The position numbers were made by a program, and so were the translations under genes. DNA of 56,845 nucleotides, filler included, from Dugesia japonica (lineage: Eukaryota), in assembly GCA_001938525.1 (NCBI GenBank). It is 5 parts of 5 records of this genome, joined end to end, with 100 filler letters (N's around TTAATTAATTAA, not from the genome) between each part and the next. Parts side by side here need not be neighbours in the genome. Positions count along the whole stretch, not along the records: positions 44,527 to 56,845 come from MQRL01508436.1; 4 more parts are not named here. The stretch is one strand, 5' to 3'. The notes under the pieces were generated by a model that had not been told where the DNA came from, did no database searches, and saw only the letters and a list, made by a program, of their open reading frames with translations. Below, one piece after another: positions 1 through 56,845 of the stretch. Positions within the stretch are counted from its first letter, which is position 1. Every line of letters begins with the position of its first letter.

Positions 1-345
1 AATTAAATACATTCAATAAAGATTCAAAGACACCAGTTTGAACATTAATTTTTAGATCATATTGTATGATCATCAATGCTTTACGCATGATTCTTTCCCA
101 ATAATCTTTAAAGTTTCTGCACAAAATTTTAAAATTATTAATATTTGTAACTAATTTACATTGAATATTATATTCTGAAGTATTACTGCGACTACCAAAC
201 TGACTTTGCTCCTGAATCATATTACAGAAATGATGGGAAGTATCTTCAGTGTATGTTGCATTACACGCATTACACTCATATTTATTAATTAGATTAGAAA
301 CAAATCCATAAGGAGTTTTAGACTAATTAATGAAAGCTTTTATAA
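1..345 (-). mobile_element. Penelope-like retroelement, decayed GIY-YIG endonuclease C-terminus
   Basis: Reverse translation KYECNACNATYTEDTSHHFCNMIQEQ...NNFKILC...ERIMRKALMIIQYDLKINVQ resembles the Penelope pattern YxCxxCxxxYIGETxRxLxxRxxEH...F.IL...EALxI...LN.Q. Bases 441-485 are an inverted copy of about 150-200. Confidence 0.7.
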
Positions 346-486
346 TTTTAAAAGACCTTCAAGATTNNNNNNNNNNNNNNNNNNNNNNNNNNNNNNNNNN
401 NNNNNNNNNNNNNNNNNNNNNNNNNNNNNNNNATAACATAAGTAGTCGCAGTATTGCAAAACATAATATTCAATGCAAATTGTTGA

Positions 487-1085
487 GGTAATTGACTCTA
501 ATTTATAGCAAAATCTGAAGCAAGAACAAATTTAAAGAAAGAATAATTATCCCTGAAATCTTGAAGTGGTATTCCACAGTTCAAATTCTTATTCAAATAT
601 CCGATATTTCGTACTATAGATTGCATATATATTGTGGCATAATTATCGTTTGTAAAATCTTGAGTATATATTTCTTGATAATCAGTGTTTTTTGTCAAGG
701 AAATAGAAATAGCATCTAGATTTTGACATGTTAAACTAAAGCTTTTATTACTGCCATTATATTGTTCTCCACTTTGAAATAATACCAGAATAAAGCTAGG
801 TTATCAACGATCACCAAATATTGGTTCCTTATAAAAACAGTGAACTATCTTTAGTAATTGCAAATGCAACGACTTCCTTGGTTCTTATTGGATAAATAGC
901 ATTTTGAATTTTTAGTCCCAATTGATGAGTAGCTAGTACTAAGGGTTCAACACGTACAGGTCTAACTATTAATTTTGAATCAAGTAATATATATATTTAG
1001 GTTCATTGGCTATATATTCCAAACGAATCTTGGAAGATATTCTTTTCAATCGAATATGAACATTGACACCTGGAAAAAGCAACTA
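487..1085 (-). pseudogene. Polinton/Maverick major capsid protein (double jelly-roll), C-terminal two-thirds, frameshifted
   Basis: LLFPGVNVHIRLKR...LLDSKLIVRPVRVEPLVLATHQLGLKIQNAIYPIRTKEVVAFAITKDSS...PSFILVLFQSGEQYNGS...DFTNDNYATIY...GIPLQDFRDNYSFFKFVLASD follows the Polinton capsid motif order (GVDVRIKL, LYVRKVKV, AKYPI, PKRIVIG, FNGS, PDF, GISxEDY.NGY.LF.FDL.PD). Includes ORF 498-698. Confidence 0.8.
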
Positions 1086-1489
1086 ATTTAAAATTATTAT
1101 CGTAAAGTGGAATTGCTATTATTGAGTAATTCTTAAAGTATATTATTGACTAATTTTTATGATTGCGATTAACAATTATTATCTAAACTTGGAATTTGTA
1201 TTATAGAATGTAATTTGAAGCTATATCTTGGCTGATTGCTAGTATTGCAAAACTATAATTAACATTGTTGGAACATTATTTGTGATCGTTAGTTGAATTT
1301 ATTGTTAAATTGTAGATTGCAATTTTGTTGAATTTAATATTATTATTATTTATTATAACTATTTACTTCTAATTTATTAATATTATTCATTGCTAATTTA
1401 AATCAACTGATTGTAATTAACATTTCCTTCTTATTATTCTGCGCCATTATCATATATGTTAAGTTACTATTTGGTAATTACCTACAACA

Positions 1490-2190
1490 TGTAAGAGAAA
1501 CCTTTAGCAACTAACATGGTGGCAGCGGTCAATACTGATACCATTACAGAAGAAATAATGCCGAAGATGTTTGCTTGAGGCGACGATTTAGAGACGTTCA
1601 TCAAGCGTTGTGAGTTATACTTTGCTGTAAAAGGTATAATACAAATAAAAGACCAGGAAAAATTAGTCGCGTGTTTAGTGGAAGAAAATTTGATAGAGTA
1701 CGCGCATACAGCAAAGAAGGCGGAAAGTTTTCAAGCACGGCTTCGACTGACCTTTAAAACAGAAAGGGATGTAATTAAAGATTTCAAGACTCTGATAAAA
1801 TACAAATGTGAAAATGAAAATCTATACATATAGTTTAAGAAGGTAAAATCATTAGTAAATACATGTTATCTAACAAGAAATTGACAGAAGAAAATATTCT
1901 AGCACAAATGTTAATCTTCCAATCAGGAAATAAAGGAGTTGAAGAGAAAATAACTTTACTCAAGATTAACAACATCAAGGATGTAAAAGAAACATTAACA
2001 TTATTTTACAAGATATAGAAAAGAGAGAGTTCAAATAATATTATGAGTTTCTTGAAAGTGCCGAAGAAAAATAGAATAAGAAACAGAAACGTGGAGGAGA
2101 ATCAGTCAACTAATAAAATATATAAAACAGAATACAGAAGAAACAGGAATCAGTGGGAGATTTGGCAAGATAATCGACAAAATGTATCCA
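1490..2190 (+). mobile_element. Gypsy-like LTR retrotransposon 5' fragment (LTR end, tRNA-Leu primer binding site, decayed gag) inserted into the Polinton
   Basis: ...AACA at 1516 is followed by TGGTGGCAGCGGT (1517-1529), complementary to the 3' end of animal tRNA-Leu. From ATG 1558: MPKMFA*GDDLETFIKRCELYFAVKGI...KLVACL, a typical gag N-terminus. Confidence 0.7.
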
Positions 2191-2224
2191 TATCATTTTA
2201 CTTAGTATTATTTATTCTTTCTGC

Positions 2225-2581
2225 TTCCTTTTGATTTAACTAAAAAAGCTCATGCAAATCTGTTGAATACAACAATCCACGTCAAAATATACTTGTAACC
2301 TTTATTGATTCTTAAATATCTAATCATTCTCCATAAATTAGCAATATCATATGTTTTATATGTTCTTGTTGGAATTCCTTTCATCATTTGCTTTTTCAAA
2401 CTGAACAGTAGTTAACTCCATAATCATTTTTCATCTTTTAATTTGATTTTTGAGTTGCTTTAATTGACTTTTCTACGACTCAAAACCCTGCCGGGTTTTT
2501 AGGATCCACCATATTGTCTTCATTACAACAATTCGATGCAAATTTCAGGTCAAAATTAGGTAATGGTTGTAATCCACCCAT
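2225..2581 (-). pseudogene. Polinton rve-family integrase, N-terminal fragment
   Basis: DPKNPAGF*VVEKSIKAT...PTRTYKTYDIANLW...INKGYKYILTWIVVFNRFA*AFLVKSK matches the Polinton integrase pattern YYDPKNPAGF...FPRRxxxVxGIDDLWQ.D...NKGYKYILTCIDVFSKFAWA.PLKSK. Truncated and frameshifted. Confidence 0.8.
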
Positions 2582-2644
2582 TCTTTATTTGAGTTAAGTC
2601 TAATTCAATTGAAAGTAATGCTATTATAAAGTCGACTATTCTTT

Positions 2645-3043
2645 ATTTGAAATGATTTAAACCTAATGCAGCAAATGCGTTTGGTAGTAATGCTGCTATA
2701 AATCTCAACTAAATTATCTAAAACATATTTTTCTAAAAGGTTTTTAACGATGTAATTAATGCGCTTTAATTAAGAATAGTTCTTTGCAATTTAATATTTA
2801 TTAAAATAATAAATAACACGTATTTGTTTATATTGATATCTATTCATCATTCTGACTTTCTTTTTGCAAGTTTTTTAATCATATTAAATTATTTCTTTTT
2901 ATTTACTCGTTGCTACTTATTTACATGATATTCTGCGATTATTTTCTCTTTTTTAGATATTATTTTATACAAAAAAGATATTTCTGACGTTTAACTACAT
3001 CATCAGTTACTTGATCAATTATAAATGTCTTTAATTTGGTCAT
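2645..3043 (-). pseudogene. Possible Polinton small basic/core protein remnant between ATPase and integrase
   Basis: Lys/Arg-rich broken frames end in ...FIAALLPNAFAALGL, resembling the QxGGF(L/I)xALLP tail of Polinton small proteins. Heavily decayed. Confidence 0.35.
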
Positions 3044-3056
3044 TTTAATGATCATT

Positions 3057-3630
3057 TTAAATATCATTTTGTTTATACACTGTGATACCATTTGAATTGA
3101 ATATATCTGTTCTCACTCTATAGTCATCAGAATATTGTTGTGTGAAATCTAGAAATATATATCCATGTGATTTCTCTGTTGCATCTTGTAAAGATTCAAT
3201 CAGAAATTGTCTGTTTGGATATAAATATTGTACGTTTAAATTGCGGGTTCTATGACTACCTCCTTGATGAAAAAGATTTTGAGTAATAAATATCACAGTA
3301 ACATCACGATGTCTCGATATCTTTGTGAATAAATTATTGAAATCACTTTCTTTATTTGCCTCCTGATACAGATGATCAACAACAATAACATCACAAGGTC
3401 TCAATTTTTTGCTCCACTTTTTATCAAAACCATTTATTATTTTACATTTAATATTAAAAAATTCAGATTAAGTTATTCCATTGTCTTCATCTACGCCCCA
3501 TTGCCAGAATATGTTTTTAAATTTCGATTTGAATAAATTTGATTTCAGTAATTTTCCTACAAACAAAGTTTTACCAGTACCCATAGGCTCAACAATTTAA
3601 TAGACTGCAATATTTCTTAATTTCTCTATC
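3057..3630 (-). pseudogene. Polinton/Maverick A32-like DNA packaging ATPase
   Basis: Walker A IVEPMGTGKTLFVGKLL, Walker B VIVVDHL, then LFTKISRHRDVTVIFITQNLF...RTRNLN...DATEKSHGYIFLD...YRVRTDIF. Has a frameshift and lacks the usual VLFKNPRD segment. Confidence 0.88.
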
Positions 3631-3714
3631 TTATTTTTAAAGCTTATTAATAATTCAGTATATGGTTTATATTTGTTTAACCGGATCAATTAAATTAATT
3701 CCATCAAAACCCCA

Positions 3715-4191
3715 ATGTTCCCCATTAATTCATAAATTGTGAAAACTAATAATAATTACAGAGTTAAAGGGTCACAAAAACTAACTAAGAAAATGATCTT
3801 TCTTATAGGTAAACCATGCCAATTCAAAGTCAAAAGTGACAAGTTTACAATTATATTCTTCAGATCTGAAAAATGTAGAATAATGGGTTGTAAGAAACCA
3901 TTGGAACCACATGATTTGAACCCCTACAATATCAAAAATTTACAAATACAATGATAAACAATTTTTATAAATATAGGAGTTTCAATTAATTTGTAGAATT
4001 TAGCAAGAATAGTCAACTGTTGGTTTGAGACATAGTTATTTCCTGCTTTAAGATTGGTTAAATATGACCCTTTATATGTAAATGTGTTCTCAACAGGAAA
4101 ACTGGTAAAAATTGGACTTAAACATTTATACTTTCAAGGATATATAAATAACATTACTTCACATTTATTAAATCTGATTGAAAGAAATTAG
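3715..4191 (+). pseudogene. TBP-fold (TATA-binding-protein-like) gene of the Polinton-like element, copy 1
   Basis: Single frame with 5 internal stops. KFTIIFFRSEKCRIMGCK resembles TBP TTALIFSSGKMVCTGAK; CWFET*LFPALRL resembles YEPELFPGLIY; VNVFSTGKLVKIGLK resembles LIFVSGKVVLTGAK. Confidence 0.8.
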
Positions 4192-5976
4192 GAAATTAAA
4201 ATACAGATGCAACACAGGCACAACTGAAGTTTCAAATTATATCAATTAAAATTTAGATATTTAATTTTCAAATCCGTAAAATATAATATGTTGAAGTTTT
4301 TTATTATCATATATATATATATATATAAATTATTTCTGTTAAAATTATAATACTAAATAATTGTTATTTGAAAAACTAATTTCATATTCTAGCTACAGAA
4401 TGGATTATATAAATGGATAATACCGACTGTTATGCTTTTTATCATTTAAATATTAATGAAATATCATATTTCCTCATGATAATTTCTTTAATTGACTATT
4501 ATGTTCATAAATATTTGCATTAAAATATGTTTTCTTGAATTTCTGGAAAGAGAGAATTTTTTTAGTCAGTATTTTTTTAAGGAGCTAAATGAGCCGGTTA
4601 TTAAAATTATACTCTTATTATTATTAATAACTTTTCTTGTGTTATTCAATCCATAGAATTTTAAAAATAAAGCATAAACCTTTAAAATTTTGTNNNNNNN
4701 NNNNNNNNNNNNNNNNNNNNNNNNNNATTATAAAATTTCTTTGCTTTTATTATTCCTTTGATAAGTTTTACAAATATACTTGCCTGTAAAATGATCCTGA
4801 TCTCGAACTGGACTAATTAAAGGTTTCTTTTAAACAAATGACATATTCTCATTTATTGTCATTGTTTATAACTTTAAAAATGAATATTTTCTATTAATTG
4901 TTTGGTTTTGAAATCTAGCCATGTCTAGATAGTCTGCTGATGTCTGATACCTTGGTAATCNNNNNNNNNNNNNNNNNNNNNNNNNNNNNNNNNNNNNNNN
5001 NNNNNNNNNNNNNNNNNNNNNNNNNNNNNNNNNNNNNNNNNNNNNNNNNNNNNNNNNNNNNNNNNNNNNNNNNNNNNNNNNNNNNNNNNNNNNNNNNNNN
5101 NNNNNNNNNNNNNNNNNNNNNNNNNNNNNNNNNNNNNNNNNNNNNNNNNNNNNNNNNNNNNNNNNNNNNNNNNNNNNNNNNNNNNNNNNNNNNNNNNNNN
5201 NNNNNNNNNNNNNNNNNNNNNNNNNNNNNNNNNNNNNNNNNNNNNNNNNNNNNNNNNNNNNNNNNNNNNNNNNNNNNNNNNNNNNNNNNNNNNNNNNNNN
5301 NNNNNNNNNNNNNNNNNNNNNNNNNNNNNNNNNNNNNNNNNNNNNNNNNNNNNNNNNNNNNNNNNNNNNNNNNNNNNNNNNNNNNNNNNNNNNNNNNNNN
5401 NNNNNNNNNNNNNNNNNNNNNNNNNNNNNNNNNNNNNNNNNNNNNNNNNNNNNNNNNNNNNNNNNNNNNNNNNNNNNNNNNNNNNNNNNNNNNNNNNNNN
5501 NNNNNNNNNNNNNNNNNNNNNNNNNNNNNNNNNNNNNNNNNNNNNNNNNNNNNNNNNNNNNNNNNNNNNNNNNNNNNNNNNNNNNNNNNNNNNNNNNNNN
5601 NNNNNNNNNNNNNNNNNNNNNNNNNNNNNNNNNNNNNNNNNNNNNNNNNNNNNNNNNNNNNNNNNNNNNNNNNNNNNNNNNNNNNNNNNNNNNNNNNNNN
5701 NNNNNNNNNNNNNNNNNNNNNNNNNNNNNNNNNNNNNNNNNNNNNNNNNNNNNNNNNNNNNNNNNNNNNNNNNNNNNNNNNNNNNNNNNNNNNNNNNNNN
5801 NNNNNNNNNNNNNNNNNNNNNNNNNNNNNNNNNNNNNNNNNNNNNNNAATGGACTTTTAATTTTAATTTACTGTTCCTTCAACAGAAATATTAAAAATAC
5901 AAAAATTATTTAACTATATTTATAATAAAAAATTTTATTAGTAAACAAAAAAACCGAATTTCAATTTACTGTTTTT

Positions 5977-6243
5977 GTATTTCAGCCGTTGCCAAGATTA
6001 ATTTTGATTTTGATCATTTGTATTCCAGCTGTTGCCAAAATTAATTTTGATTTTGATAATTTGTATTCCAGCTGTTGACAAAATTAATTTTGATTTTGAA
6101 AATCTGTATTTCGGCCGTTGCCAAAATTAATTTTGATTATTTATATTCCAGCTGTTGCCAAGATTAATTTTGATTTTGATAATTTGTATTTCGACCTCTG
6201 CCAAGATTAAGTTTAATAATTTGTATTCTAGCTGTTGCCAAGG
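5977..6243. repeat. Tandem minisatellite, about 43-bp unit, about 7 copies
   Basis: Unit GTATTCCAGCTGTTGCCAA(A/G)ATTAATTTTGATTTTGATAATTT repeated head-to-tail with substitutions and short deletions. Confidence 0.9.
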
Positions 6244-6897
6244 TTATGATTTAATTTAATTTTAAATTTTCAATTTAATTTTTGTCAATTTTCTTTATTG
6301 ATTGGAATTTTTATATTTAATATTTTTTATACATGTATGTATGTATATACACACATGTATATACATACATCTTCTTTTTAAATAAACAATTACAAACAAT
6401 CACATCACAGTAGTCGTAATGTGCTGATTTATACGCAAGATTTTTAAATTCTTTGTAATCAATCTCAAAATAAATATTTCTGGTAGATTTGTGAAAAATA
6501 CTGAAATAAGAAAACTTTCGAAATTCAATTAAAAAAAAAAAATTCAAACTAAAGAATTTTTAAAATTACCTAACATACACAATTGGAATATTAACAAAAT
6601 CTATAAAATGTAAAATAGTAAAACGATAAAAAACTAGAAATAAAGACATTATTGATAAAAAAAGATTTATTTTTTATAATTTTCATAATTTATTGATCAC
6701 ATTTGAGCTCGTCTATATTAACACACTTAAATGAAATGCATTTAATGATTGTAATAATAACAAATCAAATAATTTACTTGGATTGACTGATTTGTGGTAA
6801 ATACTACATTTTATTGTTTTGATTGTCATGAATCGTCAATATTTCAAGTAGTATATAAGCCAAGTCAACTTATTTAACTACTTTANGTGGTTCCTTT

Positions 6898-8045
6898 TGT
6901 TGGGGGAAAACCAACCAAATAGCAAACAACACACATGCACTCATACACATATATAATACACAAATATATAATACAATCAATATCCAATATTCGAGCCAAC
7001 CTAATTCGATTCAACCTACAATCCAAGAATCAATATTCGAACAACTCAATCAAAAATTTGGACTAATAATATCACCATTCAGAGAGACGTAATTTCAATC
7101 AGCCAAATTCAGAATGACCTCTACACATCAAAAATCACTAATCACCCAAAAAGAGATAAAGACAATATGGAACTCCATCTCAATAATGAATTAATGAGGT
7201 TTAATAACAGAATCAAAATTCAAGACCGTTTTGAATTAGTCAAGTAATTCCGAAACAATAAAAACGCCTCACAATTCAATTTACTTCACCATCGAAACAT
7301 ATTGTCACCCCGATTATACTATCAAACTGGTTGCTACTACAGCCTTCTGATTGATATTGAACAGCAAAAAGAAATACTTTGATTGCCAATATTTAAATTA
7401 CCTTATAAACTCGTGGTTGAAGTGAAATCCATAAAAACGGAAATAGTTGAATCTTGCCATGCAGTTCTGTATACAGGACAGAAAATTACTACCATCACTG
7501 TTAACATTATCAGCTCTAAAATACTTGGAGATTTACCCCAATATGTGCCTTTGTTCAAGCATTATGACGAAACCCTAAAAAATGAGAAGAGAAATCAACA
7601 AGAATTAAAATAGATAGCCGACCATTGCAAAAGATCGAAGAATAAAGAACCAAAATTTTTTAACTTGACCAGACATCGACAGCCCTTAGAAATATTCTCA
7701 AGACTTACATCCCCATATCCCACCTTACCGAATATCGAGGAGGAATTTAACCTTTGTATATTTAATGAACCCTGTAGTAATCAAATACCCTACACTACAT
7801 GATATGGGATGTCCATTTTTTACCCTATTTCTTACTCAAGATGCAGGTGCATCTTCTTTCGAAGGGGGAACATTTGTTGGGGAAAAACCAACCATATAAC
7901 CAACAATACACATGCATTTATATACACATATAATACAGAAACATATAATACAATCAATATCCAATATTCGAGCCAACCTAATTCGAGTCAACCTACAATC
8001 CAAGAATCAATATTCGAACAACTCAATAAAAAATTCGGACTAATA
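6898..8045 (+). mobile_element. Small LTR-like/TRIM element: 171-bp direct repeats flanking about 800 bp
   Basis: 6898-7068 and 7875-8045 are near-identical and start TGTTGGGG. A purine tract GAAGGGGGAA (7861-7870) precedes the second copy. Confidence 0.6.
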
Positions 8046-8139
8046 TTTTGTTCAAACTATCGATTATCTTGACAATCATTTGAATATTATTTTGACAATC
8101 ATTTAAATGTTATCCTGACAATCATTATTTTAAATAATC

Positions 8140-8295
8140 ATTATTTTTATTTTTAAATTTTGTTGTAAATCTTTATTTTTATTTTTAAACATTATAACTG
8201 TGTAAATTTTTATTTTTATTTTTAAACATTATAACTGTGTAAATTTTTATTTTTATTTTTAAACATTATGACTGATTTAAACGTTATAACTGATT
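8140..8295. repeat. AT-rich tandem repeat (TTTTTATTTTTAAACATTATAACTGTGTAAA-like unit, 3-4 copies)
   Basis: Directly visible repeated unit. A shorter TGACAATCATT repeat lies at 8070-8130. Confidence 0.75.
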
Positions 8296-9588
8296 TCGGT
8301 TATTAATGAATAAACATTGAAATGTGAATTTCATTATATGAAAGAAAATTGTAGTAATAAGTAAATTTTATTTTATTTATATGTAAATTTTAACATGTAT
8401 TTGCACAATTATAATTATTAATATAAACTTTATTTATATTATTTAAGGTTATATGTAATTATATGGTTTCCGTCTCTATCTAGAAATTAATATAAATAGC
8501 GGTTGAAATTTAGTTGAGACACCAATTTAAAAACCGTTCAATCGTTTAAATCTTCTTCAGATTTGCAAAGAAGGTTTAAAATATAAAACTTTAACTACTT
8601 TGTAAAATTGTTATCATTTATAATAAAGTCTACATATATAAGTGAATTTTTATTATTTTATAAGGACTACTATATAGCCTATATATTCGTTATCATTATA
8701 TTTATAGTAGCTATATTAAGGTTTATAAGTTCAATTTTTTAACATTAATATACTGGGATTATTTAATCTTAAATTTACTAAACTCACGCATTGTTTACTT
8801 ATCTTGGCCAAATCCCCCAAGGTATCTCAACACTTTGAAACTGATTAAGTAATATTTACATACTATATATAATTTTATCAATATTCTTTGTCAATGAGTT
8901 GTAGTAATAAGTCAAATTTTACTTTAATAATTTGATTCGTGAAGTCCTATGACTTTCTCAACAATTTCCAAATAACTAGAGTGAGAAATGATATAACTGT
9001 GTATAAAGAACTTTCGAAACTAAATTAAAAAAATGAAGATTCAAAATTATTATTTGAAAAAAAATTAAAAAAGAATTATTTTCAATTTAATATATAAAAT
9101 TATTATATCACAAGAATAGAAAAAATGCATATTTTATTCATAAATTATAGATTTTGTTTCATTTTATTCATATACATTTTTGTTAATAATATGTGAAAGT
9201 TTTCATGTTTTTCTTTTAATAGAAACACAGAGTTTTATATTTTAATTAAATACTCCGAATCTAACGAGGATAATAGGTTTCACAGAAAGGTTCTTTATTG
9301 ATTACTTCTTTACTTCATTTTAGAAAACTTCTGATTTTGACCAATAATATATTGATAATTATTAGTAATATAATTATGGCTATATTTAAAATTCCAATTA
9401 ACGTTTCAATAATAATGATAATAATAATATTATTAATAATTGTTAGATGAGTTTGAAGTACTCATCGAAGTATTTAATTCACAACTTAAAAATTTATTCG
9501 CAAAACAAAAACTATAACCATCATTACGTACTTGGAAATCTAGATCTTGTAATTAATTAACAATTTAAAATTAAATACTCATTTTATC

Positions 9589-9704
9589 TTTCATTAAAAT
9601 AAAGTAATAGCTTCGATCAAATTGATAAGACAATAATCGAAAAGTCAAATATATATAAAACAACAATTTAATTTGATCGAAGCTATTACTTTATTTTAAT
9701 GAAA
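9589..9704. mobile_element. Palindromic MITE-like element with perfect 35-bp inverted arms
   Basis: 9589-9623 is the exact reverse complement of 9670-9704. Related copies lie near 20829-20900 and 25220-25290. Confidence 0.7.
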
Positions 9705-10683
9705 TCTAAAATTCGATCAAAGGTTAAGTCCAACAATTATTATCACAATAATTGTAATTATAAAACTGATTTTATCATTTAACATTTTCAATTTATTAGT
9801 CATTTAAAAAAAATCCAAAATGAATTATGCTTATAAATATTTAAACTAATTCTTAATTTTTGCCTAAAAATTTAATATTTCTTATTTACATTTTTAATAA
9901 TTTAATTTATTACAAATTTCAAATTTTTTTAATTACAAAAAACTATTTTAAAAATAAATCTATAAATAACAACTCTAAATATTGAGTGGCTGTGTTATTT
10001 TCAATTCTTCCTTCGTATTTGGNNNNNNNNNNNNNNNNNNNNNNNNNNNNNNNNNNCTCCGAGCAACTGTTGTACTTTGCTCCACAAATGTTTCGCGTTA
10101 TATTTATGCTTTATTTACGCAGCTAACTTTACGAGTCTTACATGACACAATAGTGTATCATCAGTATAACATCTTCTATTTTATCATCAGGTATACATGT
10201 TCCTTCCTCTTATTCTCTATAATTGTTTTGCTTCTCTTGAATATCAACTATATTTAACATCTTTGATTTTAATTTTTCACTCTTGAGATCTTTATGTGAC
10301 ATTATACATTGTGCACATGTATCACATTTACTTCTCGACAACATAAACACATCTGTATGAAGCGTTTCATTTCTATACTTCAATTTTTTTNNNNNNNNNN
10401 NNNNNNNNNNNNNNNNNNNNNNNNNNNNNNNNNNNNNNNNNNNNNNNNNNNNNNNNNNNNNNNNNNNNNNNNNNNNNNNNNNNNNNNNNNNNNNNNNNNN
10501 NNNNNNNNNNNNNNNNNNNNNNNNNNNNNNNNNNNNNNNNNNNNNNNNNNNNNNNNNNNNNNNNNNNNNNNNNNNNNNNNNNNNNNNNNNNNNNNNNNNN
10601 NNNNNNNNNNNNNNNNNNNNNNNNNNNNNNNNNNNNNNNNNNNNNNNNNNNNNNNNNNNNNNNNNNNNNNNNNNNNNNNNNNN

Positions 10684-11133
10684 CTTACGAAGATTCATTG
10701 AAATATATTAAATTGTTGAATGATGTTCGGTGTGAAAGAAAGGAAGTTATTAATAGTTTTAATATGATTAATGATTACAATAATGATAAAAAAATTCATA
10801 GACATTTCAAAATTGGTAATAATGTGCTGGTAAAAATTGACATAAGAGATAAACAGGATAATAGAAATGGAGGAACTTATAAAAATATAAATGAAATACA
10901 CAATAATAGCTTTAAATTGAGAAATTCTGAGGTAAAAGAGATAGTTCAAAATATACGAAGGCTAAAACCATTTAAAACGAGGGAATGTGAGATGATTACA
11001 CAATCATCTCTTAGTACTCTTATAAAATAAATTATNTTTGATTGTATGTGTGTATATCAGGTATGTTGATTTATTTGTTTTAGTCCCGTATTATTATTTC
11101 ATAGATTTCCTAAGACTGCCGGATTCTAAAACA
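10684..11133 (+). mobile_element. Gypsy-like 3' end: integrase C-terminal GPY/F module, polypurine tract and 3' LTR
   Basis: RHFKIGNNVLVK...GGTYK...NSFKL...NIRRLKPF, then tract GAGGGAA, then TG at 10986 with a candidate ...AACA end at 11133. Confidence 0.65.
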
Positions 11134-11194
11134 TTATATATAGAAGCCGATGATGTCATATTGTCATAAAAATATATTTTAGAAACTCTATTTG

Positions 11195-11294
11195 NNNNNN
11201 NNNNNNNNNNNNNNNNNNNNNNNNNNNNNNNNNNNNNNTTAATTAATTAANNNNNNNNNNNNNNNNNNNNNNNNNNNNNNNNNNNNNNNNNNNN
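11195..11294. other. Artificial scaffold-joining spacer
   Basis: N44 + TTAATTAATTAA (stops in all six frames) + N44. Confidence 0.95.
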
Positions 11295-11758
11295 AGTTTA
11301 AACATTTCATAATTGTCTGAAAAAGTCAACACTAAATTTTAAGGATTAAAAAAATAAAAATAAACTGAAAAATTTTTATTTCTAATTCATTAATAACAAC
11401 ATTTTTAGTGAATGCGCGATGTTTATCATTTAAAATTTGAAATTTTTCTGGATTTCCACTATAACAAAAATTAATAATTTTTTCGTTATTATTATTGAAC
11501 TTCAAAACCAATTCTTGAAAACCAAATTTCACTATTACAAAAATTTTTAAAATTATTTCCGAAATTTTCAATTTATTTTTCAAAATTTGCCGAAGTTGAA
11601 ATTATTTCAATGAAGTTTCTATTGTTTTTATTGAAATAATTTTTATTTTAACTATAAAATTTTGAAAAATTATTTATATTAATGTTTATAACTCGAGCGT
11701 AACAGACAAAATCACATATATCCAGATGGAGGAAATGATATATTATTAATATATTAAT

Positions 11759-12745
11759 GGGTGTCCCGACAAAAGCGCCCCTACATAAGCGCCAAAATAA
11801 AATAAATAAATTTGAAATTGATTAAGTTATTTTATTATAACATTTATACACTTAACCTTCGCTTTACCGTGATAAAATAATTGCTCGCGTTACCGTGTTG
11901 TATAGTGACTACACAAGCAGAAACAAGTGATTTAAAATCAGTAAAAAAAATAAGAATATTTATAGACCTTGCTTTAATTAGTTATAGCAAAAGTTAAAAT
12001 GTGACAATTCTTTACAATAATCTAAAAGTAAAATTGGTAAGTCAGTAATAGTTAAAAGTTTTGGAATCTAGTGAGTAGTTACTACACAGCACGGGAACGG
12101 GAAGGTTAAAGCAACACAAAATAAACCGCCTACATTTAGTTAAATTTAAATTTCAATATTAAGTGCCAACCTTCTTAAATACTCTCAATTTTGAAATACT
12201 ACCATACTCTTAATTCTTGCAGTCTTTCATTTAGTTTATATATTTACACTTTGAAGCCATTGGTCTTCTAAAGCCTAATCTGATTCTTTCCATTTTAATT
12301 TCAACATGATCTTGTTCTCGTTTCATTTGTTCCGATAACTTATATAACTTATAAAAATTATTAATTGTTTATTTGAACGAACGGTGCCACGCTTCAACAT
12401 AATTATTGCGAGGAAGTTGATTGATAATCCTTTCTCTCACGGTCCATTTATTATTTAAGGGAAATATCGGCGCCGCATGTCTATATCTTCTTTACCGGTC
12501 AATGTAGTTGTCTTCCAAATAATCAACCAATGAGATCATCAAAGATGGATAGTTGTCAACTAACTCATCAAATATAGTTGGAACGGCACAAACAGGCAAG
12601 AAACTAAGTGAGAGAAAGTGGTTTGAACATTTAGAAAATTAAGAAAATATTTTAAAATTTTTGAATTTTCTTCCGGCGCTTTTGATATCAGTGCGTATGT
12701 CGGGATGTCCTATTTTGCTATAATTTGCTCTTTTGTCGGGGTGCC
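11759..12745 (-). mobile_element. Internally deleted Mutator-like (MULE) element
   Basis: Imperfect TIRs GGGTGTCCCGACAAAAG / CTTTTGTCGGGGTGCC. Reverse-strand remnant LSFLPV...LVDYLEDNYI...PIFP...NNYVEAWHRSF is typical of a MULE transposase C-terminus. Confidence 0.75.
11856..12105. mobile_element. piggyBac-type MITE nested in the MULE
   Basis: TTAA|CCTTC ... GAAGG|TTAA with imperfect TIR and subterminal inverted match. Confidence 0.7.
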
Positions 12746-13095
12746 ATATAAATGTAATTTTTATTTAATTTTCATCATAAATATCGCGTTACCATCAAAT
12801 TCTGTGATTTATAGGGCCATGCAGTTTTTTCATAAGATTAAGAATGGGCCAAATTATTTTATTGAATTTCTTGCTAGTTTCAAATTTTCGCGTATCGTAT
12901 ATTTTTTTGTTTTTTATTTAGTGACAAATACGATTGTCCGTAATTTAAGAAAAACTACAATGTTAAAATAATTTGATTTTTGTTTACGTTCTTGAAAAAT
13001 TACTGAAAATTTGATAATTATTATAAAATTTATTCGAATTGTAAAACCTATTTTTGAAATCATTTTAAAAAATGGAGTTACAAAAGTAATTAAGC

Positions 13096-16368
<3,273 letters not shown>

Positions 16369-16710
16369 TAAAGGATAATTCATTAATATAATATCGTTTT
16401 GAAAGTAGATATCAGTAAATACTATATTTTATTTAAACAGTATATTATTTTACATTGACAATTTGAATTTTTATGAGGTTCCCAAAAATTTGACTACGGA
16501 ACTAATTTAAATTATTGTTATCTTATATGTTTATTTTATCAAACAGTAATTCCCAATTAGAGTGCCTCGAGCTGTTGATTTTGCTTAATTATTTCATATT
16601 AAATTTACAAATTCCTTTCTAATTTTTTTATTATTTTAAAATACTCGAAGTTTAAAACTTTGAAGTATTCTCAGTAAAAATATTTTGATTTAAATGTTTT
16701 CTGTCTAAAC

Positions 16711-19484
16711 CAGCGGTCTCAAACTCAAACAACCTCACAAGCCGCTTTAGATGAAAAGCGTTAGTTAGCGGGTCACACTAATGTTGAACTCACTGTAACA
16801 CTTTGTAATACTGTATACAACACTATTAGTAATAGTGTTACTAATTAAATATATATTATATTATATTCAATGTGATAAGTGAATCTTACTAAGATAATTT
16901 ATTTTCGAATAAATTAATCATTTTTTCCATTTCTATTGGTTGAAATTCTTCATAATTAGTTCCTTTGATTATTAATATTATATGTTTAGAACATTTAGTA
17001 GGTTAATTGTTACATAGCAGAGAAATAGTATTCTTAAACAAATAAAATAACTATTAAAATAGTTATTCTAATAAACATGTCAAACGTTGTTTTTTTATTT
17101 TTATTAATTTATATGTTCGTCACTTTCACTACTCAACTGTCAGCATTTTACAATTACTAGAGAGTCAACATTATGCTTGATATCACGTGATATAATCAGT
17201 CATAAGATTACTCACAAATGTTCATCAGTGATCCTCGATTGTAGAAAAGATTTGTTAATCCTCATTGACGATGAGAACCTTTCGCATAAATACTTAGCAT
17301 TAACAAACATTAACATCATTCTGGCACACACAGTGAGCAAGTTTGAATACGTCTCGTGTTGCAAACATTTATTATATACTATACTATATACTTATGTTTC
17401 AGAATGTTGCCACATTGAAGTTCCAATATCTCCACCTGTCATTCATCTGGAACACTATCCGTGTACATCGCAAATGACGTGGCAAAAATTTAAAATTGAG
17501 ATTCTAGCTTTTTAGATTCCTGAAAACGGCGGTCGAATCCTTAAATTTAAAATCATACCTACGAATTCCACCAGGTGCTCCGATTTCACTCTTGTTAACG
17601 ACTGCAGTGCTGAAAAATAAACCAGTTTACCGTAGCCAAGCTGGTTTGACCTTAACAAGAGGAATTCTCACTGTTGGACATTTGAATTTTCATCTGATTT
17701 GCAATTGGAAGCTTTAAGTTTCGTTCGTTCAGTTGCATTATGATATCGACCAGAAACGCTAAACAAGATATAAATGCTGAGGAACATCTCTGTTCTTCAT
17801 TGTCATAAGAGCACTATTTCTTTTCGCAAGGCAAAAGCCTCTTCAGAGCATTTTCTATACTTAACCATCTAACTTCGGTGGGAGCAATTAATTCACTATA
17901 CTCACTGTTTAAGGTAGACAGAAAGTAATTAAACTATCTGTGACTGAGAGCTCTTGTAGGGGTAAAGTTGATTGTACGTACAACAACGTCCATAACTTCA
18001 TTCATGTGCAGACTTTTGAAACAGAATACTTCTCGATGAATTGTGCAATGTACTGATGTGAAAGGGCCTGTCATACCAAGATGTTCCCGTTTCTCGGTCA
18101 TTGATCTAACAACACCATTTATTTCAGAGCACATTGCTGGGGCACCATCAGTTGCTACTGACATAAGTTTATCCCATCTTAATCCAGAATTATCAATGCA
18201 TATTTCTAGTTCATGAAATATGTCACGTCCTGTTATGTCAGGATATACAATAATTCTTCTGTTATATTCAGCACTTTGTCAACTCCTCGAATAAATACTG
18301 CACAGTGTGAAGTATCGGTTATGCATGTACTTTCATCAATTGACCATGTTTCACATTTTTTCCAATATGTTGCTGATGAACAATGTTGGCTAATTCTTTA
18401 ATTTTACTGGCAACCGTATTTGCGGACAAACTTATCCCATCAAAAAACTTTCTTTTACCGAGAAAAAGAATTTCTCTGGCTTTCAAAAAACGATCTTTTA
18501 CAAATTGTCCTTCAGTGAATTGTCGAGACTGTTTTGCTATCATCTCACTGATGTCAAAGCTTGCACTTACGGATTCTTTGCTGGATTTGTTCATTTTCTT
18601 GAAAAGGTTTTGTTGTTTTCCCATTGATGCTTTCAGATGTTGAGCTTTTCGCGGATGTTTCCAGTGATTATTTCATACTGCCCTTTGTGCATTGTATCAT
18701 AGTGCCTGCGCACGTTGTTTTCTTTTGTAACAGAAAAGCACTGCATACATATATACATTGAATTTTGTTCTTCATTTCTGTCACCTTTTTTCCCATTTGT
18801 CTTTAAACATTTGTTCTTCATCTATAATCTTTTTCTTCTTTGGCAATTGTATGAATAGTTATTAAAAGAATATTTATTCAAGGTTTTATTTTCTGTTTTA
18901 TAATCTTATTATCAATAATTAACTTTAATAACTAATAAATTGTAAAACTAAAAGTACCATGACTAAAACTTCTCATATTTATCTCCTGTATATTTAGATA
19001 TATTCTTATTGTTTTTATTATAACTAATTATCTTACTTATTCTTATTCTTACTTATTTTAACTATTATATATCTTTTTACAATATTTTAAATCAAAAAAT
19101 AATATAAATAAAAATTTTCCAAGACAAGTTTATTATTAAAAATGTTAATACACTTACAAAAATTAAATTAGCCAAACCTTCTAAAGTTATAGAAATAATA
19201 GAAAATTTGAATGTGGTATGTAAAGTATTTTTGAAAAAAGTTGCAAATAGTGGAGATGGTATGTATTAGAACAAAAGAATTTATTAAAATTTACTGTATT
19301 CTTTAAAATATTATATCATTTTGAATTTATTGAGAAATAATAATAATTATGAAATAAAAATGAATTCCTTTTTCAATTAGAGCCACATTTAAAATTAGAA
19401 AATATAATTATCTCTTAAATTAACAATCAAGGTAAAGCCGATTAAATAAGTAATTTTTTCAAATCCTAGTGAAGCATGGCGGGC
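16711..19484 (-). mobile_element. hAT (Buster/SPIN, GTF2IRD2-like) transposon with decayed transposase at about 17200-18846
   Basis: End CAGCGGTCTCAAACTC. Frames give NVRRHYDTMH, FTEGQFVK, ISLSANTV, IDEST, VATDGAPAM, HCTIHRE. Right end is cut by the scaffold boundary. Confidence 0.88.
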
Positions 19485-19584
19485 NNNNNNNNNNNNNNNN
19501 NNNNNNNNNNNNNNNNNNNNNNNNNNNNTTAATTAATTAANNNNNNNNNNNNNNNNNNNNNNNNNNNNNNNNNNNNNNNNNNNN
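19485..19584. other. Artificial scaffold-joining spacer
   Basis: N44 + TTAATTAATTAA + N44. Confidence 0.95.
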
Positions 19585-20221
19585 AAATAAAAACTTATGC
19601 TTTATGACAAATCTTAAGTAAATTATAAATTGGTTTCTTTTAGTAAATAATAATTTAAGCACTGCGCAATTTAACCGCGAAGTAAAAATTTTTAAATAAT
19701 TGATTTCCAAAAATAAATTTCAAAATTTCATTCAATTTCACTTCATTTTTAAAAAACCATCCATAATACATATTATAACCCAGCGTTTGAAATTCAAATC
19801 ACGTGTTAATACAAACGATTCCACTTCAACTTTTAAGATAACTAATGTATCAATCTATTTTTCAATGTTATCAGGTGAAAGTAAACGAATATATTAAACA
19901 TGTTGAAGTTGTGAACAATAACATTTACAAATCATTAATTTTTCTAAAAAAAAGATAAAGGTCGCTGCATTATTCTTTTTTTTAGTTTAACGAAATCAAT
20001 TAAAAGAAAAACGAGATATGAACGGTATTAAACAACTATTTTCGATAATTATACAATAGACTTTCCGCTCGATTTAATAATACGATGGGTCCGATTGAAA
20101 TATCTTTACAAACGAAATAAATTTAAAATATAATAATATACAGTTTTTGCATTAGTTTCATCATCAATTTTACCAAATATGAAATAATCACACACTATAT
20201 TTATACATATATTAAATCGCT

Positions 20222-23200
20222 CTAGTATCCACCGCCAGCTTTCTTGGCAGACAATGGAACAGCGCCAGTATGTGTCAGATTGAATTGAGAAGAGCTTGGA
20301 TCCGCACTTGAGTAAAGACCACCACCGGGATTATTATTGATAGATACACCCGGTTTAAGTGCAGTTTGTGATGACAATGTCATATTAACTGCTGATGGGC
20401 CTGGATTTGTGCAGACCATAGCTGCTGTGGTTTGATTAGCTGCAACAGTCGCTCCATTGGCAAAATTCGAGTTCGAACTCGGCATTACTGCTCTTTGTTT
20501 GAGCATCGTCCAATCGAAAGTATAATCAAACTGATGATTAAGAGTGCGAAAGAGAATTCTAAAAAGTTGTCTCAAATACATGTAGTCTGGAGTTTCTTCG
20601 AAACGTAGACCTCTGCAGTAATTCAAATACATAGTAAATTCAGCTGGGAATCGTTGGCATAACATTTCAATTGATGTAGATATTTTCTTTTCACTAATCT
20701 TTTCATATTTTTGACGCTTAGTAGCAGCCTAATCAAAAATAAACAACTAAATTATGTAAAAGTTTAATTGTATTATTTTAATCTTGAAAAACTTGAGCAG
20801 TAATTAAATGGCAAACCATAACAATTCTTTAAAATAAAGTAAAAGCTTCGATCAAATTAAATTGTTGTTTTATAGATATTCAAAGTTTCGACTATTATGA
20901 CTTTTTATTAGTTTATTTATATTATAAATTTTATTTTAAACAATTTATTATAAATTTTAAACAATAATTATAAATATAAACAATTTTGTAACAATGTTTT
21001 AATATCGATTAAAAGTTTTATATTTAAAATTTTTAAATGAGAAAACTTTATAAACCAACTGAAAATATTATAATTTTAAGGGATATTTCCAAAAATGCCA
21101 GCTTTTGTAACGCTTATTTTTTATTAAAATAAAATTTAATATTTTTCAACCACTAAAATCATTCATTAACTTTATTTCTCAGCAATTTTACCAGAAAAAA
21201 AACATCTCGAGGAATATAATTAATATCTTCCGGTTAGAACAACGATTCTCATAGTTATAGGGGACAGTGAGAGAATTACTTTACGGAAATATTTTTCCAG
21301 CGACTTTGCAGTCCATTCGTAAATCGGCTTATCGCACTTGACTACGCACGAAGTTTAAGCATTCATTTACTTGCCAGATGGCACATATATTCGAGTATTA
21401 TTTTTTAGTGAATACTCTTGCTCAAATCTTTACTTTTCGTAAAACCACTAAGTTCAACACATTGGTCTGGTCTAAAATCAGCGAGTGTTTATCTGGATTT
21501 CGCTCAAAATACGGCGATTTCCGATGTTAATGATGATTAATTTTAGTTAATTTAAATCAAGCCATCAGCCATCAACAAATTTCTATAAGACCGACACGCA
21601 AAAATCCTAAAAATATTTGAGAACTACTGAATTAGAACAATATCTAAGATAAATTCTGCAATTGAGCAATTCTACAAGTTTTTCCAATCAAGATTTCAAC
21701 TGAATATCAAGTTCAAAATTCTGCTGGATCATCTCTAAGAAAAATTGTAAAGATATCCGAAAAGTCGTGTTCTTGTCATTATCCAAAAGAATTTAGTATC
21801 CCGTGTATATATATGTAGTGTTATTTTATTAAGAAAACGTAATTTGTGACGGAAAACGCCTAATTAGTAATATAAAAAAAATTTGTCAGAGGTCTTTATA
21901 TTTGCTTGATATTTCAACTCTTGAAAAAAAAACACTTGAGCCCTTAAAAGATATTCGCTGTGGCAGACAAAAGAATAAAAAGAATTCGGATTTCAGCGAA
22001 GTCCGCAAATTTGCAATTAAATTGTGGGGAAATGAGTATAACAGAAGATTTTGTCAAATTATTTATAATTAATAATTTATAATAATTAATAAGATAAATT
22101 ATGCAGCATTTGTGGAAATATCCTTAATTTTAATAGCAATTTTGAAATATATTTCATTACATGTTTCGAGAAATCACCTATATTCCAGTAAATTAATTAG
22201 TTAAATAACCTATTCAACAAATNAAATTAATTAACATTATTTTTTGGATAAATAGATCTAATCAATTCTTCACAACCTCTCTCCGAATAAATCTTAAGTT
22301 TGCAAATCAAATTTAATAAAAATATTTTTTGGATGAATAGATCTAATCAATGCTTCACAGCTCTTTCCGATATTCAATTTTTTTAAAGTTTGCAAAAATT
22401 TTTAAAATTTTAATATTATTATTATTATGGATTGTGAGACGAAAATTCAGGAACATCGTGTAGTGAACATTGTTAGTTGTAAATAGTATTTTTATTGGAA
22501 TTAATAATTTATTAGATTATTGAGACACTTCTCAAGGTATTTAAATTGAAAAATATTTAAATATTTTTCAGAGAGATAAGTATAATAATCAGAGATAAGT
22601 ATAATTTTGATCGAAATTAGTCATGCATGTTTTAAATGTGTGATAAACCATAACTAAATAGATTGCTTAGATTGAAATTGATAAAATTGATTAGATCTAT
22701 TGATCCAAAAATAAATATTCATAGATCCTTCCAGGTCTTTATTGAATATTTTTAATTAATTTAATTTGTTGAAGAGATTACATTAACATAATTTTAANAT
22801 AAGCTTTTTTATTCCTGAAGACAGCTAAAATTTTTATTTAATTTTTTTAAATTTATTTTTTAATTTAAATTAATTTTTATTTATTAAATTTTTTTTATTA
22901 ATAAAAAATGCTAATAAATTTCTGATGTCATACACCTGAATTGAAATAACAATAATGGTAAAAATTCAAGCTGTAATCAAATTTCTGATGCTAAGATATT
23001 TTATTAAACAAAAATATTTTAGTCTCGCATAATTGTATGGATAAGCGTAGTTTAACATAACTAATCATTTAAAATCTAAAAATAACTGACAAATTATACA
23101 GCCAAATACAATCAATGGCAAAGCACCAATCAACTTCTTTCCAAAAACTTAAAATTTACTTGATAATCAATCTTAAAGGTATAATTATATTCTGATTAAT

Positions 23201-26200
23201 TATGTTCTGTTTTAAGAACTTTAAGAAATTTAAATGATTATCTTTAAAACTCAGGTCGAAATTATACAATCATTATTTTTATTGAATTTGTGTAGCTATT
23301 TGATTTGTATTCTGTGTTTAAAATAAGAATTTTACACTTTTTTTTGAATTTACTATTGAATTTGTTAGCAAAATACTAAATACTAATTCAATTTTAAAAG
23401 TTTATTAAAAAGGTAATAGATTGTATCAACATGGTGGTTTCTATCACAGATTATTATTATTAGGTTGCGGAAATCTGTCAAACTCAAATGATCTCTCGGA
23501 CCGCATTAGACCAAATTCGTTAGTCAGTGGGTCGCACTAAAACTGTAACTCTAATACTGTATAATAGCAAAAAAAAGAGAAAAATTAAAAGAAATGTTAA
23601 GCGAATTCTACATATCTTATTTTTATTCTGAGTCGGTTTGTTATTTTATTATATATTAGTGTGTGCCGATAAAATGGCCGGGTTGCAAAAATGTTCATTG
23701 AAGGCCGCATGCCACCCCCGGGCCGACAGTTTGACACCCCTGATCTAGAGTAACAATGTGTAATAAATAATAAAACCCATTGAAAATATAATTAAAGTTA
23801 TAAAACAAGTGAAAATTTCAGGACTTTTGAAATATATAAACTCTTTCATAAGTCCTAACAAATTAAAAAATACTTGATTTGTATTATAAAACATCTTAAT
23901 TTATGGATAAATAATTTTTGAAAGTTAACTCATCTAGAAACGAAAAATCTATCACATAAGATACTACCTCTTAAATATTATTAATCTACTTTTAACTTAT
24001 ATAGGTACTATACCCTTTAAGTAGTCCTGCACCCTTTTAATCCAAAAATAAGTTTTCTAACCCTCTTAAAAATTACATTTATTTCAACATAACTTTTTAT
24101 AAAAAGATAAGCTTCTCTATATTTAAAAAATACGGTAACCGCTCTATATAAGCAATTCGACTGAATCAGATTTAAAAAATCCAAAATTTTTCAATAAAAT
24201 TTCTATACATTTCATTAAAAAAATCTGGACGAAATCTGTTCCCTCATCTTTTGTCATTTAACTACAAATAATGAATAATGATTTTCATGTTTCTACACCA
24301 CTGTGCATGCTTTTTCATAAATATCTTTTTTCTTATATATTCAACGGGCAGAATAGAATAATTTATAAAAATCCAAAAATGTTTTAAAATTTAGCTTCTT
24401 AACTATAACGATATAAACTTATATATCGTGAATTCTTGGTTTACATAAAATGATTTAAGAAAAGATTTCCAAACTTTCCCGTAAATCCTAAAATGTTAGT
24501 TGAACGCTTTATTTTTTCTATGGTAAATAATTAATTCAATTTTTTTATATTCCGCTTGAAAAATAGAAAAGAAGTCAACAAGTTACATCAATAATATATT
24601 CATTATTTTGTTGGCAACAATCAACGAGGCTAAAAATTAGAAAAAATGTTTTCTTATGAAACAGATAGAATCATGGTCATATTGAATATATACATTTAAT
24701 TGAAATATTTTTACGTACAACTATTACATTTTCCTGGAACACTGGTGTTTTGCGGAACATAGTTTGAGAAACCCTGACATAAAATACCAGATCACAGTCA
24801 AACAATTTAAACGCAATAATTTCACTATATTTCTTATTCTTAGACATTAGTAAAGTCAAATTTGTTATAGTATTCAATTTCGTTTAACTAAGTAAATATA
24901 TTATTTTAATTGTAGTTTCACACAAAAGCATTCAATTGAATGTTTCAAGATGTTCAACCACCAGATTTTTAGACTTTATTTTAGTATAAAATAACTGAAT
25001 TTTTTATTCAAAATTTTTTTCACAAGCAAAGTGCAAATAAGATCAAAGTTTTCATAGATTGTTCAATATTTTGGCTATGCCTTATTCAGGAACTATTGTT
25101 CAATGCATTCTGTGATAGATTTTTAAATAAAAACACAATTTAAATAATATTTATTAATTTTACAATTACAATTATTGCGAGAATTGTTGGACGTAACCAT
25201 TGATGGTTTTTCAGAATTCATCAAAATAAAAGTTTCGATCAAATTTTTTTTTGTTTTTGTTATTTCGAATTTGTCAGGAATATTTTTATCGAAGCTTTTA
25301 TTTTAATAATTTGATTAAAATTAATTTTCATTGGTTGGTAATTATAACATTAAATATATTGAACAATTAAAAATATTGAACATTCCAAAAAAATAGAAAA
25401 ATATCTTTGATCTTGTGAAAAAAATTTAAATAAAACAATTTTTTAAAATTACAGATCAATGATAACAATAAAAAAAATTATTTTAATAAACTCCGATTTC
25501 TGGTATTTTAATAGAAATAAATTTATAATGAATTAATTGATAATGATTAACTGTTAAAAGAACAGTTAACTCTTAAATAGTTCTAATTACATTTAATGCT
25601 AAAAACTTTGTAAACGATTTTTTTGTGCAAATTAATAAAGGAATTTTACAAATGATAACGCCAAAAGAAAACGAGATGATTTGGTGTTAAATAAAAGTTT
25701 AATTTAAGGATAATTAACAAACTTTTTTCTAGTTCATGGTTGGGCAACCTTTTAGTACATCAAAATTGTGTCTATTTTTCACTGGCGAAACTTAAAAGTT
25801 TACTTACAAAAAAANNNNNNNNNNNNNNNNNNNNNNNNNNNNNNNNNNNNNNNNNNNNNNNNNNNNNNNNNNNNNNNNNNNNNNNNNNNNNNNNNNNNNN
25901 NNNNNNNNNNNNNNNNNNNNNNNNNNNNTGTAAATGTTAAAATGTGTCAAATTAACTTTAATAAACACATATAAATCAAGTACAAATAGATGTGTTTATA
26001 TAAAAAATATTTATTATATTATAAATTTAAATTTGTTTAAGAAATAAAGAGCAATTTTTAGAAAATTCGCAGGCCAACTGAAATATCTAAATGGGTTGGA
26101 TCTGGCCCGCGAACCATAGATTGCACGTGTCGGCTTAAAAACCACAAAACCAGAAAGAAAAAAAGAGAATTAATGAGATTATGCAATTATGCACACAACA

Positions 26201-27807
26201 CAATATTTAACCATTTAAATAAATTGCAATTTAGAAGATTCCAAAAAACAATACGGAAAAAATTTCCGATTTTTTTCTAATCTCTACATGACAGAAATGG
26301 AACGGGTTCTAAACCCATTTATGGAGTATGAAATTGAAAATTTTGAAGAAAACTTAATATAAATTCTAAAGATTCGTCTACTTTTAAAAAGAATCTTCTC
26401 TGATAAAGGGTTTCGCAGTGTTGAACATCTTTAAACAGCAAATTTTCTCTATTGAATATCAAAGNNNNNNNNNNNNNNNNNNNNNNNNNNNNNNNNNNNN
26501 NNNNNNNNNNNNNNNACATTCGCATATATGAAGTCAAAGAAGCGCGAGACTTCAAATGATCGACGAGAAACTGCATCGAAGGAACTTTTCCTTTTAAAGA
26601 TTCAGCCTCATGCCAAACTTATTTATGCTGAAAAACAATATCAACATTCGCATTGATCAAAAATAAAGTTTTGTCTCTGATAGATTAAGCATATTATCAA
26701 TTAACTAATTTATAATTTTTTTAATGGGTACGCCACGACACTGTTAGACAACTACACTGATAAATTATTGATGTATTAGAATTTTACAAAATCAAAAAGT
26801 TTTGAATTGCAAAATTTATATAAGACAATTAATATTTTTTATTAAAATAAATATTAAAGTTTAAAATATTTATTAATTTTTTTTNNNNNNNAGCTTTTTA
26901 CATAAATTCAAATGAAATCGAATGAGTAAAAATCATACTTTTAAGCCTTGCCAAGGTAAAACACCAAGATTGAAATACATCAAAACATAACCCAACGATT
27001 CCATATCATCTCTTCTTGACTGTTCAATACCCAAATGAGCATTAATACTAGCATATCTAGCAGTACCAGTCAGATTTTTATCTTCCCTTGAAAAAAATAT
27101 TAATTTCAATTAATTAAACCTACTTAAAATACCTGTAGCTAATATGCTTACCAGTTCGATTATCTCTATATTTTTTAGCCAATCCAAAATCTATGATAAA
27201 AACTTTATTACAATGTCTTCCGATACCCATAAGAAAATTATCTGGTTTAATATCTCTGTGAATAAAATTCTTATTATGTACGTATTCAATGCGGGAAATC
27301 ATTTGATCAGCAAGCATTAACACAGTTTTCATTGTAAATCGACGAGAACAAAATGAAAACAAATCTTCTAAGCTTGGTCCTAATAAATCCATTACTAACA
27401 TATTATGTTCTTTGTCTTTTCCAAACCATCTTAATTTTAAAGATAATAAAAAAAATTACTACTTAATAATAACCTGATATGTGGAATACCGACTCCACCA
27501 GCTAAAATTTTATATAATTTACTTTCATATAATAATTGAGGATGTCTAGCATTTTGATGCTCAAGCTTTACTGCAACTTCCTTCAAATTAATAACAAACA
27601 ATATTTTTAAATAAGTATATTTATTATTAATATTATTATTTAATTACTTTTAATTATAAAATTTCAACATATGATTAATCATACTTCTCCGTTAGCCTGA
27701 TTAACGCCCAAATAAATTTCTCCAAATGAACCCGATCCAATCTTTCTTATTAATCTATATTTACCATTAACTATGAACTCTCTGGATGTATCTGCAGCGC
27801 TTGCCAT
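20222..27807 (-). CDS. CSNK1A1: Casein kinase I alpha, 393 aa; exons 27807-27685, 27580-27474, 27429-27133, 27086-26939, 20728-20222
   Basis: [95 protein letters not shown] (alpha-specific). GT-AG introns join into one 1182-nt open frame. Confidence 0.97.
21080..22124 (+). mobile_element. MULE element with SWIM zinc-finger remnant in CK1 intron 4
   Basis: TIR GGATATTTCCA..AATGC / GCATTTGTGGAAATATCC; exact 9-bp target site duplication TAATTTTAA; internal [15 protein letters not shown]. Confidence 0.85.
23470..23742. mobile_element. hAT-family MITE related to the ends of the 16711 element
   Basis: TGTCAAACTC ... GGCCGCATG...GGGCCG..AGTTTGACACCCCTG. Confidence 0.65.
25735..26133. mobile_element. 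Probable hAT MITE (gap inside)
   Basis: CATGGTTGGGCAACCT left end and GGCCCGCG..CCATAG-type right subterminus; degenerate. Confidence 0.45.
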
Positions 27808-28369
27808 CAAATAATATATTCAGTAAAAAATGTAAACAAAATCATAAATAATACCATTAAATTAAAACAAAGATTGTTTAGTTTTTTTTAAAATTAATTT
27901 ATACTATCAAAAATTTTATGAAGATAATTTATTGAATTTATTTATTTTTACTAGTTGTACATATTTAAAAATATACTATGTTGTGCATGTTTAATTATTT
28001 GGATTTCGATTTCAAAAAATTAATTTTAAATTTTTTAAATTTTTTATTTAATTAATTTCCATGTATTATTTTGAAATTTGAAAATGTCACATCCCCTTCA
28101 TTTTAAAGTGTTTGGCNNNNNNNNNNNNNNNNNNNNNNNNNNNNNNNNNNNNNNNNNNNNNNNNNNACATATTTAAAAATATACTACGTTGTGCATGTTT
28201 AATTATTTGGATTTCGATTTCAAAAAATTAATTTTAAATTTTTTATTTAATTAATTTCCTAAACTATCTATTTTTATTGGCGTATCATTTTTCAATTTTA
28301 TATTAATATGACTCGGTTTAAGAGTCATCATTTTTACGCTTATTTTCGCTGTTGTATATAGTAGGCATC

Positions 28370-28975
28370 TGTTGGGTTTCGAGAATTTTGATTTCTTACT
28401 TCCTTGTCAGCGTGTTTACCATTTTAATAACTCTTCTATGGGTAGATATTCCAAAACTGCAGATAATTTCAACACCTCATGTGCCGACTATCTACCCTGT
28501 GGTCTGTTTTTGAGAAAGTCATCTTATAATGTTCACAACGCTCAGTTGAATTAGATTTCGTTAGTTGTCTTACTCAGTGAGAATCCGAGACCTTTATTAT
28601 ACATTTATTTATACAATACTCAATAAGGAGACCCAAAAATTGGCCCTTCAGTTTTCATCGTTATCGATGTTATTTGATTTGACATCATACTCTTTCTAGA
28701 TAGTTTTGACGTTGGCCAGGACAGCAACTTCTCGTCTGCATAACTCTTAATAATATCAGCTCACATCCTATTGTCTCTTATTAACGACAACTCGTACCTG
28801 CGGCTTGGACTCAATCTCTCGAGCAGTCCCGAAATCTATCGTTTCATGCTACTGGTTGCCACTTTCATTTCTTTCACTTCCTTGCGAAGCTTTTTGATTT
28901 CTGCTTGACAGACCTGCTGTTCTGCCAATAACTCTCCGCGATTTGGTTTCCCTATAGTGGATGTCATTCTGTTTA
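28370..28975 (-). mobile_element. Possible decayed LTR-retrotransposon gag/protease fragment
   Basis: Less AT-rich block with broken coiled-coil frame (QAEIKKLRKEVKEMKVA) and a weak protease-like tail; no clean motif. Confidence 0.3.
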
Positions 28976-29081
28976 ACAAAATATATTACAATTGATAATT
29001 TTCACAGGCTTTGTTTATATCAAAACTGAATTAATTTTTTAACAAAAGATCAATTTATGGTTGGTATCACTACTCAGCATT

Positions 29082-29181
29082 NNNNNNNNNNNNNNNNNNN
29101 NNNNNNNNNNNNNNNNNNNNNNNNNTTAATTAATTAANNNNNNNNNNNNNNNNNNNNNNNNNNNNNNNNNNNNNNNNNNNN
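29082..29181. other. Artificial scaffold-joining spacer
   Basis: N44 + TTAATTAATTAA + N44. Confidence 0.95.
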
Positions 29182-30259
29182 CTCAAGTGTTTCACCCCAA
29201 CATTATCTTGAGAGTAAACCATTTTTCGATAGTATTCCTTTAGACAATGTATAAGTAGTATTTCTTTTGAGTTGAATGGTAACATGTAACAAATTAATAT
29301 AAAATATACTTAATTATAATTAACTAATTTAAAATTAATTTAATTAATTCAATTTTTATATGAAGTTTTAATGGTTTGATATCTAGTTTTCGTGAATTTT
29401 AATGGAATAATGAGGTTTTATTTAGGTTTTATAGGGATATTTTATGAGTTTTATATGAGGTTATAACAGGTTTTACATGGTTTTATAGTGCTTTATTAGG
29501 GGTTTCAATGGTTTTTATTAGTTTTGAGTATATTTTATATGATATTTTATACGGTTTATCTATGGTTTTAGGAGATTTTTAAGATTAATTTTTATAAGGT
29601 ATTTTATAATGGTTTTTCAATGGTTTATAGAGATTTTCTCGGTTTGTCTGTTGTTTTATAGTTTTTATAAGAATTTCTTAAGGTTTTTATTTAGTTTTTA
29701 TTTGATATCATAATTGATTTTTNNNNNNNNNNNNNNNNNNNNNNNNNNNNNNNNNNNNNNNNNNNNNNNNNNNNNNNNNNNNNNNNNNNNNNNNNNNNNN
29801 NNNNNNNNNNNNNNNNNNNNNNNNNNNNNNNNNNNNNNNNNNNNNNNNNNNNAAATTAAGTTATTAGTTATAATTTATAACTAATTGCTTGAAAAATCAT
29901 ATTAAGAAAGCTTAAAACCAGCACAGCCTTTAAACGACAAAAACTTTACTTCACTAACAAAAGAAATTAATCTTTATAAAATAAGTGGAAAAAATTTCTT
30001 TTATCTAGATAAATATTCTGGTGATAGTTTTATCTACTTACTGTTTTTCAATGACTTAAGAACGGATTGAATAATATCAATGCATCATATTCATTTTAAA
30101 TCTCAGTCTTTTTAAAAATCAGTGAAATGAGAAATGCCAATCTTAGGTATTATTAATTGATTTATTTTCTAGTGTATTAGATTTCTCGAGAATTCTCGGA
30201 ATAATATTTTTATTTCTTATTTTCTCAAGAAAGACAAATTATCAAAAAATGTACAACTC

Positions 30260-31500
30260 TGAAGTACATTTTTAGTTTTTATACAGCCTAGTCGAGGTAC
30301 AAAGAAAAGCATCAAAACTTTATGAGTCGTAGTCTTTTGTAAATTATCAGAAAGAATTATCGACCCACATAATTAGCCTAAGAGTTCAGCTAAATTGTCT
30401 TGCTACAATCAATAAACAAACTAATTTGTTTAATGTGAAAATCAATCATAATCATGGACCTGAAGAACATGAATTACAGCTGATGATCTTAAAAAATGAG
30501 ATCAAAACTAAGGCAAACTTTTCAAAAACAAACCAAAAAGTTTAGATAAAGTTTGTTAGTCTGCAAATTGTGAAATAGCTTATTAAAATTTCTTCTCTAC
30601 AAGTAACAAGAAGAATGGCTTATCGAAAAGCATCAATATACCTTCCCATACATGATTCTCCTAGTGAATTCATTGAATTGTTAGTAAGACATAAAATTCT
30701 CAAAATCCATTTTCATGAATCAGTAGTGATTGATGATGTAATAACTGGAAGATTATTTTTTTCACAAGATATGGTCAATGAAATTCTAATCTGTTTGTTA
30801 CTATAAAACCTTTTAAATAGTTCCCAACATTCTTATGCAGCTCCTTATTATTTGCGTCTCAATTGGTACTTCCCCCGTACTAAAATCTTTTACATTAATG
30901 ACTAATAGACTAAAACGTTGTTATAAAACCATTTGGAGAATAAATTTGGAAATTGTCCCTCTATTTTCTCCTGTTATTTCAGTTGAAGATTTTGTTAGAG
31001 CATTAATTTCTGCATGCAGAAAGACTGTTCCAATTATCACAATATGAGGGTGCTTGTTTCATTGTAAATTGGCAGTAAAATTTATTTGAATAATCCAACT
31101 GCAAATTGCTATTTCATGCTGTTAATGGGCATTGTATTTTTATCCCATTATAAAATTATTGAAGCTTTTGAAAAGCTTGCCAGTATCCGATTTGTAAATG
31201 AAACTCAAGTTGCAAAGTTGAACAATTTTCTCAGTTATTTCCAAAGAACATGGCTCAATGATCTTTCCTTGATTAATTGCCACAGAGTAAACATTCTTAC
31301 TAATAATTTGTTGGAGACATTTAAAACATACATTAAGTATGTTTTTGTCTATCATACAAATCCTTGAGAATTTCTTGAAAAAATAATAAAAATAATTGAT
31401 GACTTGCATGTGGAGTGTGCAAGAGTTTCTAACTATCTAACAACGAGACAAAAAGATCCAAAATTGTTATAGAATACTTGAAGCAGCAAGTTTTTAAGGA
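30260..31500 (+). mobile_element. Decayed MULE transposase (FLYWCH-like N-terminus plus MULE domain)
   Basis: INHNHGPE; EDFVRALISACRKTVP..I*GCLFHC; FLSYFQRTWL...TNNLLETF. Confidence 0.8.
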
Positions 31501-32078
31501 TTCGATAAATTCCTCCAATTTCTATGGCAATATTTAGGGTTACCTGATTTCTCTCAAGAATCTTTTTTCTCTAGAAGACAATGAAACAAACCAATCTCTT
31601 CACAATTTTAATTCTATGGAAGATAACAAAGATGTAAAATATGATTTTGAACAATTTATTCTTACGGAAAATAATTATAATAATCAATTAATCAACATTT
31701 TTGCTCAGTTTTACCGATAATAATTCTGCAGCGTATATTTAAATAAATATGATGATAAAATAAGACATGTAGACATGTAAGTATTTGCTTTAATTACATA
31801 AAGCGTTTAGTCTTTGAAATCATACTAGCAATGGAAATATACATATGCCACATATGCAGACATTAAAAATATTACGGAAGATTAATAATGTTTGGTCATT
31901 GATTTTTCTTTTAACTGGAGCACTGTTGAATGTTTAATGATATAAAAAAATTGTTAAAATTATTTCCAAGGGGGAATTATTGTATCAACTTGTAAAAAAT
32001 TAATAAAAGTGACAATACCAAAAATAATAATTCAAATAAACCAAATTTTATAAAGTAGATTTAAAATAAAAATTAATC

Positions 32079-34537
32079 TCATTTTTCTTCAAAGCATGAA
32101 TTATCAATAAATAAATCTGCTACAGAATCTGTAAAAGTCATGTTTTGTAGTGATAATCGATTTTCTAAATCTATTTTGGAACTTGTTGAATTGACTTCTT
32201 TGTGGAAGTTTTCATTATCCAATTGTTGTTTTAATTCTAATAATCTCGATTCAAATTCCATTGTTGTTATTCGATGTTTCATTTTCTCTTCAGAAATCTA
32301 AATTATTATTTTTACAAATAACATAAATTTATAATAATGACACAATCAAGAGTTGGAGAATATTTGTTAATTTCATAATTAATGAAAATTAATGGTAAAA
32401 ATTAATTAAACTGATTAAATATTTTATTGGAATAAAATAACTCGATTTAACAAAACTTTTATTTGCAATTAATTTTGATAGAATATCAATAATCATCAGC
32501 AACTAAAAATAATTTAAATATACTTTATAAAATTAAAATGATTACGAAACTTCGATGATGCAATCCCAATCAAAAAAATAATTGTAAGACCGATTTTCGA
32601 TTAGGATCTTGTGAAGTGGATATAGTAATTATTTGGAGACAGTAATGTGTGAAGTTTTGTTGATAAGGACAATTAATCCTAAAATTAATGTTTAGTTGAC
32701 ATATTCAACATCGCTCTTAAAAAATTTTTATTGATTATTTATTGAGATTACATAATTAAAGTAACAGAATCATTAAATCTTTATAAGTTGTGTATTTTAA
32801 GGATTTTTTAGTTGAACTTAATTGATTGTCAATAAATCTTTTGTTAAATATCGTTGATTTATTTTTATGAAAAAGTTGCCAATGATTTTTGATTTTATTG
32901 AAAGATTTTTTTAAATCGATTATAAAAAATTGATTAAAATATTTTAAATAGATTATTTTATTAAACATTTAATTTTTTTTGATGAATGGACGATGCAAGC
33001 GTTATTCAACAAAGTCAATGCTCAAACGCAAGACCAATTGGCTGCTTCACTGAAAGTAACTCAACAATCTTTTTCAAAACTGTTAACTTGATATAGGAAA
33101 AATTCAGAAGGAAGATAAGTAGAAACGGCATGAATTGACAGAAGTAAACAAAAAGAAGAGAATACCCATTTGCGAAATTTTGATAGAAAAGAATTAGAGA
33201 AAGTCTTTTTAACACAGTTTAGTCAATGAAGATGAAAATTGGATTTAATTTGGTAATCCTAAGCAAGTGACAAATTCAACCTCAAAACAAAATTTTCGTG
33301 GATAAAAGTTATTGTGTTTGTGGTGGGATCAAAAATGTATTATGTACTATCTAAAAGGTTGTGGAGCACAGGTTTAGAATACGGCTGCTTAAGAAGCCAA
33401 TCAGAAAATTATACCTATTTTAAATAGGCACAATGAAAAAAACGAGTAAATCAAAAACTAGCAATTTTTTTACTTATATTTTATTGTAAAATCTATGAAT
33501 ATTTAACAAATATACAAAATAATTTATGAACACATCACTTAGCAATATTATTGGATGTCAAAAGATTTTACGCATATATATAATTTAAATACGTGTTCCT
33601 ACAACCAAGGCGAAATTCCGTCAATTATTTCTCCGCTGTGAAAGAAATGTTTTAAATTTGTAATATTTTCGTAGCGAAATTTGTATTAAGTTATAACAAG
33701 ATTAAACGGAGACATATATCTTTCATTAAATGTTATTAAATGTTAAATGAAATCTGTTTTTAAGTAAATATGTTACTTGCGTTTTTTATTATGAAACTTC
33801 TTTTTATATAAGAGCCACGACCTTGTTAATCCAGATTTATGTTGGGAGTCAGGTATGATTTAGAACAGAGGTGGGCAAATAGGTCTTTAACCTGCCAAGA
33901 CCCTTAAATGAAACCTTATCTAAATAAAATTATTTCCTTGACGCGATCGAAGACATCCAAAACATATTTTATGTTTATATATCTTCTAGTCGTACAATTT
34001 ATACATTTTGAGAAGTATAAAGCTAATTAGATACGTATCAATTTTTGTGTATGGCCCTTCACTTGTCTACGAATCCACAATGTTGCCCCCAAGCCAAAGC
34101 AATTGTTAACCTCTAGTTTACAGTATAGGTGTGTAATTAGTAATGCAATGTAATGTAATAGTTCTACCTTTTGTACGAGAAAATCATAATGTCTTCAAGA
34201 AAATCCAATAATAAAAATTTTAAATTGACCAATTGGAAGTCATTATTTAAATAACATTAAAAACCTTTGGGCACGTCTGATCTATGATTTTTATGTAGAT
34301 GATTTGTAATTTAACAAAATGAGCAATTTTCAAATTGCAATTGACATGTTTAAAATTGAATTAATGAAAATTTATTGTGATATAATTTAAAAAATAATTA
34401 AATTATTTAGTAAATTTTATTACTAATTAAAGTTTGTTAGAAATCAATCTTAGTAGTTTAATCCTGGTATCACTATATTTCATATGTATTTGCACTTGAA
34501 AATTTTTAAAGAACATTATATATTATTATTATTATTA

Positions 34538-34588
<51 letters not shown>

Positions 34589-34780
34589 NNNNNNNNNNNN
34601 NNNNNNNNNNNNNNNNNNNNNNNNNNNNNNNNNNNNNNNNNNNNNNNNNNNNNNNNNNNNNNNNNNNNNNNNNNNNNNNNNNNNNNNNNNNNNNNNNNNN
34701 NNNNNNNNNNNNNNNNNNNNNNNNNNNNNNNNNNNNNNNNNNNNNNNNNNNNNNNNNNNNNNNNNNNNNNNNNNNNNNNN

Positions 34781-34819
<39 letters not shown>

Positions 34820-37800
34820 GTTATATTTTGGCCATCAATAAATTTATCAATTATTCCCTAGTTACATTAATAATCTTTACCGCTAATCAACATAAAATGA
34901 TCGGATTTACATTAACTGCTAAGTCAATAATGGTTTAATTAATAAATGATCCCCTATTAATGGAATTTAGAAAAGCCATATAAATGTCTAATTTACATTA
35001 TCAATTCTTAATTTAAACATCATTGGTGACAGTTTTTTAATTCATTTAATTTTGATCAGATTAAACTTAATTGGGGCATGAATATTTCTAGATGAAAAAT
35101 CACCAATATCGATGATTAAATTTTGACAAACACTTTATATTTGATCAAATAATACAAAATTAATTAAGTGTATTGTTTAGATATTGGCTGGAAATTTCTT
35201 TAACAGATTTTACGATATTATTTTTACAGACATTCGCTACAATTTGTTACTATTAAATATTCAAATCACAATATTCTTTAGTAGGTCAGTCTGAATTTTA
35301 ATGTGGTTTACTAATTAATTATAATGTATTTCAATGAGTTCTGATTAAATCATGAGAATCGAATTTAAATANTGTTATTTTGACTGAGATTTCTACTGTC
35401 TCTCAGACAGATTTTGATGAAAATTTTTTATTAAGAATTATTATTAATTTAGTAAATGAGAAAATAATTATAACTGTAACGAATCTGTTTTTAGAAAATT
35501 TGTCATTCAATTGATCATTAATGTTTGTGTTTGTTTTTATTATTATTATAATTATGATTATTATTATTATTACAAAGTAAATAACGCCATTTAAAGAAAA
35601 CTTTATTGTAATATGTTTCGACGGGTCGACCGTCATCATCAGACAAAAATGAAAAAAAATGAATTTTTTCAGTCTGTATTAATTAAACAAATATTAATGC
35701 TATTATACTGAATATAAGACGGCTATAATTATTAATTTTTAATTCTTAAATTTTTTAACTTTTTTCAAAAAAATTAATTCATCTAATACTTTTTATTAAA
35801 ATTACTATTACCTATAGAATCAAAGATGTTTTTTCAAAAATATTTAAAATTTTTAATTTGAAATTTTTTTAATTTTTTTAATTGAGATTTATTTTAAAAA
35901 TAAAATACAAAACCTATGAAATAATAAAAATTGAAATTTATTTATAAAAAATTTAATACGAAACCTATAGAAAATAGGAAAATAAGATTTCAAAAATTGA
36001 AAAATTATTTTATATTTAAAAATTTTTAATCAATTTAGTCGAAAGATCTGTCTGTACATTGATGCATGGATTATGAAAATTAATCATTAACGCTTCTCAC
36101 AACACTCTCTCCCAGTAATTCTTAAATTGTTTAGACAAAATTTTTAAATTTGAAATTTCAACATTCGCATTGCAATTACTTTTATTTTTATGCTCGGTAA
36201 TATTACTACCACTGAAATTCTAGGTCTCCCTTGAATTTTATCATATGAAATTTATACATTCTGTTTCTATTCAATTGTTCCTATCACATCTGCTTTGTTA
36301 GCTTCCGCATCATTGAAATTTCTTCTTTTTAGGAATCTGTAAACTTTTTCTGCAACATTTCTCATCTCATTCTATTTCCTTAAACGGGCAGTTTAGGTGA
36401 AAACCATTGTATTTAAATCGGTATCATAACACAGGCATACTTCGAAACAAGTTTTATCTTTTTGAGACGTTTCTTTTTTCATGACTGAAATCTCGATTGG
36501 TTACTACAGTGGGGTTAATTTTGTCTTTGCATCTTACTGAATCATTCGATTACTTGTCATAATGGAATATTTTTAAAGTGGAATGTCTACTTTTTGGTGT
36601 GCCTGTGTGCAGAATCATTTCAGAATTACTTGCTAGATTTTCTTGTGATCTATCAGATGCTTTAAGACAGCGTGAGTAACTTTATTCAAACACATTTTAT
36701 GTTGTGAAGAAATATATTAATATATGAGTCTTTGCAGAATATTTCAATAATACTGAAACTTTGCACTGCGATAAACCATAGAAAATTTGGCAAGAATACA
36801 ATTTTTGATTTGTAAACGAAATACTAATAAAATGTGTAATTAATTTTGGTTGTTTATAACAGTATTTATGTTACACATTAATATATTCTCATAACTCATT
36901 AAATTCTTGATCCAGAATTTATCCAGATTTTTCTGTTGTTATGATTGGATAACTGACAAATCTGAACATGAAAAAGCCCCAAGGGATAAAAGCACACATT
37001 TTGTATTTATCTTGCATATTTATTATTTTAATCTAAATTTCGTCTTATCTTAGGGAGTTGATTAAAGTAGTGTTAGTTATTGGCTAATTGTTTTTTTAAC
37101 TATTATATCATGTTGAATGAAAATGAAATAATTTTTTGTAGAATGCTTTCTTGCGTAAATAAACTGTCATACAAAAATGTTTATTCATAATTAAATTCAA
37201 ACTAGAGGCAAATAAAGTACAAAAACATTAATCATGACTAATATGTATTTAATAGCAAAAACAATATTTACAAAAAATGTTATTTTTAAAAACCAATAAA
37301 TATAATATTTTATGCAAACATTTACATGAAGTTGGTTTACTCCGTGGATTTCCTTACCATACTGCAGTGTTGTCCAAACCGTGTGCCGTGGCAAGTGCCA
37401 AGGTGTGCCGCAAAATGTTTAAAATAATGTCAAAAGGAAGTTGAATAAGCGATATTTTGACGGTTATTTAAATTTTAAATATTAATTGGTCAATTAAGTG
37501 CAAAATTTATTTGTTTGCAATAATATTTTAAACCTTTAATAAAAGTGCAATAAGAAATTGCAATTGAAGCAAAAAATTTGTGTGCCGTGAAAATTTTTAA
37601 TTCAGACAAATGTGCCGTGTCTCAAAAATGTTTGGGCAACACTACCATATTGCATACTAATGACAGCAGGTGTCTTTACCATACTAAACACTAATGACAG
37701 TAGGTGGAAACTTTTGTAGAAAAAAACTAAATACTCATCAGACAAATGATTAATAATCATTTCAAACATTTGTAATTACATGTATCTTAACGTTTTGTAA

Positions 37801-40800
37801 TTTCTGTAAATATAAATGTATCATTATATATTCTTTCGTTTTTTATGAATCAGTTTATTTAAGCATTAGTATTTCTTCACATAACAAGTCAACAACTTTA
37901 GATTTATGCAACTCAATGATAAAATTAATACTCTGTTTGAAACATATGCTTCCAAAATTTTATTGATTAACATTTTTTTATTGCATACAAATTGTTTATT
38001 GTAATTTATTATGTTACGATGATAATTAACAGCTAATTTCAATTAGTTCATTTGTTGTGAAAATCTACTCCAGGGGTCAATAACGTGGTCCCGCGAGACA
38101 ATTTTAAACAGCGCGCATTTAAATTAAAGTAAATATTCATAGATAACATAAAAATTTTAGTCAAGTTGTAAAAACTGGACAATATGATTTTAATTTCTCT
38201 ATTTTAATAATTATACAATTTATGTAAAATGGTTAATGACCTTAAATAAAATTTTGACTAAGGACTCAATAAAAATTTACAATTTCTGGAAACCTCTGTT
38301 TGTGCATATAGTAAACTAAATATAATATAAATTTTATATTACATTTATATATTATTTTCATATTTAAAAGTTGCCTTTCAACCTAGAGTTTGGCGGTGCC
38401 ATCAGAAATTTTATATTTCAGAAATATTCTCGACTACTAAAAAAGGTTGCCGGTACCTGATCTATTATATTGTCTTTTTATCAATAGAAAGAAATTGATT
38501 ACTCAGAATTAATTTATTTTATATTATCAGGGTAAATATTAAGCTCTTTTTTTATGAAAATCATAAAAATTTGTTAGAAAATAAGTAATTAAAGACTTAT
38601 GTATATTAATAATAATACAAATAAACCACCGTTCCTATTTATTTAGTATTGAAGTCAGAATTTCTCACTCTTTATTCCTGCGTTATCTTGCGAATAGTTA
38701 AAATGAAATTCTTTCTATTACATCCGTGAAATTAATTAATAAATGTTTAATATTGAAATATTCACTATCTGTTTATTGAATAATAACACATAAATATATC
38801 TTATACCCAGTGGTGTATTCGTAAAATAAGAAGTACCGGAACGCCGTTCTCGTGGCAATACACTACAGGTCGAATTTGATTATCTAAGAAATGCACCGTC
38901 GAAGTTTGTCTTTTTTATAATTATCTTTCTATTTTTGAAAAAAACCTTTTTTTGGTGTTTTAAAAAATGATATATTTTTTATTCTAAAAATAGGCAAAGT
39001 TTTACCAGCAATAAAACCGAGTTTCTAATTGTCTAATAAATATCGGCATTTCGATATTTGTGCGCCAGGGTTAAAAATGCTTTAAAAAATCAAAACAATT
39101 AGAATTGAAAAAATTGTTCTTTATAATAAATTATTAGCTAATCTCCATAAAAACAAATTATAATTCTCTATTCATACTCAGAAAAATACAAAAACACAAA
39201 AAAATTAATTCAAAAAAAGATCATAAGATTCTTAAAGATATTATTATGTATTATACTATTAAATTTACAAAAACTCCCAAATAGAATCACACACAATTTT
39301 ATCATTTGCCCCTGCTCTTTTAGTTTACTCGTCAGTAGCGGATCGATGGGAACGCAACCAAATTTCTACTTAAAAAATTGGATTCCATAATTCCAAGGGT
39401 GATCCATGAAGTTTTATAAACAATAAACTTGCAACATGATCAATTAAAATACGTGATCTTATTTCCGATACAATTAAATTCATGCTGCTGAATCCGCGCT
39501 CACATTCTGAAGAACTGCAAGCTATAATTTTGGAATTTTTTTAAAGTTTTTAAGTCTTCTGAAATGTTACAACCACCACAAGCCATGAAATCTCTGAAGG
39601 CATTTAAAATTTTACTCTTTTTTCATTTTTATCTTTTTATCCAAAATTTATATTAATTTCGGATGGCCATTCGGTTGGTTCAAGAATTCGCAATGTGATT
39701 AGATTCAGATATTTATGNGTTAATATTGTTCCTACTCCGATTTTTCTTCCTAACATAACACTGGGCCCATATTAAATGGTGCTTTAAATAATTATCATTA
39801 AAACCATTTTTTCCAAACATTTTAAGAGACATTCTGTTATTTTTTTTAGCTGTTTGATCCTGCAATTCAATTAAATCAAGAAACACAAAATGAGGATCTT
39901 TTATCTTATCTGTTTTGCATTTTAAATAAATAATAAGTCCAGAATTTTTACTTAAAGTGGTAGATTCATCTATGATAATAGATAAATTTACTTGAATTTT
40001 TAATATTTGTTGACAAATTTTGGATATCATTTGAATTCCTATATGATTGATTATTTCTGTAACACTTAATCTAGATTGTAATCCGTGAGCTATAATAGAT
40101 CCATTCATTTCTTGAAATTTTAGTAAATCAAAATGATCAGAAAATGGGCGATCATGTTTAGCAATAAAATACGCAGTTCTAAAAACTTTACTGGTGCTAC
40201 AAATTTCAGAATCATTCATCTTATCTACAATAGCTTCAATCCTTTGCTTGTCTGCTTCTTTTAAGATTTTCTCAGCTGTTGTATGTGTAAAACTTTTATA
40301 ATGTTCACACATTTTTTTCCACAAAGAAGTTAGTTGTGAAGCTTTATCTTTTCCATAATCTGATACATTAGTGTCACTCCATTCTTTTGAGATGCTTAAT
40401 CCCTGCGTCTTTAAAGGTCCTAAAGTCTGAATAGCTGAACAAGTCAGACATCCTAATTTTCCAGAATCGCATTTTAGCCAAGTATATATTTTTTCTTTTC
40501 GAAGATCATANNNNNNNNNNNNNNNNNNNNNNNNNNNNNNNNNNNNNNNNNNNNNNNNNNTTTCTTTTCGAAGATCATATCTGCAGTCCAAATACTCGGC
40601 CAATTTATTAATAGTGGTTCTTCTTCTTTTTGAACATTTTCTGTTGATATTGATAGAATGTCCATTTGACTTTTCCTGTTTTCTAGCACTTGTACATCTT
40701 CTTTTTGTTGCGTTTTAATTTTTTTTNNNNNNNNNNNNNNNNNNNNNNNNNNNNNNNNNNNNNNNNNNNNNNNNNNNNNNNNNNNNNNNNNNNNNNNNNN

Positions 40801-41220
40801 NNNNNNNNNNNNNNNNNNNNNNNNNNNNNNNNNNNNNNNNNNNNNNNNNNNNNNNNNNNNNNNNNNNNNNNNNNNNNNNNNNNNNNNNNNNNNNNNNNNN
40901 NNNNNNNNNNNNNNNNNNNNNNNNNNNNNNNNNNNNNNNNNNNNNNNNNNNNNNNNNNNNNNNNNNNNNNNNNNNNNNNNNNNAGAAACTGTTATTATAA
41001 GTATAGTATTTGCAAATAAAAACCAAAATATTTAAACAAATATACATTTATGAAAAATTAATCAAAATAATACCTGGTGTAACAATTTTTCTATTTCACT
41101 TTTCATATATTTAATTTGTTTATGTAATTCTCTATTTTCTTCAAAGATCTTTTCATATTTTCTTTCGATAACTTCCTTTTGTAAAAATAAACTTTCTTTA
41201 GTTTGGTTAGCTTGAAATAC
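32079..41220 (-). CDS. 3' part of an unidentified coiled-coil host gene; exons 41220-41074 and 32297-32079
   Basis: A 147-nt open exon bounded by AG/GT (VFQANQTKESLFLQKEVIERKYEKIFEENRELHKQIKYMKSEIEKLLHQ) joins in phase 0 to AG|ISEEKMKHRITTMEFESRLLELKQQLDNE...*, giving a continuous heptad-like sequence. Intermediate exons are not excluded. Confidence 0.55.
32985..33350 (+). mobile_element. mariner transposase remnant
   Basis: HELTEVNKKKRIPICEIL, DENWI*FGNPK, LCLWWDQKCIMYY. Confidence 0.7.
34515..34820. repeat. (TAT)n microsatellite spanning a gap
   Basis: Pure ATT/TAT runs on both sides of the Ns. Confidence 0.95.
36190..36700 (-). mobile_element. Possible Tc1-like transposase remnant
   Basis: Weak, broken similarity to the Tc1 HTH/linker region; many stops. 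Confidence 0.3.
37365..37644. mobile_element. hAT MITE
   Basis: CAGTGTTGTCCAAAC / GTTTGGGCAACACTA, internal GTGTGCCG repeats, 8-bp target site duplication CCATACTG / CCATATTG. Confidence 0.85.
38071..38459. mobile_element. hAT MITE
   Basis: CAGGGGTCAATAAC / GGTTGCCGGTACCTG ends; degenerate duplication ATCTACTC / ATCTATTA. Confidence 0.6.
38808..40726 (-). mobile_element. hAT transposon (ZNF862/KIAA1586-like transposase), internally deleted
   Basis: End CAGTGGTGTATTC. ORF 39713-40603 has LGCLTC, AYFIAKHDRPFSD, IIDEST; C-terminal dimerisation motif SSSECERGFSSMNLI near 39500. Confidence 0.88.
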
Positions 41221-41582
41221 CTTGTTGGATAATAACAATAATAATAATAATAATAAAAATAATAATAAAAATAATAATAATAGAAATAATAATATTAATA
41301 ATAATAATAATCATTCTGTTTATACGCGATTCATAAAAAAATATTGCACTCTGTTTTTACGTGGTTTAAATTTTTTTTACTAATAACAATTTCGGCGAGA
41401 AAAAATATGTAGGTGCTTGTCTTGACACATTTCTAGAAATAAACAAATTTTATATTTAAAGTGAGCTATTAAAAGAAATTCACATAAATGTTACTGAATT
41501 AAATTAACGGAAATTAATATTTTCTATTGATTCATATATGACGTTAAATTTATTTCTATAAATTAACTAACCACAAATCAAA

Positions 41583-41735
41583 ATGTCAACTACAAAACAA
41601 ACTAAAATAAAAGCTATTTCGTTGGAAGATAAAATTAAAATTTTAGATAGTCTAGCCACCGGAGAAAATGCAACTTTTGTAAGGAAATTTTTTAACTTTT
41701 AAGAGTATACCGTAAGTACAATAGAAAAACATGAT
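41583..41735 (+). mobile_element. pogo/Tigger transposase N-terminal psq-type HTH fragment
   Basis: MSTTKQTKIKAISLEDKIKILDSLATGENATFVRKFFNF*EYTVSTIEK. Confidence 0.65.
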
Positions 41736-41769
41736 GAGTCTAAGATAATTTGTGATTGATAGATATTTT

Positions 41770-43730
41770 GTTAGGATAATTTGCTATTCACACAACAAGC
41801 TATCTCGATGAAAGTTTTAAAAATAATTAAAGAATTTTGAAGAAGGGAAAGATTTAGAAAGGTGGATGGATCGTTTTGAGTTGGCAGTTTGTATTGATGA
41901 AGTAAATAATAAAACAAATTGGTTGCTTATGTTCTTTAAAAGATCAGCATATGACACATGGAAGAATCTTCCCCATGATGATATAATTAATGCAAAGTGT
42001 ATCAAGAAAGCTCCCGGAAAAAGTTACGGAATCAGCCAACTAAAAGCTTGGCGCCATTGCAATGATTACAATGGGAACATAGACGTTTCAATTGAAGAAA
42101 TCAAAACAAATTGAANNNNNNNNNNNNNNNNNNNNNNNNNNNNNNNNNNNNNNNNNNNNNNNNNNAACAAGCTATCTCGATGAAAGTTTTAAAAATAATT
42201 AAAGAATTTTGAAGAAGGGAAAGATTTAGAAAGGTGGATCGATCGTTTTGAGTTGGCAGTTTGTATTGATGAAGTAAATAATAAAACAAATTGGTTGCTT
42301 ATGTTTTTTAAAAGATCAGCATATGACACATGGAAGAATCTTCCCCATGATGATATAATTAATGCTAAGTGTATCAAGAAAGCTCCCGGAAAAAGTTACG
42401 TAATCAGCCAACTAAAAGCTTGGCGCCATTGCAATGATTACAATGGGAACATAGACGTTTCAGTTGAAGAAATCAAAACAAATTGAAAATATTTTTTGGT
42501 GATCATAATCCTATGGATACCGTTTCATCGATGTTGCTGCTAGACTCACTGAAACGAGATTTTTAAGATGAGTACATCCTAAAATTAGATGAAAATTTCG
42601 AACTAACCGATCTCCAAAGGTTTGTCAACAGAAAACGAGAACTCAGTGATAATGTTATAGGTATTGTCGGTAGAACTAAACAAGTCAAGGTCGTTCGTGA
42701 CTTGGGCTGTAACTATACAGGGTTATACAGAAGAACTACCAAGTCCAATTTTTTAAATGTGGCGATGCTGATCACATCAGACCAAATTGTAAGAGGACTT
42801 TAAACGACAAAGGAGAATAGGCGATTGGTCCCGTCTATTCTTTATCCGTTTAAGTGGGTCGGTTGCAATTCGTGGAGGACGCGGTGATGTGAGTTCTGTC
42901 AAGGCTCGTGTCTATAAACTGCTACATGAGATCAATGAAATGAGCCACTTGAAAATAAAAGTGCTCAACCCGAATCATGTTCCACATTACCCACAGACTT
43001 GCTGAGAGTTTGGATACGATTGGGCGGAAATTCATTCAGCGCGTTGTTGGTCACAGATAGTGTGTCTTTAATAAGGACTGGTATAGAAGACNAACGAAGT
43101 TTAATAGAATATGCGGTACTCGTTTGAAGTCGGTGAACGGGAGTGCACTGAATATACTGGGTAAGTTTGATATCACATCTATGGTGATAGATGAATTGGA
43201 CAAAGGCCCAGTTGAGTTTTATGTGTAAGATAAATTACTGTTTAGAATTCACGTCATAATTGGGAGGGACATCCTTCTCAGAAACATGATTGTTATTAAA
43301 NNNNNNNNNNNNNNNNNNNNNNNNNNNNNNNNNNNNNNNNNNNNNNNNNNNNNTAAGGGAGAGAAAGCTTTCAAATACATCCGCGGCGATACCAGAGAAT
43401 GATAAGAGCTTATTGATTGATGACAATGACTTCAACGCATGGATTAAAAATGTTGAATGGACAGTTCACTGTTAAAAAAGAATATTGGTCGAAAATATTG
43501 TTACAATTATCAGGTGCATTTTGATGACTTGCAGTTATTCAACGGTGAGATACAGAGCTGGATACAAGATGGGATACTGGTTGAGTTTGACTCATAGAAA
43601 CATAGTTAAATCAGTAACATGGTTCCCTTCATGAGTGTGTGACTAGTTAAAGGAGGCAAAACAAAGGTTTGGCCTGTACTTGTTTACAGGTTTTTAAATG
43701 ATCAAATTGTCCAGGTTCGTTACTTCTAAG
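41770..43730 (+). mobile_element. Decayed gypsy-like LTR retrotransposon: gag, protease, start of RT
   Basis: FEEGKDLERWIDRFELAV (gag); VVRDLGC (protease DTG-like); EIQSWIQDGILV...KVWPVLVYRFLN (RT motif KVRPVLDYRxLN). Confidence 0.75.
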
Positions 43731-43784
43731 TTACCAAGAAAGACTCAAAAAATGATGTTGGTTTGGTATTAATAAATATTAAGA

Positions 43785-44426
43785 ATGGAAGCAATTAGAT
43801 TTATAAAAGTAAACGAGCTTCTATCAATTAACTAATAAAAGAACATGGACACCTTGAATGGATACCTTAAAAAACTAACATAAATTCAAAAGAAATCTTC
43901 GTTTGGAGGAATAATCGGAACTTCTTTTGCGAAACAAAAATGAACCGTAGTGGTNNNNNNNNNNNNNNNNNNNNNNNNNNNNNNNNNNNNNNNNNNNNNN
44001 NNNNNNNNNNNNNNNNNNNNNNNNNNNNNNNNNNNNNNNNNNNNNNNNNNNNNNNNNNNNNNNNNNNNNNNNNNNNNNNNNNNNNNNNNNNNNTACTGGT
44101 GAAACAATTACGGCAGAAACGTATTGTGATTAAATCGATTAAATGAACAAGAAACTGAAGCTGGGTTATTCGGCATTCGTCAACAGAAAGAAACCACTTT
44201 TTCTCCATGACAACCTTAGGTCACATATTGCGCAATCTACACTACAAAAATTAAACCAGTGAGACTATAAAATGTTTCCTCACCTGGCATACTTATCAGA
44301 CTACTCGTCTAATGATTACTTTTCCTATAAACATTTGGACAAGTTCTTAGACGGAAAAATCGTCAGCAATCAAGATGCTGTCAATAATGCCTCCGAAAAT
44401 TTGGTGCATTTCTATTCAATTTGGAT
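43785..44426 (+). mobile_element. mariner transposase remnant (C-terminal half)
   Basis: GETITAETYC, FLHDNLRSH, HLAYLSDYSSNDY resemble HDNARPH and YSPDLAPSDY. Confidence 0.85.
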
Positions 44427-44526
44427 NNNNNNNNNNNNNNNNNNNNNNNNNNNNNNNNNNNNNNNNNNNNTTAATTAATTAANNNNNNNNNNNNNNNNNN
44501 NNNNNNNNNNNNNNNNNNNNNNNNNN
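44427..44526. other. Artificial scaffold-joining spacer
   Basis: N44 + TTAATTAATTAA + N44. Confidence 0.95.
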
Positions 44527-44934
44527 CAAGATGTAACAAGCAAAATGAAGTTTCCTATCGGTAAACCTTCTCAATTTGTTGACAAAGGTGGGAAATATAC
44601 GTTAATATTCTTTAAATCAGGAAATTGTCGAAAATTGGAATGTAAAAAACCGTTGGAAATGGAAAAATTACAGTATGATATTAAATATATTCGTTTGCAA
44701 TCATAAACAATTGTAATCAATTTGGGAAAAGTTATTAATTTGTATAAATTAGCAAAAGTGACACAATGTTGGTTTGGACCAGAATTGTTCCCTGTATTAC
44801 GACTTACAATGTATGATCCTGTATGTGTTAACGTATTTTCATCGGGAAAAATTGTAATACTCGGTATAAAGACACTACACTATCAAGGATATGTAGATAA
44901 TATCATTTCTGATTTATATAATTTATTTGTTTAA
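44527..44934 (+). pseudogene. TBP-fold gene, copy 2 (5' end cut by scaffold start; one in-frame TAA)
   Basis: KYTLIFFKSGNCR...IRLQS*TIVINLGKVINLYKLA...CWFGPELFPVLRL...VNVFSSGKIVILGIK; colinear with 3715-4191. Confidence 0.85.
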
Positions 44935-45092
44935 TTTTGCAACATGAATGCACAATAATGCAATATGAATGCAAGTATATGAAGGCATTTTCATGTTTGA
45001 TAATTGCATGTTTTTCATTGTTCAATTTGTGTTAAACAGAAAATTTTATATAACACATTACATTTGTCATCTTAATCAGTGGTTATTTAAAA

Positions 45093-45324
45093 ATGAATCC
45101 AATTCAAGTAGAACCTCTTAGAAAGATTTGCATCGAATCGGCGGAGTCAGATGGCTAAGAAGATCTGATTCATGAAACGAGTAAATGTTAATTTGATTTT
45201 TATTCATAATTTATAATTTTCATTTCTAGATATTATCGCGCTGATTCTTTTTAGAAAGAAACTAGTTTTGGCAAAAGAAGAATTACAATTCGTGTTATCG
45301 AAATTCTACAAGAAGATTTACTAA
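45093..45324 (+). pseudogene. Small two-exon ORF (intron 45181-45229), one premature stop
   Basis: MNPIQVEPLRKICIESAESDG*EDLIHET|NIIALILFRKKLVLAKEELQFVLSKFYKKIY*; 49-nt GTAAAT...TTCTAG intron keeps frame. Confidence 0.45.
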
Positions 45325-45768
45325 CACCTTGCTTGTGAGTGTTATAGGTGTAGGTATAGGTATGTGTGTTATTATGTGTTAGGTATTTTATAGGTGTGTT
45401 ATAGGTGAAAATAATCCTCAATATGTAAATTTTAGTTAGTAAAAATTGTTTTTTTTTACTTTGTTATTATTATTATTTAATAAAGTTTTAATTGTCATAA
45501 AGGTTTTTTTTATGAATAATTTATTTGTTCAAAGTTTTATTTAATTTGGAAATTATTACTTGAAAGTTAGTTTTATTGTTTGTCATTTACTTAATTTTTT
45601 ATTATTAAGACTTGTTTTTATAAATAGATAATGAATTATTATACTTATTTAACAGAGTTTTTTATAATTTAGAAATAAGTTTCTATATATTTAATTTGTT
45701 TGCTAAATATTACTATAAGAGTTAATAAAAGAGACAAATAAATAACAATTATTTTAATAATAAAAAAT

Positions 45769-46165
45769 TTACAAAATGTCTCGAATTTTCCAAATTGGAG
45801 AGTTAACTTTTTTATTAATTAAGTTAAGATTCTTTCCATTTTTCTTGACTCCTTGTATTTCCACCTGTATCATATATTGTTTAGATTTTTCGAATACAGT
45901 CGATTTTGCATCATTATAATTGATAAAAACTGTATCCTTTATTGTAATTGTTGGTTCTATTCTTTTGAATAATAAATTCAAAGTATTCATGTCTTTCGAA
46001 CCGATATCGGATATCACCAAACTATAGGTAGATCGTTTTATCTTCACAGGTTCCTAAATGAAAATATTAAATAATTAAATAAAATAAATACAATTACTTG
46101 AAACATATATACTATTGAACTCTTGGGGAATTTCATTTTGATTCCATGAAATTCTGAAGGTTTTC
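45769..46165 (-). CDS. Spliced ORF of unknown function (intron 46054-46097), 5' end in gap
   Basis: KPSEFHGIKMKFPKSSIVYMFQ|EPVKIKRSTYSLVI...YMIQVEIQGVKKNGKNLNLI; 44-nt GTAATT...TTTAG phase-0 intron joins two open frames. Confidence 0.5.
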
Positions 46166-46532
46166 NNNNNNNNNNNNNNNNNNNNNNNNNNNNNNNNNNN
46201 NNNNNNNNNNNNNNNNNNNNNNNNNNNNNNNNNNNNNNNNNNNNNNNNNNNNNNNNNNNNNNNNNNNNNNNNNNNNATAGTCTGCGTTGAAAAACATTAA
46301 ATGAATAGTTTGTATGTATTGCTTTTTATTGGTTGAAATTGTGTTACTTTTATCATGTTTTGATTGGTTTTTCTGTGTTTAAACAATATAAGTGCAATAC
46401 AAATGCAATTCCGTTGCCAGTTAAACAAAGCAAATACATTTTGATGATTGATTGAATTTAATTGGTTAGGTTGGGTTACAACAAATTTGTATAAAAAAAC
46501 AATTTATTTTACCGTTTCCATATAATTTCAAA

Positions 46533-46960
46533 ATGATTTTAAGAAATGGAGAAGAAATATCTGAACGAGGTAAAGTTTTATTATTAGTTATTTATTTATT
46601 CTTTTTTTCCAGATCTTACAAGAAGAATAATAAATGAAATGCATTCAGAATGCGAGAGAAAATTCAAACTGTTGGAAGCAGAAGAATATTGGGACTACGT
46701 TCTGGAAAGAGTTGATTGATATCAAGAGAGTTTTAGACCTTTTCAAAAACAAATTTGAAATATTATCAATGTGTGGAACCAATCCATGTCCATACTGGGT
46801 AATGCGGGACGTTATTTTAGAAAGANNNNNNNNNNNNNNNNNNNNNNNNNNNNNNNNNNNNNNNNNNNNNNNNNNTGTGTGGAACCAATCCATGTCCATA
46901 CTGGGTAATGCGGGACGTTATTTTAGAAAGATTTCCATGAATTTGGTTTTTTTGTTGTAA
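46533..46960 (+). pseudogene. Small two-exon ORF (intron 46570-46612), premature stops
   Basis: MILRNGEEISER|DLTRRIINEMHSECERKFKLLEAEEYWDYVLERVD*...; strong G|GTAAAG donor and TTTTTTCCAG acceptor. Confidence 0.5.
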
Positions 46961-47057
46961 TAAGTTGTAGTTTGTTATTAAATAAATGTTCACTTAAACT
47001 AACTGTTATTACTAAAAAAATAATTTTAAAAAAAATTCTGTGTATTGGGGGTCAATC

Positions 47058-47320
47058 ATAAAAACGATCTATAAAAACGATGACTCACCTTGATCTATAA
47101 AAACGATGGCTCGCCCTGATATATAAAAAGATGAGTCATCATTATAACTCATACCTATGAGTCATTGTTCTTGTTTCAGACATTGATGAGTCATGCATTT
47201 GAATCATTCTGATCTATAAAAACGATGGCTCGTTATTATGACTCATACTTATGACTCAGTGCCTTTGTTCAAGTGATCGATTAATCATACTTATGACTCA
47301 TTGTCTTTCTTATAAAAGTT
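47058..47320 (+). promoter_or_regulatory. Array of TATAAAA boxes and AP-1-consensus sites built on a 26-bp unit
   Basis: TATAAAA at 47070, 47096, 47122, 47215, 47311; TGA(C/G)TCA at 47081, 47132, 47158, 47187, 47239, 47252, 47294. Motifs are seen directly; function is inferred. Confidence 0.6.
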
Positions 47321-48199
47321 CTTTGTCTAGGCAGGGGGTGATTCAGTGCACCACAGTCTACCTACCTAAATGAGTTATAAGATGATGATAAAGAGCATCT
47401 TTTATTAATAAGCGACAATATTCTATAAGTGTAAGAGAACAAGTGAGATAAAGTGAGATGAAGTGAGATGTTGGAAATTTAAAAGAACATTTCTAAAATC
47501 ATAGAAAATTACTAGAACTTTTTAAAATCATTGAAAATTTACATGAACTGTTTTAAAACTAGTCAGAATTTACATAAGCTTATCGTTAATAATGATTCTA
47601 ATACTGTCAAGTGACAATCTAGTAATTGTCCACTCAATCAATTGTTCTTTGATTGTACTATCAATCAAATCAAACTTTTATCTGTATTAATACTGATATT
47701 TCCAAATTTTTAATGACTTTATGGTCTAACACTAACAGCATTTTCTTACAGTTCAATAGTGGTTGGTTCGATTCTTATGATTGTCCATTTATTTAACACT
47801 TTGCTTTTCGGATTTTGTCAGTCTTATATAAAGTTTGTCTATTTTATAATATATTCAGAATCACCAAAACAAATTTTCTATCTAATAGATGCTTTGATGT
47901 TTAAATTTGAGTTACTTTTTATTTTTTCAAAATTTGATGGTTCGTCATTAGAAACTATAATTATCAACGAGAGCTACCTATATTAAGTACTTGTTTTTAA
48001 TTTATTTCATCAATAATAACTTTTGATGAATTTTAGTCGTATTAATAATGATATTTGAAGTATTTTTATTGGATGGATGGTTCAGTGTTAAGAACTTTCT
48101 TTTGCAACTCATCAGTGGTGGGTTCAAATACAATAAATGAGCATTAATTTACATTTTGCTTTTTGAATTTATACGATTTTTATATAGGTCTATTAATTA

Positions 48200-48960
48200 T
48201 ATATGAAAAGTTCTTAGGTAATTTATTTATTATGGAAAAATGTTTTATAGAAAAATGTCTTAGCTAAATTTTTATTTCATAAAGAATATTTACTTATAAG
48301 TTTTTTATATAGGTTTATTAATAACTAATATGCTTTTATGGAAAAATGTTCTAACTAACATGTTTTTTTAAAGAAACACGTCATAGGTAATATTTTTTTT
48401 ATAGACAAATGTTCTAGTTAATATATTTTTTAGGAAAAATGTCCTAGCTAATATGTTTTTTAATGGAAGAATATTCTAACTAATATGTTTTTTGCGAGAA
48501 AATAAAAATATCTTATGAGTATTTTTAAATGAAAATTATTGACTAGTAAAATTCGGTAATTGAAAATCACGAAGGACACACAAAAGATTTGTCACATGTC
48601 ATATACTACATATTAGATCATCAACTGCATGACCTTTAAAATTAATGCACACACCTAATATGAAAAGTTCCTAGCTAATATGATTTATTATGGAAAAATG
48701 TTCTAACTAATATGTTTTTTATAGAAAAATGTCATAGCTAATATGTTTTTTGATGAAAAATGCCACTACTAATATATTTTTTATTGAAATTTACCTAGCT
48801 TATATATTTTTTTAAAGATAAATGTTCTATCTTATATGCTTTTTATAGAAACATGACATAGCTAATGTCTTTTTTCATAGAAAAATGCGTAAGCTAATAT
48901 GTTTTTTTATGAAAGAATGTCACTAGTAATGTGTTTTTTATAAATAAAATTCTATGTTTT
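48200..48960. repeat. Degenerate tandem array of an about 33-bp unit (TATGGAAAAATGTTCTAACTAATATGTTTTTT)
   Basis: Many head-to-tail copies; the same unit recurs at about 50930-51050 and 52588-52670. Confidence 0.85.
48498..48658 (-). mobile_element. Solo mariner 5' end, copy of about 52427-52587
   Basis: High similarity over about 160 bp including TIR TTAGGTGTGTGCATTAATTTTAAAGGTC. Confidence 0.8.
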
Positions 48961-49680
48961 TATCATTTTGTAAATAAAAGGTTTAATTTGAATATTTTAT
49001 CATGTAAATATCTCAGACTCCTCTTTTTGGTTATTTTTATTAGATATAATTAATAATAGAAATATCTCAATGACTTTTAAGTTTTAAAATAGTTATATTT
49101 TATCATTTAAATATCTCAGCCTCTCCTGTTTGAATATTTTATCATGTTAATTAAATTTAATTAGTTTAAATTAACTTATTTAAATTTAAGACTGCCTAGG
49201 ACAAAACTATCAGAGATTTGAATAAAATTACTTTAGATTTGTTTAATTTGTTAGAAAAAATTAGAGAATTCGCAACACGGTTGCCAAACAAGTACAATTC
49301 TTTACAATCAAAAACCCTATACACCTATTAACACTATACACTAACAAACCTTATACACTCAAAACATATTTAGTTATATAGTATTTATACAGCAATTTTA
49401 AGAAATATATATGAAAATGTTCCACACTCATAAACCATATAATATACGGTTACTATGTAAACATTACAAGGAAACTATGCTAATAATACATTTATTAACC
49501 TTTTTAAATAAGGTACTCATAAACCCTATACACTCATAAACCCTAAACACTCATAAACCTCATAGATTTATAAAAATATTTGCTTACATAGACTTATAAG
49601 GTATTAATACAGTAATATTAAGTTATATATATGTGTGTGTGTGAAAATGTTTCACACTTATAAACTCTATAGTATAGTAT

Positions 49681-50911
49681 AGAGAGCTCTTGAGCCACAG
49701 GTGGCTTTTTTAATCATATTTTGTTGCACTTAAGTGATATTGAAAAATTTAAAAGTTTACTATTTTTTCTAGTGATTTTATTTTTTACTGTTTAAAAATA
49801 GAAAAACTAGTAAAATATAGTAAAAAATGAAATTTTAAAGTGTTATTCAATTTATTTAAATATATACAGGAAGTTCCAATTTAAGGTTACATTTTAAATT
49901 TAAATCCATTTATTTCTGTTTTGTTTTAATTAATTATTAATTGTTGAATAAGCAATAGTAATTCATGCGGTTTTTTAAAATGAATCGTTATACCATTGAA
50001 CAAAGAGTATTTATGGTAAAAATTATTTTAAATACGGCGGAAGGTATGCCAAAATTCGCAGAAAATTTAAGTTCGAATATGGAAGAGAAAGTTGTCCGTC
50101 ACATGTGACAATTCAAAAGGTTTTCAAATAACTTATAAAAAGTAACTCGATACAAGATGAATGACGCCAAAAATATCATAAAAGTGGTCGCTAGAAAACA
50201 AATATTTCAGGTGTAAGCTGTAGTGTGAGTAAGAAAACAAAAACGTCAATCCGTCGTCGTTCACAACAACTATTCATTCCAAGAACGTTATTCAAAGTTT
50301 TGCACGAGAATCTTCATTTTAAGGCATTCAAGATTCAAATAACTCAACAATTAAAGCCTGAAGACTTTGAAATACGCCGTAAATTTAGTAAATGAGACAT
50401 TTAAAATATGCATGAAAACGAGACATTTTTCCAAAAAGTGATCTTTAGCGACAAAGCATATTTTGAACTAGGAGGATTTGTGAACACACAGAATTGTAGA
50501 ATTTGGGGCAATGAAAACCTACATGAAATACTAGAAAAACAATTCCATTCACCAAAGGTAAATGTTTGGTGTGGTTTTAGGGCGGGTGGTGTTATCGGTC
50601 CTTATTCTTTTGAGAATGAACCTGGTATATCTGTAAAAAATGGGTGTTTGCTATGCAGCAGCAGGAGGTTACTAGCATGACATTATTTTTCATTATGAAA
50701 CCGCAATATATTTACTATCATTGTAAATAAATATATTGCTACATTTCATATTTTTAGGTTCTTTTATTGAAAATTTAAAATGTAACCTTAAATTGGAACA
50801 CTCTGTATTTAGTAATAATACAAAATTTCACATCTTGAATTTTAATTGTGGCTCTCGAAAAAAAATAATTCAATTATTGGCTCTTTACTTTATTAATTTT
50901 GCCCACCTCTG
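49681..50911. mobile_element. hAT MITE split by the rosa-like insertion
   Basis: GAGCCACAGGTGGCT left subterminus; TGTGGCTCT...TTTGCCCACCTCTG right end. Confidence 0.6.
49867..50805 (+). mobile_element. Tc1/mariner rosa (DD41D)-like element, internally deleted
   Basis: TA|CAGG..GTTCCAATTTAAGGTTACATTTTAAATTT TIR mirrored at about 50771-50805|TA; MNRYTIEQRVFMV...FSDKAYF.LGGFVNTQNCRIWG...KVNVWCG...IGPYSFE. Confidence 0.88.
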
Positions 50912-51849
50912 CTCTATACATTCATAAAAAAAATTTACTTATAAGTTCTTAAATGGGTTTATTAGTTATATATAAAAATGTTCCATGCTTTTATAATTTT
51001 TAAAAGAAAAGTTCCTAGCTACTATATTTTTTATGAAAAAGTTTTGTTTTTATAATTTTGAAATGAAATATTTTAATTTGAATATTTTATCATGTTAATT
51101 AATTTTAATTAATTAATTAATTTTAATAATTTAATTTTAATTAATTAATTTTAATTAACTTATTCAAATTTTAAACTTTCCAATATCTTGCAATAATATC
51201 AAGAATTATCCACTGTAATAAATTATTTTTGTAAAAAGGAGTTTTTTTAACTAAAATTATTAATATTGTAATAGAAATGAAACACAGTTTCAACATCCAA
51301 AAAAATCAAGTGTCTGGGAATTTTTTAAACTACTCAAACAACTAAAATATAACAATAATCTGTGGTAACAATGTAAATAATGCAAAGTAACTATGTAAAT
51401 TAATAAATGGTAACTATGTAAATTAATAAATGGTAACTAATAATAAATTAATTTTTAAGAATTTAAATTCATATTACCATAATTATAATAATTAGAAGTA
51501 TGATAATATCAAATTAAATAATCAATAAATATATTGAATTTTTAATTTCATATTATCATAATTATAATAATGATTAATATTTTTAATTTCAAATACATTT
51601 ATGGTATTGAAATTAAAAAATCAATAGATATATTGATTTTTAAATTTTATTTATACTTAATTGTATTTAAAATTAAAAAATAAGAATAAAAATGAAGAAT
51701 TAAAAAATGGTGAGTTTTTTTCTTATGTATGTTAAATGTTTTATTTTTTATATGATTAATTTAAATTATATTTTTAAATGTTAATTTAATATAAAGTTAG
51801 ATAAATAAAAGGTTCCATTATTATAGGGTCAATGTTATTACACAACATT

Positions 51850-52587
51850 AGTTTGGCACCATTGATATTTGGTTTGGCAATAGACTTTGATGGTTCTCCC
51901 GGTCTGCACCATGATTTTCTGATCTTCGGGTTGTCAAATCGTACTTATTTTTCGTCACCTGTGAGGATACGATGTAAAATGTTTTTTCTTTGATGCCTTC
52001 GAAGCAGTAATTTACATATGAATTTACGCCTTTCCACGTCTCTGGACTTTAATTCATAGGGTAGCCAATTTCCTTGTTTTTGTATCATTCCAATTGAATT
52101 CAGGCATCTAGAAATTGTGGTTCGACTGACATCTAATGATTTCGCAAGTTCTTCCTGCTTTGGGTCTTGATTGACTAAAGCCTCCAATTCCATGTCATTC
52201 ACTTTTGAAAGTTGTCCCGGACGTATCTTATCCTCAGTATCAAAATCACCACTTCTTAAGCGGCGAAATAAGTATTCGCATGTTAAAATCGATGAGCTAT
52301 ATTCGTGATAGGCTACTGACAGCATTTGGTGACATTCCCCAGCGCTTTTTTTTCAAATGAAAGCCAAAAAGCAAAGCTTCCTGCAAATAGCGTTTTGTTG
52401 TGAAAAAAGTTGACATTTTGTTTGCTAAAAATAAAACTATCTTATGAGTATTTTTAAATTAAAATTATTGATTAGTATAATTTGGTAATTAGAAATCACG
52501 AGGAATACACAAAAGATTTGTCACATGTCATATACTGTGTATTACATCATCAACTGTATGACCTTTAAAATTAATGCACACACCTAA
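51850..52587 (-). mobile_element. mariner (Mos1-like) 5' half
   Basis: TIR then TA at 52588; ORF 51945-52325 with RSGDFDTED..RPGQ, WLPYEL, ILTGDEK. Confidence 0.9.
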
Positions 52588-53149
52588 TATGAAAAGTTCT
52601 TAGCTGATATGATTTATTATGGAAAAGTACCTAGCTAATATGTATTTATTATGGGAAAATGTTCTAACTAACCGGATGGAAACACTGCTACCGGAGATGC
52701 ACATCTTGAAAATCGAGCTTAGTCTAATTAGAACTACACAAGCTGGTTGATAAGTTTATTTATGAATTAATGAAAATTATTAATGAAAATTAATATTATT
52801 AATATTAATGAAAATTAATATGCATATATTTTTATCTTTCGTTTCTCGCCGTGGTCTACAGATGTCAACAAATATCACCTCAAATGGTTCAAAAGCTTCA
52901 GAAATCATTGTATCCTCTTTGGTTCATTGAATTTTGATTGCTTTCTGGTATTAGAAACACGCCCTTATCAACTCTTTTGTTTTTTCTGTCAAACAATCCC
53001 CCACATATATAGTGCATTTATAGGTTATATCGACAAAGTTGATCGTTTTTAAATTTTAAATATTTATAAATATTTTAAATTAAAATTGCATAACTTTAAA
53101 TCTATGTTTTATAAATTAATTTCAGATTATTAAAGAATGCTCAAATATT

Positions 53150-53750
53150 AAAATGTATTTCTTAATTGAAACCCTCAGACGTAACAACATGAAGCTTGGT
53201 GAGTTTTATGAGATCCGCCATAAAGCATGACCGAAGGAATTTATAAGTGTTATTCAAATTAGAAGACTTATGAGACAATTGCATACTGGAAAAGATAAAC
53301 ATTTCAGCGCCAGAAAGTAAGTGGAAGAAGAAAAAGAGATGAATGTTTACTTAACATTGATAATATTAAAAGGTATATAGAATATGGTAATATGACTATT
53401 GATAAAATACCCGAATATTTGCAAGTAACCCGTTCATGGGTCAACGTGTAGTTCAAGAAGACCTAGAGGTTTTATGATATCAATTAAAATGACTACCTAA
53501 TGTTCTTACAGATTTCAAAAATGCTCTTCGGATTGATCGGTGTAATGAATTAATTATTTTATTACAAAAAAGTTGTGTAGACTAAATCTTGTAACTGTTG
53601 TTGAAAAATTGGTACTTGGCTAACCGAAATCGTTGTTGCTAGTGGGTATGGTTCTTCTTAGACCTTTGTCAGATCAACGATGAAAATAAATACATGGTCA
53701 TTATTGCTATTTTACAAAGAGGGGTTCTTATATACCATTTATCCTTAATG
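53150..53750 (+). mobile_element. Highly decayed mariner-like transposase
   Basis: K*LPNVLTDFKNALRIDRC resembles WVPHxLT...R...C; NLVTVVEK resembles IVTGDE. Confidence 0.5.
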
Positions 53751-56700
53751 CACCGTGAATTTCATCTCCATTATAAACTATCTCCATTCTATTCTATACT
53801 TTCTGCCAAAGTTCTCCATCTTCAATCTGCCTGCCTAAATTTGCCTCTAAATTACGAATATAACTTTCCTTATACAACTTTTGACGATGCTCTTTTTTTG
53901 TTTTAGTTTAAACCTAAATATATTCAAAAATGAATGTAATAGATGATCTGATTATATATATTTATATATAGTTTATTGAGTGTATTGAATTAAATTAATA
54001 GATCGGTGGTTTGTTTTAATTGATTTAAGCGTGTTTGCAAGTAAATATTAGCGTAATTTATAAATTAATTGTTGAATAGATGAAGTCGAATTAAATATTG
54101 ATTAAATATATTGTAGTATAATTAATTGGTTTGCAAAGTTAATTGGACGGGTTTAAGCTGACAAAGTATAAAATTGGTGAGTAAATAGAGTAAATTAATA
54201 ATGTTAATAGTGTGGTTAGATAGGATAAATTTAGTAAATAAAGTATGTGAATGAAACATTTCCTATATTTGTATCAAAAATCTGGATATATTTGTATGAG
54301 ATTACCTTATGCTTTTCATATTTGTACAAACCACTAAATTCTAGTAAAAATTAACATCTATTTAGAATTGCATAAAATTAGTATATGTATTATTAAAATT
54401 TATTGCTTATTCTAATGAAATCTATATTTGACATGATTAAAATATTAGTTTCCATGTTAAAACTAATATTTTCCACAGTAAAACTCTTATTTTCTATGAT
54501 GAATTATGTATTTCCATGCTGAGATGTCTATTTTCTCCTATGAATATTAGAATGATTACTCGGTTTGAATGATTGGTTAAATCCATTCAGGTATCTTCTT
54601 ATACATGTGCAATATAAGTATAATATTAGTGCAATGTGATTGCGATATGAATACAATACATGCACACTGAAGAGTAATCATTATTTACTGTGTGAATTCT
54701 AATAGTTATAGGGGAAAATAGACCTAACGCGTGGCATGTAACGTAGCCACTATTCACGGTACATCGATTGACACATGATCGATTTATGACATTTGCTTAT
54801 TATTTAATGAAATCAAACATGAGTTAATAGTAGTTAATAAGTTACATAGCAAATTCTTCCAGGGGGATATTAGAATTTTTATGGCATGCAAGGTTTGTAT
54901 CACACATACACAAACTAACGAGTCTATTAAACCTAATACATTTATTAAACATAATAAATTATTAGTCATTGAATGATACAACAATTTGATAATAATAATA
55001 CCAGAATAATTTGAGAGTAACCTTCAAATTACTCTATTTAATATATAAAACTTCATTTGTATGTTTTTTAACATATTTACTGTAATTAAAATAAAATAGT
55101 TTAACATCAAATTTTTCAATACTGTGTTAGAACTGCGTGTGAGAAAGAAAATATGAAAACAAGGAAATCGTAAAATTGAAGAAATTTAAACATAAAATAT
55201 GTATATGGTAATTTTAGAAATAATGATTCTTTCATTAAATGAAGAAGTAGACAAATTTAAAGATTGTATTCATATATAATTTGTGACTTGCAGAATTCTG
55301 AAGATATAGTTTTCAATATTTAATCCAAAAGATCATGGTTTAACTGAAATGTGATGTAATAATGAGAATTTTATATATTTTATTATGTTTTTATATTATA
55401 CAAATTAACTATGTAAATAGGGCTGCCAACACCTACAAACTCGAACTTGGGACATTATAAAATTGAAATCTTTATAATTTATAATGCTTAACAAATATAT
55501 AAAATGGTTTTCATTTTTTTTGACACTTTTATTACTTACACATGATGGTAATGTGTGTGATTTTAACGATATCGTGACTAATACCAAAAAGATATAAACA
55601 AAACAATTATTTTTACATATTACAATTAAAACTTAAAAAATTGCCATTTATGAAAAATGGAAAAATCTTGTAAAAACGGAAAGACAATTGGATTATATCT
55701 CCCGAGTCAAAGATTACGTCAAGACGGGAAATGAAATCCAGTTCCAGAAGACTCCCGGTAAAAACGAGAGAGTTTTCAAGTCTAGATGTAAACATAAACT
55801 CTTAAACATTTATAGAAATATTCCAATCGGAAAAAAGAACTGCATTTTACTATACAATGTTTACAAAAAATTGAATACATTCAACATTAAATAGGGGTAA
55901 TTATGACAAGAATTTTTTTAATAATAATAATAATAATGAAGTGAAATAAAAAATAAAAACATTTGGAATAATTATCGTGACCTAAACAATACTAGGCTAC
56001 TTAGTGTTAAGTTCAATGATAACCCTACCAATAATATCATCATAATTTAAGATTAATACAATAATGGCAATTATAATAATAATAAAATAATGATAATAAT
56101 AATCATCCTGTTAAAAGGAGTATCAGATTTGCCCATGAAAACCAGATAAAAACTAAAAGGGATTATTAATAGAACAATAACAATTGAGTGGTAAAAACAG
56201 CTAATACAACAGTCATTTTAAGAACTATCACCATACGCGAGTTAATATCAGTGTAGTTAAATATAAGAATAAAAATTCTGTTAATGCCATCAAGGCTAAT
56301 AATAAATGACACTTTTAGATTCTAATAGTAATAAAAGTCACAACGTCCTTAATAAAGTTTGTTTCCCGAGGGGTTAGTGATATAACTACTAGTTTGGTTT
56401 CTGAATTTTAAACAACGAGAATAAGAGTGAAAATTTTATTAGCAAATACATTAATTTTAATATCCATAAAATAAAAATGACAAATTTTAAAACAAATTTA
56501 ACACTTACTAATTAATTTATTTCAACAATATACCGTTATTATTTTAATAATATTTTCTTGTTGTTTGATTATGTTTTATATTTTCTTTAATTATGGTTAT
56601 CTTTAATGGTCTTTCTATTGATTTTATTCATTTCTTATTTTGCTTTTGACCATCCGACCTTCTTCTACTTATTTACTTTCTGTTGTTATTCGCCTGGTAA

Positions 56701-56801
56701 TGATTATTGATTATTGTTTTCGTGATATTTCATTTCCTCTTATTATGCCGTGTTTGGCCCCTGAATGAACTTCTCTTAAGAACAGGTGTTTCATTCCAAC
56801 A

Positions 56802-56802
<1 letters not shown>

Positions 56803-56845
<43 letters not shown>
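56803..56845. repeat. (TAA)n microsatellite
   Basis: Pure TAA run to the window end. Confidence 0.95.

What the first reader, a model, noticed from the sequence alone, without database searches (positions are those of the whole stretch)
3057..4191. Polinton-like endogenous virus carrying its own compact TBP-fold protein
Seen: an intronless frame of about 158 codons (3715-4191) lies head-to-head, under 100 bp, from the packaging ATPase, in a block that also holds Polinton integrase and capsid genes. It aligns by eye with both TBP repeats and keeps three of the four DNA-intercalating Phe equivalents (yeast F116, F190, F207). The F99 region and the helices of repeat 1 are shortened or replaced (GKPxQ). 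Known: TBP homologues occur in large nucleocytoviruses, while the usual Polinton core is pPolB, integrase, ATPase, protease and capsids. I do not know of TBP being described in Polintons, but could not search. Inference: this lineage captured and miniaturised TBP to run its own promoters or origins, or as a decoy for host TFIIA/TFIIB.
Basis: partly seen in the sequence, partly recalled or inferred. Interest (0 to 1): 0.9.

Follow-up and report, generated by a model that had tools for sequence, protein, structure and literature searches.

The report
Dead copy of Polinton-borne mini-TBP
The window holds a decayed copy of a real, widespread gene family: a 150-residue, stripped-down TATA-binding protein carried by Polinton/adintovirus-like elements. 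In intact relatives, most packaging and capsid genes are preceded at a fixed distance by the same unusual TATA-like box.

Summary
The frame has five in-frame stops and no frameshift, so this copy is a pseudogene.

- **Family:** read with X at the stops, it matches a family of about 145-160-residue proteins at E 3e-51. There are 353 clusters, all from metagenome-type sources.
- **Fold:** intact members pass Pfam TBP (E 1e-13 to 1e-18). One folds at pLDDT 96.8 into a TBP saddle; the top 44 PDB matches are all TBP, TM 0.7-0.79. Repeat 2 is complete, repeat 1 has lost both helices.
- **Conserved sites:** three intercalating Phe in register, and the acidic C-terminal stirrup that binds TFIIB.
- **Linkage:** in all seven related element contexts of at least 8.9 kb, the gene sits with an A32-like ATPase, rve integrase and double-jelly-roll capsid gene. 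Protein-primed PolB or adenain protease was seen where the contig reached.
- **The window:** full-length ATPase with 2 stops, an integrase fragment and a capsid fragment.
- **New here:** TATAAAC(A) lies 30-45 nt upstream of called starts 28 times (0.7 expected). It precedes ATPase, capsid and small ORFs, not the TBP-like gene, pPolB or integrase.
- **Prior art:** Starrett et al. 2021 list "TBP" in one figure legend.

Best reading: an element-specific promoter factor. This is inferred, not shown.

The parts
3736..4191 (+). TBP-like gene of the element, pseudogene. No ATG at the aligned start.
   Evidence: counts; tblastn E 1e-30, one HSP; family HMM E 3e-51; 26 of 31 columns conserved in at least 90% of relatives are kept, 3 substituted, 2 under a stop; best relative 67.8% identical. 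Phe kept at all four Phe columns.
3057..3626 (-). A32/FtsK-type genome-packaging ATPase. Full length, one frame, 2 in-frame stops.
   Evidence: HMM of five relatives, E 7e-73, HMM 2-209 of 209; stop counts; an intact relative hits Pfam Pox_A32 at 29.2 bits, cut-off 22.8.
3627..3735 (.). Divergent intergenic region between the ATPase and the TBP-like gene. It holds a TATAAAC box on the ATPase strand at 3665-3671.
   Evidence: box position; the same box lies 33-41 nt before the ATPase start in 6 of 7 related elements.
3071..3077 (-). TATAAAC box inside the 3' end of the ATPase gene, 33 nt upstream of an ATG of a short downstream ORF.
   Evidence: The same layout occurs in relatives, for example L006 (box 35 nt before the gene that follows the ATPase) and L007 (34 nt).
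2220..2512 (-). rve-type integrase, fragment only: about the first third, in two frames. The rest is missing.
   Evidence: HMM E 7e-17, HMM 12-114 of 346; tblastn E 1e-9 to 1e-13. Relatives carry PF00665 rve, some with Chromo.
456..1139 (-). Double-jelly-roll major capsid protein gene, central and C-terminal fragment in two frames. The N-terminal ~150 codons are missing and the end runs into an N block.
   Evidence: HMM E 2e-43, HMM 153-374 of 409; an intact relative folds at pLDDT 91 and matches iridovirus, PBCV-1, Sputnik and mavirus major capsid proteins at E 1e-13 to 6e-16.

Best explanation
The window holds a decayed, rearranged remnant of a Polinton/adintovirus-like element. Its 3736-4191 frame is a pseudogene of the element lineage's own minimal TBP.

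In intact relatives the protein is about 150 residues and forms an asymmetric TBP saddle. Repeat 2 is a complete TBP repeat. Repeat 1 keeps only the strands.

My proposed mechanism in live relatives has four steps:
1. The TBP-like gene is transcribed from a promoter without the element's box, that is, by host factors ('early').
2. The protein binds the element's own TATAAAC(A) box, which sits 33-39 nt before the start codons of the ATPase, capsid and many small genes. It bends the DNA with its conserved Phe residues.
3. It recruits host TFIIB and Pol II through its conserved acidic C-terminal stirrup.
4. Lacking the repeat-1 helices, it works outside TFIID and its regulators.

This would be an early-to-late switch like that of the herpesvirus viral TBP.

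Shown: homology, fold, conserved columns, linkage to Polinton genes, and the box with its fixed spacing and gene distribution.
Inferred: that this protein, rather than host TBP, reads the box; TFIIB recruitment; the temporal order.
In the window itself nothing functions.
For: Family and fold.
- 14 relatives found with one stop-free piece; 353 with a profile, and every one of the 120 listed is PF00352.
- Pfam TBP E 1e-13 to 3e-18 with two stretches each. A PDB profile search returns only TBPs, E 1e-19 to 4e-14.
- AF2 pLDDT 96.8, pTM 0.85. Strands only at residues 2-50, then a full strand-helix-strands-helix repeat at 63-149.
- Foldseek against PDB: the top 44 are all TBP, E 3e-10, TM 0.7-0.79 over about 170 columns.

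Conserved columns in 109 members (numbering of the first sequence).
- F40 100%, F101 99%, F117 100%, F20 94%.
- Stirrup: E97 95%, P98 100%, E99 100%, P102 94%.
- In cellular TBP the two stirrup Glu make the main TFIIB contacts, and four Phe kink the box (review PMC10005294).

Linkage.
- L003, L004, L005, L006, L007, L011-14 and L015 all carry the Pox_A32-like ATPase, rve integrase and the ~410-residue capsid gene.
- pPolB was seen in L005-7 and L011-13. Adenain-like protease was seen in the two relatives tested, L003 and L005.

Box.
- 28 of 64 TATAAAC occurrences in L003-L007 lie 30-45 nt (mode 34-35) before a called start, against 0.69 expected. The next base is A in 93%.
- The pattern recurs in L011 (5 genes) and L015 (6 genes).
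- In L011 the TBP-like/Bcl-2 gene group lacks the box entirely. The exact word lies at that spacing before the TBP-like gene in only one of seven element contexts (L003), and never before pPolB or integrase.
- The window keeps boxes at the syntenic places on the element strand.

Analogue: herpesvirus BcRF1, UL87 and U58 appear among the structural matches.
Against: - No binding, expression or start-site data exist for any member.
- The box differs from a canonical TATA box mainly by C at position 7, so host TBP might read it just as well.
- Box-to-ATG spacing of about 34 nt implies almost leaderless mRNAs if the usual ~30-nt box-to-start distance holds. That is unusual for animal hosts.
- The first Phe of repeat 1 is missing in register. 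Whether F20 substitutes cannot be told from a model without DNA.
- Exact-word boxes are absent before several capsid-module genes, such as the 329-386-residue genes. Gene starts are automatic calls.
- Five of the seven contexts come from two metagenome assemblies.
- In the window the box is not enriched overall (7 found, 5 expected).
Confidence: 0.55

Rival explanations
1. The box is read by the host's own TBP. The element's TBP-like protein does something else in transcription, for example as a decoy that titrates host TFIIB (or a Brf-type factor) or occupies host TATA promoters to damp host genes.
For: The TFIIB-contact stirrup is the most conserved surface. The repeat-1 helices, which are partner surfaces on the convex side, are gone. 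The box is close to a canonical TATA box.
Against: A pure decoy would not need three invariant intercalating Phe and a conserved concave sheet. The box carries a conserved non-canonical C-A at positions 7-8. It is tightly confined to one class of element genes, and that class excludes the TBP-like gene itself.
Confidence: 0.2
2. It is an architectural DNA-bending protein for replication, integration or packaging, for example at the element's termini or origin, and not a transcription factor.
For: TBP-fold domains bend DNA sharply. In the window and in L011 the gene sits next to the packaging ATPase.
Against: Its position relative to the ATPase varies between relatives: divergent, upstream on the same strand, or after the capsid module. 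The only over-represented TATA-like word is promoter-positioned before genes. No terminal repeats carrying it were found in four loci. The conserved TFIIB-type stirrup has no role in this model.
Confidence: 0.1
3. It is a recent processed pseudogene or captured copy of the host's TBP/TRF2 that merely landed beside a Polinton remnant.
For: It is intronless, decayed, and lies in a repeat-rich region.
Against: It matches the element family at E 3e-51, while its stop-free pieces do not reach any cellular TBP even at E 10. The family has its own 150-residue architecture. It keeps synteny with Polinton genes in seven contexts. Affinity to eukaryotic, microsporidian and archaeal TBPs is equal and low.
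Confidence: 0.02
4. The in-frame stops are sense codons in a host with a variant genetic code, so the ATPase and TBP-like genes are intact.
For: Both genes have stops only and no frameshift. The genome is very AT-rich.
Against: All three stop codons occur in frame in the TBP-like gene, which also ends on one of them. The neighbouring integrase and capsid genes are truncated and frame-shifted. Three columns conserved in at least 90% of relatives are substituted. Relatives are read with the standard stops.
Confidence: 0.05

Closest known systems
Cellular TATA-binding protein core (Pfam PF00352; human, yeast, Arabidopsis and archaeal TBPs in PDB)
   Same: Two-repeat saddle: Foldseek TM 0.7-0.79, top 44 PDB hits. 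Repeat 2 aligns at sequence level, including the stirrup and both Phe. The second Phe of repeat 1 is kept.
   Different: About 150 rather than about 180 residues. Repeat 1 has no helix H1 or H2. The first Phe of repeat 1 is not in register. About 20% identity. Encoded by a mobile, virus-like element.
'TBP' gene drawn in MELD viruses with adintovirus-like PolB (Starrett et al. 2021, Virus Evol 7:veaa055, Fig. 5 legend)
   Same: A TBP homologue in a mid-size pPolB/integrase element, listed beside 'TRAF'. Locus L004 likewise has MATH/TRAF-like genes next to the TBP-like gene.
   Different: That paper gives one legend line, with no architecture, family size, promoter motif or distribution. I could not see the figure, so identity with this family is likely but unproven.
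Herpesvirus viral TBP (BcRF1 / ORF24 / UL87 family)
   Same: A virus-encoded TBP-fold protein. By established knowledge it reads a non-canonical TATT late box and brings in Pol II. It appears among the structural matches at E about 1e-3. The early-factor, late-box logic matches what is proposed here.
   Different: It is far larger (440-1000 residues) and the TBP fold is only one domain. It has no detectable sequence relation and a different box.
TBP-like proteins of giant viruses (Nucleocytoviricota)
   Same: Best viral structural matches, E 7e-9 to 1e-4, TM 0.6-0.8.
   Different: All matches are 186 residues or longer with both repeats complete. They work with a virus-encoded polymerase in many lineages. 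None is from a Polinton-like element.
Divergent cellular TBP paralogues (TRF2/TLF; Giardia TBP)
   Same: TBP folds with altered Phe sets and altered DNA preference (PMC10005294; PMC12209930 abstract).
   Different: Per those papers they lack key intercalating Phe residues and keep full-size repeats. This family keeps three Phe in register and loses helices instead.

Membership tests
TBP superfamily (PF00352 fold) | Sequence match to the TBP repeat profile above Pfam's curated cut-off | tested here: met
   Eight relatives score 30-66 bits against a cut-off of 22.9, E 3e-7 to 3e-18. The window's own stop-free pieces alone gave no hit. The window read-through matches the family HMM at E 3e-51.
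TBP superfamily (PF00352 fold) | Two tandem repeats forming one saddle | tested here: met
   AF2 pLDDT 96.8. Foldseek aligns about 170 columns to whole TBP cores, TM 0.7-0.79. hhalign of the N-half against the C-half gives E 2e-4.
TBP superfamily (PF00352 fold) | Each repeat is strand-helix-four strands-helix | tested here: not met
   Repeat 2 is complete. Repeat 1 (residues 1-58) has strands only, with no H1 or H2.
Functional TATA-box-binding TBP | Four intercalating Phe, two per repeat | tested here: inconclusive
   Three are in register: F40 100%, F101 99%, F117 100%. The first of repeat 1 is absent in register. F20 (94%) lies five residues upstream in a loop. The window copy keeps Phe in all four columns.
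Functional TATA-box-binding TBP | Acidic C-terminal stirrup that contacts TFIIB | tested here: met
   E97 95%, P98 100%, E99 100%. These align with the stirrup of E. cuniculi TBP. The role of the two Glu is taken from PMC10005294. Actual binding was not tested.
Functional TATA-box-binding TBP | Binds and bends a TATA-type duplex | not testable with these tools
   There is indirect evidence only: the TATAAAC(A) box at fixed spacing before element genes.
Polinton / Maverick / adintovirus-like element | Protein-primed family B DNA polymerase | tested here: inconclusive
   Relatives L005-7 and L011-13 carry PF03175. In the window there is only one weak tblastn hit, E 0.002, and no HMM hit. N blocks lie where it might be.
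Polinton / Maverick / adintovirus-like element | Retrovirus-like (rve) integrase | tested here: met
   The window holds a fragment, HMM E 7e-17. Relatives carry PF00665, some with a chromodomain.
Polinton / Maverick / adintovirus-like element | A32/FtsK-type packaging ATPase | tested here: met
   The window copy is full length, E 7e-73. A relative scores 29.2 bits on Pox_A32, above the cut-off.
Polinton / Maverick / adintovirus-like element | Double-jelly-roll major capsid protein | tested here: met
   The model of a relative matches iridovirus, PBCV-1, Sputnik and mavirus capsid proteins, E 6e-16 to 1e-12. The window fragment gives E 2e-43 to the family HMM.
Polinton / Maverick / adintovirus-like element | Adenain-like maturation protease | tested here: inconclusive
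   Relatives score 23-24 bits on Peptidase_C5, cut-off 21.3. Not found in the window.
Polinton / Maverick / adintovirus-like element | Terminal inverted repeats and target-site duplication | tested here: inconclusive
   No long terminal inverted repeats in L004-L007 as held, but those loci may not include both ends. None frames the remnant in the window.

The most novel reading that the evidence does not exclude
A whole lineage of Polinton/adintovirus-like elements, possibly of animals (one sublineage carries a Bcl-2 homologue), runs a self-contained two-part promoter system. One part is the smallest known TBP, a 150-residue saddle with a helix-less first repeat. The other is a dedicated TATAAACA box about 34 nt before each morphogenesis gene. 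Together they would give an early-to-late cascade that uses host TFIIB and Pol II but bypasses TFIID.
Probability: 0.4. Interest if true: 0.75.

Novelty: new variant of a known kind. Interest (0 to 1): 0.6.

Why it matters
How Polintons and adintoviruses express their genes is essentially unknown. They are usually assumed to rely wholly on host promoters. An element-encoded minimal TBP with a matching fixed-position box would make that question testable with sequence, structure and transcript data.

It would also:
- give a natural experiment on which parts of TBP are dispensable for saddle formation, since both helices of one repeat are gone;
- add a second, independent case to the herpesvirus viral-TBP strategy;
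- provide two simple markers, the compact TBP and the box, for recognising this lineage and telling live copies from dead ones in genome annotation.

For this particular window the result is more modest. It is a dead remnant that happened to point to the family.

Tried and rejected
**Searches that gave nothing**
- The window's stop-free pieces gave nothing in Pfam, PHROGs or PDB.
- A profile of the ~410-residue gene against PDB sequences gave no hit. Only the fold search identified it as a capsid protein.
- Pfam on flanking window ORFs (the gag-like piece, the 110-residue ORF at 10698-11027, and others) gave nothing above threshold.
- HMMs of the ~370-residue and ~105-residue genes, the protease, the post-protease gene and pPolB gave no hit in the window.
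- An inverted-repeat search for element termini in four loci found nothing convincing.

**Ideas rejected**
- Repeat-induced point mutation as the cause of the stops-only decay. The two dinucleotide indices (0.85 and 1.3) are the same as in intact relatives.
- A CCAAT-box promoter for the TBP-like gene. The 5-mer is not enriched; only a few 8-mer pairs are suggestive.

**Host identity**
- Literature searches for one project accession and one assembly accession found nothing. The host of the window and of the relatives stays unknown.
- No paper other than Starrett et al. mentions a TBP in Polintons or adintoviruses.

2. In my reasoning I also looked at where individual stops fall and at the residues next to them, before stopping.
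3. That gives away where some breaks lie, and I cannot delete it.
4. One search, a look-up of a relative's protein, returned four near-complete contigs (~16 kb) of what may be an animal-tropic virus-like element, since it carries a Bcl-2 homologue. I had not expected this. I made no further look-ups. After that I used L011 for two descriptive checks: a motif count and a tblastn against the window reported as outer bounds only. I also read its TBP-gene upstream. Otherwise I used those loci only through the printed gene table.
Full report
**1. What is in the window**

The piece (1-11194) is very AT-rich, about 24% G+C, and is broken by several N blocks. The N blocks were left as they are.

It has five in-frame stops (2 TAA, 2 TAG, 1 TGA) and no frameshift. 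Homology to relatives begins at 3736, and no ATG lies there. So this is not an open intronless frame. It is a pseudogene.

The two longest stop-free pieces, searched apart as required, hit nothing in Pfam, PHROGs or the PDB sequence set, even at E 10.

**2. The family**

One stop-free piece, scored against 1.84 billion representative proteins, found 14 relatives, the best at E 7e-14. The full-length ones are 136-173 residues. They pass Pfam TBP (PF00352) at 49-66 bits (cut-off 22.9) with two matched stretches each.

A profile of six of them found 353 clusters in the 5.8-billion-protein set. Among the 120 listed:
- all are PF00352;
- nearly all are 144-235 residues;
- all come from ENA, Logan, JGI or MGnify assemblies, and none from NCBI or UniRef.

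Against PDB sequences the profile finds only TBPs: microsporidian 1e-19, Sulfolobus 5e-19, yeast 8e-17, human 3e-16. Only profile positions 59-148 match, and they match either TBP repeat.

The window's frame, read with X at each stop inside a script, matches an HMM of 109 members at E 3e-51 over HMM positions 4-148. It keeps 26 of the 31 columns that are at least 90% conserved; 3 are substituted and 2 lie under stops. It is 68% identical to its best relative, with a median of 42%.

**3. Fold**

AlphaFold2 on a 109-sequence alignment gives pLDDT 96.8 and pTM 0.85.
- Residues 2-50 form four strands with a long loop (12-27) and no helices.
- Residues 63-149 form a complete TBP repeat: strand, helix 83-93, four strands, helix 133-149.

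Foldseek against PDB returns TBPs as the top 44 hits, E 3e-10 to 3e-6, TM 0.65-0.79 normalised to the query, with about 170 aligned columns. Both halves therefore superpose on the saddle.

Among predicted viral structures, the matches are giant-virus TBP-likes (E 7e-9 and weaker) and, weakly, herpesvirus BcRF1, UL87 and U58. None is from a Polinton-like element, and none is shorter than 186 residues.

hhalign of the N-half against the C-half puts residues 25-52 on 102-129 at E 2e-4. In that register:
- F40 pairs with F117, the second Phe of each repeat;
- P25 pairs with P102;
- the residue before P25 is not Phe, whereas F101 precedes P102.

A further Phe (F20, 94%) sits five residues upstream in the loop, and its role is open.

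The stirrup columns E97, P98 and E99 are 95-100% conserved. In cellular TBP the two stirrup Glu are the main TFIIB contacts, and four Phe kink the box between base pairs 1-2 and 7-8 (PMC10005294).

**4. Linkage to Polinton genes**

Seven independent contexts of 8.9-32 kb were seen: L003, L004, L005, L006, L007, L011 (with near-identical L012-14) and L015. Their shared content is as follows.

| Gene | Where seen | Evidence |
|---|---|---|
| ATPase, about 210 residues | all seven | Pox_A32, 29 bits, above cut-off |
| rve integrase | all seven | PF00665, some with a chromodomain |
| Gene of about 410 residues | all seven | fold search, see below |
| Protein-primed PolB | L005-7, L011-13 | PF03175 |
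| Adenain-like protease | L003, L005 (the two tested) | Peptidase_C5, 23-24 bits, cut-off 21.3 |

The ~410-residue protein has no sequence hit in PDB. It folds at pLDDT 91 into a double jelly roll and matches iridovirus, PBCV-1, Sputnik and mavirus major capsid proteins at E 6e-16 to 1e-12.

The lists of contig lengths for the TBP-like and capsid families share eight values.

Gene order varies between relatives. The TBP-like gene lies upstream of the ATPase on the same strand in L004-7. It lies after the capsid module in L003 and L015. It is divergent from the ATPase in L011, as in the window.

L011-14 carry a Bcl-2 homologue (PF00452) beside the TBP-like gene. Adintoviruses are reported to carry Bcl2 and IAP homologues (PMC8502044, section 3.2). 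At least this sublineage may therefore be animal-associated. From that point I fetched no more loci.

**5. State of the element in the window**

Only outer bounds are given.

| Gene | Bounds, strand | State |
|---|---|---|
| ATPase | 3057-3626, - | Full length, one frame, 2 in-frame stops |
| Integrase | 2220-2512, - | About the first third only, in two frames (at least one frameshift); the rest is missing |
| Capsid | 456-1139, - | HMM positions 153-374 of 409 only, in two frames; the end runs into an N block |

- No pPolB, protease or other capsid-module genes are detectable.
- About 1.1 kb of unrelated sequence (1140-2219) lies where about 2.9 kb of element genes would be.
- Dinucleotide indices do not indicate repeat-induced point mutation.
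- A variant genetic code is unlikely. All three stop codons occur in frame, and the neighbouring genes are truncated.

**6. A promoter-like box**

A k-mer scan of the 100 nt upstream of 70 element genes in L003-L007 found TATAAAC in 37 upstream regions, against 2.8 expected.

Of the 64 occurrences in these loci, 28 lie 30-45 nt before a called start on the same strand, with a mode of 34-35. The expectation is 0.69. The following base is A in 93% of cases.

Genes that carry the box at this spacing:
- the ATPase (6 of 7 elements) and the capsid gene (4 of 7), counting L011 and L015;
- many small ORFs;
- the two MATH/TRAF-like genes of L004, which therefore belong to the element.

The pattern recurs in L011 (5 genes) and L015 (6 genes).

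Genes that lack it:
- pPolB and integrase never have the exact word at that spacing;
- the TBP-like gene has it in only one of the seven element contexts (L003);
- in L011 the whole divergent group (Bcl-2, TBP-like and two more genes) lacks it.

In the window, the word lies on the element's strand about 45 nt before the first aligned ATPase codon. It also lies 33 nt before an ATG of the short ORF that follows the ATPase. Overall it is not enriched there (7 found, 5 expected).

**7. Interpretation**

Shown:
- a compact TBP-fold family that is a regular gene of one Polinton/adintovirus-like lineage;
- a dead copy of it in the window;
- a fixed-distance TATA-like box before one class of element genes.

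Inferred, with confidence about 0.55:
- it is made from a box-less promoter first;
- it recruits host TFIIB and Pol II through its stirrup;
- the loss of the repeat-1 helices frees it from TFIID-type partners.

The herpesvirus viral TBP is the closest working analogue, though not a relative.

Rivals:
- Host TBP reads the box and the protein is a decoy or modulator (0.2).
- It is an architectural protein for replication or packaging (0.1).
- The host uses a variant code, so the genes are intact (0.05).
- It is a host processed pseudogene (0.02, effectively refuted).

From memory of the crystal structures, which I did not check here, repeat 1 of TBP covers the 3' half of the box. If so, the odd C-A at positions 7-8 and the remodelled repeat 1 would go together. 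I give this as a lead only.

**8. Novelty**

The searchable literature holds one prior mention. Starrett et al. [quoted passage not shown] 5, which shows MELD viruses with adintovirus-like PolB from non-animal datasets. No other Polinton, Maverick or adintovirus paper mentions it.

As far as I could find, the helix-less architecture, the size of the family, and the box with its gene distribution are not described. I rate this a new variant of a known kind (virus-encoded TBP-like factors), with interest 0.6. The window's own copy is an ordinary dead remnant.

Noticed in passing
window 6896-7068 and 7873-8045: Two 173-nt direct repeats, 92% alike and 977 nt apart. They look like the LTRs of a very small LTR element or a recombined remnant.
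   Followed up: partly
window 5961-6260: A tandem array of a 43-nt unit, about 7 copies at 78-83% identity, directly after the large N block.
   Followed up: no
window 9581-9623 and 9670-9712: A 43-nt inverted repeat, 95% complementary, with 46 nt between the arms. It is hairpin-like or MITE-like.
   Followed up: no
window 1140-2219: Sequence unrelated to the element sits where the rest of the integrase and two capsid-module genes should be. On the + strand it reads by eye like a retroelement gag piece with several stops. Pfam gives only a sub-threshold DUF5564 hit.
   Followed up: partly
window 10698-11027 (+): An open 110-codon ORF beside an N block that looks by eye like the C-terminal part of a retroelement integrase. 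There is no Pfam hit above threshold.
   Followed up: partly
L011 9398-9775 (also L012-L014): A 125-residue Bcl-2 homologue (PF00452) lies between the ATPase and the TBP-like gene in contigs of about 16 kb that recur in several assemblies (24 contigs read). This hints at an animal host and at a high-copy or episomal element.
   Followed up: partly
L004 854-1858 and 5476-6447: Two MATH/TRAF-like genes each carry the TATAAAC box exactly 35 nt before the start codon. They therefore seem to be cargo of the element and not host flank. This matches the 'TRAF' label beside 'TBP' in the 2021 figure legend.
   Followed up: partly
L004 7314 and 7337; L006 5694; L007 6149 and 6166: The 8-mer CTGATTGG (an inverted CCAAT, Y-box-like) occurs singly or in pairs right next to the TBP-like gene. 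This could be a host-factor site for the box-less 'early' promoter. The 5-mer alone is not enriched.
   Followed up: partly
window 153-193 and 441-481: A 41-nt inverted repeat, 76% complementary, flanks the first N block just beyond the end of the capsid-gene fragment. Its meaning is unknown.
   Followed up: no

What the first reader, a model, noticed from the sequence alone, without database searches (positions are those of the whole stretch)
44527..44934. Second, diverged TBP-like copy on a different scaffold indicates a family under past selection
Seen: colinear with copy 1, roughly half to 60 percent identical in amino acids by eye, with mostly conservative changes and shared family motifs (IGKPxQF, CKKPLE, CWFxxELFP, YDP, QGY). 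Downstream neighbours show no obvious similarity between the copies. Inference: at least two distinct element subfamilies kept the gene, so it was functional cargo rather than a one-off capture.
Basis: partly seen in the sequence, partly recalled or inferred. Interest (0 to 1): 0.7.

Follow-up and report, generated by a model that had tools for sequence, protein, structure and literature searches.

The report
Dead copy of Maverick's own TBP
This is a broken copy of a shortened TATA-binding-protein gene carried by a widespread group of virus-like Maverick/Polinton transposons, whose packaging and capsid genes sit behind a shared TATAAAC word that the intact protein likely reads to switch them on.

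Summary
44527-44934 is a TBP-family reading frame, 55% identical to copy 1 (3745-4188), with one internal stop and its 5' end cut by a scaffold spacer. dN/dS between the copies is 0.25 (bootstrap 0.12-0.44), and each copy groups with its own set of intact relatives. The gene is element cargo, not a host gene. Copy 1 lies beside decayed ATPase, integrase and capsid genes. Copy 2 faces a gene whose family is predicted to fold like a T7 gp2.5-type single-strand binding protein. Intact ~150-aa relatives sit in Maverick/Polinton contigs from metagenomes. The predicted fold is a full two-lobed TBP that lacks one N-lobe helix and one of four DNA-kinking Phe. The three positions known to change yeast TBP's base specificity are fixed to other residues. 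[TC]ATAAAC precedes 15 of 15 ATPase, capsid, exonuclease-like and pre-integrase genes but 0 of 20 TBP-like genes (classes picked after seeing the data). Best reading: an element-encoded late-promoter factor, like herpesvirus TBP mimics. Binding, expression and a TBP-less control are untested. This scan noted the same family on other genomes (9 notes); my searches found no paper describing it.

The parts
44527..44934 (+). Copy 2: decayed Maverick TBP-like gene; first ~12 codons missing at the scaffold edge; one internal stop at 44704-44706
44427..44526 (.). Assembly spacer between scaffolds (N44-TTAATTAATTAA-N44); hides the upstream context of copy 2
45766..46160 (-). Decayed member of a conserved neighbour family of the element (alignment A4), predicted T7 gp2.5-type single-stranded-DNA-binding fold; convergent with copy 2; possible 44-base intron at about 46097-46054 (by eye)
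   Evidence: profile match E 1.5e-9; model; best structural matches DUF2815, ASFV CP312R, Enc34 SSB, T7 gp2.5 at Z 7.3-8.1; high-copy in DNA runs
3745..4191 (+). Copy 1: decayed Maverick TBP-like gene of a second subfamily; internal stops at 3952, 3955, 3994, 4033
3066..3629 (-). Decayed A32-type packaging ATPase, head-to-head with copy 1
   Evidence: 212 homologues, most of the 120 listed carry Pfam Pox_A32; 54-60% identity to ATPases of the family loci
3665..3671 (-). TATAAAC motif about 40 bases upstream of the ATPase; further copies on the same strand at 3071 and 2826, none on the other strand in 433-4693
2223..2512 (-). Fragment of the element's retroviral-type (rve) integrase
   Evidence: 45-52% identity to L001/L011/L012 integrases, E about 1e-11; those carry Pfam rve
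441..1079 (-). Fragment of the probable major capsid protein gene of the element
   Evidence: 47-50% identity to L012:7980-9188, E 8e-36; capsid label inferred from size and gene order, no Pfam hit

Best explanation
The locus is a broken genomic copy of a shortened TATA-binding-protein gene that Maverick/Polinton elements carry, and the intact protein likely serves as the element's own promoter factor for its packaging, capsid and integration genes. Shown: the family, its element context, purifying selection, and a TATAAAC(A) word on the sense strand, mostly 32-43 bases before those genes and absent before the TBP-like gene itself. Predicted: a two-lobed TBP saddle without the second helix of the N-lobe. 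Inferred: the host's TBP and RNA polymerase II first transcribe the TBP-like and SSB-like genes from ordinary TATA/initiator promoters. The small TBP would then bind TATAAAC in the minor groove through a rewired concave face, recruit host TFIIB through its conserved acidic stirrup, and start the late genes. Loss of the N-lobe helix would free it from host regulators that dock there.
For: Fold: model pLDDT 94 aligns over 148 residues to yeast TBP, Z 13.1, rmsd 2.7; internal two-lobe repeat, hhalign probability 85.6, E 6e-6. Context: L012 holds TBP-like, Pox_A32 ATPase, rve integrase and probable capsid and polymerase genes; L023 has an adenovirus-type protease. 17 longest-contig lengths are shared between the 120 TBP-like and 120 ATPase rows, against a mean of 3 (max 9) when jittered (indirect). 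Selection; 17 of 18 estimable pairs of intact loci give 0.04-0.33. Motif, in 20 non-redundant loci: 30 of 44 TATAAAC sites lie 15-75 bases before an ORF start on the sense strand (background 16%; TATAAAA 11/53, TATAAAG 3/23, TATAAAT 16/62, GTAAACA 2/17); 20 sense against 0 antisense among 82 upstream windows; 24 of the 30 at 32-43 bases; [TC]ATAAAC before 15/15 ATPase, capsid, exonuclease-like and pre-integrase genes and 0/20 TBP-like genes, 10 of which have a canonical TATA. Protein surface: three intercalating Phe fixed in 125/125; the positions of yeast I194, V203 and L205, which alter base specificity in TBPm3 (PMC1636458, passages), are Arg, Cys and Asn in 124, 125 and 125 of 125; the two stirrup Glu that bind TFIIB (PMC7221094, section 11) are kept in 121 and 125 of 125.
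Against: No binding or expression data. No Maverick lacking the gene was obtained as a control, so the motif may predate or be independent of the gene. TATAAAC is a weak but usable site for host TBP (TATAAACG kept 27% activity in a plant assay, PMC10005294, table). The TBPm3 positions contact base pair 2, where the motif keeps the normal A; the G at position 2 appears only on the opposite strand (TGTTTATA), which would need a flipped binding orientation. Gene classes were chosen after viewing, the loci are related, and 1 of 4 SSB-like genes also has the motif. One near-identical pair gave dN/dS 1.0. YN00 failed on the two copies and its bootstrap reached 0.77 (92 of 300 converged).
Confidence: 0.62

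Rival explanations
1. The small TBP is a decoy or repressor. Host TBP reads the TATAAAC promoters, and the element's protein soaks up TFIIB or blocks TATA boxes to shut down host genes or the element's own early genes.
For: The TFIIB-binding acidic pair is the best-kept surface; one Phe and a helix of the N-lobe are lost; TATAAAC keeps some activity with host TBP (PMC10005294).
Against: A pure decoy would not need a DNA-facing surface fixed to new residues in 124-125 of 125 sequences, nor a strict C at position 7 before one class of genes only.
Confidence: 0.17
2. The motif is a site for a host factor (ATAAACA resembles a forkhead site, recalled) or simply the element's version of a host TATA box. 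The TBP-like protein does another DNA job, such as bending the terminal repeats for replication or integration, or recruiting polymerase III factors.
For: A follows the C in 41 of 56 sites; the gene often lies next to the SSB-like gene; no co-occurrence control is available.
Against: The motif is strand-specific and at a fixed distance from the start codon, and the forkhead-type variant GTAAACA is not enriched (2 of 17). That fits a core promoter, not an enhancer site.
Confidence: 0.16
3. The copies are remains of a host TBP paralogue or of a one-off capture that drifted without function in the element.
For: Both window copies are broken; the sequence upstream of copy 2 cannot be read.
Against: dN/dS 0.25; about 20% identity to cellular TBPs but up to 73% to element proteins; element genes on the flanks; thousands of matching contigs per DNA run.
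Confidence: 0.03

Closest known systems
Cellular and archaeal TATA-binding protein (Pfam PF00352; PDB 7o4i_O, 2z8u, 1cdw, 1mp9)
   Same: Two-lobed saddle over the whole length (Z 12-13); C-lobe Phe pair, one N-lobe Phe and the TFIIB-binding Glu pair kept.
   Different: About 150 aa instead of about 180; no second helix in the N-lobe of the model; first N-lobe Phe absent; specificity positions fixed to polar residues; 18-25% identity; encoded by a mobile element.
Beta/gammaherpesvirus TBP mimics (KSHV ORF24, EBV BcRF1), which read TATT late promoters (bioRxiv 10.1101/2025.08.25.672222, abstract and introduction read)
   Same: Proposed logic: host-type promoters for early genes, a private TATA-like word for late genes, a virus-made TBP with a more polar DNA face, host polymerase II. 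BcRF1 is a weak fold match (E 3.5e-3).
   Different: The herpes proteins are large and multi-domain, bind polymerase II directly and need five more viral factors. This one is a bare 150-aa core that keeps the TFIIB stirrup. The motif differs at position 7, not 4.
TBP homologues of large DNA viruses (Nucleocytoviricota; PMC7221094, passages and section 11 read)
   Same: Virus-encoded TBP fold; best matches in the viral structure library (E down to 6.5e-8, 7-20% identity).
   Different: Most of those viruses also encode a TFIIB and often lose the stirrup Glu. Here the Glu pair is kept and no TFIIB was seen among 14 ORFs of L012 (the locus is incomplete).
Maverick/Polinton elements, adintoviruses and MELD viruses (Starrett et al. 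2021, PMC8502044; passages, section 3.4 and one supplement searched)
   Same: A32 ATPase, rve integrase, adenovirus-type protease, capsid-like genes. The legend of their Fig. [quoted passage not shown]
   Different: In what I read there is no text on the family, its range, its surface or a promoter motif. I could not see the figure, so I do not know whether their labelled gene belongs to this family.

Membership tests
TBP family (PF00352) | Profile match above the curated cut-off | tested here: met
   40.1 and 28.2 bits against 22.9
TBP family (PF00352) | Two-lobed pseudo-symmetric saddle | tested here: met
   predicted model of intact relative P0005, Z 13.1, rmsd 2.7, 148 residues; internal repeat
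Canonical TBP | Four intercalating phenylalanines | tested here: not met
   three fixed in 125/125; the column matching the first N-lobe Phe is mostly Lys (97/125)
Canonical TBP | Acidic stirrup pair for TFIIB | tested here: met
   121/125 and 125/125 in intact relatives
Canonical TBP | Binds TATA DNA and supports initiation | not testable with these tools
   needs a binding or transcription assay
Maverick/Polinton | A32-type packaging ATPase linked to the gene | tested here: met
   window 3066-3629 beside copy 1; 9 of 31 family loci; not readable for copy 2
Maverick/Polinton | Retroviral-type integrase | tested here: met
   Pfam rve in L001 and L012; fragment at window 2223-2512
Maverick/Polinton | Adenovirus-type cysteine protease | tested here: met
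   Peptidase_C5 above cut-off in L023, below cut-off in L018; not seen in the window
Maverick/Polinton | Double jelly-roll major capsid protein | tested here: inconclusive
   403-427 aa ORFs in the expected place in L012 and L018, fragment in the window; no Pfam hit; not folded
Maverick/Polinton | Protein-primed family B DNA polymerase | tested here: inconclusive
   875-aa partial ORF in L012 with only an Endonuclease_7 hit
Maverick/Polinton | Long terminal inverted repeats and 6-base target duplication | not tested
   no complete element in hand
Herpesvirus-type viral TBP | Private TATA-like word before late genes | tested here: met
   TATAAAC statistics; 'late' is inferred from gene type
Herpesvirus-type viral TBP | Extra domains that bind polymerase II and viral partner factors | tested here: not met
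   proteins are mostly about 145-165 aa, core only
Large-DNA-virus TBP/TFIIB pair | TFIIB homologue on the same genome | tested here: inconclusive
   none among the 44 ORFs scanned, 14 of them from L012; loci are partial

The most novel reading that the evidence does not exclude
A 15-20 kb class of nuclear, virus-like transposon runs an early/late cascade with a single self-made minimal TBP. Its specificity pocket is rewired at exactly the three TBPm3 positions to read a G:C pair (TATAAACA / TGTTTATA), possibly binding in the reverse orientation, while still using host TFIIB and polymerase II. That would be a natural orthogonal TBP-promoter pair of 150 residues and 8 bases, and a direct handle on whether animal Mavericks make virions.
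Probability: 0.4. Interest if true: 0.82.

Novelty: new variant of a known kind. Interest (0 to 1): 0.6.

Why it matters
How Mavericks/Polintons switch on their capsid and packaging genes is an open question, and it bears on whether they still behave as viruses. A dedicated TBP plus a private promoter word gives a one-protein, one-motif test. It would also be a natural altered-specificity TBP of minimal size, useful for understanding TATA recognition and for orthogonal transcription tools. The window copy itself is a dead repeat; its value is as a pointer to the family.

Tried and rejected
No whole genome is held, so other copies and the sequence left of 44527 could not be read; the DNA-run lay lists pieces that run over the ends but not what lies beyond. 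No RNA holder was listed and no RNA lay was obtained, so expression is open. The summed contig depth over the gene (about 2e5-7e5 in run X1) is not a copy number and is used only to say 'high-copy'. Five scans of the viral contig collection, two of prokaryote genomes (one uninformative ATPase fragment, L035) and a phage tblastn gave no usable relative, so no TBP-less Maverick control. Shared stop: both copies have a stop in the same aligned column. I considered read-through or a shared ancestral break and rejected both: more than 99.9% of summed depth in four DNA runs shows another base there, intact relatives have a residue there, and coincidence has about a 6% chance. L032-L034 (E 7e-6 to 6e-5) look like ordinary longer TBPs in non-element contexts and were left out of family counts. 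Eleven near-duplicate or short loci (L002, L003, L006, L007, L009, L011, L014, L022, L027, L030, L031) were dropped before the motif counts. Atlas and sequence searches did not name the SSB-like neighbour; only the fold search did, at middling Z. The origin of the family (host, archaeal or large-virus TBP) was not resolved. No complex prediction was run. Paper searches without a description of the family: 0 papers; 0 papers; subscription journals and Repbase are not covered, and bioRxiv supplements and all figures were not visible.

Full report
Observation. The window is five AT-rich scaffolds joined by N44-TTAATTAATTAA-N44 spacers. The finding starts at the first base after the spacer at 44427-44526. 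Frame 44527 (+) reads 135 codons with one internal stop at 44704-44706. It aligns with copy 1 (3745-4191, four internal stops) at 74 of 134 residues and 68% of 392 bases. Both pass the Pfam TBP cut-off, and the best solved relatives are all TBPs. Of 58 differing residues, 21 are BLOSUM-positive and 32 are neutral or better, so 'mostly conservative' is only half true. The downstream flanks of the two copies share nothing by tblastx.

Selection. On 131 codons without stops or gaps, differences fall 39, 29 and 63 on codon positions 1, 2 and 3. dN/dS is 0.25 (NG86; 295 of 300 bootstraps, 0.12-0.44), 0.39 (LWL85) and 0.08 (ML). YN00 failed on the full data, and dS is near saturation. The same DNA read in shifted frames gives 1.1 and 1.7. 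Among 23 pairs of intact loci at 60% identity or more, 5 are saturated, 17 give 0.04-0.33 and one 97%-identical pair gives 1.0. In a tree of 130 sequences, copy 1 groups with P0012 and P0013 (support 0.997). Copy 2 groups with P0004-P0008, P0010 and P0011 (support 0.66). Copy 1 has the longest terminal branch of that clade and copy 2 the third longest, as expected of decay. So two subfamilies diverged under constraint, and these two copies died later.

What carries it. The first search found 15 relatives of 21 candidates, at 50-73% identity over most of the query; most are about 150 aa and open. A profile of 27 found 531 clusters at E 1e-5 or better, and 551 representatives at 1e-10 in the 50% library; the weaker ones include ordinary TBPs. 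A metagenome scan gave 34 loci, 31 of this family. L012 reads: E2 ubiquitin-conjugating enzyme, SSB-like gene, unknown, TBP-like, unknown, Pox_A32 ATPase, small gene, rve integrase, two ~340-aa genes, small gene, 403-aa probable major capsid, exonuclease-like gene, partial probable polymerase. The capsid, exonuclease and polymerase labels are my inference from size, order and motifs; Pfam does not confirm them. In the window, copy 1 sits in a decayed element with ATPase (3066-3629), integrase (2223-2512) and capsid (441-1079) fragments on the minus strand. Copy 2 faces a decayed gene at 45766-46160 that matches a neighbour family found in 17 of the 31 loci at E below 1e-12, 13 of them in the profile itself (E 1.5e-9). 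That family's model best matches four gp2.5-type single-strand binding proteins at Z 7.3-8.1, with the next row at 5.3. Four DNA runs from three studies lay 4472, 3798, 3838 and 441 contigs on 44528-46165, piled on the TBP-like and SSB-like genes. The gene is a high-copy repeat in this organism, and the stop of copy 2 is not shared by more than 99.9% of the summed depth. The ATPase is head-to-head only at copy 1; in the 9 loci that hold it, it is downstream on the same strand.

The protein. A model of P0005 from 27 sequences has pLDDT 94 and aligns over 148 residues with yeast TBP 66-240 (Z 13.1, rmsd 2.7). Viral-library matches are TBPs of large DNA viruses at 7-20% identity. The N-lobe has only a short first helix and no helix between its last strand and the C-lobe. 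The internal repeat alignment puts a mostly basic residue where the first N-lobe Phe should be. In 125 intact close relatives, the other three Phe and the stirrup Glu pair are kept (125, 125, 125; 121 and 125). The columns matching yeast I194, V203 and L205 are Arg (124), Cys (125) and Asn (125). I mapped these through the E. cuniculi alignment and Pro191 as numbered in PMC1636458; that the yeast segment has the same spacing is recalled. That paper (passages read) states that I194F, V203T and L205V give TBPm3 the ability to accept G at base 2, and that the C-lobe contacts the 5' half of the box. A DNA face fixed to new residues points to a changed target, not to lost binding (inference).

The motif. 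Upstream of the TBP-like genes lie ordinary TATA boxes (10 of 20) and a TCAT-type initiator ('initiator' is recalled). Upstream of other genes lies TATAAAC. In 20 non-redundant loci there are 44 sites (shuffle mean 26, max 39 of 200). Thirty lie 15-75 bases before a start on the sense strand against a 16% background, while control words are near background. Twenty-four of the 30 are at 32-43 bases. [TC]ATAAAC precedes 5/5 ATPases, 2/2 capsid, 5/5 exonuclease-like (one at 9 bases, probably a mis-called start) and 3/3 pre-integrase genes, 1/4 SSB-like genes and 0/20 TBP-like genes. The classes were chosen after and the loci are kin. The window's own element remnant has three sites, all on the strand of its ATPase, integrase and capsid genes, one about 40 bases before the ATPase.

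Mechanism. Most likely an early/late switch. Host TBP transcribes the small TBP, which then marks TATAAAC promoters and hands them to host TFIIB and polymerase II (0.62). Shown: family, context, selection, motif statistics, residue conservation. Predicted: fold. Inferred: binding, timing, TFIIB use. One puzzle remains: the rewired pocket faces base 2, and only the reverse strand TGTTTATA has a G there. Either the protein binds flipped, or the C at position 7 is admitted by the reduced N-lobe. Rivals are a decoy or repressor role (0.17), a host-read motif with another DNA job for the protein (0.16), and neutral capture (0.03).

Comparison and novelty. It works like the herpesvirus TBP mimics that read TATT (10.1101/2025.08.25.672222, abstract and introduction) but fails their architecture. 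Large-virus TBPs usually come with their own TFIIB (PMC7221094, passages and section 11). Starrett et al. label a TBP-like gene in a figure legend on MELD viruses (PMC8502044, section 3.4; preprint 10.1101/697771, passages; figure not seen; one supplement searched without a hit). Seven paper searches found no description of the family or the motif. Nine earlier notes of this scan, eight shown, report the same family on other genomes, most with a shared TATA-like motif. I saw them after my own motif result, and they are not independent proof. The TBPm3-position match and the SSB assignment were not in the lines shown. Verdict: a real, dead copy of a new variant of viral TBP; interest 0.6.

Noticed in passing
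P0271-P0414: Many distant relatives of about 160-190 aa keep the full N-lobe helix yet share the Asn at the L205-equivalent (41 of 45 long forms). The shortened form seems to derive from a wider TBP family of unknown genomic context.
   Followed up: partly
L023-L029, 70 bases before the TBP-like gene: One clade has TTGTTTTAC-like sequence about 50 bases upstream and ATCATAAT near the start instead of a TATA box.
   Followed up: no
L012:225-719, L008:4008-4316, L015:1918-3327, L019:1265-1804, L020:1618-1971: Cargo genes near the TBP-like gene: E2 ubiquitin-conjugating enzyme, dual-specificity phosphatase, and secreted-looking proteins with leucine-rich repeats (Pfam for L012, L008, L019, L020; L015 by resemblance).
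   Followed up: partly
window 46054-46097 (-); L004, L006, L013, L017: The SSB-like gene seems to have a short GT-AG intron near its 5' end; the related ORFs also begin after an AT-rich tract ending in AG.
   Followed up: no
window 45094-45330 and 46540-46930 (+): Two short broken frames with intron-like AT tracts downstream of copy 2; no match in the fetched loci; may be further element genes.
   Followed up: partly
window 1510-2160 (+): Gag-like retroelement fragment (by eye; only a weak DUF5564 hit) inserted between the integrase and capsid fragments of the copy-1 element.
   Followed up: partly
window 16036-16371 (+), 27120-27455 (-): Exon-sized host ORFs with Pfam SIR2 (E 3e-19) and protein kinase (E 2e-15) on other scaffolds.
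   Followed up: partly
window 51945-52352 (-), 49981-50700 (+): Decayed mariner/Tc1-like transposase fragments on the copy-2 scaffold (Mos1 HTH, E 5.5e-5, for the first; the second by eye only).
   Followed up: partly

Follow-up and report, generated by a model that had tools for sequence, protein, structure and literature searches.

Which protein reads a dense array of TATA boxes and AP-1 sites lying close to a transposon-borne gene for a TATA-binding protein (TBP): the product of that gene, or the factors of the host? The question is raised by positions 47058–47367 of a 56,845-nt stretch of Dugesia japonica DNA (assembly GCA_001938525.1; hereafter the window), in which positions 44527–56845 come from MQRL01508436.1. 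A first-pass annotation had proposed that this segment is the terminal inverted repeat (TIR) of a TBP-encoding Polinton, in which the element TBP and a host bZIP factor meet at the end of the element.

Virions of animal Polintons have so far not been observed, according to PMC8097293. In the adintovirus/Polinton group, a figure legend of Starrett et al. (PMC8502044) marks a TBP-like gene. To this the present locus contributes an AP-1 array that is a candidate for a terminal one, an end motif with a period of 4, and a result that speaks against the viral TBP having the array as its target.

Motif Content and Build of the Array

A motif scan of the window placed five TATAAAA boxes in the array, all on the plus strand (47070, 47096, 47122, 47215 and 47311) and the first three at 26-bp steps, together with seven perfect TGA(C/G)TCA sites (47081, 47132, 47158, 47187, 47239, 47252 and 47294). 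Both counts reproduce those first reported. The seven AP-1 sites make up all but one of the eight in the window, the eighth being at 43588, and five is the window maximum of TATAAAA per 310 bp, reached in the array alone. In 2000 dinucleotide shuffles of 47058–47367, the means were 0.06 for TATAAAA (maximum 1) and 0.11 for TGA(C/G)TCA (maximum 2), a comparison that overstates significance because a 94-bp duplication inside the array makes its sites non-independent.

The 26-bp tandem (47058–47138, plus strand) consists of 2.8 copies with 83% matches according to TRF, and holds three TATAAAA boxes and two AP-1 sites. The exact unit quoted by the first-pass annotation occurs only once. The 94-bp duplication (47116–47317, plus strand; 74% identity, TRF and sequence comparison) holds six perfect AP-1 sites, near-matches and a further TATAAAA. 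It also contains two composites of the form AAAG(A/G)CA-N-TGASTCA, at 47266 and 47308 on the minus strand, found by pattern scan. The array motifs arose by tandem duplication, as 26-bp units and a 94-bp pair, so that the sites are not independent of one another.

All five TATAAAA boxes face 47367, away from the genes of the element. The array contains no YATAAAC (motif count 0), and neither a second copy of it nor an LTR partner was found within the window. An Rfam search over 44000–50000 returned nothing at E 0.1, and a 24-mer pattern had 0 matches in metagenome contigs. A 17-mer of the 26-bp unit gave six viral-contig matches, none with Polinton genes by tblastn, a count that looks like chance.

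Polinton Origin of the TBP Cassette

Positions 44527–44934 (plus strand) hold a decayed Polinton TBP-like gene, with its 5' end cut at 44526 and one internal stop. It matches Pfam TBP with 40 bits (E 3e-10) and has 15 homologs of 78–160 aa at 50–87% identity. An alignment of 15 TBP proteins yielded 80 metagenomic loci, the best 80 of 121. At least one core Polinton gene was present in 40 of these best 80, and in 28 of the 38 that measure at least 3 kb. Pfam confirmed the integrase (rve), polymerase B and A32-like ATPase labels in one locus (L012); the capsid, PW and PZ labels were given by position and size. By its relatives, the TBP-like gene at 44527–44934 is of Polinton origin, as the first reading of the locus had held. 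Two apparent accessory genes were seen among the loci, a ubiquitin-conjugating enzyme and a dual-specificity phosphatase (L012:225–719, minus strand, and L020:4008–4316, plus strand).

The neighbouring gene X (45769–46297, minus strand), decayed and spliced, is by tblastn a relative of the TBP neighbour in related Polintons; its start at 46297 and its exon structure were read by eye. Window positions 45778–46053 match ORFs of L032, L020 and L026 (E 2e-8), with an additional short match at 46040–46165 (E 0.011). A relative of gene X lies beside TBP in 18 of the best 80 of 121 loci, and its atlas scores are all below 0.9. Gene Y (46533–46986, plus strand) is a decayed spliced ORF with an AATAAA at 46981. 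It links the cassette to the array. Only its position attributes it to the element, and no homolog was found in protein and locus-ORF searches. The interval between genes X and Y, 46298–46532, carries three ATTGG (CCAAT) boxes and a TATAAAA at 46490, and is likely a bidirectional promoter for both. This interval is covered by related copies, in which gene Y has high summed depth.

At most 2.2 kb separates the TBP gene from the array, and this interval contains two N gaps. Core Polinton genes are absent from 44527–47367, a 2.8-kb decayed fragment cut at 44526. Sequence matches revealed a second decayed TBP-carrying Polinton at 435–4203 of the window, where TBP (3712–4203, plus strand) adjoins pieces of an ATPase (3063–3665), an integrase (2211–2506) and a capsid-like gene (435–1079), these three on the minus strand. 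On the minus strand, which is that of the core genes, YATAAAC occurs there three times (3671, 3077 and 2832), once just before the ATPase. About 1.8 kb to the right of this TBP remnant, a 43-bp tandem array (5961–6260) could be a subterminal repeat of the second remnant, or a satellite.

A Candidate Terminus at 47367

The array ends in a stretch of 40 bp (47328–47367) with a GC content of 55%, reached by only 0.3% of the N-free 40-mers of the window; the GC-richer end had been correctly noted before. The candidate terminus closes this stretch: starting at 47367, the minus strand reads (AGGT)2AG, with the boundary drawn from one copy, and AGGTAGGTAG occurs nowhere else in the window. Because another AG-led period-4 repeat, different but equally long, lies at 53836 of the window, the end motif says little by itself. 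Its pattern gave 23 matches in viral contigs, none with Polinton genes by tblastn, and this number again looks like chance.

PMC8097293 gives a mean length of 402 bp for the TIRs of vertebrate Mavericks and describes their ends as short tandem motifs, thought to permit jump-back initiation. About 400 bp separate 47367 from gene Y, the last ORF-like stretch, a distance that fits this mean. (AGGT)2AG is absent from the end motifs given there for vertebrate Mavericks. No inverted partner of the end motif was found within the window, nor any TIR pair in seven long related loci, all of them partial. That 47367 is the terminus of the element is moderately probable, the boundary being drawn from a single copy. 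Of the earlier view of the segment as the TIR of the TBP-encoding element, the Polinton link stands, and a terminus at 47367 is plausible from its AG-led tandem end and GC-rich stretch.

Related Copies and the Right Flank

Reads of 4 of the 24 listed runs were aligned to 44527–48300 at 80% likeness. They represent related high-copy families and not the present locus, the long pieces shown differing from it at about 7–19% of letters. RNA reads are uninformative on the present locus because they are mostly less than 90% identical, and none of the records listed as containing the stretch is registered as RNA. In a related genome, 48 RNA reads exit the array at 47331 into a G-rich and then C-rich stretch, which ends like the tail in the window (agreement 0.51). 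Of the 15 joints shown (136 in all), 5 leave out some of the array, whose length therefore varies among copies. Four differences inside the array are among the 40 shown of 714 overall, and 3 of these 4 lie in or beside AP-1 sites, with the match kept or improved. Summed depth, which by the tool's own warning is not copy number, was 1.2–1.7k over the 26-bp TATA units, 8.6–29k over the next two, AP-1-rich bins and 247–563k over the TBP gene, so that coverage of the TATA units by related copies is lower, by a factor of 7–17, than that of the two adjoining bins.

To the right, 47368–48180 is a repetitive flank with 10-bp and 29-bp tandem units and a duplication of about 350 bp (TRF and sequence comparison). 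The duplication, at 47676–48170 (69% over 141 bp), is high-copy in related genomes. Summed depth does not drop at 47367, and it is high in the flank, itself high-copy (7–15k at 47425–47550, 158–209k at 47551–47676 and 84–119k at 47803–47928). No loose ends at 47367 were seen among the 24 shown of 3046. These two observations would fit an element that extends past 47367. The flank would then be the remains of an accessory gene or further terminal-repeat sequence, with the array as an internal enhancer and the AGGT repeat as a coincidence. The same account could draw on a weak reverse-complement likeness of 47371–47423 to the array, a segment chosen post hoc whose score was reached by 2 of 1000 shuffles and 1 of 815 control 63-mers; this likeness perhaps reflects an insertion into an older copy. 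An internal position of the array is nevertheless unlikely. The flank matches neither the ORFs of the best 80 of 121 TBP Polinton loci nor protein libraries, in a search whose sensitivity is low because the flank is decayed. No link from array to flank was present among the 24 long pieces or the 15 joints shown, and the GC-rich, AG-led tandem end, seen also in related reads, is what would be expected of a terminus.

By eye, the right flank had also been read as a Gypsy integrase C-terminus with an LTR, and as a helical repeat protein; protein searches supported neither. Beyond it, a 31-bp minisatellite family occupies three places in the window (48187–48979, 50939–51045 and 52428–52671).

Composite Sites Shared with TBP-Carrying Loci

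A third account assigns the array to some other repeat, as its end, its LTR or a minisatellite, that lies next to the Polinton fragment by chance. In its favour, the window is crowded with tandem arrays and with remains of unrelated transposons, gene Y has no assignment, and there are gaps in between. LTR U3 regions, moreover, typically contain multimers of AP-1 and TATA motifs. The LTR itself is not in evidence: the window holds no second copy of the array that would form a paired direct repeat, and the flank, whose decay lowers the sensitivity of the search, gave no protein match, gag or pol included. The absence of a second array copy or LTR partner in the window also speaks against this account, as does one contig per DNA run that joins 47033 to the distal array, over 20 letters only.

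The composite motif points the same way. AAAG(A/G)CA-N(0–1)-bZIP occurs twice in the window, both times within the array, and four times in 3 of the best 80 of 121 loci (shuffled mean 0.0), a pattern defined after viewing both the window and the loci, of which the three are related (TBP 64–74% identical). A looser first version of the pattern had matched the loci once and the window not at all. All three loci carry the gene X-TBP cassette, and the array thus shares the composite with these TBP-carrying Polinton loci. An origin of the array in another repeat is distinctly unlikely. AAAG(A/G)CA-bZIP composites were seen repeated in non-coding DNA of the regulatory cassette, at L022:2100–2370, 330–365 and 5030–5150, L037:913 and L020:4426. 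Over the best 80 of 121 loci, bZIP sites are modestly enriched (120, against 87.5 expected, SD 12.7). A density like that of the array was not found in the 80 loci, few of which likely reach a terminus; the maximum was two sites per 310 bp.

Two TATA Types Divided by Gene Class

TATA variants were scored in the 200 bp upstream of classified ORFs in the best 80 of 121 loci. ORFs were left out if their flank was shorter than 200 bp or their match started late, and identical upstream regions were collapsed. Upstream of core genes, YATAAAC was present in 70 of 88 regions and TATAAAA in 7 of 88, the latter a background level (background rates: YATAAAC 8%, TATAAAA 7%, TATAWAW 19%). In the regulatory cluster, YATAAAC was found in 5 of 81 upstream regions, and TATAWAW in 49 of 81. 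Because the loci are related, the comparison was repeated after clustering at 70% identity. YATAAAC then held the majority in 28 of the 42 clusters of core genes (ATPase 5/8, major capsid 7/10, minor capsid 10/12, integrase 6/12) versus 0 of 37 TBP clusters, a contrast that comes mostly from relatives whose TBP is at most about 50% identical. TATAAAA was the majority state in 2 of the 42 core-gene clusters. Position 7 is C in 72 of 91 YATAAAN matches before core genes, and A in all array boxes.

The element TBP, of about 150 aa, resembles cellular and archaeal TBP (Pfam PF00352) in its second repeat, which is recognisable and aligns to solved TBPs (phmmer, best E 5e-12). It is unlike them in its short length, in a first repeat too divergent for phmmer alignment, and in having QS in the second repeat where cellular TBP has QN. 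The QN of the second repeat plays a role in DNA contact. Searched against viral contigs, the TBP alignment gave one weak match only, of 33 residues.

The simplest reading of this correlation is that the element TBP would serve YATAAAC and that the array boxes are of host type. Host factors likely read the array, because related elements place a different TATA variant, absent here, before capsid and packaging genes. The claim that the array is a target of the viral TBP was not borne out, and it is rather unlikely that element TBP on the TATAAAA units and a host bZIP factor bend the terminus into an origin or enhancer complex: the TBP gene is close by, adenovirus inverted terminal repeats (ITRs) hold NFI and NFIII/Oct-1 sites for replication (PMC5717082), and the retained second repeat might bind both motifs, but the element-specific motif is YATAAAC with a C where the array has A, the 26-bp TATA units are scarce among related copies, the boxes lie 50–300 bp inside the end, and a spacing of 26 bp, some 2.5 helical turns, would oppose the bends to one another. 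The search for the target of the viral TBP is redirected from canonical TATA arrays to YATAAAC.

Discussion

The reading that we favour, at little better than even confidence, is that the array is a subterminal control region in the right TIR of a decayed TBP-encoding Polinton/Maverick, likely read by the host. Three of its components are observed: the motifs, an origin of the TBP cassette in Polintons, and a division of the two TATA types between gene classes. The terminus, all binding events, enhancer activity and inducibility are proposed. Host bZIP (AP-1) proteins would bind the TGA(C/G)TCA sites, and host TBP the canonical TATA boxes. Tandem duplication would have built an AP-1 multimer acting as an orientation-independent enhancer of an early cassette (gene Y, gene X and TBP), whose promoters appear to be of the ordinary CCAAT/TATA type. 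Once made, the element TBP would read YATAAAC before the integrase, ATPase and capsid genes, and the terminal (AGGT)2AG may serve jump-back initiation of protein-primed replication.

The element resembles Polintons/Mavericks (adintoviruses; PMC8502044, PMC8097293) in that relatives of its TBP gene sit with an rve integrase, a protein-primed polymerase B and an A32-like ATPase, and in that its candidate end is AG-led and tandem, with an implied TIR of about 400 bp. It differs from them as a 2.8-kb decayed fragment without a TIR pair or target duplication, and in its period-4 end motif, where Barreat and Katzourakis give (AG)3, (AGT)2 or (AC)3A for vertebrate Mavericks (PMC8097293). No published report of a dense AP-1/TATA array near a Polinton end was found in a literature search that covered few subscription journals and not Repbase. 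A precedent for host-factor sites in a terminal repeat exists in the same virus lineage, the adenovirus ITR, which includes bZIP-type (ATF) and GC-rich Sp1 sites (PMC5717082). Unlike those, the array sites are AP-1/TATA multimers from tandem duplication. The promoters of virophages and Polinton-like viruses offer a parallel, in that a motif common to numerous upstream regions suggests a single dedicated transcription factor. Virophages and Polinton-like viruses are reported to borrow giant virus machinery, whereas the element here encodes a TBP-like protein of its own, with YATAAAC as the candidate motif.

AP-1 responds to stress and injury. A prophage-like switch in two steps may be imagined, in which the terminal AP-1 array senses a wound or stress and turns on the early cassette, and the mini-TBP then reads TATAAAC to express the genes for integrase, ATPase and capsid, with a new period-4 jump-back motif at the end of the element; as a whole this scheme is doubtful. 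If the terminal array were a host-read enhancer and the element TBP did read YATAAAC, stress or injury that induces AP-1 would be a named trigger of animal Polintons, and YATAAAC a named late promoter, the copy studied here being a decayed fragment.

The surrounding window, with 26% GC, is eukaryotic, containing intron-split kinase and sirtuin genes, transposase debris and many scaffold gaps. Gaps of 50 N flanked by duplicated sequence, such as 46826–46875, are assembly artefacts. Two host genes are placed between the first and second Polinton remnants, the sirtuin (Pfam SIR2) at 12996–16371 on the plus strand and a casein-kinase-1-like kinase, the CK1 label being given by eye, at 20222–27643 on the minus strand.
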